Below, one piece after another: positions 1 through 64,000 of a DNA stretch of 64,000 bases. The translations under genes and the position numbers were made by a program. The stretch is from Candidatus Liptonbacteria bacterium (GTDB taxonomy: Bacteria > Patescibacteriota > Minisyncoccia > UBA6257 > 2-01-FULL-56-20), in the NCBI GenBank assembly GCA_016194445.1, contig JACQBP010000010.1:75-64074 (forward strand). The letters run 5' to 3'. A model generated the notes under the pieces. It did not search any database. It was not told where the DNA came from and saw nothing but the letters and a program-made list of their open reading frames with translations. How positions within the stretch are numbered: the first letter of the stretch is position 1; each line of letters opens with the position of its first letter.

Positions 1-22
1 GGGCTACCTCTCCGTTTCCGGG

Positions 23-3000
23 GTGGGCACCTTTGCCACCACGACCGTCTTCTCCTCGAACCCGCTCGCCAAAGCTTCCTCCTCACTCCTCCAGTTCGGG
101 CCGAACGTGATCCAGGGCGGGAACAGCGCTTCGGGGACCTACCTGGGAGTGAACCCCGTGGCTTTCGCGGGAGACTTCTTGAACTTCCAAACCAACTCCT
201 CGACCCAGTTTGTGGTTTCGGCCACCGGCACGGCCACGCTCGCGGGAAACCTGACCATCGCCGGCTTCACTTCTTCGAGCCAGGAGTACGTCAACTCCTC
301 GACCATCACGGGGCTCCGGTTTACCTCGGCCACGGGTACTAACCTCACCATCACCAATCTCTTGGACGTGCAGGGGAACCGCTACATCACCTCGACCGTG
401 GTCGCGGATCCCTTGACCCTCTCGCAGCTCTACGTGAACTCCTCGGCCACCATCGTGGGGCTCAACTTCACCTCGGCCACCGGCACCAACTTGAACGTGA
501 CCACGCTTGTTGGGACCACGGTTTCCTCGACCGGCCTCACCTTTTCAAACGCGACGGGGTCGGGGAACTTGCAGGTGGGACGCCACGGGCTCGGGAGTGA
601 TGACGGTGACGAATGTTTCTTCCACCGGGATTACTTTTACGAACGCCACTGGGTCGAGCTCTTTCGCCCTGACCGGTACCCCTCCGGTCGCGACGAGCTC
701 GCAACTCTTCCAGCTGGGGCCGAATTCAATTCAGCTCTCGAACGCGACCACCACCTATCTCGGCGCCAACATCGCGACCGGCTTTGGCGGCAACTTCCTC
801 GACTTCCAAGTCAACTCTTCTTCCCAGTTCCGGATGACCACCGTCTCCTCGACCGGGATCACTTTCACGAACGCCACCGGGAGCGGGAACTTCCAAGTGG
901 GCACCGGCATCTTCACGACCCTCGCGTCCTCAACGGGCATCACCTTTACGAACGCCACGGGCTCGGGAGTGATGACGGTCACCAATGTTTCCTCGACCGG
1001 GATCACTTTCACGAACGCGACGGGGTCGGGGAATCTCTCGGTCTCGGGCCTCACTTCTTCCTCCCAACTTTATGCCAACAGTTCCACACTCGTCGGCCTC
1101 AACTTCACGAATGCGACGCGATACTGACCGTGGCCAGCACGTCAAATATCTTTGTGATACTGGATACGGGACTAATTGGGGTGGGGACATCATCACCGAC
1201 GGCTCTCTTTCATATAGTAGGAGCCACTCCGGCGGCGGCCACGACCGCGTCGAATACGCTGGTCGTGGTAGGGGGGACGGGAGGCGCGGGGACATCTGGC
1301 GCTACTGGGGGAGTAGGCGGGCTGATTTCTTTAACTACGGGAAATGGGGGAGATCAAAACAATTCAGCGCTTCTTACCTCCGGTAAGGGCGGCGCTTTTT
1401 CAATCACGACTGGAAATGGTGGTTTGAATCAAGGAACTCTTCTGGCAGCCGGCGCTGGAGGCGCGATTACGATTCTGACTGGTAACGGTGGCAATTCAAG
1501 TTCTACCGGCATTAACGGAGGAGGAGCCGCCGGGGCGATAACGATACAGGGCGGGGTGGGGGGAACGGCAACGACTACGGAGAACGGAGGTAACGGTGGA
1601 AGTCTTACATTGCTTGGTGGGGCGGGTGGTTCAACGGCTTCCACGACTAACTTAGAAGTTGGTGGCAATGGAGGAAGTATTACGCTTAATCCGGGAGCGG
1701 GTGGGAATGGAGCCGCGAGCGGGACGACGGGGAATATCATCTTGGCTAGTTTGCGAGGACTGGTCGGCATAGGCACCTCGTCGCCGTCGGACAAGCTTAC
1801 TATTGGCGGTCGGCCAGGGGAAAATACCACTTCGTCGCTACTCTTTTTGGGACCGAGCGGACCAATTAGAGGCGGATCGGTTTCAGGCACGGTGATTGGG
1901 TCTAACTTTGTAACTTTCAACGGTGATTTTATAAATTTCCAGGTGAATTCCTCGACCCAGTTCCGGGTTTCAGCCACCGGCACGGTCTTCCTGAACGGCG
2001 GTCTCTTCGCGAGCACCACGGTTTCCTCAACCGGCATCACTTTCACGAATGCCACTGGTTCCGGCAACCTCACTGTTTTGGGAATAACCTCGAGCTCGCA
2101 GGAATTCGTGAACAGTTCCACGATTACGGGACTCCGGTTTACAAACGCCACCGGCACGACGCTTGTCATGACCACCGTCTCCTCGACCGGGATCACTTTC
2201 ACGAACGCCACCGGGTCGGGAGTGATGACGGTAACGAATGTGTCTTCCACGGGGATCACGTTTACAAATGCGACGGGGTCTGGTGCTTTGACGATGCTTG
2301 GAGGTAGCAACACAAGACTGGGAACAACTACTAACGCGGCGACGAATGCGATTCTCACTGTGGCCAGTACATCAAATATTTTCGTGATACTGGATACGGG
2401 ACTAATTGGAGTGGGGACATCATCACCGACGGCTCTCTTTCATATAATAGGAGCCACGCCGGCGGATGGGAAAAACGCGTCGGATACATTGGTAGTGGTC
2501 GGAGGAACTGGAGGTGGGCCAACAATTGGGGGTAAAGGTGGATTGATTTCGCTCACTACCGGAAATGGGGGAGCTGTAGGAACGACGGGAGACACGTCGG
2601 GAGCCGGCGGCGCTTTTACAATTAGAACTGGGAATGGTGGTTTGAATGAAGGTTTCGGAAGTACAGGCGCAGGAGGCAATATTTCGATTATAAGTGGCAA
2701 CGGTGGCCAGGCGAGTACATCTAATGCTGGTAACGCGGGAGCGGCTGGAACAATCACGATAAGTGGTGGCACTGGTGGAGTAGCGACGTCGACTTTAAGT
2801 GGAGGAGCGGGTGGGAGTATTAGCATTAGCGCCGGACCGGGTGGCGCGACGACTCTTTCGGGTTCAGACGTTGGGGGAGCGGGGGGCAACATTACTTTGA
2901 ACCCGGGAGCCGGTGGGAATGGAGCCGCGAGCGGAACAACTGGAAATATTATTTTGGCCAACTTGCGGGGACTGGTCGGAGTGGGGACGTCTTCGCCTTT

Positions 3001-5098
3001 TGCCAAACTTTCGATTGGCGGCACGCCACCTCAATCCAATACCAGCACGTTAGTTTTACTGGGTAACAATTTCCTCTCATCTTCAACTGCCTCTAATGGG
3101 AGCGGAACATTTTTAGGCGCTAACCCAGCGACGGGATTCAACGGAGATTTCTTAAATTTTCAAGTGAATTCCTCCACTAAGTTTCAGGTTAGCTCGTCAG
3201 GGGTTATAACCGCTACGACAGTTTCATCAACAGGTATCACTTTCACGAACGCGACGGGGAGCGGCAACTTCCAAGTGGGCACCGGCATCTTCACGACCCT
3301 CGCGTCCTCAACGGGCATCACCTTTTCAAACGCCACGGGGTCGGGGAATCTGCAGGTTACGACGCTTATTGCGACGGGGACCCTCGCTATCGCGACGACG
3401 TCTGCACCCATTGGTTCAACGAGCACCTTGTGGGTTTGCGCGAAATCGAACTGTACGGTGCCGGCGGCAACAACAAGCACTGACACGGTGGCTTTCTTTG
3501 CCTCTTCTCGGGGGACAACGACGAGTACATCTATTACGGCGCGGGGGACGATTACGGGCGGAATGGCGGACGTGGGAGAGTTTGTAAAAGTAGTGGGGGA
3601 TGAGAGTACCTATCAAGCGGGCGACGTGCTTTCGATTGCGGTGGCGGATTCGATTAGTTTTGAAAAGTCGAAGGAAGCTTATAACCCGTGGCTGGCCGGG
3701 GTGGTTACCGAGACCGCAGGGCTTATCGCCGGGGGAGGCGAGGATGGACGCTCGAGGACGGTAATGGCACTGGCCGGTCGGGTGCCAGTTAAAGTGACTG
3801 GTGAGAACGGACCGATTAAACAGGGCGACGCGCTTACCTCGGCCAGCCGCGAAGGTTATGCCATGAAAGCGACGAGGTTGGGACGAACGGTAGCGGTGGC
3901 GCTAGAATCATTCAGTGGTACCACGGCAAGCGATGACGGAAAGATTATGGCGCTCATCAATCTTTCTTGGTTTGGCGGCAATATTAAGGAGGGTTTGAGC
4001 ATCAATGAGAGCGCTGGAGATATCGGCCGCCAAGCGCTCGATATTTTTCAGACCTATAAGATTGGAGGCCAGGCCAGCACGTCTTCTGAATTACTAACTG
4101 GCCGGGTGGCGGCTGAGCTAGAAGTGATCACGCCCAAAATTCTCACGAATGAACTCACCGTGAGCAGTACCGCTTCAATCAATGGGAATTTGGCGGTGGG
4201 AGGGGAAGCGGTTTTCACCGGTAAGGTAACGGCGCAACAGATCGAAGCGCAAGAGATAAAGAGTCCGGGACTCGATTACATCTCGAATACCTTGGCAACT
4301 TTAGGAAACTCGATGGATGATATTAAAAATAGAGTCACGGCGCTGGAAAACGGTTTTGGGGTGAGTTCTTCGACACAAGCGAGTAGTAGCTTAGGAATAG
4401 ATCTACAAGCTCTATTAGATAAAACTGGCGCGCTCACTATAAGTGGAGAGCTGACCTTAAAGAATGGTTTGAAGGTGGACAAGATCGAATCTTTAGGCGA
4501 GACGATCGCCTTTATGAGCGATACGGTTTTCTTCGGGCGACCTTATTTAAATAGCGACAGCGGCGGTTTCGCGGTCGTTTCGCAAGGGGAGCGGAAGGTA
4601 GAAGTGGTTTTTGATAAGGAGTATGTGGCGCAGCCGGTCGTAAATGCCACGATTTCGCTTGAAGATAACGCCAACGCGACGAGTACCGAAGAAGCGATTT
4701 TTGGAAATGGATTAAATTACTTAGTGACTCGAAAGAACCCGAAGGGCTTTACGATTGTGCTTAACAAACCCGCTCCGACGGATATAACTTTCAGTTGGGT
4801 GGCGCTTGCGGTTAAAGACGCAAAGACTTTTACATTTAAGTCGACTCCGGAACCTCCTCCGGCTTCGGCGCCGCTGCCGCCGGATGGAACAGTGGTTCCG
4901 CAAGCCACTTCGACAACAGAGGTTTCTTCTTCAACTTCTTCTACGACGCCAGAAGTTTCATCTTCAACCGATACGGGATTATTGCCACCTGATCTTGCGA
5001 CATCCACTCCGAGTTTAACGGGTGATGTTTTGGGCAGCCCGGCGACTAGTTCACCGCCTGATTTACCGCCGCCGGAAGCCACTTCGGCGCCGCCGTAA
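23..5098 (+). CDS. giant repetitive cell-surface/adhesin-like protein. It is 5'-partial: the frame is open to the window edge and the first listed codon is GTG
   Basis: Continuous 1691-codon ORF. It has tandem ~15-aa SSTGITFTNATGSGN-type repeats and Gly-rich GNGG-type blocks (beta-helix-like). A ~1.2 kb module is duplicated: near-identical ~110-nt DNA segments lie at ~1121-1232 and ~2351-2462, plus the repeated peptide ILTVASTSNIFVILDTGLIGVGTSSPTALFHI. The C-terminus has a non-repetitive domain with a coiled-coil-like stalk and a Ser/Thr/Pro-rich tail. No stop occurs upstream in frame. Confidence 0.75.
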   Translation: MGTFATTTVFSSNPLAKASSSLLQFGPNVIQGGNSASGTYLGVNPVAFAGDFLNFQTNSSTQFVVSATGTATLAGNLTIAGFTSSSQEYVNSSTITGLRFTSATGTNLTITNLLDVQGNRYITSTVVADPLTLSQLYVNSSATIVGLNFTSATGTNLNVTTLVGTTVSSTGLTFSNATGSGNLQVGRHGLGSDDGDECFFHRDYFYERHWVELFRPDRYPSGRDELATLPAGAEFNSALERDHHLSRRQHRDRLWRQLPRLPSQLFFPVPDDHRLLDRDHFHERHRERELPSGHRHLHDPRVLNGHHLYERHGLGSDDGHQCFLDRDHFHERDGVGESLGLGPHFFLPTLCQQFHTRRPQLHECDAILTVASTSNIFVILDTGLIGVGTSSPTALFHIVGATPAAATTASNTLVVVGGTGGAGTSGATGGVGGLISLTTGNGGDQNNSALLTSGKGGAFSITTGNGGLNQGTLLAAGAGGAITILTGNGGNSSSTGINGGGAAGAITIQGGVGGTATTTENGGNGGSLTLLGGAGGSTASTTNLEVGGNGGSITLNPGAGGNGAASGTTGNIILASLRGLVGIGTSSPSDKLTIGGRPGENTTSSLLFLGPSGPIRGGSVSGTVIGSNFVTFNGDFINFQVNSSTQFRVSATGTVFLNGGLFASTTVSSTGITFTNATGSGNLTVLGITSSSQEFVNSSTITGLRFTNATGTTLVMTTVSSTGITFTNATGSGVMTVTNVSSTGITFTNATGSGALTMLGGSNTRLGTTTNAATNAILTVASTSNIFVILDTGLIGVGTSSPTALFHIIGATPADGKNASDTLVVVGGTGGGPTIGGKGGLISLTTGNGGAVGTTGDTSGAGGAFTIRTGNGGLNEGFGSTGAGGNISIISGNGGQASTSNAGNAGAAGTITISGGTGGVATSTLSGGAGGSISISAGPGGATTLSGSDVGGAGGNITLNPGAGGNGAASGTTGNIILANLRGLVGVGTSSPFAKLSIGGTPPQSNTSTLVLLGNNFLSSSTASNGSGTFLGANPATGFNGDFLNFQVNSSTKFQVSSSGVITATTVSSTGITFTNATGSGNFQVGTGIFTTLASSTGITFSNATGSGNLQVTTLIATGTLAIATTSAPIGSTSTLWVCAKSNCTVPAATTSTDTVAFFASSRGTTTSTSITARGTITGGMADVGEFVKVVGDESTYQAGDVLSIAVADSISFEKSKEAYNPWLAGVVTETAGLIAGGGEDGRSRTVMALAGRVPVKVTGENGPIKQGDALTSASREGYAMKATRLGRTVAVALESFSGTTASDDGKIMALINLSWFGGNIKEGLSINESAGDIGRQALDIFQTYKIGGQASTSSELLTGRVAAELEVITPKILTNELTVSSTASINGNLAVGGEAVFTGKVTAQQIEAQEIKSPGLDYISNTLATLGNSMDDIKNRVTALENGFGVSSSTQASSSLGIDLQALLDKTGALTISGELTLKNGLKVDKIESLGETIAFMSDTVFFGRPYLNSDSGGFAVVSQGERKVEVVFDKEYVAQPVVNATISLEDNANATSTEEAIFGNGLNYLVTRKNPKGFTIVLNKPAPTDITFSWVALAVKDAKTFTFKSTPEPPPASAPLPPDGTVVPQATSTTEVSSSTSSTTPEVSSSTDTGLLPPDLATSTPSLTGDVLGSPATSSPPDLPPPEATSAPP

Positions 5099-5168
5099 AA
5101 CGTGCATATGTTGACCCAGCGCCACAAATAGGACATTTCTTTTTAATTATCGCTTTTGTGGTGCTGGG

Positions 5169-5196
5169 TTGACAGACTCCTTCTAACCTCTAAAAT
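5169..5196 (+). promoter_or_regulatory. sigma70-like promoter: TTGACA, 16-nt spacer, TAAAAT. It implies a leaderless transcript for the ORF at 5203
   Basis: TTGACA at 5169-5174 and TAAAAT at 5191-5196. The ATG at 5203 lies 7 nt downstream of the -10. No Shine-Dalgarno sequence is present. Confidence 0.5.
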
Positions 5197-5202
5197 ATAG
5201 TT

Positions 5203-5445
5203 ATGGAGAAAGAAGATCGAATTGATAAATTGGCGAGGATGAGTGCCGATGAATTCGCGGCAATCCGCCGTGATATGAAAACCTTGGCGACTAAGGATGA
5301 GCTTAGGGGCATGAAGGTGGAGATTCTTGACGCAATCAATGATCTAAGTCTTCACGTGAATGCCTGGGTGTCGGATACCGAGCATCGCTTCAAGGACGTC
5401 GAGCAACGGCTTCATGTACTTGAGAACAAGACTGGTCTTCGATAG
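5203..5445 (+). CDS. small coiled-coil hypothetical protein (80 aa)
   Basis: ORF directly downstream of a consensus promoter. The translated sequence has a charged, heptad-like composition. Confidence 0.45.
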   Translation: MEKEDRIDKLARMSADEFAAIRRDMKTLATKDELRGMKVEILDAINDLSLHVNAWVSDTEHRFKDVEQRLHVLENKTGLR

Positions 5446-5470
5446 TAAAAAAGGCGTAATTAAAAAACCT

Positions 5471-6052
5471 ATGGCTAAAAACATAAAGTCCACGGATGTT
5501 TTAAATGGGGAAGGGGAGGGAGAGGGGACGGATACTGGTTTTTTGCATTCTTCAGAAAATCAAAGTATAATGGAAGAAGAGGAGCTCGAAATTCCTACTA
5601 AGACCATGAAACCAATTTCCAAAGTTTTTCTAGCGGTACTTTTGGGAGCGCTTGTTTTTAGCTCCGGTTCAGCTTTGTATTTCTATAACAAGTATACAAA
5701 TCTTCAAAACGGTACGATTCAACCACCATCGCAAGCTTCGGTGGCGGATGAAACGAAGGCGCTTTTGGCCAGCGTGGGGAGTTTGATTGTTTTGCCCAAG
5801 AATGAGTCGCCGACGATTGCGACGGTGGCTGATCCGAGTCAACTTCGAGACCAACCTTTTTTCGTTAATGCTAAAAAAGGAGATAAGGTGCTGATTTACT
5901 CGACCGCTCGAAAAGCGATTCTCTATAGTCCCACGCAAAATAAGATCGTGGAGGTGGCGCCAGTAAACTTTGAAAATTCAAGTCAAGCGGCGACACCTGC
6001 TCCAAAAAGTAATGTTACATCGACGAACGGAAGATCGGTGAATAAAAAGTAG
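5471..6052 (+). CDS. N-terminally membrane-anchored hypothetical protein
   Basis: MAKNIK start inside the longer track ORF 5360-6052. There is a single hydrophobic helix (ISKVFLAVLLGALVFSSG) followed by a soluble domain. The exact start is uncertain. Confidence 0.45.
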   Translation: MAKNIKSTDVLNGEGEGEGTDTGFLHSSENQSIMEEEELEIPTKTMKPISKVFLAVLLGALVFSSGSALYFYNKYTNLQNGTIQPPSQASVADETKALLASVGSLIVLPKNESPTIATVADPSQLRDQPFFVNAKKGDKVLIYSTARKAILYSPTQNKIVEVAPVNFENSSQAATPAPKSNVTSTNGRSVNKK

Positions 6053-6282
6053 TGGAGATGCGGTAGAAGTTAAAAAATAAAAGATAAAAATGAAAAGTGA
6101 CAGTGAAAACTTAAAAAACTAAAGAGAAGAAAAATCGAGATACAAAAAAATAAAAGTGAAAAATGGCGGTGAAAAGTTAAAAATGGGATTTAGAAAAGGA
6201 CCGAATAGAAACACGATAGAGATACAATAGAGAAACTTTGGATATATTTTGGGGAAAAACGGTCGAAAAATAGATAATAAAA

Positions 6283-6738
6283 ATGGCAAAGTTTATGAAA
6301 AAATCCGAAGAATTGGCCGCAGAAGAATCTCAAGTGGATAGTTCGCGAAAAAAGATGTGGCGTCCGCTTTGGTTGGTTTTGATTATCGTTGTTTTGGTTT
6401 TAGTGGTTGTCAGTGTGAGCCGGAGTGGTTGGGGGGTCGGTAACAGCAAGTGGCAAGCCCTTTTTCTTAGCAACAACCAAGTTTACTTCGGTCATATTGA
6501 TCGAATGGGAGAAACGATTGCGCTCTCGAAAATTTTTTATTTGAGAGTGAACCAACAGTTACAACAAGGAACGCCACCGACACCGACTTTTGATTTAGTG
6601 AAACTAGGAACTGAACTGCATGGACCAGCGGATAGGATGTATATCCCTAGGTCTTCAGTTCTTTTTTGGGAAGATATGAGGGCCGATTCACAAGTGGTTC
6701 AGGGAATCGAGAAAGTTTTGAATCAGAATAAGAAGTAA
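6283..6738 (+). CDS. membrane-anchored hypothetical protein
   Basis: 151-aa ORF with one N-terminal TM helix (LWLVLIIVVLVLVVVSV). Confidence 0.45.
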   Translation: MAKFMKKSEELAAEESQVDSSRKKMWRPLWLVLIIVVLVLVVVSVSRSGWGVGNSKWQALFLSNNQVYFGHIDRMGETIALSKIFYLRVNQQLQQGTPPTPTFDLVKLGTELHGPADRMYIPRSSVLFWEDMRADSQVVQGIEKVLNQNKK

Positions 6739-6770
6739 ATTTTTCTGGCTTGAAAGTTTTATGAGGAAGT

Positions 6771-7334
6771 ATGAAGTACAGACTTCTTTTTGGTTTGGCG
6801 GTTTTATTGTGGCTTTGGCCGTGGTTTGGGGCGAATTTGGCTTTGGCGGACGTAGCGACTTCGACTAGCTTTAATCTCCACTCGGTAATTGGAACTGGCG
6901 GCAGCCGATCAACTTCAACTACTTTTAATGAAAAAGGTGTATTAGGGCAACCGGGGGAAGGGATTTCATCAAGCACCTCTTTTGTACTTAAGGGAGGGTT
7001 TTTGTACTTTGGGCCGGCGGTGACGACGACGGTGGCGACGAGCGGGGGTCCGGGACCGAGTGGTGGAGGAGGGCCGACTGGTGGGGGGGGAGGGGGTCTT
7101 TTTTTTCCAGGGGAACAGCCGCTGCCTAAAAAAACTGGAAAGTTGAGGTGCGGCAGTTTGGCGTTGGACAAGGTGGATTTAAGCGGGGATTGTAAGGTTA
7201 ATTTGATTGATCTTTCGATTCTGCTTTATTACTACGAGCGAAGCGGTCCAGGCGTGGCCCAATACGATTTTAACGAGAACTTGACGGTCGATTTTCCTGA
7301 TATTTCAGTGATGATGTTTTATTGGTCTGGTTAA
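6771..7334 (+). CDS. secreted Gly-rich protein with a C-terminal dockerin-like domain
   Basis: Signal peptide (MKYRLLFGLAVLLWLWPWFGANLALA) and a poly-Gly linker. There are two dockerin-type Ca-binding segments: DLSGDCKVNLIDLSILLYYY and DFNENLTVDFPDISVMMFY. In both, D/N sits at positions 1, 3, 5, 9 and 12. Confidence 0.6.
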   Translation: MKYRLLFGLAVLLWLWPWFGANLALADVATSTSFNLHSVIGTGGSRSTSTTFNEKGVLGQPGEGISSSTSFVLKGGFLYFGPAVTTTVATSGGPGPSGGGGPTGGGGGGLFFPGEQPLPKKTGKLRCGSLALDKVDLSGDCKVNLIDLSILLYYYERSGPGVAQYDFNENLTVDFPDISVMMFYWSG

Positions 7335-7373
7335 ATGAGGATATAGAATTTAGAATTTAGGATTTAGGTTACT

Positions 7374-8288
7374 ATGGAAAAAGAATCACCGAAATCTTTT
7401 AACCGGTATGGCTCTAAATTTCCAGGCCCTGCCTTTTTGTTTTTACTCCTGTATTCTATATCCTATATCCTAAATCCTTCTACTGGTTATGCATCATCTC
7501 ATCCGGTTTTTTATTTTGAAGGACCAGAGGGGATGCTCGGGGCGGGAAGCGAGTTTTCAGTGAAAGTTTTGGTGGATTCAAAGGAAGCTCTCAATGCTTA
7601 TGCCTTCTCGATTGATTACCCAGCTGAGAAGCTTGAGGTGGTCAGTGTCAATGACGCCGGTACGATTCTAGACATTAGAAAAGATCAGCCGGAGGCCCCT
7701 TTTTCGAGTCCGCTTAAATTTTCCGGCGCCGGTTTTAAATCTTTTTCTGGGAAGGCGGGGTTGCTTTTTAGGATTAACTTTAGAGTGATTGAAGTCGGAT
7801 CTAGTCTACTAACATTTAGCGAATCAAAAGCTTACTTAGCTGACGGCAAGGGAACACTCATTGTTCCTGAGGTTCGAATTTTAAAGGTAGAAGCAAAAGA
7901 AGGTATTCTCGGGAGCACTCCCGAAGTGGTAAACGACAAAACGCCACCTTCATTTGAAAAACTGGCTTTAGTGCCGGACCCGATAAATTCTGGTCAAAAG
8001 TTGCTGACTTTTTTAGTTAAAGATGATGTTTCTGGAGTTAGAGATGTGTCACTGCAATCTAAACGCTGGTTATGGTGGGAGGAGATTAAGAAGATCAGCA
8101 ATCCGGCGGCAGTTTCGAATTCGACGTGGGCGGTGAGGGTTCGAGTGAGCGATAACACCGGCAACATTAGCGAGAAGATAATTTACGATTGGGGAGTTCT
8201 GGCGCGGAATCTTTGGCCTCTCATTTTGATAATGTTCTTTGCCATCATCCTAGTTATAAACAGAATATTTAGAAGAAAGCGGTTATAA
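7374..8288 (+). CDS. cohesin-like domain protein with a C-terminal membrane anchor
   Basis: The N-terminal segment GSEFSVKVLVDSKEALNAYAFSIDYPAEKLEVVSV...GLLFRINFRVIEVGSSLLTF...ADGKGT matches the cohesin beta-sandwich pattern. The C-terminus carries a TM helix (LWPLILIMFFAIILVI) followed by basic residues. Confidence 0.55.
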   Translation: MEKESPKSFNRYGSKFPGPAFLFLLLYSISYILNPSTGYASSHPVFYFEGPEGMLGAGSEFSVKVLVDSKEALNAYAFSIDYPAEKLEVVSVNDAGTILDIRKDQPEAPFSSPLKFSGAGFKSFSGKAGLLFRINFRVIEVGSSLLTFSESKAYLADGKGTLIVPEVRILKVEAKEGILGSTPEVVNDKTPPSFEKLALVPDPINSGQKLLTFLVKDDVSGVRDVSLQSKRWLWWEEIKKISNPAAVSNSTWAVRVRVSDNTGNISEKIIYDWGVLARNLWPLILIMFFAIILVINRIFRRKRL

Positions 8289-8298
8289 TGAGAGGGTA

Positions 8299-10395
8299 AT
8301 GAGAAAGCTTTTGAGGAGTGTCTTTTTGTGTCTGTGGCTGATTTTCACACTAGCTCCTTTAGGCGCAAAGGCAAGTCCTGGGATTAGTTCAGCTTCATTA
8401 TCTCTGGCGCCGGCCACCGGTACTTTTACGGTGGGGAGCACGTTTACGGTTTCGCTTTTTTTAAATACGGGGGGACAAGCAGTGAACGCCATCGAGGCCA
8501 ATTTGAATTTCCCGACCGATAAATTGCAAGTAGTGGCGCCTTCGGCTGGGAAGTCTTTGATCCACGTCTGGATTAATCAACCGACTTATTCGAACATTGA
8601 CGGCTCCCTGAAGTTTCAGGGCGCGATACCGAATCCCGGCATTAACACGGAGAGCGGTTTGATTTCGACGGTGACTTTCCGAGTGAAGCAGGTGGGGGTG
8701 GCAACCGTAAAAATCTCCGACAGCTCGCGGGTGCTTTTAAACGATGGCAAAGGCACCGATATTTTGGGCAACACGGATAGCGGCGTCTACGAACTGATTT
8801 TGCCGCCGCCGGCGGGACCACTCGTCGTGTCACCAACTCATCCCGACCAGACTAAGTGGTACCCAATTAACAACGCAGCCTTGGGGTTTGAAAAAATTCC
8901 GGCGGTTCGAGGTTTCAGTTATGTTTTGAATGATTCACCAGTGGATGTCCCAGACGAAATTTCGGAAGGCATAAAAACTAACGTGGTTTACACGAACCTG
9001 GCCGACGGGATTCATTATTTCCATATTAAATCTTTAGGGGCGGATGCGTGGGGTGGAGTGACCCATTTTGCGGTTAATGTTGATAAGACTCCACCGGCCA
9101 CCTTTCCGGTTAATATTTCACCCAGCAATTATACTTCTCGTCGACAGCCCATTATTGATTTTAGAACGACGGATGCGGCCTCGGGGATAGATCACTACGA
9201 ACTGAAGATTATTCCTTTAGATGGGTCGGCGCGAGAAGCATTGGGGGTGCAAGATAAGAACGGCACGCCTTTTTTTATTGAAGTTAATCCTCCCTACTAT
9301 CGGGAACTGGGACTAGGGAGATACGACGTGGTGGTTCGGGGTTACGATAAGGCGGGTAATTTTTATCAGGCGACAGAGAAGCTGACGATTACTCGAGCGG
9401 TTTTTGAGTTGGTGAGAGGCGAGGGTATCCAGATTAAGGGAGTAATTCTCATTCGGTGGCCCTACGTTTGGGCTTTGTGTATTCTGCTTTTAATCATTTT
9501 AGGTTACTTAGGGAGAAGAGTTTTAAGGAGACACCGGGAGGTGCATGAGTATCTCGAGAGTGGGGCTCTCCGGCATCCGACGGTGGCTCCCAAGCTTGAA
9601 GAATTGAGGAAAAAACAGAAAGATTACTCTTCCGATTCAGGGAAAGGGCTCGCCGCAGTCGTGATGCTGATTTTAATGGCCGGGGCGATGGTTTTAGGTT
9701 CTAAGGAAGCGAGGGCTCAAGTGAAAGCGGCCAGTGTCTTGAAAGTGGAGCCGCCGATTGTGACTCTTTTGCCGAAAGCGATTTCGAATGACGAAATTTT
9801 GTATATCGGCGGGAGAGCGGGAGCGCCGGAAGCGGAAGTCATCGTGTATCTTCAGAATAAAACGACGGGTGAGTCGATCAGCCAATCCGTCAAGACGGAT
9901 CAAACCGGAGCCTGGTTTTATTCATTCTCGCAGTTTTTCAACCCGGGCGATTACGTGGTTTGGACCCAGCTTAAAGTGGGGGACGAACTTAGCCCGCCAA
10001 GTCCGGAGAGGAGTTTGGTGGTGGCGCCCTTAGCCATTCAGATTGGAGGAGGACGGCTGGGGTACGAGGAGTTGTATTTGATAATTCTTTCGGTTTTGAG
10101 CGCGGCGTTTTTGGGGATCATCATATTTATCGGCTACCATTCTTATCACCAACGGGTAAAGAGTAAGCGACTACTTGAGGAGATTCGCCAGGCGGAGGAA
10201 TCGGTGAGAAGAGGGTTTCTGGTTTTGCGCCGTGACATTGAGGCGGAACTGGCTACGATCCGAAGAGCCAAGATGAGCAAGGAGCTCCAGTTTGAGGAGA
10301 AGACTCGTGAGGAGAAGTTGCTTAAGGATTTGGAATTAGTCAACAATTACGTCGGCAAGGAGATTTGGGAAATCGAGAAGGAGCTCGGTTCGTGA
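8299..10395 (+). CDS. large cohesin-like domain membrane protein with a C-terminal coiled coil
   Basis: The N-terminal module is paralogous to 7374-8288 (TFTVGSTFTVSLFLNTGGQAVNAIEANLNFPTDKLQVV...VATVKISDSSRVLLNDGKGT). It has TM helices at ~aa 385-405 and 445-460 and again ~aa 590-615, and a charged coiled-coil C-terminus. Confidence 0.55.
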   Translation: MRKLLRSVFLCLWLIFTLAPLGAKASPGISSASLSLAPATGTFTVGSTFTVSLFLNTGGQAVNAIEANLNFPTDKLQVVAPSAGKSLIHVWINQPTYSNIDGSLKFQGAIPNPGINTESGLISTVTFRVKQVGVATVKISDSSRVLLNDGKGTDILGNTDSGVYELILPPPAGPLVVSPTHPDQTKWYPINNAALGFEKIPAVRGFSYVLNDSPVDVPDEISEGIKTNVVYTNLADGIHYFHIKSLGADAWGGVTHFAVNVDKTPPATFPVNISPSNYTSRRQPIIDFRTTDAASGIDHYELKIIPLDGSAREALGVQDKNGTPFFIEVNPPYYRELGLGRYDVVVRGYDKAGNFYQATEKLTITRAVFELVRGEGIQIKGVILIRWPYVWALCILLLIILGYLGRRVLRRHREVHEYLESGALRHPTVAPKLEELRKKQKDYSSDSGKGLAAVVMLILMAGAMVLGSKEARAQVKAASVLKVEPPIVTLLPKAISNDEILYIGGRAGAPEAEVIVYLQNKTTGESISQSVKTDQTGAWFYSFSQFFNPGDYVVWTQLKVGDELSPPSPERSLVVAPLAIQIGGGRLGYEELYLIILSVLSAAFLGIIIFIGYHSYHQRVKSKRLLEEIRQAEESVRRGFLVLRRDIEAELATIRRAKMSKELQFEEKTREEKLLKDLELVNNYVGKEIWEIEKELGS

Positions 10396-10569
10396 AGTAT
10401 GATCATGAAGCTTATGTTACGAGAGAGGCGGTTTTTCTGGTGACTATTGCCAAATCTGGGCTTTTTTGGTAACTTTTGGGTGGGAAAAGGCCTTGTATTT
10501 AAGTAGGGTTCGATACCCCCCTACGATTAAGTAGGTGGGAGGGTAAAGGTCGCTAATTTAATAAAAGTA

Positions 10570-10875
10570 ATGGTTTTCCTTTATATTACTTGTAAGAATC
10601 AAGAGGAAGCCAAAAGAATCGGCCGACAGTTGGTGAGGGAAAAAGCGGCCGGATGCGTGAATATCTTCCCTATTAGTTCGGTTTATGGGGATGGCGGAGG
10701 AGTCCGAGAAACTGAAGAGACTTCGATGATTGTCAAAACGATTGATTCGAAGGTGCAGGAGGTGGAAGATATCGTGCGAAGCATCCACAGCTACAAAGTT
10801 CCTTGCATCGCTTCTTTTTCGCTTCATCGCTTGAACCATGAGTACAAAGAGTGGCTCACGAGTCAAGTGGTGTAG
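10570..10875 (+). CDS. cutA: divalent-cation tolerance protein CutA
   Basis: The 101-aa ORF aligns along its length with CutA1 (YITCKNQEEAKRIGRQLVREKAAGCVNIFP...SYKVPCI...EYKEWL). Confidence 0.8.
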   Translation: MVFLYITCKNQEEAKRIGRQLVREKAAGCVNIFPISSVYGDGGGVRETEETSMIVKTIDSKVQEVEDIVRSIHSYKVPCIASFSLHRLNHEYKEWLTSQVV

Positions 10876-10941
10876 GTGATTTTGGTAAATAATTCCTTAG
10901 CGCCCAAAAGGATGGGGGTTAGATTTTATAATATCTATTCT

Positions 10942-12462
10942 ATGAAGTTTCAGCTTGTTAAAAATATTTCGAAAACAACCGCGCCAGTTTTTATTTTAAA
11001 AGACGAAGATCGGATTGATCGACACGGTTTTTTTAAATTTTTGTCGGATGGAGACAGGAAGTATTTAGTGAACTTTCAGAAAAATTTTCCGATCAAAAAA
11101 GAGCATAGCCATCCTTTGGTTTTGCCATCGGGGGTTAAAGTGATGGTGATTGGAGTATGGGAGAGAGCGAAATTTAATCATCGGAAAGCCATGATGACGG
11201 CTCGGAGAGTGATCGCGGTTGCGAGACGGGAGCGAGTGCGGAATTTGGCGGTAAGTTTTGAAGATTTTTTGGCAAAAGATAACCGCGATAATCGAAAGAC
11301 ACTGGCTGAAGTTTTGGCGACGCAGATGGAAATGGCGAATTACGAGTTTGTGAAGTACAAGACGCCGCAACCAGAAGGGTGGGCTTTTGTGCAGGAAGTC
11401 GGGGTGGTTTCCGAAAAACCGATGCCAATTTTAAATGAAGCCTTGAAGCAAGGACAAATTGTGGGTGAGGAGATTAACAACGCGAGGACACTTTCGAATA
11501 CGCCGGGGAACGATATGACGCCTCAAACTTTAGCCAACGGAGCGCTTAAAATTGGCGAGCAGTATAAAGTCAAGGTTGAGATTCTGGACGAAAAGGCCAT
11601 GAAGGAGCTCAAGATGGGTGGGGTGTTGGGTGTAGCGAAGGGTTCAATGGAGAAGCCAAAGTTTATTGTGATGGAATATATGAAAGGTAAGCGCTCGGAG
11701 AAGCCGGTAGTTTTAGTGGGCAAAGGGGTAACGTTTGATACGGGGGGTTTGAATTTGAAACCGGAGAATGGAATTTATGAGATGCATATGGATATGTCGG
11801 GTGGGGCGGCGGTGATCCATACGATCGCGGCACTCGCTCGACTAAAAGTGAAGAAAAATATCGTGGCTTTGGTGCCGGCGGTCGAGAATATGCCGTCGGG
11901 ATCGAGTTATCACCCCGGGGATGTTTTGACGACGATGAACGGAAAGACGATTGAAGTTTTGAATACGGATGCCGAAGGACGGGTGATTTTGGCGGACGCT
12001 TTGGAATATTCCAAGAAATATAAACCTCGATTAGTGATTGACGTGGCGACTTTAACGGGTTCCGCCATATCAGCCTTGGGACAAAGGGCTTCGGCGATTT
12101 TTTCTAACAACGCTCGAGTGGAACAGAAGATGATCGAGAGCGGTGAGGCGGTGGGTGATTTTCTTTGGGCGTTGCCCTTATGGGAGGAGTATGAGGAGGA
12201 TGTGAAGGGCACGTTTGGAGATGTGGCGAATAGCTCTAAAACCAGATACGGCGGCGTGATTAATGGAGCGATGTTTCTCTGGCAGTTTATAAAGAGTTCA
12301 CAAGAGACAAGAGACAAGGGACATGGAGGGGAAAAGGATCAGATTCCGTGGGTGCATATTGATATGGCGCCGCGAATGACGGCGACGGAAAATGAATTTT
12401 TGGCGAAGGGCTCGACCGGCGCGCCGGTGGGACTTTTGACGGAATTTTTGAAGAAGTTTTAG
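10942..12462 (+). CDS. pepA: M17 leucyl aminopeptidase
   Basis: M17 signature motifs VGKGVTFDTGG and NTDAEGRVILADAL are present. The start was chosen at MKFQLVK inside the track ORF 10876-12462. Confidence 0.85.
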   Translation: MKFQLVKNISKTTAPVFILKDEDRIDRHGFFKFLSDGDRKYLVNFQKNFPIKKEHSHPLVLPSGVKVMVIGVWERAKFNHRKAMMTARRVIAVARRERVRNLAVSFEDFLAKDNRDNRKTLAEVLATQMEMANYEFVKYKTPQPEGWAFVQEVGVVSEKPMPILNEALKQGQIVGEEINNARTLSNTPGNDMTPQTLANGALKIGEQYKVKVEILDEKAMKELKMGGVLGVAKGSMEKPKFIVMEYMKGKRSEKPVVLVGKGVTFDTGGLNLKPENGIYEMHMDMSGGAAVIHTIAALARLKVKKNIVALVPAVENMPSGSSYHPGDVLTTMNGKTIEVLNTDAEGRVILADALEYSKKYKPRLVIDVATLTGSAISALGQRASAIFSNNARVEQKMIESGEAVGDFLWALPLWEEYEEDVKGTFGDVANSSKTRYGGVINGAMFLWQFIKSSQETRDKGHGGEKDQIPWVHIDMAPRMTATENEFLAKGSTGAPVGLLTEFLKKF

Positions 12463-12568
12463 GGTAGACACTAGCCACTAGGGTTTAGGGTATAATAAAT
12501 AAATGAATTCGGCGGCTTGAGACATCCGAGGTTTTTTTGATGTTTTTTACTTAAGATGCTATGACGCG

Positions 12569-13084
12569 TCATAGCGTAATGGAGGATTTGGTGCGTTCGA
12601 GGAAGTCTTTGAGGGATCTGGGGAAGCTCGCGAAGTAGAGGAGGGAGCCGAAGGCGGTGCCTAAAGTGACAGAGATCAAAAACTGGTTGTATTCTCGGAT
12701 AAGCAAATAGTCAACCAGGGCGTAGGCCGAGAGGGCGGTGACGACAAGGACGGTGAGGCCAACGGTTTTGTGAGAGGCGACGACATTTTTCATCGTGAAA
12801 AGAATAAAGACGATGACGCTCGCTAAGAAAGCCAAGTTGAGGTTGATGCCCTGGAAGATCGGGTCGTGGGGAAAGCCAACGTCTAAAAAGTGACTGACTT
12901 TATAGACTAAAACGATAGCGACGAGAGTGAGGCCACCCCAGAAACCGGATTTGACGGCTTTGACGTCTCTCGCGTAATCCGGATCTTTGTCGGTCTTTTT
13001 AGTCATCACAAGAACAAGCAAGAGGATAAGAGGGATAATGACCCAGGTGATAAAGTCGAAGAGGAAGTTTAAAGTTTTGGGCAT
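12569..13084 (-). CDS. integral membrane hypothetical protein
   Basis: Four to five hydrophobic helices. The start was taken at the MPKTLNF ATG (13082-13084), which directly abuts a 19-bp inverted repeat. Confidence 0.5.
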   Translation of the reverse strand: MPKTLNFLFDFITWVIIPLILLLVLVMTKKTDKDPDYARDVKAVKSGFWGGLTLVAIVLVYKVSHFLDVGFPHDPIFQGINLNLAFLASVIVFILFTMKNVVASHKTVGLTVLVVTALSAYALVDYLLIREYNQFLISVTLGTAFGSLLYFASFPRSLKDFLERTKSSITL

Positions 13085-13371
13085 CCCAGTACTACAATTT
13101 TGATTGATAATACGACCTGAGGCGTTTGGCCAGAAATCTTCGTCCACCAGTAGCTTTAGTTTTCTCTGCGTTCAGCGTCAACTTCACTAGTGCAGGCTTC
13201 AAAATAGATCAGTTTCATAGGTAATCTTGGTTTAGTTGAAAAGTTCAACCCTTTTTGATGTTCTTCTATTCTTCGCTTCAAGTTGTTGGTAAATCCAATA
13301 TATTGGTTATCATCTTTAAGACTTTCTAAAACATACACGTAGAAGAACATCGTCAAAATTGTAGTACTGGG
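13085..13371 (-). mobile_element. 287-bp element bounded by perfect 19-bp terminal inverted repeats (CCCAGTACTACAATTTTGA) and carrying a GIY-YIG minigene
   Basis: TIR-L is at 13085-13103 and TIR-R (reverse complement) at 13353-13371, a 19/19 match. Both ends are flanked by an ATG, and the element lies between the start codons of two genes. Confidence 0.55.
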
Positions 13372-13374
13372 CAT
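13156..13374 (-). CDS. small GIY-YIG nuclease-family protein (YhbQ/UPF0213-like, slightly C-truncated)
   Basis: The FYVYVLES...YIGFTNNLKRRIEEHQKG motif defines a GIY-YIG core. The first seven codons (MPSTTIL) are encoded by the inverted repeat itself. Confidence 0.7.
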   Translation of the reverse strand: MPSTTILTMFFYVYVLESLKDDNQYIGFTNNLKRRIEEHQKGLNFSTKPRLPMKLIYFEACTSEVDAERREN

Positions 13375-13516
13375 GATAGAAGTTTAAAATTTAAAGATCA
13401 AAATGTAAAATTTTGGTATCCGTCCGGATTTCCAAGATAGGTTGTGCTTTTATGGTATCTTATCTGACACATTTTGAAAAGTTGAAAAGTTAGATTACAA
13501 TTAAGGGAGATTTATG

Positions 13517-13643
13517 CCCGGTACTACAACTTCAACGCTTAAAATACCAGCGGTTTATATTCTGTGTTTTGTTTTTAACCGTAATGAACTTAATATTTGG
13601 CAAGATAGTCGACTTAGGATAAAATTGAAGTTGTAGTACCGGG
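13517..13643 (+). mobile_element. 127-bp gene-less, MITE-like derivative of the GIY-YIG element, with 19-bp perfect TIRs (CCCGGTACTACAACTTCAA)
   Basis: TIRs at 13517-13535 and 13625-13643 match 19/19 within the pair but differ at 4 positions from the 13085/13353 pair. Both ends are flanked by TATG. The internal 40-codon ORF (MPGTTTSTLKIPAVYILCF...) looks like a decayed GIY-YIG N-terminus. The element sits between the ribosome-binding site and the ATG of the ATPase gene. Confidence 0.5.
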
Positions 13644-13644
13644 T

Positions 13645-15537
13645 ATGCCATTTTTATCGCAAGATGTAGTTTATTTCGGCCGGACGGATTTTCGTAACGC
13701 GAAGCGACTTTTCGGCATTAAGCGCAACGATCGGCGACAGCATATGTACGTGGTGGGGAAGACTGGGACTGGTAAAACGGCTCTGCTTCACAACATGGTG
13801 GTGCAAGATATTACGAATGGCGAGGGGGTGTGCGTGGTGGATCCGCACGGAGAGTTTGTGGAAAGTCTTTTGTCTAAAATTCCGGAGGAGAGACTCAAGG
13901 ATGTGATTTATTTCAATCCGGCGGACACCGATTATCCGATGGGGTTTAATCCGCTCGAGTTGCCGGATCAAAAATATAAACACTTGGCGGCTTCGGGGCT
14001 GATGGCCATTTTTACCAAGATTTGGGCGAATGTTTGGTCGGCGAGGATGGAGTACATTTTAAATAACGCTATTTTGGCGCTCTTAGAGACGCCGGGATCG
14101 ACACTTTTGGGAGTGAATAGAATTTTAGTCGACAAGGATTTCCGCCAAAAGATTATTGTGAACGTCAAAGATCCGGTGGTCAAGGCTTTTTGGACCAACG
14201 AGTTTGAAGCTTGGCGGGATCAGTTTCGCAACGAAGCCATCGCGCCGATTCAAAATAAAGTCGGGCAATTTCTTTCGACTGATTTGATTCGGAATGTCGT
14301 CGGTCAGCCGAAGAGCACGATCGACATTTTCGAGATTATAAACACCCGGAAAATTTTCCTCGTCAATGTTTCGAAGGGGCGGATTGGGGAGGACAATTCC
14401 GCGCTTTTAGGGGCGATGCTCATCACTAAAATTCAGCTCTCGGCGATGGAGCGGGTGCGGATTCCAGAGGAAGAACGGGCGGATTTTTATTTATACGTCG
14501 ACGAGTTTCAAAATTTTGCCACTGATTCCTTTGCCGGCATTCTTTCGGAGGCAAGGAAGTATCGGTTGAATTTGATTTTGGCGCACCAGTACATTGGGCA
14601 GCTGGTGACGGACGTTTCGACCAAAGTGCGGGACGCAGTTTTTGGCAACTGCGGGACGATGGTGATTTTTCGGATTGGGGCTACAGACGCCGAATTTTTG
14701 GAGAACGAACTGACACCCGAGTTTTTGCCAGAAGATATGGTCAACCTGCCGAATTACGCGGTTTATTTGAAGCTGATGGTGAACGGGATTACCTCGCGAC
14801 CGTTTTCGGCGGCGACGTTGCCGCCGTTTAAGGTGCCGACTTCTTCGGTGACGATTGAGAAGGTGCTCGAAGATTCTAGAAAAAATTACACGCGTTCGAG
14901 ATATGAAGTCGAGTCTCAAATTAATAGCTGGAGCGGGATGATGGGGGATGTGGTCGGTGGAGACGAAGAGAAAGCGAGGAGCGGAGTGGAACCGGGAGGT
15001 AAGTTGCCTGAGGGTCAAAAAATCGCGGCGACCTGTTCTTCTTGCGGGAAAAGGACGGAGCTGAATTTTGTGCCCACCGAGGGGCGGCCGATTTACTGCC
15101 GCGATTGTTTGGCGAAGATAAAAACGGGCGAGATGCCGAGAGTGAAGGTAGGGAAGGTCAAAGTGGCTAAACCTCAAGATAAATATTTTTCGGATTTGGC
15201 GGGATTGGGCATTGAATTTGAAGAAGATAAAAAGAAAGAGGGGGATGAGGAGGGAGGAGAAGGCAGTGAGCCTTCGAGGAGACCGGGGGGTTTGGCAACT
15301 CCGACTGGCCGAGGAATAAAGGAAATGGCGGAGGCGTCACTAAAAAAAGAAGTTTCCTTGCACTTAAGCGATCTAAAACCTAACGAGAAAGAGAGGACAC
15401 AAAAGCCGAAAAAAACTTCGGGTTTAAATATCGAAGAACTCCGGCGATCGATCACGGAAGCTTTGGAAAACCAAACGGCGGTTACTAAGGCGGAAGACAG
15501 TAATCAAAATGACTTTAGAGAAGAGAAGGCGATTTGA
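13645..15537 (+). CDS. FtsK/HerA/VirD4-superfamily P-loop ATPase (TraD/VirD4 coupling-protein-like, DUF87-like) with a C-terminal zinc ribbon
   Basis: Walker A GKTGTGKT, Walker B YLYVDEFQNF and a VDPHGEF motif. The C-terminus has CSSCGKRTELNFVPTEGRPIYCRDC. It is paralogous to 37693-39162. Confidence 0.6.
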   Translation: MPFLSQDVVYFGRTDFRNAKRLFGIKRNDRRQHMYVVGKTGTGKTALLHNMVVQDITNGEGVCVVDPHGEFVESLLSKIPEERLKDVIYFNPADTDYPMGFNPLELPDQKYKHLAASGLMAIFTKIWANVWSARMEYILNNAILALLETPGSTLLGVNRILVDKDFRQKIIVNVKDPVVKAFWTNEFEAWRDQFRNEAIAPIQNKVGQFLSTDLIRNVVGQPKSTIDIFEIINTRKIFLVNVSKGRIGEDNSALLGAMLITKIQLSAMERVRIPEEERADFYLYVDEFQNFATDSFAGILSEARKYRLNLILAHQYIGQLVTDVSTKVRDAVFGNCGTMVIFRIGATDAEFLENELTPEFLPEDMVNLPNYAVYLKLMVNGITSRPFSAATLPPFKVPTSSVTIEKVLEDSRKNYTRSRYEVESQINSWSGMMGDVVGGDEEKARSGVEPGGKLPEGQKIAATCSSCGKRTELNFVPTEGRPIYCRDCLAKIKTGEMPRVKVGKVKVAKPQDKYFSDLAGLGIEFEEDKKKEGDEEGGEGSEPSRRPGGLATPTGRGIKEMAEASLKKEVSLHLSDLKPNEKERTQKPKKTSGLNIEELRRSITEALENQTAVTKAEDSNQNDFREEKAI

Positions 15538-16234
15538 TATCATTACGATTTTCCCGAAGATCTTTGATTCTTACATTGGAGAGTCTTTTTTTAAGCGCGC
15601 GATTAAGGCGGGACTAATCGAGATTCGGACGCATAATCTGCGAGATTTCACTAACGATAAACATGCGAGAGTTGATGATCGGCCTTTTGGCGGGGGACCC
15701 GGGATGGTCCTAAAAATCGAACCGATTTTCCGAGCTGTTCAAAATGTTCGAGTTGATCGAAATGTTCGAAATGACGATCAAGCGAAGCGATCCATCAAGC
15801 GAAGTGATCGAGCGGTTCGAACTCGAGTTATTCTCTTCAGCACTCGGGGAAAGAAATTGGACGCGAAGATGGCGCAGAGGCTGGCGAAGTATGACCAATT
15901 AATTTTGATTTGCGGGAGATATGAGGGAGTGGATGAAAGGGTGGCAAAATATGTTGCCGACGAAGAAATCTCGATCGGGGATTATGTTTTGTCGGGAGGC
16001 GAATTGCCGGCCGCTGTTTTGATTGAGACGATCAGTCGTTTTTTGCCGGGTTTTTTGGGCAAGCGGGAGTCACTCGAGGAAGTTAAGGGTACTTATCCGG
16101 TTTATACTCAACCGGCTGATTTTCGGCCGATAAAATCGAGAAGTGTCTGGAAGGCGCCGAAAGTTTTGTTGTCGGGAGATCACAAAAAAATCCAAGCATG
16201 GCGATCCGACAAAAAGTCCTCTTCTGGGGTTTGA
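15509..16234 (+). CDS. trmD: tRNA (guanine37-N1)-methyltransferase
   Basis: TrmD motifs RFDIITIFP, PFGGGPGMVL, CGRYEGVDERV and GDYVLSGGELPA. A ~30-aa low-complexity insertion is encoded by short direct DNA repeats (15730-15810). Confidence 0.85.
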   Translation: MTLEKRRRFDIITIFPKIFDSYIGESFFKRAIKAGLIEIRTHNLRDFTNDKHARVDDRPFGGGPGMVLKIEPIFRAVQNVRVDRNVRNDDQAKRSIKRSDRAVRTRVILFSTRGKKLDAKMAQRLAKYDQLILICGRYEGVDERVAKYVADEEISIGDYVLSGGELPAAVLIETISRFLPGFLGKRESLEEVKGTYPVYTQPADFRPIKSRSVWKAPKVLLSGDHKKIQAWRSDKKSSSGV

Positions 16235-17634
16235 TTTTTCTTTTAGGTATTTTTGGCGCTTCGAGCGGGTGGAGTTTTTATTGGGTTTTTTTATTGGCCG
16301 GAGTTGGCGCTTTGATTTTTTGGCGGTTTAGAAAAGAAAAGAAAGGGGCATTACTAGTGGTTGGGACTTTGGTTGGTCTTGGCCTCGGATTTTTTTACTA
16401 CAGTTTTTATATTAATTTCACCGAGCGGAACCAAAACATTGTTTTGGACCGGAAAATTAATTTTGCGGGTGTGGTTACGAAAACCGAGATGCGGGACACT
16501 TATCAAAAATTAATTTTAGAACTTACGCCGCCTGATCGGGGGACGGTGATGGTCTTAGCTAAGCCAGCGCCAAACTTTGAGTACGGCGATCTTCTTAGGA
16601 TGGAAGGGGAAATTAGGGCGAGTCAGTTTGTCAATCAACCGCCCACGGTCGCTTTCCCAAAAATTGAAGTCGAAGCTAAAGATCAAGGGTTTTGGTTAAA
16701 AGCTGAACTTTATAAATTTAAAAACCATTTGACCGCTCAATTTAAGAAATATCTGAACGCTGACCAGGCGGCGCTCGTTTCGGGGATTACTTTCGGCGAG
16801 CGAGCTGAATTTAACAAAGATTTGAAAAACGATATGGCTCGAAGCGGAGTGACTCACATTGTGGCCTTGTCGGGCTACAACATCGCTGTTTTAGTTTTGG
16901 CCATTGAGCGGTCTTTGAAGAAACTGATGGCTCGCCGAAAGAGATTTTATTTGACGCTCGCGATTATCTTCCTTTTCGTCCTAATGGTGGGTGGTGAGGC
17001 ATCGGTCGTGCGGGCGGCAATTATGGGCGCGCTCATTCTCCTCGCCCAACATATCGGCCGACCGCACGATGCGTTGCATATTATAATGCTCACGGCTCTC
17101 GGGATGGTTTTAGTGAATCCCACTCTTCTCGCGTACGACATCGGTTTTCAGCTTTCATTTTTGAGTTTACTCGGGATTATTTTTCTGGAGCCGGCTCTCC
17201 GAAGAATTTTTAAAGTTGAAACTAAAAAAGGGGAAAGCTTTTTGGCTTGGAGGGAAAATGGCCTCACAACTATGGCCGCGCAACTGGCTGTGATTCCCGT
17301 TTTGATCCACAGCTTCAATCAGTTTTCCTTGACGGCGGTGGTTTCAAACGCTTTGATTTTGGTGACGGTGCCTTTGGCCATGTTTTTGGGGTTTCTGCTC
17401 GTAACCCTAAGTTCCATTTCTTTTTTCCTCGGCTTTTTGGCGGCAAAACTGGTAAGCATTTTGGCTTTCTATCAAATTTCCATCATCAAGATATTTTCGG
17501 TAATTTATATACCTCTGCCCGGCGGCCAATTTTTAAATAGTGGAATTGTTTTTGTAGTTTACTATGCCTTACTGATTTGGCTGGTCTTGTTGAAACAAGA
17601 AAAGGTCCCGACATTTAAAAAAATAAACCGATGA
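16198..17634 (+). CDS. comEC: competence protein ComEC/Rec2 (membrane channel part)
   Basis: Polytopic membrane protein with the Competence-domain motif GVTHIVALSGYNIAVLV. Confidence 0.75.
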   Translation: MAIRQKVLFWGLIFLLGIFGASSGWSFYWVFLLAGVGALIFWRFRKEKKGALLVVGTLVGLGLGFFYYSFYINFTERNQNIVLDRKINFAGVVTKTEMRDTYQKLILELTPPDRGTVMVLAKPAPNFEYGDLLRMEGEIRASQFVNQPPTVAFPKIEVEAKDQGFWLKAELYKFKNHLTAQFKKYLNADQAALVSGITFGERAEFNKDLKNDMARSGVTHIVALSGYNIAVLVLAIERSLKKLMARRKRFYLTLAIIFLFVLMVGGEASVVRAAIMGALILLAQHIGRPHDALHIIMLTALGMVLVNPTLLAYDIGFQLSFLSLLGIIFLEPALRRIFKVETKKGESFLAWRENGLTTMAAQLAVIPVLIHSFNQFSLTAVVSNALILVTVPLAMFLGFLLVTLSSISFFLGFLAAKLVSILAFYQISIIKIFSVIYIPLPGGQFLNSGIVFVVYYALLIWLVLLKQEKVPTFKKINR

Positions 17635-18479
17635 AAAATTTGAGTTGGATCATCGTTTTGGCCCTCATTGGTCTTAATTTGTTAACTTGGCGCGAAATAG
17701 TTTTTTCGAGTCAGGCCGGACCGGCTAAATTTTATTTTCTCCAAATCGGCCAGGGCGATTCAACTTTGGTCGAGTTACCCACCGGAGCGCAGATTTTAAC
17801 CGATGCCGGGCCGACGAAAAAAGTGGTTGACGAGTTGCAAAAGGTGATGGCTGGATCTGATCGCTATATAGACTTAGTGGTGGTTTCGCATCCGCAACTG
17901 GACCACTTCAACGGTTTTAACGATGTTTTAGATCGTTATCAAATCGGCGCTTTTATTTTTAACGGGCGGGAATCGGAACTGCCGGAATGGAAAGGTTTGA
18001 TGGCTAAAGTTAAAGAGAAAAAAATTCCGCTCGTCACACTCGCGGAGGGCGATCGAATAAAAAATGGCGGAAATGTGATTGACTTTATTTCACCGACTAA
18101 AGATTTTATTCAAAGCGCGGAGTTAAACGACACTGGCCTGGTTGAACTTATAAAAACAGAAAAAATGAGAATGCTTTTGACCGCAGACATCGGCGCGAAC
18201 GTGGAAAAATATCTGGTCGAAAAATTCGGCGGGCAGTTGGCGGCCGATATTTTGAAAGTACCTCACCACGGTTCGAAGTATTCCTCAAGCGAAGAATTTT
18301 TAAAAGCGATTCAGCCGAAGGTGGCCGTAATTGAGGTGGGTCAAAATAAGTATGGTCATCCAACCAAAGAAGCGTTGGACCGTTTGGAAGGGGTGGGCGC
18401 TAAAATTTTCCGCACAGATAGAAATGGAACTGTCACGATCACCACTTTCGGAGACAAAATGGAGGTTTTTGAGAATTAA
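17631..18479 (+). CDS. ComEC-type metallo-beta-lactamase domain protein. This is the ComEC C-terminal domain encoded as a separate ORF that overlaps the previous ORF by ATGA
   Basis: The sequence FLQIGQGDSTLVELPTG...VVSHPQLDHFNG is typical of the ComEC Lactamase_B domain. Confidence 0.7.
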   Translation: MKNLSWIIVLALIGLNLLTWREIVFSSQAGPAKFYFLQIGQGDSTLVELPTGAQILTDAGPTKKVVDELQKVMAGSDRYIDLVVVSHPQLDHFNGFNDVLDRYQIGAFIFNGRESELPEWKGLMAKVKEKKIPLVTLAEGDRIKNGGNVIDFISPTKDFIQSAELNDTGLVELIKTEKMRMLLTADIGANVEKYLVEKFGGQLAADILKVPHHGSKYSSSEEFLKAIQPKVAVIEVGQNKYGHPTKEALDRLEGVGAKIFRTDRNGTVTITTFGDKMEVFEN

Positions 18480-18732
18480 CCCCAGCACCGCAAGTGCGAC
18501 GTCGCGAACTTTTCAGGACACGTTATTCTAAAACTAATAAGCGTGAGTCATCTAGGCACATTAAGTAAAAGGAATAGAAAATAATCGCACTTGGGGTACT
18601 GAGTGAGGCGAATCCGCTTTCCGTGTCAGACCGCGGACTGGTTTGGGCTTTTTTTGACGCTGATTTTTTGGGGTGGAGTGTGCCTCGGTACTAATTAAAA
18701 ATAGTTTTGGGGTGTGTTATAATAATTCTAGA

Positions 18733-20238
18733 ATGACTTTGCTGATTCGGAACGTCAATATTTTAGGGAGTGATCAGAAATTGCCCGAGAAACTAGATGT
18801 TTTTGTAAGCGGAGATAGAATTACCGCTCTTGGGCGCTTTCCAGGGAAGAAGGCGGATGAGGTGATTGAAGGGCAGGGATGTTACTTAGCGCCCGGATTT
18901 ATTGATATTCAGACCGCCTCGGATCATTACTTGAGTATTTTTACGAATCCAGCGCAAGAGGATTTTATTAAACAAGGGGTGACTACGATTGCCGGAGGAT
19001 TTTGCGGGGCATCGCTCGCGCCGCTTATTTACGGAAGTTTGGAGTCGGTGGAGGAATGGACCACCACCAAGCAGATTAACGTGGATTGGCACAGTGTCGG
19101 CGAGTTTTTGACGGTTCTCACCAAAAGGCGGCTGGGAGTGAACTTTTTGACGTTAGTGGGCCACGCGACGGTGCGGCAGGCCATTATTTCCGGTCCGCCA
19201 CGAAATTTAACGAAAAACGAACTTGCGATTTTTGAGGAAATTTTAAAAAAATCGCTCAAAGAAGGCGCGTTCGGACTTTCAACGGGGTTGGGTTATGTGG
19301 CGAGCCGAGAGACACCTTATCAAGAATTAAAAGCATTAGGTTCAATTACGCGAGACGCTGGCGGTTTTTACGCCACGCATCTTAGAGATGAAACGGATGA
19401 TCTGCAAGCTTCAGTTGAGGAGACGATAAAATTAACGACGGAAATAAAATCCAGAACGATGATAAGTCACCTTTTGCCAGTCGAAGGTTACGAAAGGAAT
19501 TATGAAGCTGCCTTGCGAGTGATGAATGATTTGCCAGAAGAAGTGGATCTTCATTTTAGCCTCTACCCGTCTTCCGTTCGGATTTTAAAACTTTACGCTT
19601 TTTTGCCGAAGTGGGCGCAGAAAGACGATTTTGAAGTGATGAGATTAAGTTTGAGGGATGAATGGCTGCGGTCGAAGATGGTGAAAGATTTGCCAAAAGT
19701 GGATCCAAAAAACTTTGTCGTGGCACAGGCGCCGGGTAACGACAGTCTGGTCGGGTATTCGTTGGCGGATTTGAAAAAAGTTTATTCACTTAAAACTTGC
19801 GAAGAGACATTAATGAAACTGATGCTGACCACGAATCTTTACGCCACGGTTTTTTATAAGAGTATCGCCCACAATTTGATTCGACAGGCGCTTCAAAGTT
19901 CTCGGTCACTAGTAGCTTCAAACGCCGCGAGTTTTCGAGGGAATACTCGAGTCAAGGTTTTAAAACCGGAGCGGGCGACCGCGACATTTACAAAATTCCT
20001 GAAATTGGTGCAGGAGGAAAAAATTTTGACGCTTGAGGCCGCCATCCAAAAAATCACGGCGGAGCCAGCTAGAAAAATCGGTTTAATCAAGCGCGGGGTG
20101 ATTAAGGACGGTTATTTTGCTGATCTGACGGGCTTTAAGGGTGATCAGATATTGTTTGTCGTCGTGAATGGGCGAGTGGCTTTTCGAGACGGTAATGTCA
20201 CAGAGGTTTTGGGAGGACAAGTTTTGAGAAAAAGTTGA
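18733..20238 (+). CDS. amidohydrolase-family protein (D-aminoacylase-like) with a divergent metal-binding motif
   Basis: The N-terminus (IRNVNILG...VIEGQGCYLAPGFIDIQTASDHY) matches the D-aminoacylase/amidohydrolase fold, but the usual HxH after GFID is replaced by QTASD. The start was taken at MTLLIRN. Confidence 0.55.
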   Translation: MTLLIRNVNILGSDQKLPEKLDVFVSGDRITALGRFPGKKADEVIEGQGCYLAPGFIDIQTASDHYLSIFTNPAQEDFIKQGVTTIAGGFCGASLAPLIYGSLESVEEWTTTKQINVDWHSVGEFLTVLTKRRLGVNFLTLVGHATVRQAIISGPPRNLTKNELAIFEEILKKSLKEGAFGLSTGLGYVASRETPYQELKALGSITRDAGGFYATHLRDETDDLQASVEETIKLTTEIKSRTMISHLLPVEGYERNYEAALRVMNDLPEEVDLHFSLYPSSVRILKLYAFLPKWAQKDDFEVMRLSLRDEWLRSKMVKDLPKVDPKNFVVAQAPGNDSLVGYSLADLKKVYSLKTCEETLMKLMLTTNLYATVFYKSIAHNLIRQALQSSRSLVASNAASFRGNTRVKVLKPERATATFTKFLKLVQEEKILTLEAAIQKITAEPARKIGLIKRGVIKDGYFADLTGFKGDQILFVVVNGRVAFRDGNVTEVLGGQVLRKS

Positions 20239-20297
20239 TCTAAATAGGTTAAGAAGTGAAGCTTCGGCCGCGCAGGTTTTAAATCACACTTAAGCAA

Positions 20298-21410
20298 ATG
20301 TTGGGCGTTAAAACGAAGACTGGTCACAGCCCCGACTACCTGCTCTTGGCAGTGATTTTTATTTTAACGATTTTCGGTTTAGTGATGCTTTCAAGCGCTT
20401 CTTCTGAACTGGGTAAAATCCGTTTTAACGACAGCTATTATTATTTAAAGCACCAAGTTATAAGCGGTCTTTTGATAGGTCTCATTGGTTTTTTCGTGGC
20501 CTATAAATTTTATTATCCGAACTACAAAAAATTGGCTTTGCCCTTGCTAATTATTTCACTGGGACTTTTAACTTTGGTTTTTACTAAACTGGGAGTGACG
20601 GCGGGTGGGGCAACGAGATGGATTAGACTTGGGCCGACGGCATTTCAGCCGGCCGAGCTTTTAAAAATCACCTTTATTCTTTATTTGGCGGCTTGGCTCA
20701 GCAACGCCAAAATTCAGAGAGGGAAAAGTTTGGCGCAAGGTTTTTTACCGTTTTTAATTGTTTCGGGGGTGATGGCAGTTTTACTCATTCTCCAACCGGC
20801 GACGAGTATGGTGGTGCTTTTGATCACGGCGGGTTTGGTGGTTTATTTTTTAAGCGGGGCAAAATTGAAATATTTAGGATTCCTCGGATTAATCGGAGTG
20901 GTGGCTTTGAGTATTATCATCTACTTAACTCCTTATCGCTTCGAGCGAGTCGCGACTTTTTTAAAATCCGGGCGGGATACCCGAGGCGCCGGGTATCACC
21001 TGAACGAAGCGCTGATTGCCATCGGTTCGGGAGGACTAACGGGAGTTGGTTTTGGGGATTCGCGAACGAAAACTAATTACTTGCCGGCACCGATTGATGA
21101 TTCGATTTTTGCGGTTGCGGCGGAAGAATTGGGTTTTATTGGAGCGGGTAGTTTGATTGTGGTTTTTGGTTTTTTTGTTTTTAGATTATTCTGGATATCG
21201 AGAAAAATCCGGGATCAATTCGGACGATTGCTTTTAATTGGATTTGCCTCAATCATCGCCATTCAATCGCTCGTGAATATCGCGGCCATCTCGGGAATTT
21301 TGCCACTGACCGGACTGCCGCTGCCTTTTGTTAGTTACGGGGGGACGGCTTTGGCGATTTTCTTGACTATGAGCGGAATCGCCGCTAACGTTTCGAAATA
21401 CACTTCATAA
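20298..21410 (+). CDS. ftsW: SEDS-family peptidoglycan glycosyltransferase FtsW/RodA
   Basis: Ten TM helices and the conserved C-terminal PLPFVSYGGTALAIF. It lies next to murG. Confidence 0.8.
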   Translation: MLGVKTKTGHSPDYLLLAVIFILTIFGLVMLSSASSELGKIRFNDSYYYLKHQVISGLLIGLIGFFVAYKFYYPNYKKLALPLLIISLGLLTLVFTKLGVTAGGATRWIRLGPTAFQPAELLKITFILYLAAWLSNAKIQRGKSLAQGFLPFLIVSGVMAVLLILQPATSMVVLLITAGLVVYFLSGAKLKYLGFLGLIGVVALSIIIYLTPYRFERVATFLKSGRDTRGAGYHLNEALIAIGSGGLTGVGFGDSRTKTNYLPAPIDDSIFAVAAEELGFIGAGSLIVVFGFFVFRLFWISRKIRDQFGRLLLIGFASIIAIQSLVNIAAISGILPLTGLPLPFVSYGGTALAIFLTMSGIAANVSKYTS

Positions 21411-21514
21411 ATTAAAATTATGGATAAGCCCCGCACAACAAATGCGATCAATACCTTATACTTATCTTCTATAACTTTAAAACGTTAAAGCTTATCACTT
21501 AAGTAAATAAAACT

Positions 21515-22684
21515 ATGACCAATGAAACTTCTCAATCGCATGTGTTGTCACGGGGCAAGCGGGTTATTTTACTCACAGGCGGGGGCAGCGGGGGACACAT
21601 TTACCCTTTGAGCGCGGTAACTGAACAGTTTAAGAAACTGATTTCGAATCACCTGATTTATTATTTAGGGCCAGTGGATGTTTTTAGCGTGACTTTAGCG
21701 ACTCATTACGGAGTCAAGATGCGAAAAATCGCGACGGCTAAGCTCGACCGGTTTTTATCTTTCCGAAACATTTTCTTGCTGCCAAAGTTTTTTTGGAGTT
21801 TGCTCCAAGCTTTATTTAAAGTTTTTTGGATCATGCCGGAGGTGATTTTTTCTAAAGGTGGCCCGGGGGCTTTGCCGGTAGTTTTAGCGGGATGGTTTTA
21901 TCGAATTCCGATTGTGATTCATGAATCAGACGCTCTGCCGGGGCTCACCAATCTCATTTCGGCTAGATTCGCCAAAAAAATCGCTTTGAGTTTTGAAGGA
22001 TCAGCGGGATATTTTGATCCCAAGAAAACTTTTGTGACGGGTAATCCAGTGCGGGAAGAACTTTTGGGTACCCGATATTCGAGCGAGGTGGCTAAGGACG
22101 AACTACATTTCAATATGCAGATTCCCTTAACTTTAGTTTTGGGCGGCTCGCAGGGGTCAAAGCGAATAAACGAATTTATTTTAGCCAATTTAGGAAAGTT
22201 ACTCAAAGAAACTCAAATTTTGCATCAGACTGGGTCGGCGAATTATCTTGAAGTTAAAAATCTTTCCCGGGCGGCGATTTTGGAGTTGCCGCTTAAGGAG
22301 GAGTTGGAACATCGATATCAGGCGGTGCCTTATTTAGATGAAGACATGAAGGCAGCATTGCTCGCAGCCGATTTAGTGGTGGCGAGAGCGGGGAGCGGGA
22401 CGATTTTTGAAATTGCCGCTTTTGGCAAACCGGCGATTTTGATTCCGCTTAAGGAGTCGGCGAATGACCACCAAAGGGCTAACGCGTTTGAGTTTGCTCG
22501 GGCGGGTGGGGGAGTGGTGATCGAAGAAGAAAATCTACTCCCAGGAATTTTTACGAGTCGACTCCACGAGATTTTGGGGAACCAAAATGAAAGAGAAAAA
22601 ATGGCCGAAGCGGCGGTAAAATTTTTCCAGCCGGGAGCGGCGGAAGCTATCGCTCGGGAGGTTTTAAAATTAGCTGGTGCCTAG
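21515..22684 (+). CDS. murG: UDP-GlcNAc:undecaprenyl-PP-MurNAc-pentapeptide GlcNAc transferase
   Basis: GGGSGGHIYP N-terminal motif and GGSQGS. The ORF length matches MurG. Confidence 0.85.
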   Translation: MTNETSQSHVLSRGKRVILLTGGGSGGHIYPLSAVTEQFKKLISNHLIYYLGPVDVFSVTLATHYGVKMRKIATAKLDRFLSFRNIFLLPKFFWSLLQALFKVFWIMPEVIFSKGGPGALPVVLAGWFYRIPIVIHESDALPGLTNLISARFAKKIALSFEGSAGYFDPKKTFVTGNPVREELLGTRYSSEVAKDELHFNMQIPLTLVLGGSQGSKRINEFILANLGKLLKETQILHQTGSANYLEVKNLSRAAILELPLKEELEHRYQAVPYLDEDMKAALLAADLVVARAGSGTIFEIAAFGKPAILIPLKESANDHQRANAFEFARAGGGVVIEEENLLPGIFTSRLHEILGNQNEREKMAEAAVKFFQPGAAEAIAREVLKLAGA

Positions 22685-22733
22685 GTTACATTTTGGACTT
22701 CAAAATCGGGGCAAAAAATGCTAGGATTTTTGG

Positions 22734-24278
22734 ATGACTCCCCATCCTAAAAAGACGGTTAGGGTGCGATTGGCGCCATCACCGACCGGGCCGTTGCATT
22801 TGGGTACCGCTAGGACAGGCCTTTTTAACTGGCTTTTTGCCCGCCAGCAGGGAGGTAAATTTATATTAAGAATTGAGGATACGGACCAAGAGCGATCGGA
22901 AAAAAGATACGAAGAGGGGATTATGGAGGGACTCCTGTGGCTCGGGTTAGACTGGGATGAGGGACCAAGGTTCACGAAGCATGAATCACGCAGCATGAAT
23001 CATGAGTACATTGGAGATTATGGGCCTTATCGACAGAGTGAGCGAACAGAAATTTATAAAAAATATCTTCAAAAACTTTTGGATGATGGTCGGGCCTATT
23101 ATTGCTATTGCACCAAAGAAGAACTCGAAGCCCAGCGACAAGCGATGATGGCGGAAGGTTTGCCGCCGAAATATAGCGGACATTGTCGCAATCATCCCGA
23201 GCCCAAAGGAAAACTTCCGCAGGTGATTCGTTTTTTGACGCCGGAGACCAGAATTGAATTTACCGATCTAGTGCGAGGTAAAGTTTCTTTCGAGAGTTCG
23301 CTTTTTGGAGATATGGTGGTGGCGAAGAATTTGGAGACGCCACTTTATAATTTTGCGGCCGTGATCGACGACGAAGAAATGAAGATCAGCCACGTGATCA
23401 GGGGCGAGGATCATCTTTCGAATACCCCGAAGCAAATACTTTTGGCCAAAGCTTTAGGGTTTGAACCGCCGGTTTTTGGCCACTTGCCGCTGATTTTAGC
23501 GGCGGATCGTAGCAAACTTTCTAAGCGTTACGCCGACACCTCGCTTTTGGATTATCGAGAGAAAGGTTATTTGCCGGAGGCGGTTGTGAATTTTATGGTG
23601 CTTTTGGGTTGGCATCCTAAGAGTTCACCCTCCCAAATTTTGTCCGACAAAACCCGGGAGAGCGAGCAGGAAGTTTTTTCACGTGAGGAGCTCTTAAAAG
23701 AATTTGACCTTGGGCGAGTTCAAAAAGCGGGAGCGGTTTTTAGCCAAAGCAAATTGGATTGGTTAAACGGTGAGCATATCAAGAGTATGGAGCCAAAAAA
23801 ACTTTACGCTTACCTTAAACCACAACTAGAGGCGAGCGGCATTGAGGCGCCGCCAGAATTTCTCGAGAAAGTGATTGCGGCAGAGCGAGAGAGATTGAAA
23901 ACACTCAATGATTTTTTGACTGCGGCCGGGTTTTTCTTTGAGTTGCCGGATTATGAGAATAAGCTTTTAAAGTGGAAAGATGAAACTTTACCGGAGGTGA
24001 AGATGAATTTAACTAAGGTTCTTGAGGTGATCGAGAAAGTATCGGCGGCTAATTTTGAGCAAGAAAAAATTCGAGACGCGCTTTTGCCGCTCTCGGAACT
24101 AGGGGACAGAGGTTTATTTTTTTGGCCTTTTCGAGTGGCGCTTTCTGGTCGAGCGGCTTCGCCGGATCCACTTTTGATCGCGGAAGTTTTGGGTAAGGAG
24201 GAAACCATTCGGCGTCTCAATTTAGCGATCGAGAAAATTGAAGGAGTCAGAGAAAATTACTATGAGCAAACTGGCTAG
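22734..24278 (+). CDS. gltX: glutamyl-tRNA synthetase
   Basis: RLAPSPTGPLHLGTART...RIEDTD class I motifs, a KLSKR motif, and a Cys cluster in the catalytic domain. Confidence 0.9.
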   Translation: MTPHPKKTVRVRLAPSPTGPLHLGTARTGLFNWLFARQQGGKFILRIEDTDQERSEKRYEEGIMEGLLWLGLDWDEGPRFTKHESRSMNHEYIGDYGPYRQSERTEIYKKYLQKLLDDGRAYYCYCTKEELEAQRQAMMAEGLPPKYSGHCRNHPEPKGKLPQVIRFLTPETRIEFTDLVRGKVSFESSLFGDMVVAKNLETPLYNFAAVIDDEEMKISHVIRGEDHLSNTPKQILLAKALGFEPPVFGHLPLILAADRSKLSKRYADTSLLDYREKGYLPEAVVNFMVLLGWHPKSSPSQILSDKTRESEQEVFSREELLKEFDLGRVQKAGAVFSQSKLDWLNGEHIKSMEPKKLYAYLKPQLEASGIEAPPEFLEKVIAAERERLKTLNDFLTAAGFFFELPDYENKLLKWKDETLPEVKMNLTKVLEVIEKVSAANFEQEKIRDALLPLSELGDRGLFFWPFRVALSGRAASPDPLLIAEVLGKEETIRRLNLAIEKIEGVRENYYEQTG

Positions 24279-25578
24279 AGGTTTAGCTGTGACCTCGCTT
24301 TTTTTAGTATGGGTCACCCCAACGACTCTCACGCTGGCCCAAACCAGTGGAGACAGGAATGGGACGACACCGAACCAAGTGTTAATCGAAACGCAAGCTT
24401 ATCGCGCCGAAATTGAAAATCGAATTAAAGATCAGAACGCCCAACTCGAAAAGCTGAATCAGCAACTCGAGGAAACCCAGAACAAGTTAAATGGCGCAAG
24501 AAGCGAGCGGATTAGTTTGCAGAAGGACCTCGAAACCATCAAAAACAGCATCACTCAACTCAATTTGAGCATTAAAGGGGATCAAATCAATATCCAAAAG
24601 CTAACCCTTGAGATCGATTCATTGAATTACGACATTCGAGATATTGAAACCGCGACCGAAGATAAACGAGCGTCGGTGGCGGCGGTGCTGCGGGAAATTG
24701 ACCACAACGATCAAGTGAATTTAATGGTGGTGATTTTAAGCGGGAAAAATTTGGCGGAAAGCGTTTCGGAGTTTCAATCTTTGGCGAATACCGGCTCGCA
24801 ACTGGGCGTGGATATTAATAACTTGGAGGTTTTGAAAACCAGCAAGGTCCAAAAAGTGGACGAAGTGAATAACAAAAAGAAAGAGATAAGCTCGAGACAA
24901 AAAGATTTGGAAACAAAGAAACTGATTGTTCAGGATCAACAGGGTGAGAAAGAAACGATTCTAGAGAACACCAAAAATCAGGAAAGCGTTTATCAAAAAG
25001 AGCTCGAAGATCTGCGCAAAAAGCAAGATGAGATTGACGCGCAAATTAGCAAGTACGAAGATGAACTGCGCGCGAAGTTTGACGTGAGTCTTCTGCCAAT
25101 TAAGCGACACGGCGTTTTGGAGTGGCCGATCAAGTTAAAACAGAATGGCGGAATCGGCATTATCACCCAGCACATGGGTGAGATTTCGCGGTTGTATAAA
25201 GGAAGACCGCACAATGGTTTGGACATTGGCGTGCCAGTTGGGACGGCGGTTATGGCCGCGGAAGACGGTAAAGTCGCGGCGGTGGACGATAACGACCGGA
25301 GCCGGTGGCGTAAATATCAGTACGGGAAATACATTTTGATTCAACACGGAAATAATTTGGCGACGCTTTACGCGCACCTTTCAAAACAAGTGGTGACGGT
25401 CGGTCAGGTGGTGAAACGCGGCGATTTGATCGGTTATTCGGGAAACACGGGTTATACCACTGGCGCCCATCTTCACTTTGGCGTTTATTGGGGCGCGAGT
25501 ATCCTCATGAAGGCGGTGCCACCGGCTTTAGGACTGGTGCCGGTCGGAGTGGTTTTGAATCCGGAGGACTATCTTTGA
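24262..25578 (+). CDS. M23 family metallopeptidase with an N-terminal coiled coil (EnvC/LytM-like)
   Basis: C-terminal HNGLDIG...GYSGNTGYTTGAHLHF M23 motifs and a long heptad-rich N-terminal region. The start overlaps the end of gltX. Confidence 0.8.
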   Translation: MSKLARGLAVTSLFLVWVTPTTLTLAQTSGDRNGTTPNQVLIETQAYRAEIENRIKDQNAQLEKLNQQLEETQNKLNGARSERISLQKDLETIKNSITQLNLSIKGDQINIQKLTLEIDSLNYDIRDIETATEDKRASVAAVLREIDHNDQVNLMVVILSGKNLAESVSEFQSLANTGSQLGVDINNLEVLKTSKVQKVDEVNNKKKEISSRQKDLETKKLIVQDQQGEKETILENTKNQESVYQKELEDLRKKQDEIDAQISKYEDELRAKFDVSLLPIKRHGVLEWPIKLKQNGGIGIITQHMGEISRLYKGRPHNGLDIGVPVGTAVMAAEDGKVAAVDDNDRSRWRKYQYGKYILIQHGNNLATLYAHLSKQVVTVGQVVKRGDLIGYSGNTGYTTGAHLHFGVYWGASILMKAVPPALGLVPVGVVLNPEDYL

Positions 25579-25642
25579 GTAGAAAATAGAAAGTAGCAAG
25601 TAGAAAATAGAAAAAAATAGCAAGGGCGAGCATGAAACCCCC

Positions 25643-25688
25643 GAACTAATTGAGGAATAAGCAAGTCTAGAAGAAGTTCCTCAATTAG
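25643..25688 (+). repeat. conserved stem-loop element, copy 1: a 12-bp perfect stem (CTAATTGAGGAA/TTCCTCAATTAG) with a 19-nt loop
   Basis: A near-identical element occurs at 63161-63200. The flank CCCGRACTAA is also conserved. Confidence 0.6.
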
Positions 25689-25742
25689 TACAGGGGAAAC
25701 GTGAAGCTTGGTTCGGGTGATAATTTCGGGTATGATTAGATT

Positions 25743-26114
25743 ATGAACAAGGGTTGGTTTTTCGGTACTCTCACTCTAGGCGTTTTTTTAAATTTTCTTT
25801 TGTTTAATCCAGTCATCGCTCAAAATGATCTCATTCCAGGGTCGCAAAGCCCGAAAGCCACCTTGGATTCAATTTGGGCGCCGGTCATCGGATTTATCAA
25901 CGGCGGGGTGAGGTTGGTAAACGACATCGTCGATCACTTACTGGATTTTAATTGGTTAAGGAGTAAGGTGGTCGGGATTTTTGACTGGATAAGTGATTTA
26001 GTTCAAAGAGTCACTGGGAAGGATTTAGGAGAGATTTTGCGGCTGGCCGGAGGTTTAATCATCAATATTTTTAATTTAGTGATTGTGTTTGCCCGTAAAC
26101 TTTGGCCTTTTTGA
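25743..26114 (+). CDS. small secreted hypothetical protein
   Basis: 123-aa ORF with a signal-peptide-like N-terminus. A TATGAT -10 lies 6 nt upstream of the ATG, implying a leaderless start. Confidence 0.45.
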   Translation: MNKGWFFGTLTLGVFLNFLLFNPVIAQNDLIPGSQSPKATLDSIWAPVIGFINGGVRLVNDIVDHLLDFNWLRSKVVGIFDWISDLVQRVTGKDLGEILRLAGGLIINIFNLVIVFARKLWPF

Positions 26115-26170
26115 AGAGTAGTCGCGAATAATTCACACCTCTAGTTAGTTGTTTGTGTTACAATTAAGTT

Positions 26171-28015
26171 ATGGCAGATCAAGAACTGGTTGATTATATA
26201 AAAAAGTGTTTGGCGCAGGGGATGAGTCAGGAGGAGATAACGCAGGCTTTACTTAAAACCGGTTGGCAGGGGAGTGAGGTTGAAGAGAGTTTTAGGGCGG
26301 TGGGAGAGTCAAAATTTTTGGCGACATCTGGAGTTCCAGATGGTTCTGTGGGTTCAGCGATTTTAGGCGCAAAGTCAAAAAAGAAAATATTTTTAATATT
26401 GGGGGTATTATTGCTAGTTATAGTTCTAGGCGGAGGTTTTTATTGGTGGCAGAAATCTACAGTATCTATAATTCCTAGTAAAGTAAGTACCGAAAACAGT
26501 CAGGTGACGAAAGATGCCAAGCAAAATTATGAAGGGAAGATTTATGGTTCGTTGGATGGATATTTAGCTAAGTCGCTTGAGGATTATAAAAAGACTCATC
26601 CCAGTTCCACTTTGGAGGAGGCTAATAAGTTTTCGGAAGATAGAAAAAACAGCTACACTAAATATCGTGAGCATATTTCTCAAGTTCTAGCACATTGCGC
26701 CAGTTCCCCAAAGACAGTAACTAGTAGTATTGATCTGACTATTGATTTCAATAAATTAAGTGATTCCGATCCTATATTTAATCAATTAAAGGATTCGAAA
26801 ATTTTTCCAGATCCTTTAGTGAGAGGTTATGCTGTTTATGGCGATTTGCTTGAAGGATGTGTCTATAAGAATGCTGGAGATGGTAAAACTTGGAAAGTGA
26901 TTCAGGAGGAAAAAGATTATTTTGCTTTCGACAAAGCTCTTAAAGATCAAGCAACAAAATATGATACTTGTACTGATCTACCCGAGGAGATTGCTATGAC
27001 GAGAGGAATTGGTTTTCTGGGCGAAGAGGTAAAGTCTGTAATTTCTATTCCAGGCAACTCAAATGATCTGTATCTTAGTTTAAGAGCAGCATGTCTTTAT
27101 AAGAGTAGCGATGCCGGTTCCAAATGGAAAAGAGTTCAAAAAGAAGAGCCCGAATTTAGAGGTTTTAATCTCTTTGATGCTGGCGGTACAGTTAGAAGAC
27201 TTTTTGTCGATCCTAATAACACCAGTCATCTATATCACAGTGCTGGGATTGAAAGTTTCGATAATGGTAAAAATTGGCAGCAGGTGATAGTAGAAAAAAC
27301 TAAAACTGAGAAAATCGTCTTGAATGGTGATGAAAAAACTAAATTTAGTCAGGTAGAAATATCAAATTTAGCAATAGCTGGTGACGGCAAAACTCTTTTC
27401 GCGGCTACGGTTGCGAGCTTTGGGACAAAAACTACTAGTTCTTTGTCCCAGAATAACGTTACTTCAAGCGTGTATAGGTCACAGGATGGAGGGGTAAGCT
27501 GGAGAAAAATGTATGATTTTTTAGATGACAAAGGAAAAGTGAGAAGATGTGGTAGTAGTTTTATTGTAATAGACCCATTGAACAGCAGTAGCGTCTTTGT
27601 CGATTGCGATGATCTTTTCAAGTCAACTGATGGCGGGGAAACATGGAAAGTTTCTCTTAAAGATCCACCAAATATCATGATCGCTACAAAGAGTTTTCTT
27701 TACGGCACGAGGACTTCTGCAGGAGCGCAAGCATTTTTTAGAAGTTCGGATAAGGGGAAGACTTGGAACATTAAAGCTACAACTTTAGGTTTGTGGGAGA
27801 TAGAAACCTTGCCTTCTAATGAAAAAGTAATTTATGCTACGAGTTTCGATAAGAAACTTTATAAATCGGAGGATGCTGGAGATTCTTGGAAGGAGTTACC
27901 TTTGCCGATTACTTTTGATCAATATGGAGTTTTAGTTGGTTTGTTGGTTCACGAACCGAGCGGTAAAGTTTTTGTGGTTAGCACAGGAGGTTTAATGAGT
28001 GTCCCGATTGAATAG
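26171..28015 (+). CDS. membrane-anchored BNR/Asp-box repeat (sialidase/sortilin-like beta-propeller) protein
   Basis: Short N-terminal cytoplasmic domain, one TM helix, and at least six S/T-x-D-x-G-x-T/S-W Asp-box motifs (SSDAGSKW, SQDGGVSW, STDGGETW, SSDKGKTW, SEDAGDSW). Confidence 0.7.
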   Translation: MADQELVDYIKKCLAQGMSQEEITQALLKTGWQGSEVEESFRAVGESKFLATSGVPDGSVGSAILGAKSKKKIFLILGVLLLVIVLGGGFYWWQKSTVSIIPSKVSTENSQVTKDAKQNYEGKIYGSLDGYLAKSLEDYKKTHPSSTLEEANKFSEDRKNSYTKYREHISQVLAHCASSPKTVTSSIDLTIDFNKLSDSDPIFNQLKDSKIFPDPLVRGYAVYGDLLEGCVYKNAGDGKTWKVIQEEKDYFAFDKALKDQATKYDTCTDLPEEIAMTRGIGFLGEEVKSVISIPGNSNDLYLSLRAACLYKSSDAGSKWKRVQKEEPEFRGFNLFDAGGTVRRLFVDPNNTSHLYHSAGIESFDNGKNWQQVIVEKTKTEKIVLNGDEKTKFSQVEISNLAIAGDGKTLFAATVASFGTKTTSSLSQNNVTSSVYRSQDGGVSWRKMYDFLDDKGKVRRCGSSFIVIDPLNSSSVFVDCDDLFKSTDGGETWKVSLKDPPNIMIATKSFLYGTRTSAGAQAFFRSSDKGKTWNIKATTLGLWEIETLPSNEKVIYATSFDKKLYKSEDAGDSWKELPLPITFDQYGVLVGLLVHEPSGKVFVVSTGGLMSVPIE

Positions 28016-28081
28016 GATTTGTGATGGTGACTGTGGATAATGTCTGTTGATTTGATTGTGCGACTGTGAGAAAATTGAGAG

Positions 28082-28588
28082 ATGGACAAATTGCCGGGTG
28101 ATTATGTGGCGGGTTTTGTGGATGGTGAGGGTTGTTTTGCTTTAAAATTTAGGCGCGATGTTAAACATGAACGTAAGGGTAAACCCATCTATTTCTATTG
28201 GGATATTGAATTCGCTATTGTTTTGCGTGAAGATGATGGAGGGATAATTCAAAACATAAGGGATACTCTGGGTTGTGGGAAAATAAGTATTAGCCGGAAA
28301 GGCCAAGTCAGGTATTCAGTAAACAGGATTGATGATTTACTTGATAAGGTAGTGCCATTCTTTGAGAGGTATAGATTAAGGGCAAAAAAGAGATTCGATT
28401 TTGAGTTATGGACAGAAGCTCTTGAGATATTGTCGAGAAATCAACAGACTAAGACGAAACGTAAAGGTATAGGTTTTGCAAAAGTAGAATGGGGAAGGGA
28501 TGATTTAAAAAGGTTGAGAGAAATCCAGGAAGAAATGCGAGAATTTAAGAGTAAAAGGAGTGATTGGAAATGGATAGCTCAAGTTTAA
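28082..28588 (+). CDS. free-standing single-motif LAGLIDADG homing endonuclease (I-CreI-like, 168 aa)
   Basis: YVAGFVDGEGCF LAGLIDADG motif near the N-terminus. The size and architecture match I-CreI. Confidence 0.75.
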   Translation: MDKLPGDYVAGFVDGEGCFALKFRRDVKHERKGKPIYFYWDIEFAIVLREDDGGIIQNIRDTLGCGKISISRKGQVRYSVNRIDDLLDKVVPFFERYRLRAKKRFDFELWTEALEILSRNQQTKTKRKGIGFAKVEWGRDDLKRLREIQEEMREFKSKRSDWKWIAQV

Positions 28589-28634
28589 TAAATGACATAA
28601 AAGGTATAATGTGCGACAGTTCTAATAGTGTAAA

Positions 28635-30023
28635 ATGACTCGGAAAAGCCCTTCCCTACCTCGATTAAACGCTCACTTTGTAGGTATCGGCGGGATTGGA
28701 ATTAGCGCTTTGGCTAGGTGGTTTTTGGCTCAAAATTGGGCTGTTTCGGGTTCTGACCTGGCGGACAGTCAGATCGTGGCTGATTTAAGAAAAGCCGGCG
28801 TAAAGGTCAAAATTGGGCAAAAACAGGCTAATTTACCTAAGAAGGGCTTGGATATGGTCATTTACAGCTCGGCCGTGCCTTATTCCAATCCAGAACTGGT
28901 TGAGGCGCGACGGCGAGGTGTCAAGCCGCTTTCCTACCCGGAAGTGGTGGGGTGTCTCACCAAAGTTTATCGGACGATCGCGATTGCTGGCAGTCACGGC
29001 AAAAGTACCACAACGGCGCTCACTAGTTTGGTTTTGATGAAGGCCAAGTTGGATCCAAATGTCATACTTGGAACCAACCTGAAAGAATTTGGCAATTCTA
29101 ATTTTCGGAAAGGACGGTCCAAATGGTTGGTTTTGGAAGCCGACGAATGGAGCGCTTCTTTTTTGAATTATTACCCGGAGATTACGGTCGTGACGAATAT
29201 CGACAAAGAACATTTAGATTTTTACAAAAACTTGGCGAACGTTAAAAAAATTTTTTTGAAATTTTTAGGGAATACGAAAGTCGGCGGTTATTTGGTTTTG
29301 AATCGAGATGATAAGGCGCTTTTTTCGCTCAAGTCCCCTATCTTGAAGCTAGCGGTTAAAAATAAATTGGAGGTTTATTGGTATTCGTTGAATGATCGAG
29401 GATCGAGGATCGAGGATCGAGGTTTGAGAAAAGTTTTGAAGATCCCCGGAGAGCATAATGTGTCGAACGCGATGGCGGCCTTGTCGGTGGCGAGAATTTT
29501 GAAGATTAAGTTGTCAGTGGCGTTAAGAGCGCTAGGTTCTTATACGGGAGCGTGGAGGAGGTTTGAATACAAGGGTAGGTTTCAGGTTTCAGGTGTCAGG
29601 TGTCAGGTGTTTGATGATTACGCTCATCATCCAACTGAAATTAAAGCGACGCTCCAGGCGTTTCGAGAAAAATTTCCAAAATCAAAGTTAGTTTGTGTTT
29701 ATCAACCGCATCAAGCGAAGAGACTAAGAGCTTTGTTTAAAGAGTTCGTGGGAGCTTTTGAGCTCGCGGACATTTTAATTTTACTGCCTGTTTATGAGGT
29801 AGCGGGGCGGGATAAAACGAGTTCTGGTTTTACTTCTCAAAAGTTAGTGGATGTCATAAAGAAAAAATATCCCAAAAAAGAAGTTTACTATCTCCCCTCC
29901 CCTAAGCGAATTAGAAATATGTTACATGATACATGTGAAAAGTTTCATTACGACCACTGTGTGGTCGTAATGATGGGCGCGGGAGATATTGTGAACTACA
30001 CACCGTTGCTACTGCATAAATGA
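28635..30023 (+). CDS. murC: UDP-N-acetylmuramate--L-alanine ligase
   Basis: VHFVGIGGIGISALA, GSHGKSTTT, GEHNVSNAMAA and DDYAHHPTE MurC motifs. The gene contains two heptanucleotide tandem repeats: GATCGAG x4 at 29395-29422 and AGGTKTY x5 at 29577-29611. Confidence 0.85.
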   Translation: MTRKSPSLPRLNAHFVGIGGIGISALARWFLAQNWAVSGSDLADSQIVADLRKAGVKVKIGQKQANLPKKGLDMVIYSSAVPYSNPELVEARRRGVKPLSYPEVVGCLTKVYRTIAIAGSHGKSTTTALTSLVLMKAKLDPNVILGTNLKEFGNSNFRKGRSKWLVLEADEWSASFLNYYPEITVVTNIDKEHLDFYKNLANVKKIFLKFLGNTKVGGYLVLNRDDKALFSLKSPILKLAVKNKLEVYWYSLNDRGSRIEDRGLRKVLKIPGEHNVSNAMAALSVARILKIKLSVALRALGSYTGAWRRFEYKGRFQVSGVRCQVFDDYAHHPTEIKATLQAFREKFPKSKLVCVYQPHQAKRLRALFKEFVGAFELADILILLPVYEVAGRDKTSSGFTSQKLVDVIKKKYPKKEVYYLPSPKRIRNMLHDTCEKFHYDHCVVVMMGAGDIVNYTPLLLHK

Positions 30024-30043
30024 TAGTTTATAAATAACGCATA

Positions 30044-30814
30044 ATGGATTTTTATAAAGATCAAGAATCTTTTAAAGAAGCCAGTGGGTACACGATCGAC
30101 GGAGTTTGGTATCCACGGGTGACGAAGATTGTTTCGATCAAAGCTAAGCCGGCTTTGCTTTATTTTTACGCCGAGGCGGCGAATTATCGGGCGGGGCGGG
30201 CGGTGACGCAGAAGTCGGCGGAAGAAGGGACGTTGGTTCACAGCATTATTGAAGGTCTTTTGCTAGATAAGAATCCAGTCATTGAGGAATCAGTTAGGCC
30301 TTCCATCGAAGCTTTCCAGAGATTTTGGGAGGAGAAAAATATTCAAGTGACGCCGGAGTTGATTGAAAGGCGAGTGGTGAGCTTTGATCATCGCTACGCT
30401 GGGACGGTGGATGCGATCGCTTTGATTGACGGCAAGCTTGGCGTACTCGACATCAAAACTTCGCAGGCGATTTACCGAGATTACAATTTACAAACGGCGG
30501 CGTATATGGACGCGCTTAAAAATAATTTTCAAAATTTGCAGACGCGGTGGATTTTACGAGTGGATCAGACCCAAGTTTGCCAAGTCTGCGGAGCGAAAAA
30601 ACGCGTCAAGGGCGGCCGAGAAAAAGTGAGGCCGATGAACGGAAATTTTGCCGCGATGAGGAATTGCCCCGGGCACGAGTGGTCGGAAGTGAAGGGCGAG
30701 ATTGAACTCAAGGAATTCCCCTACTGGCAAACGGACTTCGACGCTTTTTTAGGCGCGAAAAAACTTTGGGAGTGGGAGAATGATTTTTGGCTTAAGAAGG
30801 TTGGGTATTTGTAA
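30044..30814 (+). CDS. PD-(D/E)XK nuclease superfamily protein (RecB/Cas4-like fold) with a C-terminal Cys cluster
   Basis: GTVDAIALIDGKLGVLDIKTS (D...D-x-K) and QTAAY motifs. C-terminal CQVCG...CPGH. Confidence 0.5.
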   Translation: MDFYKDQESFKEASGYTIDGVWYPRVTKIVSIKAKPALLYFYAEAANYRAGRAVTQKSAEEGTLVHSIIEGLLLDKNPVIEESVRPSIEAFQRFWEEKNIQVTPELIERRVVSFDHRYAGTVDAIALIDGKLGVLDIKTSQAIYRDYNLQTAAYMDALKNNFQNLQTRWILRVDQTQVCQVCGAKKRVKGGREKVRPMNGNFAAMRNCPGHEWSEVKGEIELKEFPYWQTDFDAFLGAKKLWEWENDFWLKKVGYL

Positions 30815-30958
30815 TGCATCTCGATTTATCGTTGACTTGAGTAATCCACAGCGGTGATTGCTCTTGTGTTATAATGGTTTGAGTGACTAAGAACCAGTCG
30901 GTAAAAATTAGGAGGAAAGAATTAGAGGTTAGAATTTTTTAGGATTAGATATATTTTA

Positions 30959-30980
30959 GGGCGGCTTCGGGCCGCTTTTT
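30959..30980 (+). terminator. rho-independent terminator (GCGGC-TTCGG-GCCGC followed by TTTTT)
   Basis: GC stem followed by a T-tract, nested in a longer TTTTAGG/CCTAAAA inverted repeat. Confidence 0.55.
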
Positions 30981-30992
30981 GCGTAGCCTAAA

Positions 30993-31139
30993 ATGAAAAA
31001 GTATAAATATTATTGCCGAAGTTGTGAGGAGGTTTTTTATGTTAATCGAGCGAATATGAATGAGAAGCATCACTGCGGCAGTTTTAGCTTGATGGACTGG
31101 ACCTATGATGGCTCTGAGGAGGAAAAAAGTAAGGAATAG
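30993..31139 (+). CDS. possible 48-aa zinc-ribbon protein (MKKYKYYCRSCEEVF...HHCGSF)
   Basis: Short ORF below the ORF-track cutoff. It has CxxC...HxC spacing but no obvious ribosome-binding site. Confidence 0.2.
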   Translation: MKKYKYYCRSCEEVFYVNRANMNEKHHCGSFSLMDWTYDGSEEEKSKE

Positions 31140-31153
31140 AGTTTGGATTGTTT

Positions 31154-31351
31154 TTAGGGCGAGGACTTTTCGATGATAATCGGTGCGTGGTTTAGTTCGC
31201 GGTTGGCGAGATAGCCAAGGCCAAAACTAAGGCTGGCGACGAGGAAGATGATGAGACCGAGGAGGATTTCTTTTTTGTGGTTTTCGTAGTAGGTTTTTAG
31301 GTTTGACCAGGTAGTAGAAATTCGACTTTTTTTATCCATAGGTTCCTCCAT
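31154..31351 (-). CDS. small single-TM membrane protein
   Basis: 65-aa ORF with one hydrophobic helix (ILLGLIIFLVASLSFGLGYLA). Confidence 0.35.
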   Translation of the reverse strand: MEEPMDKKSRISTTWSNLKTYYENHKKEILLGLIIFLVASLSFGLGYLANRELNHAPIIIEKSSP

Positions 31352-31466
31352 GTGTTTTAAAGTATTTTTCCGATGCTAAATTTATTTGAAAACTTCTTAA
31401 AGCGGTCGAATTCTCACTACCTGGTTGACATTAAGCCAATTATATAATAGACTGTTACGGAAATAA

Positions 31467-31739
31467 ATGGCGCATACACAATCGGGTGGGTCAACAAAAT
31501 TAGGGAGAGATTCTCGCGCGAAGCGACTGGGAGTTAAAATTCACGACGGCCAGTTGGTCAATATTGGGCAAATTATTATCCGCCAGCGAGGAGCGAAATA
31601 TTTGTTCGGCAAGAATATCCGAATGGGAGGAGACAACACTCTTTACGCCCTTAAAAACGGCGTGATTAAATTTGGGACAAAGATTAAACGAGGTTTTGAT
31701 GGACGACTACGGAGAGCTACAGTGGTAAACGTTCAATAA
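31467..31739 (+). CDS. rpmA: 50S ribosomal protein L27
   Basis: [24 protein letters not shown]...IIIRQRGAK is the L27 signature. Confidence 0.9.
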
Positions 31740-32169
31740 TTACTTTAAGCTCTGCTCGAATTCCCTTTTTGAAGTTCACTTCGACTAGGTGTTCGCCGAG
31801 CTCCTTGAGTGGATGTGAGAGTTTGATTTCGACCCGATCTTTGGTGACGAGGCCGTGTTCGCGAAGGCCTTTTAAAATCATTTTTTTGGTAACCGATCCA
31901 AACGGTCGGCCGCCCTTGTCAGTTCTTAGGGAAAACTTTAAGTTCCGGTCCGAAATTTTTTGCGCTAGAACGGCCAGATGTTTTTTTGACTCGACTTCTT
32001 CTTTTTCGAGGAGCGACTTTAACTTCGTTAATTCTTTTTCTGATTGGCTCGTGGCAGCTTTGGCTAGTTTTTTGGGAAAGAGAAAATTGCGAGCGTAGCC
32101 GTCGGGGACGGATTTAATTTCGTGTTTTTTGCCAATCTTCACGACATCTTCGAGAAGGATGACCTCCAT
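31717..32169 (-). CDS. rplI: 50S ribosomal protein L9
   Basis: [37 protein letters not shown]9 N-domain. Confidence 0.85.
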
Positions 32170-32174
32170 TTGAC

Positions 32175-33422
32175 CTATTTGATTTTAAATAGAACGTTTT
32201 TATTTTTGTCGATTTCGGATTTTAGAACTTCGAGAGCTTTGTCGAGTTGCGGGTCGCGCTTTTTTTCGAAGTCTTGGTCGGTCATTTTAACTTCAAGATC
32301 CGGCGATAACCCCGTGCCTTCGAGAATGAGGCCGCTCGGCATAACCCAGTTCGCGATGGTTAATTTGATTGTTGAGCCGTCGAAGAGATCTTCGACTTCT
32401 TGGACGGTGCCTTTGCCAAAAGTTTTTTCACCAATGAGTTTTATTTTGCGGTTATCACGGAGGGCGCCGGCTAGAATTTCTGAGGCCGAAGCAGAACCAT
32501 TATTAACTAGCACGACGACCGGGAAATCCTTGAGAACGGCGTTACCGCTCGAGAAATATTGCGTATCGGTTTTGTCGCGATAGGCCTCTTTGACAACCAA
32601 GGTATTGCGGGGAAAGAACCAACCAGCGAGATCAATCGCAACTTGAAGGTAGCCACCGGGGTTGTTTCTTAAATCTAAGACTAGTCCCCGGCTGCCGGCG
32701 GTCAAAGCTTTGGTGATGGCTTGACCAAAGAGGAGGTTCGAGTTGCCGTTGAAGCTGTGGAGATTAATGTAAGCGATATCGCCCGCTTTCATTTCGAAAT
32801 CTAGAGTCGGAACGACGATCGTATCGCGGATGAAAGTCAGATCTTTCGGTTTTTGCCAGCCATCTCTTGCGATAGTCAGTGTGACTTTGGTGCCAATCGG
32901 GCCGCGGATAATTTTTACGGCTTCGTCGGCGCTCATGCCGTCGGTGGAAGACGAGTTAATGCTTAAAATGGCGTCCTTGGGTCGTAAGCCGCCGCGGCTG
33001 GCGGGAGTGTTATCTAACGGGGCAACAACGACGAGTTGATCATTTTTTACGCTGATTTCGGCGCCGATGCCGCCGAAGTTGCCCTTGATGTCTTCTTCAA
33101 ACTTTTTGCCGTCGTCGGGGTTGAAGAATTCCGAGTGAGGATCGCCTAAGGATCTAACTAAGCCGCTCACGGCCCCATAAACCTTTTTTTGGTCGGAGAC
33201 ACTGGAGGCGTTTAAGTATTTATTGTTGACTATATCCCAAGCTTGCCAGAAAGTGCCAAAGTCGGTGGGCGGACCATTTTTTGATTCTAAGTTGGTTAAG
33301 CCAACAACTTTGATAACTTTGGGGTGGAGTTCACCCGCGTTAAAGCCGACTAAAAATGAAGTGCCGATGAGTCCTAAAAAGACGAAGATGACCGTCGCGA
33401 TTCTGATTTTTTGATTAGACAT
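32175..33422 (-). CDS. carboxyl-terminal processing protease (S41, PDZ-containing)
   Basis: PDZ segment GGIGAEISVKNDQLVVVAPLDNTPASRGGLRPKD and S41 core GASASASEILAGALRDN. N-terminal TM anchor. Confidence 0.85.
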   Translation of the reverse strand: MSNQKIRIATVIFVFLGLIGTSFLVGFNAGELHPKVIKVVGLTNLESKNGPPTDFGTFWQAWDIVNNKYLNASSVSDQKKVYGAVSGLVRSLGDPHSEFFNPDDGKKFEEDIKGNFGGIGAEISVKNDQLVVVAPLDNTPASRGGLRPKDAILSINSSSTDGMSADEAVKIIRGPIGTKVTLTIARDGWQKPKDLTFIRDTIVVPTLDFEMKAGDIAYINLHSFNGNSNLLFGQAITKALTAGSRGLVLDLRNNPGGYLQVAIDLAGWFFPRNTLVVKEAYRDKTDTQYFSSGNAVLKDFPVVVLVNNGSASASEILAGALRDNRKIKLIGEKTFGKGTVQEVEDLFDGSTIKLTIANWVMPSGLILEGTGLSPDLEVKMTDQDFEKKRDPQLDKALEVLKSEIDKNKNVLFKIK

Positions 33423-33526
33423 GTTGGATAATTTTAGCGGAGTTTAGATTAATAAGCAATCTACTGATGTTTGAGAGCGGCCGGTCTAGATTTGAAGATT
33501 TCTGTTTTATAAATTAAAATGGTGGA

Positions 33527-33820
33527 GTGGCGGATCAAAGTTATCTCGACAAACTTAAGGAGAGGGCGAAAGAGTCGCATGTCTATAAGAAACATCAACT
33601 TTTTGGACTCGAGATCAGCCAGGCTTTGGACGATGCAAAGCACAAAGCGCTCTACATAAAATTGGCAAAAGAGAATAGCCCCGAGGAACTGCTGGCTTTA
33701 GCCAAGAGAATTGCGGAGAATCCGACCGTGAAGAATAAAGGGGCTTATTTTATGAAGATAGTGACAGAAAACAAAAAGCGAAAATCGAATGGCCGGAAAA
33801 ATTCTAACGGTTCAAGTTAA
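33527..33820 (+). CDS. small hypothetical protein
   Basis: 97-aa ORF upstream of def that overlaps it. No recognisable domain. Confidence 0.35.
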   Translation: MADQSYLDKLKERAKESHVYKKHQLFGLEISQALDDAKHKALYIKLAKENSPEELLALAKRIAENPTVKNKGAYFMKIVTENKKRKSNGRKNSNGSS

Positions 33821-34346
33821 AAAAGAAGATAAATTTCTTAGGGAAAAAACTAAGGAATTTAAATTTTTCAAGAAATCCGCTCAAGCAGCTGGGAGGGAAT
33901 TGTCGTTTAAGGAAATCGACGAACTTCTTCGCGAGATGAGAAGGACGATGCGGGAAGCTAGGGGGGTGGGTTTGAGCGCGAATCAAATCGGACTCCCCTA
34001 TCGCTTATTTGTGGCGGAAGTGCCAGACGCGCAAGGGAGTGTGAAGTTTTACGCGGTCTTTAACCCACGACTTGAATTTCCTAAAAAGGAAAAAGCTGTG
34101 ATGGAAGAAGGGTGTTTAAGTGTGCCGGGGAAATACGGTTTTGTAGAGCGGGTAACCAGCGTGAAACTCAACGGAGTGGATAAACGAGGCCGAGCAGTCA
34201 AGATTAAAGCTTGGGGACTTTTGGCGCACGTTTTTCAACATGAAGTGGATCATTTGGAGGGAAAACTTTTTATTGATAAGGCTAAAGAAATTTTCGATGT
34301 ACCGAGAAGTGAAAGGTTAATTAAAAAGGAAAGCGATTTAAAATGA
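33789..34346 (+). CDS. def: peptide deformylase
   Basis: EGCLSVPG and QHEVDHLEG motifs. Confidence 0.9.
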   Translation: MAGKILTVQVKKEDKFLREKTKEFKFFKKSAQAAGRELSFKEIDELLREMRRTMREARGVGLSANQIGLPYRLFVAEVPDAQGSVKFYAVFNPRLEFPKKEKAVMEEGCLSVPGKYGFVERVTSVKLNGVDKRGRAVKIKAWGLLAHVFQHEVDHLEGKLFIDKAKEIFDVPRSERLIKKESDLK

Positions 34347-35188
34347 AATTTGTTTTTTTTGGTTCGCCTCGATTTGCGGAGATTGTTTTGAAAAAAATGA
34401 TCGAGGGCGGGTGTAAACCGAATTTAGTAATTTGCAATCCCGACCGGCCATTTGGGAGAAAAAAGGTGATCACTCCCCCACTTACCAAAATTTTGGCAAA
34501 GGAATACGAAATTGAAGTTTGGCAACCGGAGAAGTTGGATGTGGAAGGTTTTGAAAGAGAGGTGGACGGGGTGGATTTTGCGGTGGTGGCCGCTTACGCC
34601 AAGATTATCCCTCAAAGAATTGTGGATTTTCCGAATTTGGGGACGATTGGGGTTCACCCATCTTTACTCCCGAAGTACCGAGGGGCATCTCCGATTCAAA
34701 CAGCAATTTTGAAGGGCGAAAAGGAAACGGGTGTGACTTTGTATTTAATGGATGAAAAGCTCGACCACGGCCCTATTTTGGCCCAAAGAAAGACGATTAT
34801 AGGCGCTCACGAGAACTATTTACAGCTCGAGAAGCGATTAGCGGAGATGGGCGGAGAATTGCTGGCTGAAATTTTGCCGGATTTTTCGGCTGAGAAAATT
34901 AAGCCTAGGGTTCAGGATGAGACTCTCGTAACTTTCACGAAGAAATTTGTGACGCAAGACGCGTTTATTGAACCGAGGGATTTAGAGTTGGCAGAAGGCG
35001 GGAGTTATGAAAAGGCGTTAGAGATTCACCGCAAGGTGCGAGCTTTTGTTTTGGAACCGGGAGCGTGGACCACTTTTAATAAGAAACGGGTAAAAATTTT
35101 GGAGACGGATATTGTTGGCAAAAGTTTGAAGTTGAAGAAGATTCAGGTGGAGGGAGAGAAAGTGAAGGAAGTAGGAAGTAGGAAGTAG
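34343..35188 (+). CDS. fmt: methionyl-tRNA formyltransferase
   Basis: Formyltransferase N-domain (GVHPSLLPKYRGASPIQ) immediately downstream of def. The 3' end and stop lie within a GGAAGTA x4 heptamer repeat (35167-35194). Confidence 0.85.
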   Translation: MKFVFFGSPRFAEIVLKKMIEGGCKPNLVICNPDRPFGRKKVITPPLTKILAKEYEIEVWQPEKLDVEGFEREVDGVDFAVVAAYAKIIPQRIVDFPNLGTIGVHPSLLPKYRGASPIQTAILKGEKETGVTLYLMDEKLDHGPILAQRKTIIGAHENYLQLEKRLAEMGGELLAEILPDFSAEKIKPRVQDETLVTFTKKFVTQDAFIEPRDLELAEGGSYEKALEIHRKVRAFVLEPGAWTTFNKKRVKILETDIVGKSLKLKKIQVEGEKVKEVGSRK

Positions 35189-35220
35189 GAAGTGTTATCT
35201 TAAACTGCGGGTTTGCGTTT

Positions 35221-35256
35221 TACTACACTATTTCGCGATCGCGAAATAGTGTAGTA
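35221..35256. terminator. 36-bp perfect palindrome (TACTACACTATTTCGCGA/TCGCGAAATAGTGTAGTA) between the convergent fmt and Cys-rich genes; a candidate bidirectional terminator hairpin
   Basis: Perfect 18/18 inverted repeat located between two convergent stop codons. Confidence 0.5.
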
Positions 35257-35279
35257 AGGTTGTATTTCTTCTTTTTTGT

Positions 35280-37052
35280 TTAGTTAACTTCAAGATTGTA
35301 ACAACTTTCACAGTAAACAATTTCTGGACGGTTTAGGGCGTAGGTGGTGTGGAACTGGTTGGAGCAGGGCCCGGTTTCGTGATGGCGATGCGGGATTGTG
35401 TTTGAATATTTTTGGTAGTCGCACATACATTGCCGGAGATACCATTTGGGAGAGTTGCGGAGCTTGATTCTGGCTTGATGGCGGCAAGCGTGACAGAGTC
35501 GAGGCAGGGAGATTTCGAATTTTTTGTAGAACTCAAGTTCTGAAGCTAGAATGCGGTAGGCCTTTTTACATCCCAAGCAGCCGATAGTTTCTTTCAAAAT
35601 ATCTTCTGGTACGTCTCGAATATGGTCGGGCAAATCAGAAGCGCCTAAGGTAACTTTGAATTCTTTGGCTTCGGGATCTCGCCAGCGAAATCCTTTTTGA
35701 GTTGCCGCATCTTTGGTCAACAGAAAGAGATCTTGAGCGATGGTTTCGTTGTAAGCAAAAGGTGAAATTTCTAGCGGGAAAAATTCGCCATACCGGTAGA
35801 TGCGGCCACGGTGATCAGTGAAGGGTTTCTCATTCATGTGGGTAATGATTTTTTCTCGAAGTTTGTGAAAGTCTTCTCTAGAATACTGTTTATTAAAGAT
35901 GCAGTAAGATTTTTTCTTAAGGCCGACGCAACCGAAAAGATGGGTGGAAGAATGGCAATGCGCCGAGTATTCGACCTCTTCACAGGCGGGCCAGCATTCA
36001 AAGGAGAATTTCACTTGGCGGCAATTTTCGCCGCAGATGATAGATTCATACATCAACTCCGAATTATCGCCCCAGTGAGTGTAGTCGTAGCAATCGGCGG
36101 CGCCGTTTACCACCCGCTCGCAATATTTCAAATCTTTGATGTCTTTGATGACTTGATAACAGTATTTAGCATTTTTGGCGTGGTAGACATAATCACCGAT
36201 GACGTTTTCATTGTGGTGGCCGTGGATGTATTTAAAGGGGTGTTTAAGCCAGAAGGGGTAAATTTGTTTTTGAATGGCCTCGAGCGCGCGGTAGGAACCG
36301 AGGTTAAACTCTTTAATTTTCTCCAAGTATTCCTCTTTGGTGTAAGGGACATTGAAAATGTGATATTGCTTATGCCTTAAGTTGACACAACCGAAGCAGT
36401 TTTGGCAGTTGTAGCATTCACGCGAGAACCAGACGTTTTGACAGTCATCGCTTTCAACACTCATAAAAGTTTGGTTGCAGCGGTCGCAGGAAAGGAGTCC
36501 GTAGCAGGATTCGAGATAGTTGGCTTCGGAAAAATCGAATGAGTTGCTGCAGTGACGAAACCCCACGCCGTAGAAGCAGTTTTCAGATTCGTCGGCGTCA
36601 AAGCAAAGATAGCAGTCTTTGAGACGATTGCCGTTGTTGCAATAATCACTGTTGTTAAGATGCCAAATCGAGAGCGCGGCCCAAGGGACCGCATAAAATA
36701 GTTCCCGAAACTGTTCGAAGAAGGTTTTAGAAAAATCGTAATCCCGGGCGTATTCACTCGCGTCCCAGCCGTCGGACCACCAGTAGTCGTGGTCGTAGAG
36801 TTTAGCGCCGGAAGTTTTTGGGTAAGCGGAAAAGATCTCTTTGCCGGTTTTATGATGGGTGGCGCGGTAGAGATTGTGTTCATTCCAGAAAGAGAGGCGC
36901 CGGATGGCTCGACACCCCGGACACCAGGTGGGCGGAGGGACTTGAATTTTTTCGTAGAACTGAAAATCTTCGGGTTCGATTACGAAATTTTGTTTACAGT
37001 TTTGGCAGGTTTTAGTTTCAGGATTCATATTTGTGGCACTATGACGCGTCAT
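35280..37052 (-). CDS. large cysteine-rich protein of unknown function (590 aa, ~50 Cys) with terminal CxxC...CPxC zinc-ribbon-like motifs
   Basis: N-terminal CQNCKQNFVIEPEDFQFYEKIQVPPPTWCPGCR and C-terminal CLGCKKAYRILASELEFYKKFEISLPRLCHACR are mutually similar. The interior is packed with CxxC/CxGC modules (ECYNCQNCFGCVNL, SCYGLLSCDRCNQTF and others). The first codons (MTRHS) lie in a palindrome also found at 12558. Confidence 0.6.
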   Translation of the reverse strand: MTRHSATNMNPETKTCQNCKQNFVIEPEDFQFYEKIQVPPPTWCPGCRAIRRLSFWNEHNLYRATHHKTGKEIFSAYPKTSGAKLYDHDYWWSDGWDASEYARDYDFSKTFFEQFRELFYAVPWAALSIWHLNNSDYCNNGNRLKDCYLCFDADESENCFYGVGFRHCSNSFDFSEANYLESCYGLLSCDRCNQTFMSVESDDCQNVWFSRECYNCQNCFGCVNLRHKQYHIFNVPYTKEEYLEKIKEFNLGSYRALEAIQKQIYPFWLKHPFKYIHGHHNENVIGDYVYHAKNAKYCYQVIKDIKDLKYCERVVNGAADCYDYTHWGDNSELMYESIICGENCRQVKFSFECWPACEEVEYSAHCHSSTHLFGCVGLKKKSYCIFNKQYSREDFHKLREKIITHMNEKPFTDHRGRIYRYGEFFPLEISPFAYNETIAQDLFLLTKDAATQKGFRWRDPEAKEFKVTLGASDLPDHIRDVPEDILKETIGCLGCKKAYRILASELEFYKKFEISLPRLCHACRHQARIKLRNSPKWYLRQCMCDYQKYSNTIPHRHHETGPCSNQFHTTYALNRPEIVYCESCYNLEVN

Positions 37053-37138
37053 AGCGTTTATCGTATTAGTTTTGATTATTCTTGTTTTTTCGGATTTCTT
37101 ATTGATTATATTTTGTTCCCCTCCGTTGTGGAGGTCAT

Positions 37139-37408
37139 TTAGAGGTTTTGATAAAGAGTTTCGATGCTATCAGACCTTACGCCGGTGTGAAATTTTTCTA
37201 GTTCTTCACGCAGAATTGTAAGGACGTATCTATCTTCTTGCCATTTCGGATCGCTAAGAGAGAAGTCAACGAGCGGAAAAGCGCGCTCAATGGCTTCACG
37301 AAAGTATTTTGGGTTTTTTTTCTGCCAAGTTTTGGCGCGCATTATTTCGGATCCTATCATTAGAAGTTGCTGGTTTTTTGAGAAACTATTCCAACGGTCT
37401 TGAGTCAT
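37139..37408 (-). CDS. small hypothetical protein (89 aa)
   Basis: ORF lying immediately downstream of the ATPase operon. Confidence 0.4.
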   Translation of the reverse strand: MTQDRWNSFSKNQQLLMIGSEIMRAKTWQKKNPKYFREAIERAFPLVDFSLSDPKWQEDRYVLTILREELEKFHTGVRSDSIETLYQNL

Positions 37409-37612
37409 TTAATGTAGAAGTTCTTTAACTATTTTCTCAACTTTTTCCTTTATCTCCTGAATTTGAATTTCCATTGACCGATTCCCGACTTTCGGCCGGA
37501 TGTTAATCATCGAAGCATATTCAATTTCTTTGCTTTCGAGGTCTTTGAAATCTGAACCGTCGGATTGGAGCTCCTCGGCACAGTCAATATGAAACTCGCA
37601 ACCCATACTCAA
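37409..37612 (-). CDS. small acidic hypothetical protein (67 aa)
   Basis: Its ORF end abuts 37408, the start of the preceding ORF, suggesting co-transcription. Confidence 0.4.
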   Translation of the reverse strand: MSMGCEFHIDCAEELQSDGSDFKDLESKEIEYASMINIRPKVGNRSMEIQIQEIKEKVEKIVKELLH

Positions 37613-37692
37613 AATTCCTTTTTGATATCAACGACGACTTTTACGAAGTCGCTGTTGTCGGGTAGCGCTGTTTTTTCTTTGATGATCATATT

Positions 37693-39162
37693 TTAGATCA
37701 ATGGTTCGGGTTCTTTGTTAGCGGTGGGGCCGGTGTTTTTTTCATCGTTGCCAGATTTTGCTTTGCCTTCAATGATGGCTTTTTCCCCAGCACTTCGGAA
37801 AATAGTGGCTTCTTCGGCGGCGATTAATTTTTTAGCGGCATCGGCGGGTATGGTGTATTTGCGGCGAGACTTGTCAGTGATTTCGTTTTTCCAAGATGAG
37901 TGGGTGGGTGGCAGAACTTTCAGGGTTTCGGCGGAGAAGGGATCGTAGGTTTCGCCGTCGATGGTCATTTTAATGTAGAACTCTTGCATGCCGAGGTTGA
38001 TCATGTCTTTGGTTTTGAAGATTGGGTCCATTTCGGGTTCAAGTTTGACCGCGTCTTCACCACCGACCCTAAAAATAACGATCGTGCCGGTGTTGCCAAG
38101 TACGGCGGCTTGGACGCGCGGGAGGAGTTGGGCGACGTATTGGTGGGCCACAGTGAGGCAGAGACCGTATTTGCGAGCTTCGGACAAGATGTTTTCGAAA
38201 GTTTCGGTGACTAAGTTGTGGAATTCGTCGACGTAGAGATAGAAGTCTGTGCGGGCCTCTTCGGGCATACTAGCTCTCGCCATGCCGGCTTGCTTGATTT
38301 TGGTGATAAACATCGCGCCCAAGAAACTCGAATTTTCTTCGCCAAGACGGCCTTTGCAGAGGTTGATAAAAAGAATTTTCTTTTCTTTCATTATCCTTTC
38401 GATATCGATCTTGTTTTCCTTTTGGCCGAAGATGTTACGTAAAAGCGGGTCGGACAAGAATTGGCCGAGTTTGTTTACAAGCGGGATGATGGCATCGGTG
38501 TCAAACTTTTCTGACCAATCGGCGAATTCAATCGCCCAGAAACGTTTGACCATGTCGTCCTCGATGTACTCGACAACTTTTTGGCGATAGTTGCGGTCGG
38601 TAAGCATCGAGATCATGCCGCGCATGGTGGCGTGCGGGTAATCCAAAAGCGCGAGACAAGTGAAACGGAAGACGTGTTCGAGGCGCGGGGTCCAGTTGGC
38701 GCCAAATTGCTTTTCCATGACTTCGATTAAACCTTGAGTGAGTTGGTGCTTAAAGGAAGGATCGATATTAGTTAGAGGATTAAAAGAGACGGGGTGAGCA
38801 AGATCGGTCGGGTCAATAATAATGACATCCTCGACTCGCTCTTTTGGCATGAAGTCTAAAATTTCCTGAATGACATCGCCGTGAGGATCAATAAAAACAA
38901 GACCATGGCCGTAGGCGATATCTTGGCGAATTAAGAGTTCGAGGAGTTTGGATTTCCCCACGCCGCTTTTGCCGACGATGTACATATGGCGGCGGCGATC
39001 TTTGCGCTTGATGCCGAAGATGAATTTCTTTTCCTCAAGAGCGGCCACGTAATTAGTGCGACCGATGAAAGAGGCTTCGGCGGGATCAACTCGGCCGTAG
39101 ATCGGGAGCTCCGACGGAGGCGGAGCGTATTTGATAATTTGAACTTTTCCGGCTTTGGGCAC
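37693..39162 (-). CDS. FtsK/HerA/VirD4-superfamily P-loop ATPase, paralog 2 (TraD/VirD4 coupling-protein-like)
   Basis: Walker A GKSGVGKS, VFIDPHGD and Walker B YLYVDEFHNL motifs. It is collinear with 13645-15537 and has a GTG start (MPKAGK). Confidence 0.6.
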   Translation of the reverse strand: MPKAGKVQIIKYAPPPSELPIYGRVDPAEASFIGRTNYVAALEEKKFIFGIKRKDRRRHMYIVGKSGVGKSKLLELLIRQDIAYGHGLVFIDPHGDVIQEILDFMPKERVEDVIIIDPTDLAHPVSFNPLTNIDPSFKHQLTQGLIEVMEKQFGANWTPRLEHVFRFTCLALLDYPHATMRGMISMLTDRNYRQKVVEYIEDDMVKRFWAIEFADWSEKFDTDAIIPLVNKLGQFLSDPLLRNIFGQKENKIDIERIMKEKKILFINLCKGRLGEENSSFLGAMFITKIKQAGMARASMPEEARTDFYLYVDEFHNLVTETFENILSEARKYGLCLTVAHQYVAQLLPRVQAAVLGNTGTIVIFRVGGEDAVKLEPEMDPIFKTKDMINLGMQEFYIKMTIDGETYDPFSAETLKVLPPTHSSWKNEITDKSRRKYTIPADAAKKLIAAEEATIFRSAGEKAIIEGKAKSGNDEKNTGPTANKEPEPLI

Positions 39163-39212
39163 GTTACAAGTTTAAAATTAAAAAGATCAAAGTTAAAAGT
39201 CACTGTTATTCT

Positions 39213-39809
39213 TCATAGTTCGGCGAGATCGATGACGTCTAACTCCTGAAGCATCACTTCGTAATTGTGAATGGCTTTTTTGACGCCTTCTCGAGTGATT
39301 TCGAAATCAGGAGTGTGGACAATATGGTTGCGGTATTCATTAGCTTTCAGGGCGGGACTACGGATCCAACCGAGATCATCCGAAAGGATTTGATTGATCT
39401 TGTCGCCGGTGGTTTCACCCGTGAAACCCACTCGCTCCAAGATTTCGCCGGCTAACTTGTCCGCTTCCATGATGGCTAATTTCATTAAGTCAGTGTCGCC
39501 ACTCAACGCTTTTTTTCGGATTGATCGCCACTCTACCATCACGGCTTTTTCTTCTTCGGATAGAACTTTTTTAATTTTTGGCGTTTGAATCGCTAAGTGA
39601 GGGCGATAAGGGATGGCTTTAATTAGGGAAAAGATAAAAAAAATGAGGAAGGTGAAGTTCACGGCAAACCAAAAAACTTTGACGTCGATCACGGGTTTTT
39701 GAGGCCAGGCGTCCACGGTTAGATAAATGGAGCCAGCCAGGAGTAAGACGCCGATCACAAAGACCAGAGACCGGAGCAGTTTTAAAGTTTGGTAGAAACC
39801 CCAATTCAT
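39213..39809 (-). CDS. membrane protein (two N-terminal TM helices plus a soluble domain)
   Basis: Hydrophobic helices LVFVIGVLLLAGSIYL and FWFAVNFTFLIFFIFSLI. It is flanked by the ATPase and large membrane protein genes in the same orientation. Confidence 0.5.
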   Translation of the reverse strand: MNWGFYQTLKLLRSLVFVIGVLLLAGSIYLTVDAWPQKPVIDVKVFWFAVNFTFLIFFIFSLIKAIPYRPHLAIQTPKIKKVLSEEEKAVMVEWRSIRKKALSGDTDLMKLAIMEADKLAGEILERVGFTGETTGDKINQILSDDLGWIRSPALKANEYRNHIVHTPDFEITREGVKKAIHNYEVMLQELDVIDLAEL

Positions 39810-39816
39810 TTTGATG

Positions 39817-41202
39817 CTAGAGGAATTTTTCGATTTTTTCTTCTTCGCCGAAAATGGCTAAGCCCGCCGGCGGCCCCGCCTTGCGACTCTCAACGCGTTT
39901 GACGTGCGGAGCCACCAAGACATATTGGCTCGGCGGATGGAAGAGGGTAGCGATGGATTCGATATTTAAATGGATGGGCTTAGAAGCAAAATTGAAATTA
40001 AAATGATAGGCGGAAAGGATTTTGGCCCAGAAAGTCTTTTGAGGTTGTTTCCAGCGCAAGTAGTTGTAGAGAAGTCGTTGTTTGCGGTAGCGATTTCTGG
40101 TTTGGGCAAAGAAGAAGGGCCAAGTCCAGAATTTAAGACGGGTGGAAACTTTGATGTTTTGCCTAAAAGAATTCAAGTCGAGGGCGCTATATTGATTAAA
40201 CGCACCAACCAAGCCGCGACGGGCAAAGCTGTCGTAAAACATTAGCTTCGGTGAAAAATAAATAAAGCGGACCGTGGTTTTGAAAGCGGGTTTAGAGAGG
40301 TTGGTTTCGACCGCCTTTAAGACATCGGTTTCGCCGGGAGAACGAGTGAGGGATTTGGCGAAGAGGTCGAGGGCATCGGTCTCGGGTTTTTCGGTAGTGA
40401 AAACTGGCAACGGGCCGCCGGGGAAAGTGGTGGTGGTTTCGACTCCGCCAAGATGAGCCTGGGCTTCTCGCCGGGCTTTAGTTTGCTTTAACTTTTCAAC
40501 CAATTCTTCCCATTCGTCTTTCCACGAGGCGGTATCAGCTTCGAGCAGAAGTTGAATGCCGACCATTTCTTGTTTTTTGACTTTCGCGAGCACTTCTAAA
40601 AAGGCGGAGATGGGGTCGTATTCTTTATTTTCATCGGGTGACTCAAAGAACGGATAAGTTTTGATCGGGTAAGCTTCTTCACGATTCAGAACCATTTCGG
40701 TACCCCAGAGCTCGTAGCCTTTGCTGTACATATCCTCGACGTTCGACGGGAAGCGGTTTAAGTAATCCTCAACCTCGACGAGCTCAACGTCTTGGTAATA
40801 CGAGTAAAAAGCGGCTTCAACCAAAGCGCGATATTTGTAATAAAGCCGAACATAAAAATGGACTTCCCCACCGAAGCTCACCATTTCTAAAGAAAACCAG
40901 CGGGTGACTTCGCCGTCGCGATAGTACTCGGCAAGGTCATAGGCTTCGTTTCTTAAGGCGTGGATGGAAGCCAAGACTTGTTCCATGGCCTTTGGATTAC
41001 GAAGCGTTTCGCGCGGCATATTGATTTCCAAAAGAATCCACTTAAGTTTTTTCTTGAAATCCTCTCGGCGCCAAAAAAGAAGGGTTTGCTCAGCCATCTG
41101 GAAAAGAATAAAAGCTAAGGCAAATAAGCCAATTAAAGTGGCGATCTCGAGGTTGAGGGGCGAAAGGATATTTGTCAGATCCGTGGCGGTCGCGGGTGAC
41201 AT
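39817..41202 (-). CDS. large membrane-anchored protein of unknown function (461 aa)
   Basis: N-terminal TM helix (IATLIGLFALAFILF) followed by a large soluble domain. It is the second gene of the putative operon. Confidence 0.5.
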   Translation of the reverse strand: MSPATATDLTNILSPLNLEIATLIGLFALAFILFQMAEQTLLFWRREDFKKKLKWILLEINMPRETLRNPKAMEQVLASIHALRNEAYDLAEYYRDGEVTRWFSLEMVSFGGEVHFYVRLYYKYRALVEAAFYSYYQDVELVEVEDYLNRFPSNVEDMYSKGYELWGTEMVLNREEAYPIKTYPFFESPDENKEYDPISAFLEVLAKVKKQEMVGIQLLLEADTASWKDEWEELVEKLKQTKARREAQAHLGGVETTTTFPGGPLPVFTTEKPETDALDLFAKSLTRSPGETDVLKAVETNLSKPAFKTTVRFIYFSPKLMFYDSFARRGLVGAFNQYSALDLNSFRQNIKVSTRLKFWTWPFFFAQTRNRYRKQRLLYNYLRWKQPQKTFWAKILSAYHFNFNFASKPIHLNIESIATLFHPPSQYVLVAPHVKRVESRKAGPPAGLAIFGEEEKIEKFL

Positions 41203-41252
41203 GATCTAATTATAACCAGGAATCCCCGCCGAAGCTAGCGAACAAATAACAG

Positions 41253-42281
41253 TTAGTCTTGCCGGATGCGGTAGCGGCCGTCTTCTAGCCGTTCAAAAAA
41301 TTTGCGATTTTGGAGGTTAACGAGGATGGTGTTGGGTTTTAAGATTCGTTCCTTTTGGATGGCTAAGGAAATCTCCCCAGTCTTCAAGGGACCATTCTCT
41401 TTCAAAATGCGTTTAATCACCTCCTGGACCGTGCCGGGTTTGTAGCCGTGCTCGGCTAAGGCGTAGATACCTCGGCCGACTAGAACAAAACGCTTATCTT
41501 TAATGAGTTCGTTGTGAACAGTGGGCGCTAAAGCCACCTTGCCGTCGAATTTAATTTTATTAATTTCCGTAGCGATGGTTTCGAAATGGAGCGGCTGGCC
41601 GGTTTTTTTCAAGACTAGATAGATACGGTCGCGGATATTTTGGGGTTTGATTTCGGGCCATTCGGCTAGGCCGGTTTCGTTGTAAGGACTGGTGTGAATT
41701 TTTTTGGAGATGCCGATGTAACTTAGAGCCTGACTTTCGGTCATTTTTTGGCTCGCAACAAATTCTTTGAGGAGTTTTTGAAAGTGGCCAGCGAGAATCG
41801 CGTTTTTGGAGCCGCGCATGAATTTGGCGAGTTGGGTGATGAACTTGGTGTTTTGACTAAGCTTTTCGTTGTCAAGGTAATAAAAAGGCCAGAAGTTCTT
41901 ATCTTCATCGTGAAAGTGGAAAGCGCCGGTCGTTTCAAGCAGGAAGAGAAGATGATTGCGAGTGATGCCATCCGAAACCGAAGCTAATTCAGTAAGAAGC
42001 ATATCTTCTTTGGCTGATCCACCGTTCGTTTGGAGATGCTTTTTGCCCTTGCTTAAAATAGCTTGGCATTCGGCGTTACTCACAACCCTATTTTTTAGGG
42101 TTTTTAAGCTTTGGAATTCAATTTGTCGGATTCTTTCCCGAGTCAGGTTGTGGTTTTGGCCAATAGCCGCTAGGGTTTGCGGCGCTTGATCGAGTAGGCC
42201 AAAGCGACCAGAAACTACCTCCTTCTGGCGGGGGTTCAAATTGGTAAGAATAGAATCAATTGTTTTTTTGATACTAGGCAT
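41253..42281 (-). CDS. sigma-70 region-4 (HTH) domain-containing regulator-like protein
   Basis: The N-terminal LNPRQKEVVSGRFGLLDQAPQTLAAIGQNHNLTRERIRQIEFQSLKTLK matches sigma-70 region 4. The remaining ~270 aa have no recognisable domain. It is the first gene of the minus-strand cluster. Confidence 0.6.
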   Translation of the reverse strand: MPSIKKTIDSILTNLNPRQKEVVSGRFGLLDQAPQTLAAIGQNHNLTRERIRQIEFQSLKTLKNRVVSNAECQAILSKGKKHLQTNGGSAKEDMLLTELASVSDGITRNHLLFLLETTGAFHFHDEDKNFWPFYYLDNEKLSQNTKFITQLAKFMRGSKNAILAGHFQKLLKEFVASQKMTESQALSYIGISKKIHTSPYNETGLAEWPEIKPQNIRDRIYLVLKKTGQPLHFETIATEINKIKFDGKVALAPTVHNELIKDKRFVLVGRGIYALAEHGYKPGTVQEVIKRILKENGPLKTGEISLAIQKERILKPNTILVNLQNRKFFERLEDGRYRIRQD

Positions 42282-42292
42282 AGATTCTGTGT

Positions 42293-42531
42293 ATTATAAA
42301 CATATTATTTTAATTTCGTCAACCCCGGTGATATTAGTACTCGAAGTGTAATATTTAAAGGTTTTTTATCATACCATTTGATAGTTACTGGGTCAACCCG
42401 GTGCCACAAGCGGGACATTTTCTTGAATTTGGGCTGTGAGTTGAAGTGAGTGTCATCTGTTTAGCCTTGCACCAACTGTCGAAACACGAAGGATGTTTTT
42501 TTATCATCCCACTTGGTGGCTACCGGGTCAA
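42293..42531 (-). promoter_or_regulatory. three tandem sigma70-type promoters reading into the sigma-r4 gene
   Basis: On the minus strand: TTGACG at 42317-42322 (-35), an 18-nt spacer, then TTATAAT at 42293-42299 (-10); TTGACC at 42391-42396, N17, TATGAT at 42368-42373; TTGACC at 42526-42531, N17, GATGAT at 42503-42508. The second and third lie within two ~45-nt direct-repeat blocks. Confidence 0.55.
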
Positions 42532-42595
42532 CTGTTGATAACTTTTAGGATTTTGGGTCTGATTTTTACTAAAGGTGCGGCCTTTTTTTCTACTT

Positions 42596-44740
42596 TTATT
42601 TATTTTTGGCGGTTTGGTTGGTCAGCGTGTGCCAGACGAGTAGTAAAGGGCTGGCGACGAAGATGGATGAGTAAACACCGGTTGTGACACCGACTAAAAG
42701 AGTTAAGATAAAATATTTCAAGTTAATCGGCCCCAGGAGATAGAGAATAATCAAAACAATGATAAGGGTGAGCGAGGTGTTGATGGAGCGAGCGATGGTT
42801 TGGATGATGCTCTGATTAATAGTTTCGGCAAAGTCGGCTCGATTTTTGCTGACGATCAAATTTTCTCGAATGCGATCGAAGACAACAATGGTGTCGTGGA
42901 CCGAAAAGCCCATCACGACTAGAAGCGCGACGATAAAATTCGAATCAATTTCGATTTTTAAATAATGACCTAAAATCGCGATGAGACCAGCCGGGATGGC
43001 GATGTCGTGCAGTAAAGTAATCATGGTCACGACTCCATACTTCCAGGATGAAATGGGCCGGGAGACTTTTCGAAAAGCGTAAGCAATGTAGAGCGAGACA
43101 ATCACGATGGCGAGGATGATGGCGGTCACGGCGTTACTTTTAAGTTTTTGCCCAATCGAAGGTCCGATGGACTGAAAACTTAATTCTTCGAAGGAAGGAT
43201 AAGTTTTCTGCGCGGCTGCTTCTAAAGTGTGATGTTCGGCTTCGGTGGTGGTTTTAAAGCGAGCGAAAAATTGATTTTGGCTCGCATCCAGGTTGATGCG
43301 GATTTCGCTTATGTCACTGACAGCGGATTTAACAAAGCCTTCTAACTCTACGGTGGTGGGCTGGTTTTTTTCGATTTTAAATTGCCAGAGAGTTCCGCCC
43401 CTAAAATCGATACCTTGGTTAAAACCAAAACCAATAACGGCGAGTATCCCGGAGGCGACTAACAAACCGGAAACAGCGAGAAAAATTTTTCTTTTGGCGA
43501 TGATGTTCATGACAATTAGGTTATAGGTTGTAGGTGTTGGGTTGGCGCTGAACATACTCACCAGAACTCCGATTAAAAGGGTGAGGGCAAAGCCTCTTAC
43601 GAAACTCGAAGTGAGGAAGTAAAGGATCAAGGCCGTGATAATAGTCGAGATATTAGAGTCGCGAATGGACGGCCAGGCGCGCCGGAAGCCTTCTTCAATC
43701 GCGTTCGAACGAGAGAGTCCCCTCTTTATTTCTTCTTTGATTCTTTCGAAGATTAAAATATTGGCGTCAACAGCCATACCGATCGTAAGAATGAAACCAG
43801 CCAAACCAGCTAGAGTCATCGTCACGGAAAAGATTTTGAAAATGCCGAGGGTTAAGAAGGTGTAAATTAAAAGGGCGGATGAAGCAAAGACACCCAAGAA
43901 GCGATAGTAGGCGACCATGAAAAGCATCACTAAAAGGGTGCCGATCAAACCGGCGCTGAGCGCTCGGTTTAATGAATCAGTGCCGAGAGTCGCGCTCACG
44001 GTTTGCTGGTTGATTAGAGTGATAGGAGCCGGCAAGGCGCCCGCGTTAAAGCGTTCAACAAGACCCTGCGCTTCTTTGATGGTAAATTTTCCGGTGATCA
44101 CGGCTTGACCGCCAGAAATTTTTTGCTGAACGATGGGAGCTTCGATTAAGACGTTGTCGAGAAAGATAGCCAAGGGTTTACCGATATTAGCTTCGGTCAT
44201 CTGTTCGAAAATCGTAGCTCCTTCGCTGTTGAAGGCGATCGAAACTTGCGGCGCTTGAGTGGTTTGGTCAAAGGTGAGGGCGGCACTTTTTATATAACGG
44301 CCGGTCAGGTTAGTCGGGATGATTTCAGTTGAGGAACCGTTTTGATTGAGTTCGCGGAAGTCGAGAAGCGGAGTCAAACCAATTTGAGCGATGGCATCTT
44401 CCTTTTTTTTGATGCCGGCGAGTTCGACAATCAGATTGCTTTCTGCATTAGTTTTGGAGATGAAAACTTGGGGTTCGCTCACGCCGATTAGATTAACTCT
44501 TTTTTCGATCACATCTCGGAGGCCATTTAAAACGGAATCTTGATCCTTGGCCGGTACCTGGGCTAGATCAACTTTATAAATAAGATGGCTGCCGCCGACT
44601 AGATCCAGTCCGAGGTGCCAGGGTGACCACCGTAAACCGTAATTTTTGGGATAAATGAAAATGCCGGCTAAAACGGTTACGATTAAAATGAGAATTAAAA
44701 AGAGGCCTGGGTTGCGACGCATTGGTTGCGATTCTAACAT
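42596..44740 (-). CDS. secDF: fused protein translocase subunit SecDF
   Basis: 714 aa with SecD and SecF periplasmic and TM domains. It contains an in-frame AGGTKTY-type heptamer repeat (43518-43545) encoding PTPTTYNL. Confidence 0.85.
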   Translation of the reverse strand: MLESQPMRRNPGLFLILILIVTVLAGIFIYPKNYGLRWSPWHLGLDLVGGSHLIYKVDLAQVPAKDQDSVLNGLRDVIEKRVNLIGVSEPQVFISKTNAESNLIVELAGIKKKEDAIAQIGLTPLLDFRELNQNGSSTEIIPTNLTGRYIKSAALTFDQTTQAPQVSIAFNSEGATIFEQMTEANIGKPLAIFLDNVLIEAPIVQQKISGGQAVITGKFTIKEAQGLVERFNAGALPAPITLINQQTVSATLGTDSLNRALSAGLIGTLLVMLFMVAYYRFLGVFASSALLIYTFLTLGIFKIFSVTMTLAGLAGFILTIGMAVDANILIFERIKEEIKRGLSRSNAIEEGFRRAWPSIRDSNISTIITALILYFLTSSFVRGFALTLLIGVLVSMFSANPTPTTYNLIVMNIIAKRKIFLAVSGLLVASGILAVIGFGFNQGIDFRGGTLWQFKIEKNQPTTVELEGFVKSAVSDISEIRINLDASQNQFFARFKTTTEAEHHTLEAAAQKTYPSFEELSFQSIGPSIGQKLKSNAVTAIILAIVIVSLYIAYAFRKVSRPISSWKYGVVTMITLLHDIAIPAGLIAILGHYLKIEIDSNFIVALLVVMGFSVHDTIVVFDRIRENLIVSKNRADFAETINQSIIQTIARSINTSLTLIIVLIILYLLGPINLKYFILTLLVGVTTGVYSSIFVASPLLLVWHTLTNQTAKNK

Positions 44741-44800
44741 ATTGTTGATTACTTTGACAAGCGGTTTTTTGAGACTGGGGTTTGCTGTTAGAATTGGACT

Positions 44801-45400
44801 ATGGGCAACTTAACTTTAGTCAAAGGTAGGGCGTTAGTGATTGTGGCGCATCCGGATGATGAGACAATTTGGATGGGCGGGACGATTTTGGCTAATCCGC
44901 AGGTAGAGTGGACGATTTTTTCTTTGTGTCGAGCGGATGACACGGATCGGGCGCCAAAATTTAGAAAGGTGTGCCGGTTTTTGGGCGCGCGAGGCGCGAT
45001 TTCGGATTTAGACGACGAAGAAGTTTTGAGTTTGCGCGAGAGCTTGCCGGAGATTCGCCGACGAATTCGCCGGGCGATTGGATCGGCGCGATTTGATTAT
45101 GTCTTCACACACAGCTATAATGGAGAGTACGGACATCCGCGACATCGAGGCGTCAGTCGAGTGGCGCGAGAGATGGTGCGGAGCGGAGAGATCAAGACGC
45201 AGGCGCTTTATAATTTCAGTTACGAGTTTGATGAAGGGAAAAATCTTTGCCGACCGCGTGAGGAGGATGTTTTTGTGAAGTTATCCCCTACCCTCTTCCG
45301 AAAGAAACAGAAAGTTATCAGCGAGATTTACGGATTTAGGAAATCGACATTTGAGTATATGACTTTGTCAAAAATTGAATACTTCAAATCGATTAAATAG
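44801..45400 (+). CDS. PIG-L/LmbE family N-acetylglucosaminyl deacetylase
   Basis: VIVAHPDDETIWMGGT motif and a downstream H-containing motif. Confidence 0.8.
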   Translation: MGNLTLVKGRALVIVAHPDDETIWMGGTILANPQVEWTIFSLCRADDTDRAPKFRKVCRFLGARGAISDLDDEEVLSLRESLPEIRRRIRRAIGSARFDYVFTHSYNGEYGHPRHRGVSRVAREMVRSGEIKTQALYNFSYEFDEGKNLCRPREEDVFVKLSPTLFRKKQKVISEIYGFRKSTFEYMTLSKIEYFKSIK

Positions 45401-45405
45401 TTAGT

Positions 45406-46551
45406 ATGAAATCAGTTATTCTTTACGCCTATCCGCCGGAGCCGGACGGGTTAAGTCAGCAGGGAGATATGCTCTATCGCGGGATGAAGGAAAACGGCGA
45501 GGAGGTTTGGCCGGTGCATTTGTCGAGCGAGTTTCAGAAGGAATTTTTATATAAATTTTATAAGCCGGATGTGGCGATCGGGGTCGGATTTTGGGGGCAG
45601 ACCCAGGATTTGATTGAGCATCCGCAGAAGTATGGCGTGCAACCGGTGCCGTGGTTACTCGCGGACGGCTGGGTGGCCAATCATCACAAAATCATTTCGG
45701 ATTTGCCTTTGGTTTTTACGACGAGCGATTGGGTGCGAAAGACATTCGCGCGGGACGGGGTGGACACGAAAAACTTTCAAACGCTATACATTGGAGTTGA
45801 CACGGAACTTTTCAAACCGATTTCGCGAGACGACGCGAGAATTTTAAAAATTAAGGAGATGCTCGGAATCAAGCCGGAGGAAATTGTGATTATGACGGTT
45901 GGGGGGGACGTGACTTCGAAAGGGGCGCAGGAAGTGTTGAAAGCGCTCAAGAAGGTGGATCAGGAATTTAAGAATTGGAAGTACGTTTGCAAACTTTGGG
46001 GCGGGCAGAGCGCGGATGATCATTACGACGATGAGATGGTTTTGCTTGAAGAGCTCGGCGATTCGAAGGACAAAGTGATCTACCTTGAAGGTTCGATGTC
46101 GCGAGAGTTTATGCCTCTGCTTTTGAACGCGTGCGATATTTACGCGGCGCCCTCGCGACTCGAAGGATTTGGGATGATTCAAGTGGAGGCGCAGGCCTGC
46201 GGGAAACCGGTGATTTCGATTGATGAGATGGGGCCGAAGGAGACGATTTTAAACGGCGAGACGGGATTTTTGGCAAAAGTGGCGGAGACGGTAGATTTAA
46301 CTTCGGAATGGGCGTACGTTGGGATGGGTTTTGAGGAGGATCACCGGATTGAATTTGAGAAACCAAAGACGTTTGCTTACCGCGCGGATGAAAATGAGAT
46401 CGCAGAATTTTTACTGAAGCTTTTAAAAGATCCAGATCTGCGGGCTAAGATGGGCGCGCGAGCGCGAGAACACGCGGTCAGCAAATTTGAGTATAGAAAA
46501 ATCGCCAAACAGATGGCGGAGGTGATTAAAAATAAATTTGGATTAAGTTAA
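45406..46551 (+). CDS. GT4-family (group 1) glycosyltransferase
   Basis: EGFGMIQVEAQACGKPVISI EX7E motif. Confidence 0.8.
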   Translation: MKSVILYAYPPEPDGLSQQGDMLYRGMKENGEEVWPVHLSSEFQKEFLYKFYKPDVAIGVGFWGQTQDLIEHPQKYGVQPVPWLLADGWVANHHKIISDLPLVFTTSDWVRKTFARDGVDTKNFQTLYIGVDTELFKPISRDDARILKIKEMLGIKPEEIVIMTVGGDVTSKGAQEVLKALKKVDQEFKNWKYVCKLWGGQSADDHYDDEMVLLEELGDSKDKVIYLEGSMSREFMPLLLNACDIYAAPSRLEGFGMIQVEAQACGKPVISIDEMGPKETILNGETGFLAKVAETVDLTSEWAYVGMGFEEDHRIEFEKPKTFAYRADENEIAEFLLKLLKDPDLRAKMGARAREHAVSKFEYRKIAKQMAEVIKNKFGLS

Positions 46552-46606
46552 AATTGGGAGGATTTTTTGAATATCGGATAAGTTTCATTTAAGAAATTAT
46601 ATCACT

Positions 46607-46640
46607 AAAAAGAAACCCCGGCCGTGATGGTCGGGGTCTG
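46607..46640 (-). terminator. rho-independent terminator for minus-strand transcripts
   Basis: CCCGGCC-gtgat-GGTCGGG stem (one G·U pair) followed on the minus strand by TTTCTTTTT. Confidence 0.5.
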
Positions 46641-47005
46641 CGCTACTTCGATTACAGATTTACTAGAAGTAGCGATGGCATGGTTGGCAGTAGCTGGCGT
46701 AGTCATCCAGGTCCTGCCCTTTTGTCCCACAGGTGGGGCATTTTGCTCTTCGGAATGATAAGAAAAATCTGAGAGAACAAAGACCCACGACAACAATAAT
46801 GCATGCATCAACCACTCGTCCTCCTCTGTATTCTCTGATTATTTCGTTGTCTTACCTGAAGGCCAAATTCCCTCAAGAAAGACAACGAAAGATCTCAAAT
46901 TTCTAGTCTAATTATACACTATAATTCTATGCCCTGTCAATAGTCGAAATCGGCTTGATTTTGCTAGCTAAAATGGGATAACCCTTTCGTTATTTTGAAA
47001 AAGAC

Positions 47006-47359
47006 TTAGTTTTTATGGCTAACGGTTTTCTCGAGTTTTACCACTCGGCGTTCTAATAAGGCAAACTCGTCGTGGGCAGTTTTTACTTTTAGATCACTGC
47101 GGATTATGCTTACGTTCTCTTTTACTTCGGAGATATCTTCGGTGTTGATTCGAATGTTAATTTTCATTTCCTCTATGTCTTCTGTATTTCTGGCTACCAT
47201 ATCTTTAATTGCCGTAAGTTGCCTTTCCATACCTACCATCGATTCAGCGATTAGTTTTACCTGGGACTCGAAGCTTTCAATCGCAACGCCTAAGTAGCGC
47301 TGAAAATCCTGTGCTTGCTTAGTTAGAATTTGCTCGAGTTTTTGATCATTTATTTCCAT
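47006..47359 (-). CDS. coiled-coil hypothetical protein (117 aa)
   Basis: Heptad-rich sequence with no recognisable domain. Confidence 0.45.
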   Translation of the reverse strand: MEINDQKLEQILTKQAQDFQRYLGVAIESFESQVKLIAESMVGMERQLTAIKDMVARNTEDIEEMKINIRINTEDISEVKENVSIIRSDLKVKTAHDEFALLERRVVKLEKTVSHKN

Positions 47360-47384
47360 AGTTAGATTTTATTCTTATTGAAAG

Positions 47385-48647
47385 TTAGTTGTCAAATGTA
47401 GCCAGTTTTTTAGTTTTGAGTGCGTTATACGCATACAAATACATTCCGGCGGACCAGGCTTGGTAGGGAGAAGAACCGCCTTCGGGCTTGCCGGTTTTGC
47501 CATCGAGCCACTCGTAAAATCCGAACTCCTTAAGGTTTTTTTCATCCCCCACCTTTTTCAAATGTGAGGGACTGCAGCGGGGAGTTTTAAATACTTCTCT
47601 GTTTGCCTGCGCAAGAAGTTTAAGCTCCTTCTCTGCCTTCTTGTATCGCCTTGTTTTGACGAGGGCGGCCACATAAAATCCGCCGATGAAGGGCCAGATG
47701 CCGGCGTTTAGATAGTGGAAAGCTTCGCGGGCTTCGCATTCGTCGAAGTAAGAGCGCCATTCCTTGTCCCCTTTTCGAATGGGTGGCCAGATGGCTTTAC
47801 AGGGGTAGGGGCGATTGATTTTATTTTTTTCGATGTAGTTTAAAATTGAGTTGGCGATTTGGGGAGTGGCGAGGCCGGTTGTAATCGCTAAAAGATTGCC
47901 GAGAGTGTCGAACCAACTTTCTTGCTCTTTGTGTTTGGGATTAGGGCCGTGAGTTTTCCAGACCCAGGGACGATAAAACCCTAGAGACATGTCGAATAGA
48001 GACAAGTACTTTTGGGTTTCGCCGTTAACGATTTTTTTGAGGTGGGCGGCTTTTTTCTTCTGGCCAGTTAAATTTAGAACGGCATAGTAGAGGGCTTCGG
48101 TGTTTATCACGCGGCCGTATTTGTGTGGGAAGGCATCTTGCCATTCCATAGTTGGCTGTTGGACGAGCAAACTATCTTCGTTCGGATCTTGGTATTCGAG
48201 CCAGGTGAGGGCCGCCTTTAAGCGCTTGGCGTGCTTTTTGAGGATGGATTTTTCTTTGTAAGTTTTGGCGTAAGTGTGGAGGCCGATGATCCACCAAAGA
48301 GTGGAGTCGATAGAATTAAAAGTAATGTCGGAGCGACGCTCGAGGTTGTAGCTTCCGACAGCGTTGGGGATTTGGCCGTGCTTGGATTGGTTTTGGGCTA
48401 GGAGTTCAAGGCTTTTTCTGAAGGTGATTTTTAACTTGTCACTTTTCACATTTAACGTTGCGACTCCAAGTCCTGTAATCATGCTGTCGCGGGCCCAAGT
48501 GGCTTCGTAGCCGCCGGGTAAACCGGAGGCGTAGAAGCCGGTTTTTTTGGCGCAGTGTTCGAGGACCTGGATGGCTTTTTGGTAAGCCATCTCCGTTGCT
48601 TGAATGTTGGAGTGTTGGATTGCTTGATTGCGAGAATGTTGTTTCAT
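47385..48647 (-). CDS. (alpha/alpha)6-barrel glycoside hydrolase, GH125-like (putative exo-alpha-1,6-mannosidase)
   Basis: LPGGYEATWARDSMITG resembles the GH125 ...AMWLRDS motif. At 420 aa, the length fits GH125. Confidence 0.5.
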   Translation of the reverse strand: MKQHSRNQAIQHSNIQATEMAYQKAIQVLEHCAKKTGFYASGLPGGYEATWARDSMITGLGVATLNVKSDKLKITFRKSLELLAQNQSKHGQIPNAVGSYNLERRSDITFNSIDSTLWWIIGLHTYAKTYKEKSILKKHAKRLKAALTWLEYQDPNEDSLLVQQPTMEWQDAFPHKYGRVINTEALYYAVLNLTGQKKKAAHLKKIVNGETQKYLSLFDMSLGFYRPWVWKTHGPNPKHKEQESWFDTLGNLLAITTGLATPQIANSILNYIEKNKINRPYPCKAIWPPIRKGDKEWRSYFDECEAREAFHYLNAGIWPFIGGFYVAALVKTRRYKKAEKELKLLAQANREVFKTPRCSPSHLKKVGDEKNLKEFGFYEWLDGKTGKPEGGSSPYQAWSAGMYLYAYNALKTKKLATFDN

Positions 48648-48758
48648 TTGTTCAATTATAGCATCGTTGAGTACAAAAAATGAATGGGTAATTTTTCCAG
48701 CATTCCATTATAAATGAATATTCTCTTAAGATGGAACGATGGTGAAAAGTGAAAAGAA

Positions 48759-48790
48759 AACCGCCCAGCACACACCATGTGGGCAGTTTT
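48759..48790. terminator. bidirectional terminator-like hairpin (GCCCAG...TGGGC) with U-tracts on both strands
   Basis: It lies downstream of the 48824-49648 minus-strand gene. Confidence 0.4.
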
Positions 48791-48823
48791 CTTTTTCTCA
48801 CTGAAAACGTCACTCTATACAGA

Positions 48824-49648
48824 TTAGAAGACGGTGACACTGGCTACATTAGAGTAGCTTGAGCTCCCCCCTGAATTATAGGCTCTTACTCGATAGTAAA
48901 TTGTTCCTGTTGCATTATTGCTATTGGTGTAAGTGGTTATATTCGAACCAACTGTACCTATTTGACTGAAGCTAGAAGTGCTGTAAAAGCTGCTCTCTAC
49001 CGCGAAACCATCCTCATATTCGGAATTGTCCGTCCAGCTTAAATTTTTAATTGTCCCGCTTGCGTTTGCCGTTAGATTTGAAGGAGCATTAAGCGAGGTG
49101 TAGGTGATTTTAGTTGAGAGGCGACTTACACGCGCTCCTTTTGACCCAGAAACAAAAACAAATCCAGATTGGAGCGTCGTTGACCCATTTTTTATATTAG
49201 GGATTAATAAGAATTCGTAAGGTACTTGGTCGGTGGGAGTTGTGCCACTGAGATAATATTCCCCATCATCTCCACTGTCGCTACCGTTTAATCTATAAAA
49301 AACATTTACGTTTGAGGTTCCTGAGCCGGAAAGGTGATTAGAGGCGCATGGCGTAATTTCGATTGCAGTTATAGCTGATCCATTTGGTACCGAAGAAAGA
49401 TTTATACTGAACGATTCCCTGTTGTTCGTAGCTGTTGTATATATATAATCAGTATTTCCGTTGCACGATGTTTCATCTACGAGAGTGTATTTTAATGTAC
49501 TACTCCCACTTGATGCCGTCCAAGCACTATAAAAACCATTTAAGACGGGGAGAAGATCTGCGGTTGTATCTGCATAAATTTTAATTACTGTTGCAATTGT
49601 CAGTACGGAGAAAGCCAATAAATAAACGGTTAATTTTTTTCTAGACAT
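48824..49648 (-). CDS. secreted protein with a C-terminal fibronectin type III-like domain
   Basis: Signal peptide, and at the C-terminus SAPSNLTANASGTIKNLSWTDNSEYEDGF...YYRVRAYNSGGSS FN3-like sequence. Confidence 0.55.
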   Translation of the reverse strand: MSRKKLTVYLLAFSVLTIATVIKIYADTTADLLPVLNGFYSAWTASSGSSTLKYTLVDETSCNGNTDYIYTTATNNRESFSINLSSVPNGSAITAIEITPCASNHLSGSGTSNVNVFYRLNGSDSGDDGEYYLSGTTPTDQVPYEFLLIPNIKNGSTTLQSGFVFVSGSKGARVSRLSTKITYTSLNAPSNLTANASGTIKNLSWTDNSEYEDGFAVESSFYSTSSFSQIGTVGSNITTYTNSNNATGTIYYRVRAYNSGGSSSYSNVASVTVF

Positions 49649-49752
49649 TTTTATTTGTGTTTTTGATTTTTTATTCGACCTTTACCTCTTCCAATGCTAG
49701 TCTGGCAAGTAGATACGAAATGGTGGATTCGGCGCCTTGGTTCCGCGCTTTA

Positions 49753-49998
49753 CTACTTCGGATGTTTTGAGATCGTGATTACGAAGACAACATCTTTTTT
49801 CATGGTAAAGAAAAATCGGTAGTTTTTATCGATTCGTCCCTGCCAAACATTCTGGGATTCGTCATATTTTTTAGCGTGAATCGAAGGGTGTCGGAGATTT
49901 TTTATCAACAATGAAAATTGTTTATCTGCCTTCGTTTTTAGCTCTTTCGATAGATCGAGGTAGTCGTCTAGAGCTTTTTTCGCAAAAGCTAACTTCAT
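49753..49998 (-). CDS. type II toxin, YoeB/Txe (RelE superfamily)-like
   Basis: MKLAFAKKALDDYLDL...WQGRIDKNYRFFFTMKKDVVFVITISKHPK aligns with YoeB (MKLIW...WDDYLYW...WSRRI...HRLVY...H). Confidence 0.6.
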   Translation of the reverse strand: MKLAFAKKALDDYLDLSKELKTKADKQFSLLIKNLRHPSIHAKKYDESQNVWQGRIDKNYRFFFTMKKDVVFVITISKHPK

Positions 49999-50007
49999 CT
50001 GCTTATT

Positions 50008-50238
50008 TTAACGATTTTTAAGAGCAGTTTTGAATGCTTGAATATTTTTGAATGGGCCGAAAACTCGCCCGAGTTCGATGTCTTTAAGGCCTTCGAAAAT
50101 CGCTTGGTTTAAAACACTTCGCGATTTGGTTGAAATTGAAGCCCGGCCAGTTTTCACTGACTTAATTGGAATTTTAACAATGAGGTATTCTTTGGTTTTC
50201 TCGATAGTGACTTGATTCATTTGGTTTAAAGATACCAC
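50008..50238 (-). CDS. putative cognate antitoxin, with a possible AbrB/MazE-like N-terminus
   Basis: 76-aa ORF 9 nt upstream of the toxin gene (antitoxin-toxin order). It carries an EYLIVKIPIK motif. Confidence 0.45.
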   Translation of the reverse strand: MVSLNQMNQVTIEKTKEYLIVKIPIKSVKTGRASISTKSRSVLNQAIFEGLKDIELGRVFGPFKNIQAFKTALKNR

Positions 50239-50286
50239 AACTGCTTTCGTGGAAGCAAATTTAGGGAAGTTAGGGTGCTGGAATGA

Positions 50287-52506
50287 CTATGACTGCTTAA
50301 TTTCTTCTAATGCAAGGCGAGCTAAGAGATACGAAATGGTGGATTCGGCGCCTTGGTTCAAGTTGATCGCGTACTGACCGACGCCATCGTAGCAGCCGCC
50401 GGTGGCTTCATCGTAGACCATTTGGCCCAAGTGATTTTTGCCGAGAAACCAGTTCATCACTCGGTAGGCGTCTTTCAGGTATTGCTTATCCCCGGTCACT
50501 TGGTAGGCGACCACTTTGGTTTCGACCATGGTCGAAGTTTCTTCGGGTTGCTGGTCGAAGTAGGCGCGCTTTTTGTTGCGGAAGTACCAGCCGTTTTGGC
50601 CGATCGGCGAGTAGTGATCTTTTTCGAAGGTGATCGATTTCAAGAAGTTTAGAGTTTTTTTGGCGACTTCGAGATACTCGGGATTTTTGATTAAGTCGTA
50701 GGCATAGAAAAGGGATTCGGCGAGCTTGCTGTTTGAATAAGTTAATTGATCCTCAAACCAATGCCAGTCAACGCCCGAGTATTCTTTATATTGACCGACT
50801 TGGCGATCAGCCATTTTTTTCATTAGTTTTAGAAGCGCGGGTTTGGGATTATTTTTTAAGTAGAAGTAGAGGCCGGTCATCGCGAAGGCGATGGCGCGAG
50901 GCGAGGTGAGGCGCGGAAGAAACGGAAAAGTTTTGGTGAGGATTTTCTCGGCTTTGGTTCGGATCTCATCCGGAAGATTTTCATTTTTGGCGACTAATCC
51001 AAGCGCCCAAATGGCTCGGCCTTGGACGTCTTCGTCGGCGGTAGCGTCTCTCAATTTTTGATACGAAACGATATTGGCGAATTTGCCGTTGGGACGTTGG
51101 GTGAACTTAACAAAATTGAGATAGGTAGTCATGAGCCGTTCGAGTTCAGGATCGGGTTTGGTTTGATAAGCTTTAGCGGAAACTACCAGAGCGCGGGCGT
51201 TGTCGTCGAGACTGTAGCCGTAGCGTTTTTCGGGTTTGGAATATTTGGCAAAGTGGAAGATACCAAAGCTGTCGGTCATGCGGCGAAGGTGATCGAGTTT
51301 AATATCGGGGAGTTTATCATCCTCGGCTTCGAGATCGGCGAATTCTTTGTATAAATTAAAATAGGCGGTCGCGACGTTCGGCCAAGTCATCGGGCGAGTG
51401 TGTTCATAAGCTTCGCGACCCATTCCTTTTATGCGTTTCTCGTCAGCTAAAATTTCTAGCAAGGATTTGGTGATCGCGCCTGGGTTTTTGATTGGCACGA
51501 GAACACCAGTTTGGGGAGTGACTAGGAACTGTGCGTAGGAAGAGGCGGTGGAGATGACTGGCCGGCCAAAACCCATGGCGTAGGAAAGGGTACCGCTCAC
51601 CGATTGACCTTCGTCGATCGAAGGAGAGATGTACAAATCGGTGGCTTTTAGATATTTGGAGAGTTCCTCGAGGTCAAGATATTTGTTGTAAAACTTGACG
51701 TGTTCTTCTAATCCCAATTTTTGAACTTCAGCAATGAGGGAATTTCTGTAAACTTCACCCTTTTCTTTGGCGACATTCGGATGAGTGGCGCCGATAACCA
51801 CGTAAACAACATTGGGAAATTTTTGGATAACTTCGGGGAGAGCACGGATGGCGTATTGGATGCCTTTGTTCGGACTTAAGAGGCCGAAGGTCGAAAGAAC
51901 AGTTTTGCTTTCAAGCCCGAGTTCGATTTTGTATTTTTCACTGGATTCAAAAGCGGTTTGGGGAATGCCATGCGGAACGAGCCGGATTTTCGTTTCGTCG
52001 ATGCCATAATCATTTTTCAAAATATCCTTGGAGAGCGAATTCATGACGATCACGGCGCGAGATTTATCCACAATCGCGCGAACAATATTTTTCAGATCGT
52101 CCTCGGGATCAGGAATGGCGGTGTGAAAAGTGGTCACGACCGGCTTTTCGATGACTTGGAGAAAGGGAATAATGTAGTCACCCCAGTTGCCGCCGTAGAG
52201 ACCAAATTCGTGTTGGAGATTGACAACTTTGATTTCGTTGTTTTGGTTAATTTCGCGAGCGAGATTGACGTAATTGGAAATTTCGTTCGAATTGATTTCA
52301 TCGGCTACTTTGGTTGGGTAGTTATAAATAGCGGTCGGATTGTCGTTTAAAGCGACGATGCGGGATTTAACCGCTGGATTGAATTTGGTGTCTAAAGCGG
52401 CGGTGATGTCTTTCGTAAAGGTGGCGATGCCGCAAGCTCTTGGCGGATAAGAACTGATATGAATTACGAAATTGGAATTTTTTCGCCCGACTTCTTTGAG
52501 GTTCAT
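50287..52506 (-). CDS. GT4 glycosyltransferase fused to a C-terminal (alpha/alpha)6 glycoside-hydrolase-like domain
   Basis: N-terminal half shows a GT4 fold (DLYISPSIDEGQSVSGTLSYAMGFGRPVIST). The ~330-aa C-terminal domain (GYSLDDNARALVVS...GRAIWALG) resembles six-hairpin glycosidases. Confidence 0.65.
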   Translation of the reverse strand: MNLKEVGRKNSNFVIHISSYPPRACGIATFTKDITAALDTKFNPAVKSRIVALNDNPTAIYNYPTKVADEINSNEISNYVNLAREINQNNEIKVVNLQHEFGLYGGNWGDYIIPFLQVIEKPVVTTFHTAIPDPEDDLKNIVRAIVDKSRAVIVMNSLSKDILKNDYGIDETKIRLVPHGIPQTAFESSEKYKIELGLESKTVLSTFGLLSPNKGIQYAIRALPEVIQKFPNVVYVVIGATHPNVAKEKGEVYRNSLIAEVQKLGLEEHVKFYNKYLDLEELSKYLKATDLYISPSIDEGQSVSGTLSYAMGFGRPVISTASSYAQFLVTPQTGVLVPIKNPGAITKSLLEILADEKRIKGMGREAYEHTRPMTWPNVATAYFNLYKEFADLEAEDDKLPDIKLDHLRRMTDSFGIFHFAKYSKPEKRYGYSLDDNARALVVSAKAYQTKPDPELERLMTTYLNFVKFTQRPNGKFANIVSYQKLRDATADEDVQGRAIWALGLVAKNENLPDEIRTKAEKILTKTFPFLPRLTSPRAIAFAMTGLYFYLKNNPKPALLKLMKKMADRQVGQYKEYSGVDWHWFEDQLTYSNSKLAESLFYAYDLIKNPEYLEVAKKTLNFLKSITFEKDHYSPIGQNGWYFRNKKRAYFDQQPEETSTMVETKVVAYQVTGDKQYLKDAYRVMNWFLGKNHLGQMVYDEATGGCYDGVGQYAINLNQGAESTISYLLARLALEEIKQS

Positions 52507-52590
52507 GTTAAGAAATTGAAAATTTAAAAAGCAAAATGAAAAATTTTGGTATCCCTTTGGGAGGATTGTTTAATTTTCTAACGGGATTCA

Positions 52591-53640
52591 TTAGCGAATG
52601 TTGTGATATTTGGCCTTTCGGATGATTTCGAGACAGAGTTTGTCGAGATTGACTTTGGCGACACCGATATATTTGTCGGCGGCGCCGTAGTAGATATATA
52701 AGTCTTCATCAAAAATGGCAGTGCCGGTTGGGAAGACGACGTTTGAAACAAAGCCCTGTTTCTCCCACTTTTCTTCGGGTGATAGGAGTGGTTGGTGGAG
52801 GCGTCCTTTGTATTTTAAAGGATCATTGCCGTCCAGAAGGGCGGCGGCGCCGCGATAGATGCGCGATTGGTTTAATTCTTCGACAGCGTGGTAAATCAGA
52901 AGCCAGCCGTATTTGGTTTTGATGGGTGGTGCTCCCCCGCCGATGTTGCGGGATTCGAACCAATATTTGTTTTCGAGTAAAACGTATTTAGTCAGATTTT
53001 TTAAATAGTCCTTCCAAAATTTTTTACTTTTGAGTTGTTCGAAATTATTAAAGTAAACGATTTGGATGTCGGGGAGGATGCGATGGATCATGGCGAACTT
53101 GCCGTTAATTTTTTTTGGGAAAAGGAAAACATCTTTTTCCCAAAGGAAGACATCTTGGCCGGCGTATTCTTCGTAAAAGGATTCGAACATAAAATATCGA
53201 TCTTTTAATTTTTCTTTTCTGAAAATTCTTCCGACTTGGTCGTAGGTGATGCGCGGGGTGATGACGCCTTTCTTTTCTAAATTTTTTAAATCTTTACCCA
53301 TGGCATAAGCGGTCACCGCGTTTTTTCCATCATGGGCAACGTAGGTCAGATAGAAAGTGCCGTCGATTTTGACTATTCTTGGGTCTTCGCAACCCTTTTT
53401 TTCGTATTCAAACTCTTTTTGGATGATGGGTCGGTCCCAGCGCTCAACAACTTTGGTGGGGCCTTTTAGTTTGGCGTAACCGATTGAAGAGATGTGTTTT
53501 TTATTGATGGCGCGGTAAAAGATGTGCACAAACTCGCCGTCTTGGTAGACGCCGGGATTTAAAACAGAGAGATCTTCGAATTTATTTTTAGTCGGAGCGA
53601 GGAGGATGCCCAGCTTCTCGACTTTGATGTGATCGTTCAT
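52591..53640 (-). CDS. GH130 family glycosidase/phosphorylase (beta-mannoside-acting)
   Basis: CEDPRIVKIDGTFYLTYVAHDG and GGGAPPIKTKYGWLLIYHAV motifs typical of GH130 (DUF377). Confidence 0.75.
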   Translation of the reverse strand: MNDHIKVEKLGILLAPTKNKFEDLSVLNPGVYQDGEFVHIFYRAINKKHISSIGYAKLKGPTKVVERWDRPIIQKEFEYEKKGCEDPRIVKIDGTFYLTYVAHDGKNAVTAYAMGKDLKNLEKKGVITPRITYDQVGRIFRKEKLKDRYFMFESFYEEYAGQDVFLWEKDVFLFPKKINGKFAMIHRILPDIQIVYFNNFEQLKSKKFWKDYLKNLTKYVLLENKYWFESRNIGGGAPPIKTKYGWLLIYHAVEELNQSRIYRGAAALLDGNDPLKYKGRLHQPLLSPEEKWEKQGFVSNVVFPTGTAIFDEDLYIYYGAADKYIGVAKVNLDKLCLEIIRKAKYHNIR

Positions 53641-53847
53641 CCCGTTAGAGATAGGAAACGATTACGTTTCTGCGGAAGTCAGGCGCGACCTTTAGTTGTT
53701 GCGAAATCATTTTTACAAAATTAGATTTAATTCGTTGATGGGTCATCTCTACCGGGATTCATTTCGACCGCGATTCAAACGCAATTCTCCGGACCGCTCT
53801 CGGCTCGGACTTACCTAAATTGTATCACATCTGGATTTAATTGAAAT

Positions 53848-53880
53848 GGAAAAACCCCTGATGCGTGATCAGGGGTTTTC
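53848..53880. terminator. rho-independent terminator (AAAAACCCCTGAT-gcgtg-ATCAGGGGTTTT) downstream of tRNA-Lys
   Basis: Perfect 8-bp stem flanked by A- and T-tracts. Confidence 0.65.
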
Positions 53881-53888
53881 GGTTACAG

Positions 53889-53962
53889 TGCCTCCTGTAG
53901 GATTTGAACCTACGACCATCTCCTTAAAAGGGAGCTGCTCTACCGGACTGAGCTAAGGAGGC
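53889..53962 (-). tRNA. tRNA-Lys (anticodon UUU)
   Basis: Manual fold: 7-bp acceptor stem GCCTCCT/AGGAGGC, D-stem GCTC/GAGC, anticodon loop CTTTTAA, T-arm GTAGG-TTCAAAT-CCTAC, discriminator A. CCA is not encoded. Confidence 0.8.
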
Positions 53963-54111
53963 ATTAATTTTTAGCAACGAACCAATCGATAAAGCGAAGC
54001 CTTATTAAAGGGAGCTACCCCTCCCGCGCTAAAGCTTCGGGCGGGCAAGTCTGCCGGACTGACCTGCCTATCGACAAGCAGAGCTCCGGGCGCAAATAAT
54101 CGAGAATTATT

Positions 54112-55203
54112 TTACAGCTCTTTCTCGATTTCTTCAAGGATACTGCGAGTTTTGCCACTAACTTTTTTCGGGGCTTTGATGGTGAAATCGACGAGCATGT
54201 CTCCTCGGCCGAAACTGCCGAAGCGGGGCATGCCTTCGTTTTTTATTTTGAGATCATCTTTCAAATTAAAGTGAGATGGGATTTCGGCGTAAATTTTGCC
54301 GCCGGAGATGGTCGGGATTTCGATTTTTTTGCCCAGCAGAAGATCAGAAATTTTTAATTCTTTTTTGACGATTAAATCATCGCCGCGGCGGACGAAGTGG
54401 TTGTGGGGAGTGATTTTCACTCGAATATAAAGGTCGCCCGTGCCCGCGCCGCGCTCACCAGTTTCACCAGCGCCGGTGATTTTGATGATTTGATCGTTTT
54501 GAATGCCGGGAACGATTTCGAAATGGATTTCTCGATCGTTTTGTTTGCGGCCCGAACCGGAGCAGGCGGGGCAAGCTTTGTTGGGAATTTGGCCAAGCCC
54601 CTGGCACTTTTTACACGTTTTGACTTGCATAAAGCTGCCAAAGAAGGTTCGGCTTTGTTCTTTGATTTCACCTTGGCCGTCGCAAGTGGAACATTTGGTA
54701 AAACCGGCGGACTCATCTGCGCCTTTACCTTTGCAAGTCACACACGGAATATAGGTTTTAATTTTGGTTTTTTTGGTCGTGCCGCGAAAAGCTTCTTCGA
54801 GGGTGATTTCGGTTATGAGTTCTAGATCAGAGCCTTTTTGATAAGTTTTGCGGCGAGGTCGAACGCCTATGTTTTCGAAAAAGCTTTCGAAGACATCGTT
54901 TAAGTCGCCAAAGTCGCCGTAGAACGAGCCATCAAAATTGCCGCCTTGGAATCCTTCCCAGCCGCCGGCGCTTTGAGCTCCACTGGCGCCAAAGGGTTCG
55001 GCGGTGCCATAACGGTCATAGTTGGATCGCTTGGTTTTGTCCGAGAGAGTTTGGTAAGCCTCGTTGATTTCTTTGAATTTGCCCTCGTTGCCGCCTTTTT
55101 TATCGGGATGGTGCTCGTGGGCCAGCTTGCGATAAGCTTTTTTGATTTCGTCGTCGGAGGCCGCGCGACTGACACCTAGGATTTTGTAGTAATCTTTTGC
55201 CAT
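54112..55203 (-). CDS. dnaJ: chaperone DnaJ
   Basis: J-domain (YYKILGV...HPDK), G/F region and four CxxCxGxG repeats. Confidence 0.9.
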
Positions 55204-55212
55204 ATTGAAAAT

Positions 55213-56208
55213 TTATAAAGTTAAGTTTTCTTTCGTGCGTGTTTCGCCGGAGATGAAAATAAAACCCGCCGTTAAAAGAAGTTGGATGACAAGATAATTG
55301 AGACCAGCGGCGAGAGGCACAAGAATCACGCCTAAACTGCGGATAGTGAGGAAAAGGATGATGGTCCAAACAATGCGAAATTGGTCGCTGAATTGGTTCT
55401 TGATCTGTTCGATCTTAGATGAAACAATTTTATACGCGATGTCGACTAGGTTTTCGCTCCCTTTGTTTTCAATTTTTAATTGTTCGTTGAATTTGGCGAT
55501 GATGCTTTCGATCGCAGCTTGTTTGATTTTTTCTTGATTCGGAACGGGCAGGTTTTTGTATTCGGGGGTTTTTTCAATTTCGGCTTCGGCTAGTTTTGAA
55601 GCAAAGTCGCTAACCGTACCGTTTAAATTAACTTCCGGATAAATTTTACTGACCACGTCTGAGGCCCAGTTAAAAACAGAACCGAATTTAGCGGGGGAGA
55701 TAAAATTCTCTCGAGCGTCAAACTTGGGAAAATAGATAATCGCGGCCATCAAAGCCAGGGCGCTAACAATTTTACTAATCGTGATACGACTGACCCTGAA
55801 ATAACTGGGTTCGAGAGTGTTTGAAACTTCTCGCCGGCCGTTCATTTCTCCCCAAACTAGAAAGAAGAGAGTTAACCCAAAAGCGGTTACAAGCAAACCG
55901 TTCGGCAGATTTAGAAAAAATAAGAAGAGAGCCAGAGCTTCTAGAACTAAAACAAGAGTCCGGCGTTTAAGGCTTTTGATGAGGAGAACCTCGAGGGTGG
56001 AGAGAATGGAGAAGATGATAAGGATTAAGACGGGGATAGGAAAGGTGACTCGGTCGTTTAGAAAGAGGTAGTAGCTTAAACTAAAAAGAGCCGCAGTTAA
56101 AACGGTAAGGGTGTCGAGGACCAGACTCTTGTAGAAACCGCGCGGAGCACTGGCTTTTTCGACAGGCGTTTGATTAATAAAGTTTTCCGGCGGCGGAGAA
56201 AATTTCAT
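55213..56208 (-). CDS. polytopic membrane protein of unknown function inserted between dnaK and dnaJ
   Basis: 331-aa ORF with at least five hydrophobic helices. It is separated from its neighbours by only 9-10 nt on either side. Confidence 0.5.
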   Translation of the reverse strand: MKFSPPPENFINQTPVEKASAPRGFYKSLVLDTLTVLTAALFSLSYYLFLNDRVTFPIPVLILIIFSILSTLEVLLIKSLKRRTLVLVLEALALFLFFLNLPNGLLVTAFGLTLFFLVWGEMNGRREVSNTLEPSYFRVSRITISKIVSALALMAAIIYFPKFDARENFISPAKFGSVFNWASDVVSKIYPEVNLNGTVSDFASKLAEAEIEKTPEYKNLPVPNQEKIKQAAIESIIAKFNEQLKIENKGSENLVDIAYKIVSSKIEQIKNQFSDQFRIVWTIILFLTIRSLGVILVPLAAGLNYLVIQLLLTAGFIFISGETRTKENLTL

Positions 56209-56217
56209 CGCTGATTT

Positions 56218-58083
56218 TTAACTTGGAGTCCCGGGTTCTTTGGGCGGACTCGTATCTTGGGGCTTCTCCTCATTATACATGCTTTGTCCGATTTTTTGAA
56301 TTTCGGCGGAGAGCGTGGTTGAAGCGGATTGAATGGCTTCAAGGTTATTGCCCGCGGTGACTTTTTTGAGCTCCTCGATTTTCTCGGTAATGGATTTCTT
56401 GACGTCTTCGGGAACCTTGTCGCCGGCGTCACGAAGAGATTTTTCGGATAGATAAACTAGACTCTCCGCCTGATTTTTGGCTTCGATTAGGGATTTTTTT
56501 TCGGCGTCCTCGGTGGCGTGCTCGAGCGCTTCTTTTTTGAGTTTTTCGATTTCATCTTTAGAAAGCGCCGTGGAAGCCTCGATCCGAACAGACTGAGATT
56601 TGCCGCTAGCCTTATCAATAGCTTTAACGCTTAAGATGCCGTTTGCATCAATGTCAAAGGTGACTTCGATTTGAGGCAAACCGCGGGGCGAGGGCGGCAG
56701 ACCGTCTAGAATAAATCGAGCGAGGGTTTTGTTGTCCGAAGCTAGCGGCCGTTCGCCTTGGAGGACATGAATTTCGACAGCCGGCTGATTGTCGGCGGCC
56801 GTTGAGAAAATTTGGCTCTTGGAGGTGGGAACGGTGGTGTTTTTTTGGATCATCGGGGTGGCCACGCTACCTAAAGTTTCGATGCTTAACGTAAGAGGCG
56901 TGACGTCTAAAAGTAAAATGTCCTTAACGTCACCCTGGAGGATGCCGCCCTGAATGGCAGCGCCGACAGCCACCACTTCGTCGGGATTTATACCTTGATG
57001 TGGATCTTTACCGAAAAGCTTTTTGACCGCTTCAACGATAGCGGGCATGCGGGTTTGGCCGCCAACTAAAATGACTTCATTGATTTCGCTGAGTTTGAAA
57101 CCAGCGCCTTTCGGAGGGGCGGCGGTGACGGTTTCTTCGGTTAACTTAACCGAGCGATCAATATATTCACGAACCAGTTCTTCGAGTTTGGCTCGCGATA
57201 GCTTCATCGTAAAATGCTTGGGGCCGGAGGCATCCGAGGTGATGTAGGGCAAATTGATTTCGGTTTCGACCGCGACAGAGAGTTCATGCTTGGCGCGCTC
57301 GGCACCTTCCTTGAGACGCTGGAGCGCGAGCGCGTCTTTCGATAGATCAATCCCTGCTTGTTTTTTGTATTCGGCAACGAGATACTCATTGATCTTTTTG
57401 TCAAAATCGTCGCCACCGAGGTGGGTGTCGCCACCAGTGGCTTTAACTTCGACGGTGTTGTCGCCGATTTCTAAAACTGAGATATCAAAAGTGCCACCCC
57501 CAAAATCATAGACGACAATTTTTTCGCTTTTTTGTTTGTCGAGGCCGTAGGCCAGCGCGGCGGCAGTGGGTTCGTTGATGATGCGGTTGACTTTAAGGCC
57601 AGCGATCTCGCCGGCGTTTTTGGTGGCTTGACGTTGCGAGTCATCGAAATAGGCCGGAACGGTAATGACGGCTTCTTCCACTTTTTCGCCGAGTTTGGCT
57701 TCGGCGTCTGTTTTTAATTTTCGAAGAATTTCAGCCGAGATGGCTTCGGGAGAGTACCACCCATCGCCCATCTTGACTTCGACACCGCCCGTCGGACCGG
57801 CTTTAATTTCATACGGGAGCCAGACTTTGTCGCGCTCTATTTCGGGATCGGTAAATTTTCTGCCCATCAGACGTTTAACCGAAAAAATGGTGCCTTTGGG
57901 ATTCGTAACGGCCTGACGTTTGGCCAAAGTGCCGACAATGCGCTCGCCGGCCTTACTCACCGCTACAATCGAGGGGGTAGTGCGGTTACCTTCGGCGTTT
58001 TCCAAAATCTCCGGTTCGCCTCCCTTCATCACGGCGACGGCGGAATTAGTGGTACCGAGATCGATTCCAATTATTTTGCTCAT
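56218..58083 (-). CDS. dnaK: chaperone DnaK (Hsp70)
   Basis: [18 protein letters not shown] and related Hsp70 signatures. Confidence 0.95.
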
Positions 58084-58181
58084 ATTTATGTTTCTATCTT
58101 GTTTTGCGACTTTTTGGCTACAGAATACGGATTTTTACGAATATACTAAATAATAAGTTAAATTTTTTTTGTATTTCGTAG

Positions 58182-58679
58182 CTAACTTTGACCTTTGGAT
58201 ATCTTGATTCGAGTGGGTCTTAAGATTTTACCATGAAGTCGGTATCCGGGCTCAATGATTTCGACTATCACTCCCGGCGGTTTATCGGATTCGACTTCGG
58301 TAACGGCTTCGGCGAGATTAGGGTCGAAGGGATCACCGGGTTTGACGTTGATTTTTTCCAAGCCCCGCTTCTTTAAAATATCTTCAATCTGGGCGCGGAT
58401 GATATAGATACCTTTTTCGATGGGCCCGGACTTCTCGAGAGCTGCTAGGCCAAGGTCGAAATTATCGATTACGCCGATTAATTCCCGAATCAAATCCTCG
58501 TTGCCGTATTTGGCGATTTCTCCGAGTCGAGCGAACTCTTCTTTCTTATAGTTGATGAAGTCGGCTTTGGCTCTTTGCCAACCGCTTAGATACGTATCTC
58601 TTTCTTCCTGGACTTTGGTGAGTTCATTCTCGGGCTCGTTTGGCTGATCTGGGAATGGATTATTTGGTTCTTCGTTCAT
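58182..58679 (-). CDS. grpE: nucleotide exchange factor GrpE
   Basis: Recognisable GrpE coiled-coil N-terminus and C-terminal beta-domain. It is positioned between hrcA and dnaK. Confidence 0.85.
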   Translation of the reverse strand: MNEEPNNPFPDQPNEPENELTKVQEERDTYLSGWQRAKADFINYKKEEFARLGEIAKYGNEDLIRELIGVIDNFDLGLAALEKSGPIEKGIYIIRAQIEDILKKRGLEKINVKPGDPFDPNLAEAVTEVESDKPPGVIVEIIEPGYRLHGKILRPTRIKISKGQS

Positions 58680-59358
58680 TTAAATTTTTAAGACCTTTAA
58701 AGGTTTTGACGACTTTTTTGTAGTTCATTCTCTTTGGACCAATGGCCAGGATTAAAATATTTTCACCGTCCAGGTAGCATCTTTGAGCGACCACCGCCAA
58801 CTCCCGACTTTCAGTAACCGGACTTTTTTGACCAATGAAAACTTGGATGGGACAAGCTTCGAAAATTTCGTCGTTTAAATTTTCGACTTTTTCGTCTAAT
58901 TCTTCGAAGTCACGAATAATTTCTCTGATTTCATTTTGATTTTCCCAGTCCAATCGATTCAAAAGGGTTTCGAGACCAGTTTTGTAAATCCGATCTTCGT
59001 TTTTTTGCTCCAGCGCTCCTAAAAGACCGAGTTGATTGGAAAAAAGCGTTAAAAAGTTTGGCCAATCGGCGCTTCGGATCGACTGAAGGAAAACTTCGTC
59101 GAGATTCGGTTCACTTTCAACCGCTAAAAGTTTTTCGGCAAAAATTTCGTAAGCCTTGTCACTTGGGACACGGCCGGCGGAATGGTAGGGTTGTTCTAAA
59201 AATCCGGAGTCAGTTAGCGTTTCGAGTTCGTGGCGAATCATGGCGGGTTTAATGCCAAAGTTATATTTTTCGTAAAGCCAGCCCGAAGAAACCGGCGAGC
59301 CGGATTTGATAAAAGATTCGATGACGGCGTTTAAAATGTTTTCGGTGCGTGGATCCAT
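58660..59358 (-). CDS. hrcA: heat-inducible transcription repressor HrcA (short form, 232 aa)
   Basis: N-terminal winged-helix ILNAVIESFIKSGSPVSSGWL. It is the first gene of the hrcA-grpE-dnaK operon. Confidence 0.75.
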   Translation of the reverse strand: MDPRTENILNAVIESFIKSGSPVSSGWLYEKYNFGIKPAMIRHELETLTDSGFLEQPYHSAGRVPSDKAYEIFAEKLLAVESEPNLDEVFLQSIRSADWPNFLTLFSNQLGLLGALEQKNEDRIYKTGLETLLNRLDWENQNEIREIIRDFEELDEKVENLNDEIFEACPIQVFIGQKSPVTESRELAVVAQRCYLDGENILILAIGPKRMNYKKVVKTFKGLKNLNERRTK

Positions 59359-59483
59359 CCCGGTTAGAAAATTAATTTCTTGTTCTGATTCGACAAATTG
59401 ATATTTTCAAATGATTTTAGGTTTATCTCAATAGGTTTAATTTTCTAACGGGATAAATCTTTCTTGAAACTATTATAGGGCGA

Positions 59484-59510
59484 TTAGCAAGGTTGTCAAG
59501 GGACTGCTAA
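59484..59510. promoter_or_regulatory. degenerate CIRCE-like operator TTAGCAAGG-N9-GACTGCTAA upstream of hrcA
   Basis: Matches the CIRCE consensus TTAGCACTC-N9-GAGTGCTAA at the outer TTAGCA/TGCTAA hexamers with the exact 9-nt spacing. It lies ~125-150 nt upstream of the hrcA ATG. Confidence 0.5.
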
Positions 59511-59557
59511 CGAACAGGTTTTAGGTTATAGGTGTTAGGTTTTAGTAAAAACGAAAA

Positions 59558-59585
59558 GGGACGGATTGCTCCGTCCCGTCTTTTG
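59558..59585 (-). terminator. rho-independent terminator of the zinc-finger minigene operon (GGGACGG-attgct-CCGTCCC plus a T-tract on the minus strand)
   Basis: Perfect 7-bp GC stem followed by TTTTCGTTTTT on the minus strand. A-rich on the other side. Confidence 0.6.
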
Positions 59586-59627
59586 GTGTTGAAATCTAAC
59601 TCATAGTTTTGCCAAAACAGTTGCTCC

Positions 59628-59855
59628 TCAGGGAATACCTTCCCCTCTTCTTCTGGGCACCACGCGAAATTGACGTAATCGTACCATGGCTAAGACTCTT
59701 CGATTGGCTAACCTCCTTTCGATCGCTTCTTTTCGAGCTTGAGGACTCCACGCGCCACACTTGTCGCATTTTTCGGGCGACAAGTGCGAGGTTCGACCGC
59801 AGCAGTCACATCGCCATTTATAAGCGGTTGTATCTAAAACACATCCTTCCGCCAT
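59628..59855 (-). CDS. RanBP2/NZF-type zinc-finger miniprotein A (75 aa)
   Basis: WRCDCCGRTSHLSPEKCDKC, i.e. W-x-C-x2-C-x3-S-x6-C-x2-C. A GGAGG ribosome-binding site sits 8 nt upstream. It is fifth in a tandem array of paralogs. Confidence 0.6.
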   Translation of the reverse strand: MAEGCVLDTTAYKWRCDCCGRTSHLSPEKCDKCGAWSPQARKEAIERRLANRRVLAMVRLRQFRVVPRRRGEGIP

Positions 59856-59876
59856 TCTTCTTCCCTCCTTTCTCGA

Positions 59877-60089
59877 TCACTCGATGGTGTTGAGGATTTC
59901 ACCGCTGAATCTGTAAACGCCGCAACGACATCGGCCGACTTTTCTTTGGTTGACGTTACCGCAGTACTTGCATTTCCATTGATCACGCTTTGCACTCGAG
60001 GAGTTATCTCCCGAATCCCTGAGAAGATGAGCCCAGATGAGAGCTCTGATTTCTCGGAGAGTGACGGCGACTCCTTTCCTTTTTTTCAT
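59877..60089 (-). CDS. RanBP2/NZF-type zinc-finger miniprotein B (start taken at the internal Met with an AGGAGG ribosome-binding site; the track ORF extends to 60194)
   Basis: WKCKYCGNVNQRKVGRCRC motif. AGGAGG lies 9 nt upstream of the ATG at 60087-60089. Confidence 0.55.
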   Translation of the reverse strand: MKKRKGVAVTLREIRALIWAHLLRDSGDNSSSAKRDQWKCKYCGNVNQRKVGRCRCGVYRFSGEILNTIE

Positions 60090-60102
60090 CTCAATTACCC
60101 TC

Positions 60103-60327
60103 CTATAGCTGCGGCTTTTCGGTCTGGCACTTACGGCATCTCTTATCTTTGTCGGTGTTGCGCTCGCTGCAGTGTTCGCAGGTCCAACTCGCAATGATTG
60201 GATCTTCGGTTTCCAAGGTTAGCGTCTGTTGATCCTGGTCGGTCTGAGAGAGAGGAAAAAACAAGTAGCAGCGGTTACCGCGGCGAACGTGGATTTCTAC
60301 TGGGGCGTTCGGGTTGCGTTTGGGCAT
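60103..60327 (-). CDS. RanBP2/NZF-type zinc-finger miniprotein C (74 aa)
   Basis: WTCEHCSERNTDKDKRCRKC is an exact match to W-x-C-x2-C-x3-N-x6-C-x2-C. Confidence 0.6.
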   Translation of the reverse strand: MPKRNPNAPVEIHVRRGNRCYLFFPLSQTDQDQQTLTLETEDPIIASWTCEHCSERNTDKDKRCRKCQTEKPQL

Positions 60328-60484
60328 TTTTTCTCTCTTCCGGGATCACCGCTGGCTCTTCGACCGGTCGTTTGCCGTCGCACTTAGGATTTAGGCAGTA
60401 GTTCATGATGATGCCGTTTTCCCGCCTACACTTGGGGCATCGCCAAATAAAAGGTGATACTTTCGACTTGTTTTGCCGCGCCAT
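60275..60484 (-). CDS. RanBP2/NZF-type zinc-finger miniprotein D (69 aa)
   Basis: WRCPKCRRENGIIMNYCLNPKC motif. The start ATG overlaps the upstream stop (TAATG coupling). GAGGTGA ribosome-binding site. Confidence 0.6.
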   Translation of the reverse strand: MARQNKSKVSPFIWRCPKCRRENGIIMNYCLNPKCDGKRPVEEPAVIPEERKNAQTQPERPSRNPRSPR

Positions 60485-60684
60485 TAATCACCTCGCTGGT
60501 TTATACGCGTTGGACGCACATAGAGTCCGATTTCACCTGGGTGAGTCGGACTGGCTACGAGTTTTCCCGTTCCGGGTTTGCTTTTGCCACAGTTACAACA
60601 AATCAAGCGATATCCATGGTTCGTAATCCGACACTCTGGATTCCCACAGCGCCAATTGAAGACCGAGTTGCGTTTTTCTGGCAT
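60484..60684 (-). CDS. RanBP2/NZF-type zinc-finger miniprotein E (66 aa), first gene of the array
   Basis: WRCGNPECRITNHGYRLICCNC motif and a GGAGGT ribosome-binding site. Confidence 0.6.
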   Translation of the reverse strand: MPEKRNSVFNWRCGNPECRITNHGYRLICCNCGKSKPGTGKLVASPTHPGEIGLYVRPTRINQRGD

Positions 60685-60786
60685 ATGACCTCCGTTTTGA
60701 CAGATTGGCTTAATGACAACGTTCTAGCTATAGCTTATCGTTTAGGGGGTTTCTGTCAACTTTTCAAAATATGTTAAACTTAAAGG

Positions 60787-61695
60787 ATGAATAGCATTCA
60801 GGGGAAGGTTAAATGGGTCAATATTTTTAAACCGACAACCGCCGATTTGAGTTGGCTCCGTAAAGAATTAAACCTCCACCGTTTAATCCTAGAAGAGCTG
60901 AAAGGACCATCCTCTAGAGCGCGGGTGGAGGTCAACAAAAATTACCTTTACCTAATCTATTATTTCCCGATTTACGATCCGGTGGAGCGAGTTTCGAAGC
61001 GGAGCGAAATTGATATTTTAGTGACTAAGAGTGAGGTGGTGACGGTATCTTATGAAAAGATCGAAGTTTTTGATGAGCTTACAAAAACTCTAAACAAAAA
61101 TTCCCGAGCGCTGGAGGATAGTTTAAAGCTCACTCACAAAATTATTGATTCCCTTTTGGATTTTCAGCAACGACAGATGATTCACATTCGCGAAAAGTTG
61201 GAAACTGTGAGCGTGGAACTTTTTAAAGAGAAGGAGCGAGAGCGAGAACAGGTGCTCTTGGAACAAATTTCCTATCTGAAGCGAGATATTTCGCAGTACC
61301 GGTTGATTATCAAACCGCAGAAACATATCCTCGAATCTTTTTTCCAAGTCGGTTGCAACTTTTTCAATCAAGCGAATTGCTCTGTCTATATGAATGACTT
61401 GATTGGGGAGCATATGAAGATTACCGATCTGCTCGAAGACTATCGCCAAGCGATTGAAGATTTTGAAGATACAAATAACCAGCTTATCAATATCAAAAAC
61501 AGCCAACTTGTTAAGACCTTCACGATTTTGGCGTTTTTAACTTTCCCGATGATGCTTTTCGCGTCACTTTTTAGCATGAACACGCGTGGGACTCCGATCG
61601 TGAACAACCCGCGGGCTTTTTGGATTGTACTCGGTGTAATGATCATAGCCATGACCGGAATGTTTGCGTATTTTAAAAAGAAAGATTGGCTCTGA
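60787..61695 (+). CDS. corA: CorA-family magnesium transporter, with a SMN variant of the GMN motif
   Basis: Two C-terminal TM helices with FSMNT preceding the loop. N-terminal cytoplasmic domain with coiled coil. Confidence 0.7.
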   Translation: MNSIQGKVKWVNIFKPTTADLSWLRKELNLHRLILEELKGPSSRARVEVNKNYLYLIYYFPIYDPVERVSKRSEIDILVTKSEVVTVSYEKIEVFDELTKTLNKNSRALEDSLKLTHKIIDSLLDFQQRQMIHIREKLETVSVELFKEKEREREQVLLEQISYLKRDISQYRLIIKPQKHILESFFQVGCNFFNQANCSVYMNDLIGEHMKITDLLEDYRQAIEDFEDTNNQLINIKNSQLVKTFTILAFLTFPMMLFASLFSMNTRGTPIVNNPRAFWIVLGVMIIAMTGMFAYFKKKDWL

Positions 61696-61738
61696 AAAAC
61701 TAGGTTTTAGGTTGTAGGTGACAGGTTTTAGATGAGAT

Positions 61739-63151
61739 ATGAAAATTTATTTATTCAATACTTTGAGCGGTAAAAAAGAATTGCTAGTGAAGCCGAAGGG
61801 AAGGCCCTTGCGGCTTTTTGTTTGCGGGCCGACGGTTTATGACGATCCGCATATTGGGAACGGGCGGACCTACGTTTTTTTTGACACGCTTGTAAAATAT
61901 TTGCGCTCGACCGGACTCAAAGTTTTTTATCTCCAAAATATTACCGATATTGACGATAAAATCATCGCTCGCGCTCACGCCGAGAAGGTTTCTTTTTCAA
62001 AAATTGCGGAGACTTATCTCGCGGTTTACTTTCGCGACATGAAAGCTTTAGGCGTAACGGCAGTGACTAAATACGCCAGAGCCACCAAATATATTCCGCA
62101 GATCCAAAAACAAATCGAGGTGCTCTTAAAAAAAGGCTATGCCTATGAAATCGCTAAAGACGGCATCTATTATGATGTTTCCAAATTTCGTGATTACGGC
62201 AAGCTTTCACGACGAACCACCGTTCAAGCCGAGTCGGGCGTGAGTCGAATTGATGAGAGCATTCATAAAAAAAATAAAGCGGACTTTGCTCTTTGGAAAT
62301 TTGGCCATACGAAAGCGCCCATGCAAATTATCAATGGAGAACCGGCATGGCCTTCGCCTTGGGGTCTAGGGCGACCGGGATGGCATATTGAAGACACGGC
62401 AATCACCGAATATTTTTTTGGCCCGCAGTATGACATTCACGGCGGAGCGGTGGATTTAAAATTCCCGCATCACGAGGCGGAAATCGCGCAGCAAGAAGCG
62501 GCTTCCGGAAAAAAACCTTTGGTGAAGATTTGGATGCACGGGGGATTTTTAACTCTGGAGGATCAAAAAATGTCGAAGAGTTTGGGCAACTTTATGACGA
62601 TTGATCAATTTTTAAAGAACACTTCACCTGAAGTATTTAGACTGATGACGCTAAGCCACCATTACCGTTCTCCCCTTAACTATACGGTTAAACTGAATAA
62701 AGAAATGAAACTCAAATGGCTAGCGATCCTGGAATTTTTAGCGAAGGCGGAGGTGGGAGCAAAATCTTCGTTAGTCAAAAAATCACGGGTCAGCAATTTG
62801 GCTAAGTTTGAAAAAGAATTTACTTTGGCTTTGGCGGATGATTTTAACACTCCGGCGGCTTTGGGAATTTTGTTCAAATTTATCGGAGAACTGCAACCGA
62901 AGTTGTGGCAGCTTTCTCGGGTTGAGGCGAAGCAGATTTTAAAGAAAATACGCAAAACCTTAAAAACACTGGGATTTTCTTTTAAATTCCCTCAAATACC
63001 CTTAAAAATTAAAGGATTGGCTCGAGAGCGCGAGAATCTAAGGAAGAATCAACAGTTTGTCCAGTCTGATAGCTTGAGAAAAAAGGCCAATGATTTAGGA
63101 TTTCTAATAGAAGATTCACCACTCGGGCCTTTCGTGTGGCCTAAATCGTGA
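61739..63151 (+). CDS. cysS: cysteinyl-tRNA synthetase
   Basis: HIGN and KMSKS class I motifs (CGPTVYDDPHIGNGRT, KMSKSLGN). Confidence 0.9.
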   Translation: MKIYLFNTLSGKKELLVKPKGRPLRLFVCGPTVYDDPHIGNGRTYVFFDTLVKYLRSTGLKVFYLQNITDIDDKIIARAHAEKVSFSKIAETYLAVYFRDMKALGVTAVTKYARATKYIPQIQKQIEVLLKKGYAYEIAKDGIYYDVSKFRDYGKLSRRTTVQAESGVSRIDESIHKKNKADFALWKFGHTKAPMQIINGEPAWPSPWGLGRPGWHIEDTAITEYFFGPQYDIHGGAVDLKFPHHEAEIAQQEAASGKKPLVKIWMHGGFLTLEDQKMSKSLGNFMTIDQFLKNTSPEVFRLMTLSHHYRSPLNYTVKLNKEMKLKWLAILEFLAKAEVGAKSSLVKKSRVSNLAKFEKEFTLALADDFNTPAALGILFKFIGELQPKLWQLSRVEAKQILKKIRKTLKTLGFSFKFPQIPLKIKGLARERENLRKNQQFVQSDSLRKKANDLGFLIEDSPLGPFVWPKS

Positions 63152-63160
63152 AACTCCCGG

Positions 63161-63200
63161 ACTAATTGAGGAATGGGCAAGTCGATAAGAAGTTCCTCAA
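63161..63200 (+). repeat. conserved stem-loop element, copy 2 (TTGAGGAA-19 nt-TTCCTCAA)
   Basis: Stem, 15/19 loop positions and the CCCGGACTAA 5' flank are all shared with 25643-25688. Confidence 0.6.
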
Positions 63201-63219
63201 ACATGGAACATGAAAAATT

Positions 63220-64000
63220 ATGGCTAAAAAAAATAATTTAAAAATTCCCCCGAGCAATCTTGAAGCCGAACAGTCAGTTTTGGGCGCGATCTTGATTGAT
63301 AAAGAGGCCATGGTCAAAGTGGCCGATCTTTTGGTGCCAGAAGATTTTTACCAACCAGCAAACGGGAAGATTTTTGAAGTGATAGTGGAACTTTTTGAGC
63401 GGCACCAGCCGATTGATGTTTTAAGCGTGGCCAATCTTCTCACCGAAAAAGGAATCTTGAAAGCAGTGGGTGGGTCGGGATATCTAGCGGATTTGACTAA
63501 TCAGGTGCCGACGTCTTCGCACGTGGCTAACTACGCGAAAATTGTGAAGGAAAAAAAGATTTTGAGAGATCTGATCCGAGCTTCGGCGGATATCACGGAA
63601 GATGTTTTTGGGCAAGAGGGCGAAGTGGAGGATTTACTGGACGCGGTGGAGCAAAGAATCATTGGAATTTCGCAGCGATCAATGCCGCAAAATTTGGTCC
63701 AAATTAAGGATGAACTCAAAAGCGCGTACGAAAGAATTGAAAAACTGCATCGAGGCGATGGAGCTCTCCGAGGGGTGCCGACTGGGTTTGAGGGACTGGA
63801 TAATTTACTGTCTGGGTTACAAAAGTCAGACCTGGTGGTTTTAGGGGCTCGACCTTCTTTAGGAAAAACTTCTTTGGCGTTAGACATTGCCCGGCACGCC
63901 GCTTTAAAAGGACAAGTGCCGGTGGGTTTGTTTTCACTTGAAATGTCTCGGGAGCAGGTAATCGATCGTTTGATTTCTTCGGAATCGCAAGTTCCCCTTT
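63220..64000 (+). CDS. dnaB: replicative DNA helicase DnaB (3' truncated by the window end)
   Basis: N-terminal PPSNLEAEQSVLGAIL and GFEGLDNLLSGLQKSDLVVLGARPSLGKTSLAL (Walker A) motifs. The ORF runs off the window. Confidence 0.85.
   Translation, partial: MAKKNNLKIPPSNLEAEQSVLGAILIDKEAMVKVADLLVPEDFYQPANGKIFEVIVELFERHQPIDVLSVANLLTEKGILKAVGGSGYLADLTNQVPTSSHVANYAKIVKEKKILRDLIRASADITEDVFGQEGEVEDLLDAVEQRIIGISQRSMPQNLVQIKDELKSAYERIEKLHRGDGALRGVPTGFEGLDNLLSGLQKSDLVVLGARPSLGKTSLALDIARHAALKGQVPVGLFSLEMSREQVIDRLISSESQVPL

Follow-up and report, generated by a model that had tools for sequence, protein, structure and literature searches.

Cancelling frame changes in a repeat-built surface-protein gene of a Candidatus Liptonbacteria genome: probable misassembly at a contig end

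The gene analyzed here lies at the start of a 64,000-nt stretch of DNA (the window) from a Candidatus Liptonbacteria MAG (CPR/Patescibacteria). It resembles cases of repeat-induced local misassembly or scaffolding error at the contig ends of short-read MAGs: the anomaly is less than 1.2 kb away from a contig end, inside exact repeats present in several copies; the gene appears to be distributed over two or more contigs of the bin, with an overlapping end; assembled independently with k=31, the locus breaks in these repeats as well; and the joins skip repeat sequence. It differs from such cases in that the two skipped lengths offset each other and the off-frame contains no stop; therefore, an annotator is presented with a single clean ORF. 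Compensated double frameshift alleles are a second parallel, in which two shifts of opposite sign cancel each other and the segment between them is free of stops in an alternative frame. Cancelling shifts and a stop-free segment were also present here; however, this segment is 539 nt long, its original frame is undecayed, the arrangement is shared by no ortholog, and it stands in an assembly whose repeats are not resolved. With a probability of roughly 0.7, we attribute the anomaly to a mis-join or to repeats that were left unresolved where a contig from a short-read metagenome runs out in repeat sequence.

The closest described parallels for the product are the phage phi29 gp12 tailspike and the mosaic adhesive trimer (MAT) fibres of Bdellovibrio; both matches lie below the family thresholds. 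MAT fibres are long and repeat-built with a signal-peptide N-terminus, as is this protein, while the match of the N-terminal domain is weak and amounts to a resemblance only. The conserved C-terminal domain A was weakly similar in sequence and fold to the C-terminal autochaperone of phi29 gp12 (with no Pfam match), and weakly similar in fold to trimeric phage decoration proteins. This protein differed from gp12 in having 370 more residues after the gp12-like domain and, unlike both gp12 and the MAT fibres, its host is a CPR bacterium, neither a phage nor a predator.

Gene, modules and protein family

Read in frame 2, the ORF (2..5098) was open from its first base up to its stop codon (5096-5098), and since no stop occurred in this frame before base 23, the gene extends upstream of the window. 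In GenBank, it is annotated as HY093_00540 (MBI3588890.1; partial, 1723 aa), which starts at the end of the 66,960-nt contig, 75 nt upstream of the window. The deposited translation of MBI3588890.1 runs uninterrupted through the off-frame segment, which contributes about 180 residues. The features along the gene are collected in Table 1.

Table 1. Features of the repeat-built gene (positions are those of the window)
Feature	Position	Strand	Frame and remarks
5' segment of the annotated partial gene (W1)	2..579	+	Frame 2
Junction J1	579..580	+	Frame 2 to frame 3; blunt join
Off-frame block (S3), 539 nt	580..1118	+	Coding in frame 3 (codons 579..1118; ORF 507..1127, TGA at 1125-1127)
Stretch of the block matching the C-terminal end of P0044	642..794	+	Frame-3 translation, 49/50 residues
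Exact 60-nt repeat	888..947	+	Identical to 3266-3325
Junction J2	1118..1119	+	Frame 3 to frame 2; placeable within 1115-1120
AILTVASTSNIF junction and Gly-rich GNGG block 1	within 1119..3379	+	Frame 2; 1121-1800
Full module 2	within 1119..3379	+	Frame 2; about 1800-3000
Partial module 3	within 1119..3379	+	Frame 2; about 3000-3400
Conserved C-terminal domain A	3380..4009	+	Motifs GAD.(A/G)E and ALAGRVPVKV.(T/S)ENG.I..GD
Conserved C-terminal domain B and tail	4010..5098	+	Domain to about 4900, then Ser/Thr/Pro-rich tail; stop at 5096-5098

The 5' segment contained a module start (LLQFGPNVIQ...FLNFQTNSSTQF) and repeat units of the type SSTG.TF.NATG, ended in ...NATGSGNLQVG, and had a GC3 of 0.82-0.97. 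A module of this protein is composed of the module start, SSTGITFTNATGSG units, the AILTVAST junction and GNGG blocks. The original prediction of a giant repeat-built surface protein was supported by our analysis, and the large module duplication that it proposed is real: direct repeats 1212-1230 nt apart showed 75-81% identity. Its count of two full modules and one partial module had to be replaced by four module starts in the window, at about 90, 690, 1830 and 3040.

The protein belongs to a large, unannotated CPR family, of which 43 relatives were found; a scan of a collection of genome contigs that does not include the source MAG returned two distant loci only. The architecture of the gene consists of a signal peptide and N-terminal domain, the modules, the conserved C-terminal domain, a further conserved domain, and finally a tail rich in Ser, Thr and Pro. 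Searches of parts of the ORF against Pfam, NCBIfam and PHROGs gave zero matches over threshold. The N-terminal domain matched NF053851 (Bdello_MAT_N) with 22.1 bits (E 1e-4), below the 60-bit cut-off. The model of domain A had a pLDDT of 82 overall (>95 in the core) and a predicted beta fold. In a profile search against PDB, the C-terminal domain gave weak matches to 6qz9 (E 1e-3) and 3gqh (E 0.03), and Foldseek with the domain model also returned 3gqh weakly (E 0.017, TM 0.42/0.53), the TM range for 3gqh and 3suc being 0.42-0.53. A trimeric attachment fibre would be a reasonable inference for the product.

Coding frame of the block and openness of the annotated frame

A segment coding in another frame, as originally predicted, was confirmed: genuine repeat protein was found at 580-1118 only in frame 3. 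In this frame, the block consisted of repeat units and one complete module start (ATGSGVMTVTNVSSTGITFTNATGS..., including QLFQLGPNSIQ...FLDFQVNSSSQF), and the translation of the ORF at 507..1127 contained repeat units and the whole module start (...ATGSGVMTVTNVSSTGITFTNATGSSSFALTGTPPVATSSQLFQLGPNSIQLSNATTTYLGANIATGFGGNFLDFQVNSSSQF...). Frame 2 of the same nucleotides gave Arg/His/Asp-rich text (GRHGLGSDDGDECFFHRDYFYERHW...) that was still open; HGLGSDDGDECFFHR and DYFYER are examples of its peptides, and MTTVSSTGITF... is an example of the frame-3 counterpart.

When the block was compared with its in-frame paralogs, differences were concentrated at frame-3 third positions: 19/30, 19/23 and 12/14. 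The synonymous:non-synonymous ratios in these three comparisons were 15:8, 18:3 and 10:3 in frame 3, versus 1:21, 2:20 and 0:11 in frame 2. GC by codon position in frame 3 of the block was 0.40/0.59/0.79, a pattern that the flanks also show when read in the frame proper to them. The frame-3 translation had matches to >15 proteins encoded in other CPR genomes, with E-values of 1e-19 to 1e-33. Two related loci from other groundwater and environmental metagenomes (L005 and L006) carried these units in a single continuous frame, including the intact unit NFQVGTGIFT(T)LASSTGLTFTNATGSG. Judged by these sequence comparisons, frame 3 is the evolved frame of the block.

Only two observations favour programmed ribosomal frameshifting (+1 at 579 and -1 at 1118) or a functional open -1 frame: both frames are free of stops over 580-1118, and the openness of the -1 frame extends across the family. 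However, inspection of both junctions revealed no slippery heptamer (X XXY YYZ) and no stop- or rare-codon +1 site, and an Rfam search returned no frameshift or other RNA element. The relatives, moreover, encode matching units in one continuous frame, and the frame-2 differences are nearly all non-synonymous. We consider such recoding, one of the options named in the original prediction, to be extremely unlikely; neither a signal nor a relative in the shifted frame speaks for it.

The same prediction had treated the persistence of an open frame through the block as significant, whereas openness follows from codon composition. The probability of finding no stop was 0.02 in a plain codon shuffle, a procedure that ignores the fixed dipeptide contexts of the repeat, and 0.06-0.12 when the protein was kept and synonymous codons were resampled by local usage. 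After repair of the coding sequence, a single stop (position 340) was present in the -1 frame over 2-1384, and the +1 frame had 7 stops within the block. In L006, a 50%-identical relative, the -1 frame was open for 333, 201 and 150 codons with text of the same HQRH/HERH type, and a 310-aa off-frame ORF is listed in that locus. The -1 frame is open because GC3-rich codons encode a Thr/Ser/Asn/Gly-rich repeat. Selection for an open frame was rejected on the basis of the resampling test and the long -1 runs of L006.

Junctions, repeats and assembly context

Both junctions cut canonical repeat units abruptly. At J1, there was no microhomology; the right flank (580-607) recurred without a mismatch at 952-979 (28 nt). 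In comparison with the other two copies of the unit N(F/L)QVG-TGIFTTLASSTGITF(T/S)N-ATGSG (863-1040 and 3241-3372), exactly 50 nt were missing, and 46 of these 50 corresponded to the 60-nt sequence repeated exactly at 888-947 and 3266-3325. In other family members, the residue after N[FL]QVG was always T/S (4x TGIF) and never the start of ATGSG. J2 contained 5 extra nt when aligned locally to copy 2 (ACGAATGCGA/CGCGA/TACTG), and lacked 196 nt when aligned by unit architecture. The sum of 50 and 196 is 246 nt, or 82 codons, and therefore the frames cancel. Two cancelling frame changes (+1, then -1) had been predicted, and these stand, with junctions at 579/580 and 1118/1119; the indels of 1 nt and 5 nt to which they had been ascribed can equally be read as 50 and 196 missing nt. 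A simple insertion of the block was rejected: once 580-1118 is excised, the flanks no longer share a frame, and the conserved linker ...RLGT.T.ATN is absent from them.

A contingency locus, in which slipped-strand mispairing at simple repeats switches the frame as in phase-variable surface genes, would suit a surface-protein gene rich in repeats, but is barely plausible here: the junction sequences (GGTGGG/ACGCC and GCGACG/CGATAC) contained no homopolymer or short tandem repeat, and TRF found zero arrays over 1-5200. Inverted repeats of the invertase type were looked for on both sides of the block, and none were found. Repeat-tract phase variation and an invertible segment were both rejected on these negative results from the junction sequences, TRF and the inverted-repeat search.

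The block lies within 0.65-1.2 kb of the contig end, and exact repeats of 28-60 nt occur in and around it. In addition to those described above, 834-881 was identical to 2168-2215 (48 nt), and 846-874 to both 990-1018 and 2180-2208 (29 nt). A 32,584-nt contig of the same MAG ends in another partial gene, HY093_02950 (P0044; MBI3589343.1, 269 aa), with a start codon, a signal peptide (MKLNSKAFFCVALAASLVFVLSIFFVKSAQA) and an N-terminal domain typical of the family. Its C-terminal end (...NATGSSSFALTGTPPVSTSSQLFQLGPNSIQLSNATTTYLGANIATGFGGN) matched the frame-3 translation of the block at 49 of 50 residues, in a comparison made at the protein level only. By this overlap, the true 5' end of the gene enters the block in the block's own frame. 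The sole residue difference, S against A, would allow for two real copies and a correct contig order, and to that extent speaks against an artefact.

In the Logan assembly of SRR12113409, the locus was found at 99.87% identity, with no indel across 13.4 kb. The matching contig (SRR12113409_1356) begins at position 3310 of the window, inside the 3266-3325 repeat copy, and leaves 1-3309 uncovered. The 18 mismatches to this contig included a tract of 10, indicating strain microdiversity at the locus. A search of the JGI metagenomes for an exact 35-mer from the block gave no match. The locus-tag prefix HY093 presumably belongs to project PRJNA640378, and with it to the probable source study. This study used Illumina reads only, assembled with MEGAHIT 1.2.9 and then scaffolded with IDBA-UD (PMC7906910).

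A chimeric contig was considered as well, in which another Liptonbacteria population with a higher GC content would have contributed its homologous gene as the first 1.1 kb, up to a join at 1118. In favour of this origin, GC3 was 0.72-0.97 in 2-1118, versus 0.32-0.59 in 18 further genes within the window, and copies 2 and 3 had values of 0.42-0.55 in their homologous module starts; the probable source study also has Liptonbacteria bins named with 53-58% GC. However, identical stretches of 48 and 60 nt connect the block with copies 2 and 3 far inside the contig, the repeat units of these copies are GC3-rich as well (0.75-0.85), and the 32.6-kb contig binned with the same MAG leads into the block. 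This origin is highly improbable.

Two out-of-phase deletions or indels may, alternatively, be present in the genome of the dominant strain. The gene would then be either a pseudogene of recent date or a tolerated variant into which 180 Arg/His-rich residues are inserted, the second event having rescued the downstream frame. The shifts cancel exactly with no stops between them, repeat-rich surface genes are prone to recombination, the locus shows the strain microdiversity described above, and the junction k-mers must occur in the reads under de Bruijn assembly. On the other hand, the shifted frame was absent from the relatives examined, and frame 3 showed no decay (no stop, mostly synonymous divergence), such that any events of this kind must have happened very recently. 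Slippage or recombination would be expected to leave microhomology or in-phase repeat endpoints, which are lacking at the junctions, the openness of frame 2 requires no selection, and the second contig of the MAG enters the block in frame from a true start codon. We regard a real mutated allele as rather unlikely.

An assembly error in repeats, also among the original options, was the best supported. Several hallmarks of such an artefact were found at this locus, namely a contig end filled with repeats, an overlapping end of a second contig, and a break in the independent Logan assembly, together with units truncated at the joins exactly where multi-copy sequence would be expected.

Proposed origin of the anomaly and its meaning

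According to this preferred reading, short reads would have failed to resolve the 5' repeat region of a very large, secreted, fibre-like surface-protein gene, and the first 1.2 kb of the contig would represent a path through the repeat tangle. The block would itself be genuine coding DNA, to which faulty joins at 579/580 and 1118/1119 would have attached its neighbours, skipping repeat lengths indivisible by three. In the organism, the block would be read in its own frame, continuing the true N-terminus carried by the second contig. Either a single copy of the block would directly follow the N-terminal domain, the 5' segment being misplaced, or two near-identical copies would have been collapsed into a loop (N-terminus, block, 5' segment, block, rest of the gene). 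Two collapsed copies would explain why one contig ends on entry into the block and the other starts with sequence like the end of the block (QLYANSST...). With either arrangement, the joins skip repeats and should not be relied on. Most likely, the two joins are artefacts and arose by such a route, and HY093_00540 is probably the 3' part of the gene whose start is HY093_02950.

Some observations run counter to an artefact. A pure de Bruijn contig requires all of its k-mers, including those at the junctions, to be in the reads; an artefact would therefore have to originate during scaffolding or merging, or from variant reads of low frequency. The 5' segment, moreover, shares its frame with the rest of the gene, while the block stands in the sole open off-frame, a combination expected in about 1 in 6 cases under random joins.

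If the junctions were real in the dominant strain, they might mark this CPR fibre gene as a frameshift-tolerant, rapidly rearranging surface adhesin, which we consider very unlikely. Were this so, the repeats of the family would have a -1 frame nearly devoid of stops, frame errors from recombination would spare the protein from truncation, and a second event could rescue it. Real frameshifts would otherwise be of modest note: the gene, probably for a host-attachment fibre of an episymbiotic CPR bacterium, would have become a pseudogene or a variant in recent times.

In GC3-rich repeat genes, a long uninterrupted ORF is weak evidence for the correct frame, and off-frame errors such as that in MBI3588890.1 propagate into protein databases and clusters, which calls for caution. 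The family itself, which has no Pfam model and in which modules rich in Thr, Ser, Asn and Gly occur together with a MAT-like N-terminus and a C-terminal domain resembling that of gp12, may merit separate study.

Base composition at the contig end

GC3 was 0.72-0.97 across window 2-1118, in the 5' part of the partial repeat-built surface-protein gene HY093_00540, compared with 0.32-0.59 in 18 other genes of the window, and with 0.42-0.55 at the homologous module starts in copies 2 and 3 (later paralogous modules in the same gene). The first 1.1 kb of the window thus forms an island of distinct composition where the contig ends; candidate causes are biased gene conversion between repeat copies, or the presence of a piece of foreign or strain-chimeric origin.

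Local variation and downstream genes

The MAG contig differed from the Logan contig of SRR12113409, an independent assembly, by 18 mismatches, 10 of which fell within 19 nt (window 9336-9354; VVVRGYDKAGNF in the MAG contig versus VVVRAFDRAGNF in the Logan contig). This cluster appears to be a short tract of recombination or gene conversion. Three short tandem repeats, each with a 7-nt unit in 4-5 copies and hence a period not divisible by three, were also observed in the window.

Features of the window outside the surface-protein gene
Feature	Position	Remarks
Gene holding the mismatch cluster	8299-10395	698-aa protein; weak Cohesin match
TrwB/VirD4-type coupling protein gene	13645-15537	Precomputed Pfam marks, Logan locus
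tRNA m1G methyltransferase gene	within 13645-17634	Precomputed Pfam marks, Logan locus
ComEC-like competence gene	16198-17634	Precomputed Pfam marks, Logan locus
GATCGAG repeat	29394-29422	Within ORF 28635-30023
AGGTGTC repeat	29577-29610	Within ORF 28635-30023
AGGAAGT repeat	35166-35193	Across stop codon of ORF 34343-35188

Terminal domains and off-frame ORFs of the fibre-like family

The conserved C-terminal domain (window 3380-4009; GAD.AE...ALAGRVPVKV..ENG.I..GD), for which there was no Pfam model, was present in at least 38 family members. Its confidently predicted beta fold is weakly similar to the autochaperone of phi29 gp12, and also to trimeric phage decoration proteins. At the other terminus, the N-terminal domain (IPYQGRLEDPSGN...FKFSIW...) of P0044 (HY093_02950, a partial protein on another contig of the same MAG) showed a weak match, under the cut-off (E 1e-4), to the N domain of the Bdellovibrio mosaic adhesive trimer fibre (NF053851); the proteins P0004, P0006, and P0045 had the same N-terminus as P0044.

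In related loci from other metagenomes (L006, 4201-7780 of Ga0315291_10012271; L005, 107-4156), reading the repeat region in the -1 frame gave open stretches of up to 333 codons with His/Arg-rich text (HQRH, HERH). Across the family, 300-aa off-frame ORFs arise as a by-product and could be mistaken for genes.

Follow-up and report, generated by a model that had tools for sequence, protein, structure and literature searches.

The window (the whole 64-kb stretch of DNA that was analysed) carries two divergent host genes, one for a membrane protein beginning MPKT at 13084 on the minus strand and one for an ATPase beginning MPFL at 13645 on the plus strand, and at the start codon of each lies a short unit bounded by inverted repeats (IRs) (Table 1). 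The 19-nt sequence CCCAGTACTACAATTTTGA at 13085-13103 has its exact reverse complement at 13353-13371 and delimits a unit of 287 bp (element 1); CCCGGTACTACAACTTCAA at 13517-13535 and its exact reverse complement at 13625-13643 delimit one of 127 bp (element 2). Both pairs had been described at these coordinates by the sequence-only reading, and its figure of 15/19 identity between the pairs is borne out by the 4/19 positions that differ. A degenerate form of the 19-mer has only 4 matches in the 64 kb, even with 3 mismatches allowed, against a chance expectation of 0.18, and 4 matches were reached in 0/100 shuffles. The 19-mer never lacks an inverted partner in the window; unpaired copies, which would have told against the proposal of mobile elements, do not occur there. 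The two elements have a GC content of 37%, versus 49% in the flanking genes, and the 138-bp spacer between them is comparable to the 96 to 155 bp found in three syntenic empty loci (L162, L164, and L166). The host starts are those of the orthologues: in the syntenic empty loci the membrane proteins begin ATGCC[T/A]AAAACC, encoding MPKTL, the 171-residue database entry P0121 (listed under an NCBI name) is identical to the ORF read from the downstream ATG of element 1, and the N terminus of the ATPase (M-x5-DVVY) equals that of its syntenic orthologues in length.

Table 1. Features of the two elements and their host genes, in window coordinates
Feature	Coordinates	Strand	Basis or remark
Host gene 1, membrane protein, 171 residues, without a Pfam domain	12569..13084	-	ORF reading, Pfam search
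ATG#2 of element 1, start codon of the membrane protein (MPKTL...)	13082..13084	-	orthologues, database entry
Element 1, GIY-YIG element, 287 bp, decayed through a 5-nt deletion	13085..13371	-	exact 19-nt IRs
IR-R of element 1; the GIY-YIG ORF, once repaired, stops here at TAG (13092-13094)	13085..13103	-	
GIY-YIG C-terminal 24 codons in a different frame (EKTKATGGRRFLAKRLRSYYQSKL, then stop)	13092..13166	-	second tblastn segment
GIY-YIG ORF, first 72 codons, truncated by frameshift	13156..13374	-	PF01541
IR-L of element 1; codes for residues 2-7 (PSTTIL) and part of codon 8	13353..13371	-	
ATG#1 of element 1; of the two host start-codon copies the upstream one, with which the GIY-YIG ORF begins	13372..13374	-	
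TAAACT, hexamer resembling a -10 box, 6 nt before ATG#1 of element 1; the start may be leaderless	13381..13386	-	sequence reading
Original divergent intergenic spacer of the two host genes, 138 bp	13375..13512	.	cf. syntenic empty loci
Shine-Dalgarno-like AAGGGAGA, belonging to the ATPase gene and now used by ATG#1 of element 2	13503..13510	+	sequence reading
Left TATG copy of element 2 (ATG#1 at 13514-13516)	13513..13516	+	
40-codon remnant ORF, from ATG#1 to a TAG within the right IR	13514..13636	+	
Element 2, gene-less MITE-like copy, 127 bp	13517..13643	+	exact 19-nt IRs (13517-13535, 13625-13643)
Right TATG copy of element 2; ATG#2 (13645-13647) is the ATPase start	13644..13647	+	
Host gene 2, TrwB/VirD4-like ATPase, 630 residues, treble-clef zinc finger at the C terminus	13645..15537	+	

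The minus-strand ORF of element 1 matches the GIY-YIG family PF01541 (E=2e-13, 50.9 bits; cut-off 22.6) and shares up to 78% identity with 95-residue Patescibacteria proteins; as had been noticed beforehand, the IR supplies its first codons (MPSTTIL). The conserved residues are retained, and the C terminus is lost by frameshift, owing to a 5-nt deletion near 13160 that appears as a 5-column gap in the alignment with L013, one of the relatives. The GIY-YIG gene of element 1 is a pseudogene, and the deleted sequence is also present in a second assembly record (Logan SRR12113409), whose reads have not been shown to be independent. When the frame is repaired, the ORF stops inside the other IR, so element 1 is essentially a single gene with both ends embedded in repeats, an anatomy that matches 63 full-length relatives of 286-351 bp. 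Its two flanks read C-ATG and GGG-ATG and so share a 3-nt repeat. The 6-nt spacing of the -10-like hexamer upstream is the mode at occupied sites (12.5%, versus 5.2% in background genes).

Element 2 is a copy that has lost its gene. Its repeats match those of full-length elements (18/19 with L013, for example), it folds into a hairpin (DNA, -22.7 kcal/mol, z=-4.1; RNA, z=-5.0), and it fits the definition of a miniature inverted-repeat element (MITE), in that it is short, encodes nothing beyond a remnant ORF, and shares its repeats and target duplication with an autonomous relative; only 1 copy lies within the 64-kb window, which leaves the rest of the genome uncovered. The proposal that its 40-codon ORF is a decayed GIY-YIG N terminus can be kept for the IR-encoded residues, which match, and is poorly backed for the rest; beyond them similarity to GIY-YIG is weak (hhalign probability, 58%), and the interior gives no convincing alignment with full-length copies. 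Gene-less copies of 134-143 bp also occur at gene starts in L013, L044, L054, L058, and L065, and as miniatures from different genomes have unrelated interiors, decay may have happened on the spot in each case. The Shine-Dalgarno sequence and ATG expected before element 2 were located, and each element does lie between two start-codon copies; the TATG/TATG flanks once ascribed to both apply to element 2 alone (13513-16, 13644-47), element 1 having ATG/ATG.

Beyond the window, 80 loci with GIY-YIG relatives from about 71 Patescibacteria assemblies were collected, and 70 elements were tabulated, which bears out the bracketing that the sequence-only reading had proposed to look for. About 70 relatives from about 70 genomes have the order (T)ATG, IR-L, GIY-YIG gene, IR-R, and (T)ATG, followed by a host ORF on the same strand. 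An intact element measures 286-351 bp and holds a single gene for a stand-alone GIY-YIG nuclease of ~95 residues, of which the first 7 or 8 codons and the stop lie within the 20-bp terminal inverted repeats (5'-CCCNGT...ACNGGG-3'): IR-L codes for MPxxTTS, and the stop codon sits in IR-R. The gene is intact from ATG#1 in 55/63 copies. An ATG lies directly 5' of IR-L in 63/70 elements, 67/70 have an ATG within 0-2 nt downstream that opens an ORF on the same strand, and the orientation of the host ORF is shared by 63/63 full-length copies. By comparison, an ORF begins at only 8% of the ATG sites and 12% of the TATG sites that these loci contain (p about 1e-69). Occupied starts also differ from background starts in having T at -1 (87% versus 47%) and in the sequence ATGCC (21% versus 8%).

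Recent movement is evident from copies within single genomes. L059 and L066 are 100% identical over 309 bp, the identity spanning only TTTATG to GGGTATGCCC between unrelated flanks, and the pairs L070/L080 and L017/L047, likewise at unrelated loci of one genome, are 97.7% and 95.7% identical; L044 holds a tandem pair of elements with one common TATG. Both sites of the window are empty in three syntenic relatives (ComEC-TrmD-ATPase, divergent membrane protein, M17 peptidase), in which 96-155 bp separate the divergent starts and the start of either host protein corresponds to the second ATG in the window. The IR is absent from 78 further ATPase orthologue loci (0/78), so conservation of the same positions in orthologous loci, the other refuting outcome, did not occur. 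These empty-site relatives share about 60-64% protein identity, and there is no near-identical pair of occupied and empty alleles among them. Such dispersal bears on the idea of an immobile, conserved host regulatory cassette in which a GIY-YIG upstream ORF and an RNA hairpin control downstream translation. A strong RNA hairpin that takes in AUG#1 and the tight spacing from stop to ATG#2 would suit it, but identical dispersed copies and empty syntenic sites contradict it, the downstream genes differ and are unrelated between loci, pseudogenes and miniatures occur, and neither an RNA-type tolerance of G·U nor an Rfam match is seen; we regard it as very improbable.

The flanks of the elements are matched. 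TATG flanks 47 elements and ATG 13; a T before the left ATG is associated with a T before the right one (Fisher p=2.8e-5), the two occurring together in 47 elements, while of the 13 elements that lack the right T only 6 have the left. Four off-target insertions have matched flanks other than NATG (CTTG/CTTG, TACG/TACG, ATAA/ATAA, and ATGA/ATGA), and in three copies (L003, L049, and L050) the flanks do not match. Because the two flanks co-vary (TATG, ATG, CTTG, TACG, ATAA, ATGA), they represent a target-site duplication of 3-4 nt, the length of which varies even among close relatives (L057 versus L059). The same data weigh on the possibility of a free-standing homing endonuclease gene, copied by recombinational repair after the cutting of empty sites, with the repeats and repeated ATG as by-products or expression signals. 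GIY-YIG is a classic homing-endonuclease fold, there are weak matches to TIGR01453 below the cut-off, the host gene survives insertion unbroken, as with homing elements, and the target bias resembles the element junction (TATG followed by CCC in L059/L066, the tandem copies, and L047). Homing, however, needs flanking homology; the loci of the identical copies share only TTTATG...TATGCCC, and movement to sites with only 4-7 nt in common refutes it. Matched non-NATG flanks are a true target duplication, the 95-residue protein has no DNA-binding extension, and the paired co-variation of the arms is not something that homing calls for. We consider homing quite unlikely.

Together, these comparisons establish a mobile, start-codon-specific family, widespread in Patescibacteria, that is bounded by terminal inverted repeats and target-site duplications and has an Slx1/UPF0213-type nuclease as its sole gene. 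They establish, too, that insertion takes place at a host start codon, in the gene's orientation, with duplication of 3-4 nt, usually TATG, and that copies reach unrelated loci and degenerate into miniatures without the gene. The earlier suggestion of a small family targeting start codons with ATG or TATG duplication is thus supported, with corrections only in minor details.

Across 31 family sequences there is no variation at the GIY, YIG, Arg, His, and Glu positions (Y14, Y25, G27, R35, H39, and E59), and the median dN/dS is 0.116; to judge from this value (about 0.12), the nuclease is under purifying selection, and from its sequence it looks functional. The closest solved structures by family profile are 1ZG2 (UPF0213 BH0048, 4e-11), 1YWL (UPF0213 EF2693, 4e-6), and 7WME (SLX1, 4e-4), and the group I intron endonuclease model TIGR01453 scores 17-23 bits (cut-off 56; E 7e-5 to 4e-3), so that by profile comparison the nuclease is assigned to the Slx1/UPF0213 (YhbQ-like) branch of the GIY-YIG superfamily. 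The proteins have 87-105 residues and consist of the catalytic domain alone, without a DNA-binding extension; prokaryotic Slx1-like proteins are the minimal stand-alone form (PMC1564403).

The elements contain no DDE, HUH, serine, tyrosine, or DEDD transposase, their sole ORF being the GIY-YIG domain. They could be non-autonomous, served in trans by an unlinked conventional transposase (CCCNGT...ACNGGG ends, 4-nt duplication), with the GIY-YIG gene as a passenger, e.g., a homing or retention nuclease or a cargo beneficial to the host. Terminal inverted repeats with a short target-site duplication are a hallmark of transposase-driven elements, no GIY-YIG transposase was found in the literature searched, and the same genomes contain another family of hairpins that carry no gene, nuclease or otherwise, have similar ends (CCCCGT), and are flanked by the 4-nt sequences TGAA, TTTA, TTGA, and TCAA. 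Against a passenger role, every subfamily, down to 57% identity, has the first codons and the stop of the gene within its repeats, which favours long co-evolution over capture. Moreover, identical copies multiply with the nuclease gene intact, its dN/dS is 0.12, and about 750 kb of flanking sequence showed no longer element with these ends, and none with a transposase at any of the loci. As the genomes were sampled only in part, an unlinked transposase cannot be excluded, and we rate it as unlikely.

The arms themselves are constrained and co-vary as Watson-Crick pairs. Over 20 bp, 97.1% of cells are paired across the family and both sides have changed in 14/17 pairs, values reached in 0/500 shuffles; G·U mismatches (8 cells) are no commoner than C·A mismatches (11 cells), which indicates that the constraint acts on DNA. 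The best matches to Rfam covariance models fell far below the gathering scores. The sole systematic break in complementarity, at positions 8-10 (44/67 elements), is the exact site of the TGA stop in IR-R. The stop lies within IR-R in 52/55 intact copies, 7-11 nt before ATG#2 in 47/55, and in RNA folds AUG#1 and the first two bases of AUG#2 are paired in the stem.

We think it probable that the window holds two copies of a very small Patescibacteria mobile family that inserts at start codons, is driven by its nuclease, and keeps the host gene expressed, the part of the nuclease in mobility and the continued host expression being inferred here. Without a start codon of its own, the element would have its nuclease translated from the upstream ATG copy through the host promoter and ribosome-entry signals. 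Ribosomes would reach the stop in IR-R, 7-11 nt short of the second ATG, and begin anew at that ATG, and their passage through IR-R would open the hairpin in which AUG#1, like the first two bases of AUG#2, is otherwise paired; termination with re-initiation and hairpin opening would thus leave the host gene expressed and the insertion nearly harmless. In most other miniatures, the ORF from ATG#1 ends inside the loop, so this coupling cannot be the sole route to host-gene expression. The nuclease is presumed to be the element's own mobility enzyme: it may make staggered cuts at (T)ATG targets, at the element ends, or at both, may recognise the two arms as a DNA hairpin or cruciform or as symmetric sites, and may leave the move to be completed by host repair or ligation. 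What weighs against this nuclease-driven account is the lack of biochemical or genetic evidence that a bare 95-residue GIY-YIG domain recognises ends or targets or joins DNA. GIY-YIG nucleases act by hydrolysis and, in the known cases, leave 3' overhangs of 1-2 nt, which do not obviously account for a duplication of 3-4 nt. The variable length of the duplication, the three copies with unmatched flanks, and the distance of the empty-site relatives also count against it. The near-absolute association with start codons could also reflect selection after less specific insertion instead of targeting. Both copies in the window are dead, a pseudogene copy and a copy with its gene lost, so nothing is active in the window itself.

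No description of such an element was found in the literature searched. Tentatively, and with somewhat more doubt than conviction, we raise the possibility of a new class of autonomous prokaryotic DNA transposon with an Slx1-like nuclease of ~95 residues as its only protein. Having neither promoter nor start codon of its own, it would capture those of the host through (T)ATG insertion and duplication, the stop built into its right repeat would hand ribosomes to the host gene, and its complementary arms would form a DNA hairpin or cruciform that a structure-specific nuclease could recognise without a DNA-binding domain. Its ~300 bp would make it the smallest autonomous mobile element known to us; if true, this could also explain the role of the widespread stand-alone UPF0213/YhbQ proteins.

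Several known systems share parts of this design. Like free-standing GIY-YIG homing genes (phage T4 Seg; I-TevI and I-BmoI types), the element is a selfish nuclease gene beside undestroyed host genes, expressed from host signals; those enzymes, however, have 200-250 residues, a separate DNA-binding domain, and long specific targets, whereas here there is a bare 95-residue domain, and their genes have neither terminal inverted repeats nor target duplication and spread to cognate alleles by flanking homology, whereas the element, with its 20-bp repeats and 3-4 nt duplication, moves to unrelated genes. The class of homing endonuclease genes was accordingly rejected (catalytic domain only, unrelated loci, co-varying repeats, matched flanks). 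IS200/IS605 elements with TnpB or IscB are similarly very small, with important end hairpins, a short specific target, and a nuclease that promotes persistence, but they have an HUH transposase, an RNA-guided accessory nuclease, and no terminal inverted repeats or target duplication; this type is not met either, as repeats and duplication are present and an HUH gene is absent. Rickettsia palindromic elements are likewise small palindromic insertions compatible with expression of the gene they enter, but they are non-coding, lie in frame within coding regions, and have no defined start-codon target. The eukaryotic piggyBac has 5'-CCC...GGG-3' ends, the 4-nt target TTAA on both sides, and possible seamless excision, together with a DDE transposase of about 600 residues and a palindromic target; its likeness to an element with TATG on both sides is one of logic only. 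Penelope-like retroelements are mobile and have a GIY-YIG domain that cuts the target with a short stagger, which for our element is inferred, but they are eukaryotic, encode a reverse transcriptase, and lack terminal inverted repeats of this kind. Finally, insertion sequences and their miniatures (Correia elements of Neisseria; ISfinder families) have terminal inverted repeats, a short target-site duplication, and several copies, and the GIY-YIG family decays, as their derivatives do, to gene-less miniatures of about 130 bp. The family meets the insertion-sequence criteria of repeats, short duplication, and near-identical copies at unrelated sites (the window itself has two diverged copies only) and fails that of a transposase of known class, catalysis of excision or integration by the nuclease being only inferred. 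It also differs from insertion sequences in having the gene ends inside the repeats, a start-codon site, and a fixed orientation; the smallest insertion sequences that we know of, at about 700 bp, are more than twice as long as its ~300 bp.

Elements of this family insert at start codons in sense orientation, duplicate 3 to 4 nt, multiply within genomes and carry one conserved nuclease gene whose ends lie in terminal inverted repeats (left, IR-L; right, IR-R). In the window, part of a metagenome-derived Candidatus Liptonbacteria genome, CCCAGTACTACAATTTTGA and CCCGGTACTACAACTTCAA each recur as exact reverse complements where the sequence-only reading had placed them; a degenerate 19-mer (up to 3 mismatches) matched 4 sites in 64 kb, all in these two pairs, with 0.18 expected by chance and four reached in 0 of 100 shuffles. 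The ORF within the first pair is, as that reading held, a GIY-YIG domain (PF01541, E=2e-13) with MPSTTIL as its repeat-encoded first codons. The gene is broken, since a 5-nt deletion relative to intact relatives puts its last 24 codons (…KATGGRRFLAKRLRSYYQSKL and stop) into a different frame; once repaired, the ORF ends at a TAG within the opposite repeat. The same sequence, frameshift included, is also found in a second assembly record, Logan SRR12113409 (independence of the underlying reads was not established), and exact-protein look-up found no record of the truncated 72-residue ORF. TATG/TATG flanks hold only for the small, 127-bp element 2; the large, 287-bp element 1 has ATG/ATG. GC content is 36 to 37% in both elements and 49% in the genes that flank them.

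Neither host ORF is disrupted; of the two ATG copies at each site, the downstream one is the start. For the 171-residue membrane protein, the mechanical ORF list and the Logan gene call (locus L001) both give 192 residues, because they begin at a GTG within decayed element 1 and run on through its IR-R; orthologues match the 171-residue version. For annotation, gene callers may thus stretch a host gene into the element, and the nuclease is labelled as an ordinary gene. The other host gene encodes a TrwB/VirD4-like coupling-protein homologue with a C-terminal treble-clef zinc finger (PF23477), an ATPase conserved beside trmD and comEC in many Patescibacteria (596 relatives, metagenome scan).

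Coordinates of elements and neighboring features in the window and in fetched loci (L numbers)
Feature	Sequence	Position	Strand	Remark
Element 1	window	13085-13371	minus	dead copy before membrane-protein gene
Repeat pair, element 1	window	13085-13103; 13353-13371
GIY-YIG ORF, element 1	window	13156-13374	minus
TAG of repaired ORF	window	13092-13094
TATAAT-like hexamer	window	13381-13386		before upstream ATG of element 1
Membrane protein, 192-residue reading	window	12569-13147	minus	mechanical ORF list
Membrane protein, 192-residue reading	L001	8925-9503		Logan gene call
Element 2	window	13517-13643	plus	gene-less miniature before ATPase gene
Repeat pair, element 2	window	13517-13535; 13625-13643
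Host ATPase	window	13645-15537
Older copy	L069	1823-1945
Older copy	L044	11670-11734
Older copy	L047	6305-6330
Family gene without terminal repeats	L078	5988-6294
Second hairpin family	L011	7992-8121; 9658-9789
Second hairpin family	L045	2879-2994
Second hairpin family	L126	7238-7367
Second hairpin family	L048	9529-9657
Second hairpin family	L065	8338-8470
Second hairpin family	L016	10032-10060
Second hairpin family	L139	7062-7196	minus
GIY-YIG paralogue in 12-nt inverted repeat	L027	7870-8120
Paralogue without CCCNGT repeats	L048	1284-1559		tRNA T-arm-like sequence on both sides
Paralogue without CCCNGT repeats	L011	1641-1922		tRNA 5'-end-like sequence just downstream
Paralogue without CCCNGT repeats	L052	6205-6471		tRNA 5'-end-like sequence just downstream

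That the window elements are insertions, as had been proposed, is borne out by empty sites in three syntenic relatives, which share the order ComEC, TrmD, ATPase, divergent membrane protein and M17 peptidase and have 96 to 155 bp between the divergent start codons. Their membrane proteins begin ATGCC[T/A]AAAACC (MPKTL), as at the window's second ATG, and their ATPases have as many residues before DVVY as the window's; with both elements taken out of the window, together with one copy of each repeat, the spacer comes to 138 bp, within the range of the empty loci. The membrane-protein orthologues were obtained by protein search followed by contig look-ups, tblastn having found none in 80 ATPase loci, and the repeat is absent from all 78 further ATPase orthologue loci.

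Dispersed copies point the same way. In one Doudnabacteria genome, two loci (L059 and L066) are 100% identical over 309 bp, from TTTATG to GGGTATGCCC, with unrelated flanks; other same-genome pairs are 97.7% (L070/L080) and 95.7% (L017/L047) identical. Such empty sites and dispersed identical copies, together with pseudogenes, contradict a fixed regulatory cassette. In L044 two tandem copies have one TATG in common. Truncated or degenerate older copies immediately adjoin intact elements, upstream or downstream, and therefore insertion arrays build up at gene starts, with new copies entering old TATG/CCC junctions.

When the repaired 94-residue sequence was used as a protein query, 286 relatives came back, mostly of 87 to 105 residues and at closest 78% identical; where the source is named, they come from Patescibacteria, Liptonbacteria, Harrisonbacteria, Levyibacteriota or simply a "bacterium." Relatives with a full N terminus begin MP[S/G/R]xTT, and the closest subfamily ends …YYxSKL. 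From a scan of one genome per species, which yielded 266 coding stretches, we fetched 80 loci; nearly all have the same order of (T)ATG, IR-L (CCCNGTNNTACAAC…), GIY-YIG gene, IR-R with a stop codon (…GTTGNNNTACNGGG), (T)ATG and a long same-strand ORF. Among the 70 elements tabulated (63 full-length, 7 gene-less), ATG lies directly 5' of IR-L in 63, and an ORF, usually of several hundred codons, opens at the next ATG after 67; all 63 full-length copies share the orientation of this downstream ORF. Decay has cost 8 of the 63 their reading frame or upstream ATG. The repeats enclose no second gene. The gene-less copies (127 to 143 bp, plus one of 69 bp, across seven genomes) have interiors that do not align across genomes, which led us to reject a common origin of the miniatures; the interior of the window's miniature matches full-length copies only weakly. 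In L078 a family GIY-YIG gene has neither terminal repeat and directly follows a 69-bp mini-hairpin of IR-L and IR-R alone; it may be a rearranged or immobilized copy. A phage origin was likewise dismissed, as no DNA match was found among 50,697 phage records; IMG/VR holds a single relative, 49% identical and without the N-terminal extension.

The flanks indicate a true target-site duplication. When ATG precedes the element, T stands between IR-R and the second ATG in 48 elements, and 47 of these also have T before the first ATG, compared with 6 of 13 elements lacking the right T (Fisher p=2.8e-5); most elements thus duplicate TATG, and some ATG. In four insertions that lie away from the usual TATG, the two flanks again match each other but have a different sequence: CTTG/CTTG (L072, 18 nt ahead of a TGTATAAT-6 nt-ATG start), TACG/TACG (L047, at an older remnant's junction), ATAA/ATAA (L078, at a TAATG stop/start overlap) and ATGA/ATGA (L080). 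Matched non-NATG flanks cannot be explained by a mere need for a start codon at each end; three copies (L003, L049, L050) have unmatched flanks. Classical homing, the homology-dependent spread of a nuclease gene, does not fit either, because identical copies occupy loci sharing merely 6 to 7 nt and duplicated targets other than NATG occur.

Start codons are occupied far beyond what a short target would give. Across the same loci, an ORF of at least 60 codons opens at only 8% of ATG and 12% of TATG sites, against 96% of insertions (p about 1e-69), so TATG preference alone cannot explain the position. Occupied targets have T at –1 in 87% of cases (47% of background starts) and read ATGCC in 21% (8% of background starts). 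New copies have entered the TATG/CCC junction of existing ones (L044, L047), which suggests a preferred target similar to the left junction of the element itself. Leaderless promoters were considered as the true target and rejected: a –10-like hexamer lies 5 to 8 nt before the upstream ATG at 22% of occupied sites versus 12% of background genes (p=0.027), a modest enrichment and no requirement. Shine-Dalgarno-like motifs are equally rare at occupied and background starts (13% versus 11%). In many loci (e.g., L005, L033, L037, L040, and before element 1 in the window) a TATAAT-like hexamer lies exactly 6 nt upstream of the ATG, and with the rarity of Shine-Dalgarno-like motifs this makes many genes of these Patescibacteria look leaderless. 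Three factors may together produce the near-absolute position at start codons: preference for (T)ATG(CC), dependence of nuclease expression on an in-frame ATG, and loss of harmful insertions from gene-dense genomes.

The repeat arms, 20 bp long, are paired in 97.1% of cells (57 distinct arm pairs); changes are two-sided in 14 of 17 pairs, which neither any of 500 shuffles nor any slid register came close to. Inner positions are free to vary between close relatives and remain complementary (ACTTCCAG/CTGGAAGT, ACCTCCC/GGGAGGT, ACCCCCAG/CTGGGGGT), while the peptide they encode is unconserved; what is selected is therefore the pairing and not the ends of the protein. G·U cells (8) do not outnumber C·A cells (11), and the comparison thus points to a constraint on DNA (hairpin, cruciform or symmetric recognition) rather than on mRNA; RNA-level structure as the reason for the repeats was rejected on this ground and for want of an Rfam match. 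The sole systematic break in pairing, a 3-nt bubble at positions 8 to 10 (44 of 67 elements), falls exactly at the TGA stop codon of IR-R.

The nuclease is under strong constraint, with GIY, YIG, Arg35, His39 and Glu59 invariant in 31 members and a median dN/dS of 0.116 (codons 10 to 90, 16 elements). It falls in the Slx1-like "minimal stand-alone" branch (PMC1564403). Among solved structures, those nearest to it in sequence are SLX1 and the UPF0213 proteins 1ZG2 and 1YWL, and the nuclease lacks a DNA-binding extension. I-TevI cleaves at CNNNG with known cut positions; this motif fits the conserved end CCCNG and was dropped as the basis of cleavage, since those cuts would fall inside the element and not yield the observed duplication.

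Host promoter and ribosome-entry signals would express the nuclease from the upstream copy of the duplicated ATG, because the element, which opens with CCC, supplies no start codon, this ATG is in frame with the nuclease in 55 of 63 full-length copies, and codon 9 is not a dependable start. Judging from the stop codon inside IR-R (52 of 55 intact copies) and its distance of 7 to 11 nt from the second ATG (47 of 55), translation would terminate there and reinitiate at the host start. In predicted RNA folds, the upstream AUG and the first two bases of the second are paired within the stem, so that ribosome passage would also unmask the host start codon.

That the nuclease itself cuts is a less certain inference, catalysis having not been demonstrated. 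If the arms form a DNA stem, a structure-specific Slx1-like enzyme might act at its base; alternatively, a dimer might act on the two ends as symmetric sites. Either would account for the pairing constraint on DNA and the absent DNA-binding domain. Known GIY-YIG enzymes leave short 3' overhangs and are not known to join DNA; completing the move would thus fall to the host, through ligation or repair. The main rival is a conventional transposase acting in trans. In its favor, the same genomes contain a second hairpin family that has CCCCGT ends and 4-nt flanks and carries no gene. We hold this rival to be unlikely, given that the gene ends are embedded in the repeats family-wide and that about 750 kb of flanking sequence contained no larger element with matching ends that might be a transposase-bearing parent, the only long end pairs being the tandem in L044 and a miniature beside a full copy in L058.

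The second hairpin family has ends CCCCGTTAGA[A/G]G…C[T/C]TCTAACGGGG and measures 116 to 135 bp, plus one 29-bp mini-hairpin, with matched flanks TGAA, TTTA, TTGA and TCAA. Gene starts are a frequent location: in four cases the site reads ATGAA/element/TGAA-AAA, and the last G of the element plus TG forms the GTG start of ORFs of 41, 150, 214 and 260 codons. A GIY-YIG paralogue in L027 lies inside a different 12-nt inverted repeat that stays outside the ORF (ACCCCGCCCTCT/ATG…TAG/AGGGCGGGGT) and may represent a separate family of mobile GIY-YIG minigenes. Small paralogues without CCCNGT repeats directly adjoin sequence resembling tRNA gene ends (by inspection, without a tRNA search), which hints at other target preferences.

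Should the nuclease move the element, it would constitute a new enzyme class for DNA transposition and reset the lower size limit of an autonomous mobile element to a gene of fewer than 100 codons, with its own ends for recombination sites. The strategy inferred for the parasite is new, capturing host start codon and promoter and restoring the host gene through the duplicated ATG and a built-in stop, and it would permit survival in tiny, gene-dense Patescibacteria genomes almost without neutral DNA. The function of stand-alone UPF0213/YhbQ/Slx1-like nucleases across bacteria could now become directly addressable, and with its short, defined site of insertion, so small a nuclease could attract interest as a genetic tool.

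Full-text search turned up neither an account of bacterial GIY-YIG elements bearing terminal repeats nor one of bacterial insertions specific to start codons; most subscription journals were outside its coverage, and a prior report is not excluded. We rate the element as new in composition and in targeting, with catalysis by its nuclease an inference. Like free-standing GIY-YIG homing endonuclease genes, it is a selfish nuclease gene that spares the host gene, but it lacks a DNA-binding domain and does not depend on homology to spread; like insertion sequences and their miniatures, it has terminal repeats, target duplication and dispersed copies, but unlike insertion sequences it encodes no transposase of known class.

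Follow-up and report, generated by a model that had tools for sequence, protein, structure and literature searches.

Heptanucleotide tandem arrays translated in frame at two surface sites of MurC in a Candidatus Liptonbacteria bacterium

Introduction

How can an essential gene of peptidoglycan synthesis harbour tandem repeats of a 7-nt unit when the gain or loss of a single unit would shift its reading frame? The question is raised by murC of a Candidatus Liptonbacteria bacterium, in which a preliminary description of the locus had pointed to two heptanucleotide arrays, at GATCGAG (site 1) and AGGTTTC/AGGTGTC/AGGTGTT (site 2), and had regarded them as unusual in such a gene and as hypermutable by slippage. 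Heptanucleotides are the most over-represented class of long SSRs in many bacteria, and polymerase-footprint slippage has been proposed as their origin (Mrazek et al. 2007, as relayed in PMC4692102 and PMC4679880). Simple sequence repeats are also found in phase-variable loci, with tetranucleotide repeats in ORFs of Haemophilus and Neisseria, and heptanucleotide repeats in the hmw promoters of H. influenzae (PMC8262952). Here, the two arrays are considered together with the 64-kb stretch of DNA surrounding them (the window) and with related Patescibacteria loci.

Results

Both arrays are located in an intact 462-aa ORF. The naming of this gene as murC (UDP-N-acetylmuramate--L-alanine ligase) in the preliminary description is confirmed by the three Mur ligase domains (Pfam PF01225, PF08245 and PF02875) detected on the identical protein P0001, which stems from a Candidatus Liptonbacteria MAG and is itself named UDP-N-acetylmuramate--L-alanine ligase. 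A match to the solved MurC structure 9ir5 (PDB) extends over residues 11-460 (E=1.4e-81). In addition to the three domains, the protein contains the N-terminal GxGGxG motif, the GKT/S P-loop and the DDYAHHP motif, and the invariant columns include G119, H121, G122, K123, S124, T125 and D327-P333. The AF2 model of the window MurC has a mean pLDDT of 88.4. No second murC was found in the 64-kb window.

The site 1 array encodes DRGSRIEDRG (residues 254-263) and is located on the N-terminal part of a surface helix spanning residues 255-268 (pLDDT 74-80 in the AF2 model). The segment between WYS and LK[IV]PG is 9 aa long in the array-less relatives L001 and L086 and 16 aa long in the window and in L081, L082 and L002, each of which has four units. 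The step with respect to array-less relatives is exactly +21 nt, i.e. three units or 7 aa, and the alignment of MurC orthologs, proposed earlier as a means of separating inserted from native residues, identifies site 1 as a 7-aa insertion compared to the nearest relatives. The nearest relative of the window is without an array at this site, and unit number varies between species (0, 4 or 5 units). No obvious conserved seed is present at site 1 in the array-less relatives.

The site 2 array reads RFQVSGVRCQVF in the murC frame (residues 315-326) and makes up the distal two-thirds of a conserved beta-hairpin, which is flanked by WRRFEYKG and DDYAHHP where the C-terminal domain begins. In the AF2 model the strands of this hairpin comprise residues 311-318 and 321-328, with the turn at S319-G320, and the corresponding region of 9ir5 is the shorter TVDGVTII (YKGT--VDGVT--IIDDY in the alignment). 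Across the clade the site 2 loop ranges from 8 to 35 aa, with many relatives displaying a minimal, array-less 8-aa hairpin. Clean 7-aa steps were not found at this site across the clade; the lengths are irregular (8, 9, 12, 13, 14, 16, 19, 20, 23 aa, etc.), hence other indels must contribute too. An array at site 2 persists over lineages as low as 46-55% identical.

The initial account of the two arrays is largely upheld. For site 1 the repeat and the encoded peptide are correct, with the start placed one base late (29395 instead of 29394), and for site 2 the sequence and TRF agree with the coordinates, units, five copies and peptide given. Neither unit length is a multiple of three, as had been remarked, and the proposed variable surface positions are found for both arrays, on the surface helix at site 1 and the distal hairpin at site 2.

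Table 1 Location of murC and of the period-7 arrays in the window.
Feature	Coordinates	Strand	Comment
AAGATAA x3.3, weaker, intergenic	6067..6089	+	14 nt past stop of ORF 5360-6052
AGGATAT/AGAATTT/AGGATTT array, intergenic	7338..7371	+	Left arm of inverted pair; ends 3 nt before ATG at 7374 (TRF)
TCCTATA-family array, in gene	7447..7478	+	Right arm of inverted pair; N-terminus of putative cohesin-domain ORF 7374-8288
ACAAGAG x3.4	12300..12323	+	C-terminal part of leucyl aminopeptidase (M17) gene 10876-12462; stop-free unit
TTTAAAA x4.4, 66% matches, weaker, intergenic	13383..13413	+	TRF
TAGAAAA x5, intergenic	25580..25614	+	Starts 1 nt past stop of ORF 24238-25578 (TRF)
murC	28635..30023	+	Contains both site 1 and site 2
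Site 1 array, GATCGAG x4.1, perfect	29394..29422	+	TRF: period 7, 100% matches, score 58
Site 2 array, AGGTTTC x2, AGGTGTC x2, AGGTGTT x1	29577..29611	+	TRF: period 7, 4.9 copies, 96% matches, score 54
AGGAAGT x4, perfect	35166..35193	+	Supplies last residues and TAG stop of fmt (34343-35188; Pfam Formyl_trans_N/C)
GTTAAAA x5.3, 65% matches, weaker, intergenic	39163..39200	+	Covers the larger part of the space separating two minus-strand genes
TAGGTTA/TAGGTTG x2.7	43517..43535	+	Within minus-strand ORF 42596-44740; AGGT-type unit on + strand
AGGTTTT/AGGTTAT/AGGTGTT x4.3, intergenic	59516..59545	+	Unit family is that of murC site 2
TAGGTTT/TAGGTTG/TAGGTGA x4.4, intergenic	61701..61731	+	Ends 7 nt before start of ORF 61739-63151

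Period 7 is the sole over-represented class of tandem repeat in the window. Six period-7 arrays of at least three copies were observed, compared to a mean of 0.03 and a maximum of 1 in 30 dinucleotide-preserving shuffles of the window evaluated with one scoring scheme for all. The counts by period are one at period 4, one at period 5, six at period 7 and zero for the rest (none at 6 or 8-15), and 13 of the 47 rows returned by TRF for the window have period 7. The same was seen in 781 kb from 49 related Patescibacteria loci, which contain 42 period-7 arrays, 3 of period 6 and 1 across periods 8-12. Both murC arrays correspond to heptanucleotide members of the prokaryotic long SSRs, i.e. head-to-tail units of 5-11 nt in arrays longer than composition predicts.

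Period-7 arrays of this clade are scattered over coding and intergenic DNA and occur in other housekeeping genes too, with 38 of the 53 arrays in the sampled loci being intragenic. Within these loci MurC is a hot spot: it accounts for 8% of the sequence and holds 23 of the 53 arrays, which are located at three surface sites, and array density in murC is approximately 8-fold above that of neighbouring genes. In 51 murC genes, arrays of at least four units were found only at lag 7 and never at lags 5, 6, 8, 9 or 10. The 22 sequence-by-bin hits at lag 7 are distributed over site 1 (2), site 2 (15), a C-terminal loop (4) and elsewhere (1). Heptamer arrays are thus present at site 2 in many orthologs, and reach at least four units there in 15 of the 51. 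The view that such repeats are unusual holds for bacteria generally and does not hold in this clade.

Seven of the 13 window arrays are intergenic although ~89% of the window is coding, and units in this 64-kb sample are diverse. Many arrays directly adjoin start or stop codons. A related array (AGTAGNN) is present at the end of fmt in the relative L001, the same gene end as that occupied by AGGAAGT in the window. All seven intergenic arrays have stop-containing units; the in-gene arrays of at least three copies are stop-free in the sense frame (4/4). AGGNNNN units occur in 7 of the 13 arrays, in every case on the + strand regardless of gene orientation (P=2e-4), and the GC skew of the + strand is positive throughout the window. 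AGGTKTN arrays are found at four separate places, which have only the unit in common and share no flanking element sequence. One inverted array pair (I1/I2) is present, with arms that are 84-85% complementary and 84-87 nt apart. An alternative nucleic-acid function was not detected in the window: Rfam gave no match, the RNA folds at site 1 (z=+0.39) and site 2 (z=+0.78) are no better than those of shuffles, neither murC array has an inverted partner, and no inverted repeats were found in 29300-29700.

The arrays turn over rapidly and in a concerted manner between relatives. L002, L081, L082 and L086 are ~90% identical outside the two sites, and display GTRTCAR x4, GTTCGAG x4, GTATCAR x4 or no array at site 1; their site 2 inserts are unrelated to one another and measure 31, 27, 31 and 12 aa. 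Two further relatives with 92% DNA identity, L207 and L208, possess same-length arrays of five units that read AAATTCA in one and WAATTCC in the other. These arrays differ at 10 of 35 positions compared to a background of 7.9% (P=2.7e-4), with differences concentrated at unit positions 7 and 1. Within the site 2 array, 10 of 11 codons are common to L086 and L017, versus a synonymous background of 34% for codons of identical amino acids elsewhere. The preliminary description had reasoned that a chance occurrence would be suggested by relatives with the same amino acids encoded by non-repetitive DNA and no copy-number variation. Instead, L086 and L017 use the same repetitive DNA at site 2, and the number of site 1 units differs between relatives.

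Despite this turnover, the reading frame is maintained. All 51 MurC orthologs are in frame and open, through arrays as well as through 100-nt inverted-array inserts, and in L024 the single unit whose TAG would be in frame reads AAG. Four clusters at 90% identity, with 9, 4, 2 and 2 sequence variants respectively, showed no indels at the sites; their length differences are explained by start-codon calls, by a single variant of the C-terminal loop and by a palindromic insert. The only other assembly, an independent one of the same strain (L209, Logan run SRR12113409), is 100% identical to the window over 16.6 kb. The earlier notion of hypermutable arrays shifting the frame is therefore unsupported, given intact frames in 51 orthologs, the lack of indels within clusters, the 4-5 copies and a site 1 change that is a multiple of 21 nt.

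More complex inserts are found in some relatives. Site 2 of L002, L019, L023, L031 and L047 consists of an array in forward orientation followed by a loop and the array's reverse complement, all in frame, with folding energies of -24 to -33 kcal/mol. The L207 murC contains a 78-nt GC-rich palindromic insert that is absent from the 92%-identical L208 and is bounded by 13-nt terminal inverted repeats (CCCCGTTAGAGAT), with TTTACC at both ends. The unit AGGTRTC occupies site 1 in some lineages and site 2 in others, and is located elsewhere in L032; this recurrence at differing sites and in lineages far apart may point to transfer or to a preferred sequence. A metagenome scan for (AGGTRTC)3 revealed the unit to be widespread and sometimes arranged in inverted pairs, with 63 of 86 arrays outside long ORFs. 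The contigs concerned have a GC content of 0.35-0.73, mostly above 0.5. This spread implies that the unit is not specific to Patescibacteria.

Discussion

We consider it likely that the murC arrays are heptanucleotide microsatellites generated by slippage, which are tolerated, translated and frame-preserving at permissive surface sites, and that they do not constitute an on/off switch. The arrays would be made and continually remodelled by replication slippage that strongly favours 7-nt units throughout the lineage, a bias affecting the genome as a whole in this Candidatus Liptonbacteria organism and in relatives of the Paceibacteria type. Survival inside a gene would require three properties at once: a unit that is stop-free in all three frames, a net length that preserves the frame, and a peptide located on a permissive surface element. 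The frame-preserving step would be three units, hence 21 nt or 7 aa. MurC would offer three permissive places, of which the window uses two, with the array presumably lengthening the surface helix by one heptad at site 1 and forming the tip of the beta-hairpin at site 2. Gain, loss, unit replacement and concerted homogenisation let the arrays evolve much faster than the rest of murC. They would thus act as a source of variation in loop length and sequence, seen only in in-frame states, and it is this restriction that argues against a switch. The + strand bias of AGGNNNN units may reflect a link to the replication strand, and the encoded peptides are probably selectively neutral.

This model resembles what is known of heptanucleotide SSRs in other bacteria. 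The long SSRs of Mrazek, Guo & Shah 2007, as far as they are described in PMC4692102 and PMC4679880, share with the arrays studied here the head-to-tail 7-nt units, the excess of period 7 and the variation in length and sequence between related genomes. According to the same accounts, those SSRs are mainly intergenic, with units that are not a multiple of three being disfavoured in coding sequence, whereas 38 of 53 arrays lie in genes here. Unlike what is reported there, the arrays recur in frame and clade-wide at orthologous surface sites of an essential enzyme. Patescibacteria are absent from the taxa that these two sources discuss for the long SSRs, and our literature search returned no paper linking heptanucleotide repeats to Patescibacteria or CPR. 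Similarly, the cyanobacterial STRR, the GGGNATC repeats of Xanthomonas and Nostoc, and the TAACTGA repeats of Beggiatoaceae are short heptamer arrays dispersed over the genome, each genome favouring one unit family, with some inverted pairs and many copies beside start or stop codons (PMC4692102, PMC4679880). These consist of one or a few fixed units located almost entirely outside genes, and TAACTGA contains stop codons (PMC4692102, PMC4679880). The arrays described here differ in having diverse, lineage-specific units whose stop-free variants lie within genes and are translated; moreover, their host lineage is not cyanobacterial.

The ~8-fold excess in murC and the persistence of site 2 at 46-55% identity are not fully explained by viewing the arrays as tolerated junk. 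A function of some kind, a hairpin that is exceptionally permissive, or inheritance that is not independent may account for both. A more far-reaching proposal, which we regard as rather unlikely, is that in Paceibacteria-type Patescibacteria the arrays and their inverted-array hairpins go beyond passive slippage and stem from a specific, strand-asymmetric and self-renewing process favouring certain unit families, e.g. AGGNNNN and AGGTRTC. This process would insert in-frame modules of seven residues, time after time, at the same surface hairpins and helices of core enzymes. Protein loops would thereby grow and become hypervariable in a lineage-specific manner, and MurC would be a favoured target or one of functional relevance.

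The arrays could alternatively be remnants or seeds of an in-frame, palindromic heptamer-array element, similar to the Rickettsia palindromic elements (RPEs), that targets or survives at MurC surface loops and spreads within and between genomes. RPEs and other intragenic MITEs are likewise found in frame inside conserved metabolic genes, where the protein fold can accommodate them, and add a translated peptide (PMC10969869). The inverted-array hairpins at site 2 in five relatives and the palindromic insert that separates L207 from L208 represent an RPE-like outcome. The occurrence of AGGTRTC at both sites, elsewhere in L032 and widely in metagenomes, in part as inverted pairs, also fits with an element, as do the four AGGTKTN arrays and the inverted array pair of the window. 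RPEs are however ~150 bp long and form conserved sequence families with dispersed copies (PMC10969869), whereas the window arrays are 29-35 nt, lack inverted termini and consist of local units that are changed in place. Indeed, the murC arrays of the window have neither an inverted partner nor terminal repeats or extra flanking sequence; site 1 corresponds to exactly three extra units and nothing else. Units are lineage-specific and altered in concert at their existing position, no transposase association was seen, and the LAGLIDADG neighbour of murC moved without co-converting it. Template switching at quasi-palindromes can also yield inverted arrays. A mobile-element origin is hence unlikely.

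A selected function appears more doubtful still, whether this consists of a longer hairpin or helix supporting a Patescibacteria-specific interaction, of recognition of the heptamers by a single-strand binding protein, or of translational pausing at the domain boundary. The concept draws on the murC enrichment, the persistence of site 2 across a deep clade, the position of that site at the boundary of the C-terminal domain and the binding of heptamer repeats by CspB (PMC4679880). Furthermore, although the units differ, the peptides at site 2 have converged on a hairpin pattern of alternating polar and hydrophobic residues (KFKIQNSKFKI, KLEIRNWKLEI, RFQVSGVRCQV), yet a selective filter acting on random arrays would give the same pattern. 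Codon-level conservation in the array above the synonymous background can likewise result from homogenisation to a seed, V-S-G-V (GTG TCA GGT GTC) already amounting to 1.7 units. Unit sequences are not conserved across lineages, and many relatives, including the nearest of the window at site 1, are array-less and keep the minimal 8-aa hairpin. In the window, neither an Rfam match nor a stable RNA structure supports a role at the nucleic-acid level.

It is very improbable that murC is a contingency locus, in which gain or loss of units would frameshift the gene and turn peptidoglycan synthesis on or off in a subpopulation. As in such loci, the SSR is located inside an ORF and its unit is not a multiple of three, meaning a single-unit change would shift the frame; the perfect repeat at site 1 and the quick change of arrays between relatives are also in keeping with the proposal. 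Characterised phase-variable SSRs usually have many more units than the 4-5 found here. Contingency loci concern dispensable genes for surface or host interaction or for restriction-modification, and murC, a housekeeping gene encoding the core peptidoglycan precursor ligase with no second copy in the window, is neither. None of the 51 orthologs is frameshifted and the four 90% clusters are without indels at the sites, so that out-of-frame alleles are lacking among relatives; the changes are multiples of three units only, with the length difference at site 1 being exactly three. Arrays of this kind are moreover frequent, both between genes and within other housekeeping genes. Coincidental repeats or assembly errors, for which nothing but the short array length speaks, are ruled out for practical purposes by the shuffles (6 observed versus 0.03 expected per window), by the 49 related loci, by the recurrence of the phenomenon in dozens of independent MAGs, which were produced in different studies with different assemblers, and by an ORF that is intact through both arrays.

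If the murC arrays are indeed tolerated products of slippage, they provide a concrete mutational route for lineage-specific insertions in the conserved proteins of ultra-small bacteria. A 7-nt slippage bias combined with a frame filter would supply ready-made 7-residue modules, each of which corresponds to a single heptad of a helix or to an amphipathic hairpin of two strands. MurC of this clade would then document, as in a natural time series, how microsatellites arise, are homogenised, invert and decay in an essential gene, and the long-standing question of why period 7 dominates bacterial long SSRs could be tested in organisms that combine small genomes with strong strand asymmetry. In practice, assembly and annotation errors are likely at the arrays, and strains of Patescibacteria can be typed with them as hypervariable markers. 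Neither a new regulatory system nor a switch of cell-wall synthesis is indicated.

Two other genes of the window merit brief description. The ORF entered by the inverted array pair (7374-8288) matches the Pfam Cohesin family with E=7.8e-5 and 23.3 bits, under the curated cut-off of 24.1 bits. A LAGLIDADG gene is located upstream of murC, and a homing-endonuclease link was considered and rejected, as the high identity stops at the edges of the LAGLIDADG gene, with no co-conversion into murC. The gene itself is sporadic in distribution, shares 86% aa identity with the L003 copy compared to ~69% for MurC, and is recently mobile.

Two heptanucleotide arrays within murC

Sequence inspection and TRF confirmed the two 7-nt repeats that a preliminary description had placed within murC, at surface positions termed site 1 and site 2 below. 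The ORF containing them encodes MurC: an identical protein from a Candidatus Liptonbacteria MAG is named UDP-N-acetylmuramate--L-alanine ligase and carries three Mur ligase Pfam domains, and the solved MurC 9ir5 matches over the full length (E=1.4e-81). In the murC frame, the arrays encode DRGSRIEDRG (residues 254–263) and RFQVSGVRCQVF (residues 315–326), respectively. No inverted partner within the window, Rfam match or unusual RNA fold was found for either. Measured against Rickettsia palindromic elements (RPE) or MITEs, both lack the inverted termini.

Coordinates of murC and its two period-7 arrays in the window
Feature	Position	Strand	Description
Site 1 array	29394-29422	+	GATCGAG x4.1, 0 mismatches; TRF period 7, score 58
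Site 2 array	29577-29611	+	AGGTTTC AGGTTTC AGGTGTC AGGTGTC AGGTGTT; TRF period 7, score 54
murC	28635-30023	+	462-aa ORF containing both arrays

Period 7 dominates in the window and the clade

Under one scoring scheme, the window holds 6 period-7 arrays of at least three copies versus 0.03 per dinucleotide-preserving shuffle, excluding chance, while our own scan of the window found none at period 6 or periods 8–15. We extended the comparison to 80 murC loci from species-representative genomes; the 49 Patescibacteria loci among them (781 kb) contain 42 arrays at period 7, three at period 6 and one at periods 8–12. The repeats are a property of genome and clade, not of murC alone, and the murC finding is both real and more general than the preliminary description could see.

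TRF lists 13 period-7 arrays in the window, several directly adjoining start or stop codons. Seven are intergenic, though ~89% of the window is coding. All seven have a stop codon within the unit, so that within 21 nt an array terminates each of the three frames; the in-gene arrays of at least three copies have units that are stop-free in the sense direction. AGGNNNN units occur in 7 of the 13, all on the + strand irrespective of gene orientation (P=2e-4), and AGGTKTN units in four, again all on the + strand. Each 8-kb block of this strand has a positive GC skew (+0.08 to +0.25), even though gene orientation switches near 35 kb and near 60 kb, and hence the whole window seems to belong to a single replichore in which + is the G-rich strand. 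A perfect AGGAAGT x4 (35166-35193) supplies the last residues and TAG stop of fmt (methionyl-tRNA formyltransferase). L001, the locus of the window's nearest relative, has a related array of AGTAGNN units at the same fmt end (17216-17239), indicating that gene-end arrays can persist orthologously while units drift.

murC is a hot spot of translated arrays

Across 867 kb (the window plus loci of 51 relatives), 53 arrays were counted: 38 in genes, six across gene ends and nine intergenic. murC holds 23 of these in about 8% of the sequence, a count that does not represent 23 independent events given that loci were picked via murC and the lineages are related. The gene is a hot spot with three array sites. 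A scan of 51 aligned murC genes (at least four units, at most two mismatches) placed two lag-7 arrays at site 1, 15 at site 2, four in the C-terminal loop and one elsewhere, with none at lags 5, 6, 8, 9 or 10. Units at site 2 depend on lineage (AGGTGTC, GGTATCA, ATTCAAG, AAATTRG, AAATTTC, GCAAATC, AAAGTTC, GGAATMA and ATCGCAC). In the relative L081, an in-frame TCGCAAA x3.6 (4681-4705) lies just upstream of site 1, and in-frame murC arrays occupy the variable loop that precedes the C-terminal motif VMMGAGD in L012, L018, L020, L024 and L033; the window murC has an array at neither position.

Judging from the sequences, the murC arrays are translated. The reading frame is open through arrays and ~100-nt inserts in 51/51 orthologs. 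Furthermore, in L024, with unit ATTCTAG, the sole copy whose TAG would be in frame reads AAG, a constraint that pre-translation removal would not leave.

In the AF2 model (mean pLDDT 88.4), the site 2 array encodes the outer part (R315-F326) of a hairpin with strands 311–318 and 321–328 and turn S319-G320. MurC 9ir5 has the shorter TVDGVTII at this position, and across the clade the loop measures between 8 aa (RFGKNPVY) and 35 aa. The codons GTG TCA GGT GTC, encoding V-S-G-V, amount to 1.7 copies of AGGTGTC; acting as a seed, they could explain the recurrence of this unit at site 2 in lineages down to 53% identity. A 7-aa period with polar/hydrophobic alternation recurs in many of the peptides at site 2 (KLKISNFKLKI, KLEIRNWKLEI, KFKIQNSKFKI), a pattern that would fit an amphipathic hairpin with a two-residue turn.

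The site 1 array is absent from L001. The segment from WYS to LK[IV]PG spans 9 aa there and in L086, also without an array, and 16 aa in four loci with four units each (the window, L081, L082 and L002); the two lengths thus differ by precisely three units (21 nt). In L085 the segment measures 17 aa and contains five units. The model places a surface helix at residues 255–268. As seven residues correspond to about two helical turns, the insertion presumably lengthens this helix while rotating what follows only little.

Arrays turn over in frame

Sequence comparison of relatives shows arrays changing quickly and in concert while keeping the frame. Outside the two sites, L002, L081, L082 and L086 share about 90% identity. 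Their site 1 nevertheless carries GTRTCAR x4, GTTCGAG x4, GTATCAR x4 and no array, respectively, and the site 2 inserts are unrelated (31, 27, 31 and 12 aa). L207 and L208 (92% DNA identity) have equal-length five-unit arrays at site 2 (AAATTCA x4 against WAATTCC x5). These differ at 10/35 positions (P=2.7e-4 vs 7.9% background), with most differences falling on positions 7 and 1 of the unit, the periodic pattern expected from concerted homogenisation. L086 and L017 (53% aa identity) share 10/11 codons in the array, compared to 34% of identical-aa codons elsewhere.

The best explanation, which we consider probable, is that these are heptanucleotide microsatellites generated by slippage. Reading frame, stop codons and protein structure would filter the arrays, and those surviving would be translated at permissive surface elements of the protein. 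The preliminary description had taken the repeats as hypermutable by slippage with frame shifts. A reading as a phase-variable switch is unsupported, and the feature failed three of four tests of the contingency-locus definition. No indels were found at sites 1 and 2 among sequence variants within 90%-identity clusters. For the window's strain, the comparison covered its sole other assembly, which has the same sequence.

Inverted array pairs and palindromic insertions

Each of the longest site 2 inserts (L002, L019, L023, L031, L047) pairs a forward array with a complementary array across a loop; these inserts are in frame, with folds of -24 to -33 kcal/mol. L207, unlike L208, has a recent MITE/RPE-like insertion at a fourth position in murC. 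This 78-nt GC-rich palindromic insert (2686-2763) encodes 26 aa in frame (FTPLEISRSKRLPPSRQRRESGSLTG) and ends in 13-nt terminal inverted repeats (CCCCGTTAGAGAT), with TTTACC at both ends. Together with 30 nt per side (138 nt) it folds at about -66 kcal/mol. It resembles Rickettsia palindromic elements in outcome (PMC10969869). A similar small hairpin, CGCCAAAGGCG, occurs in the L003 site 2 insert and in L024.

The single inverted array pair in the window (7338-7371 and 7447-7478; 84–85% complementary, 84–87 nt apart) brackets the start codon at 7374 and about 24 initial codons of an ORF that may encode a cohesin-domain protein, the Pfam match being just below cut-off. A long stem between the two arms could mask the start codon and ribosome-binding site; the overall fold is only slightly better than that of shuffled sequences (z=-1.64).

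A probably mobile gene upstream of murC

A free-standing LAGLIDADG homing-endonuclease gene (28082-28588, +; PF00961, E=5.7e-20) directly precedes murC. It is found at this position also in L003, L002, L082/L083, L018 and L207, is partial in L026 and is absent from the sister lineages L001, L004, L081 and L208. Between the window and L003, the LAGLIDADG protein is 86% identical and MurC only about 69%, and high nucleotide identity (0.8–0.98) is limited to about 28030-28570. The gene thus looks recently mobile, apparently with the spacer upstream of murC as its homing site and no co-conversion of murC itself.

Heptamer repeats in other genomes

Among long SSRs, heptanucleotides have been reported as the class most in excess in many bacteria, with slippage tied to the polymerase footprint as proposed cause (Mrazek et al. 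2007, in the passages of PMC4692102 and PMC4679880 that cite it). The described STRR, GGGNATC and TAACTGA families are essentially intergenic, with inverted pairs and start-codon-adjacent positions noted too (PMC4692102, PMC4679880). In contrast, the murC arrays sit in frame within an essential enzyme, recur at equivalent surface positions of orthologs over a deep clade and show documented concerted change at constant length. Our literature search found no paper joining heptanucleotide repeats to Patescibacteria.

Among the matches listed, (AGGTRTC)n arrays of 3–15 copies are common in metagenome contigs (L087-L166) with GC of 0.35–0.73, mostly >0.5; 63/86 lie outside long ORFs, and inverted pairs occur in L091, L092, L108 and L132. 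This wide spread indicates that the unit is not specific to Patescibacteria. A 21-kb locus of Desulfobacterales bacterium HSG2 (L054) has 28 period-7 arrays of up to 16.6 copies with diverse units (AACCGTC, ACCACTG, AACGGAC, AAGCATC and others), clustered in intergenic blocks, one just downstream of murC. This density is far above that of Patescibacteria and is reminiscent of repeat-rich cyanobacteria and Beggiatoaceae.
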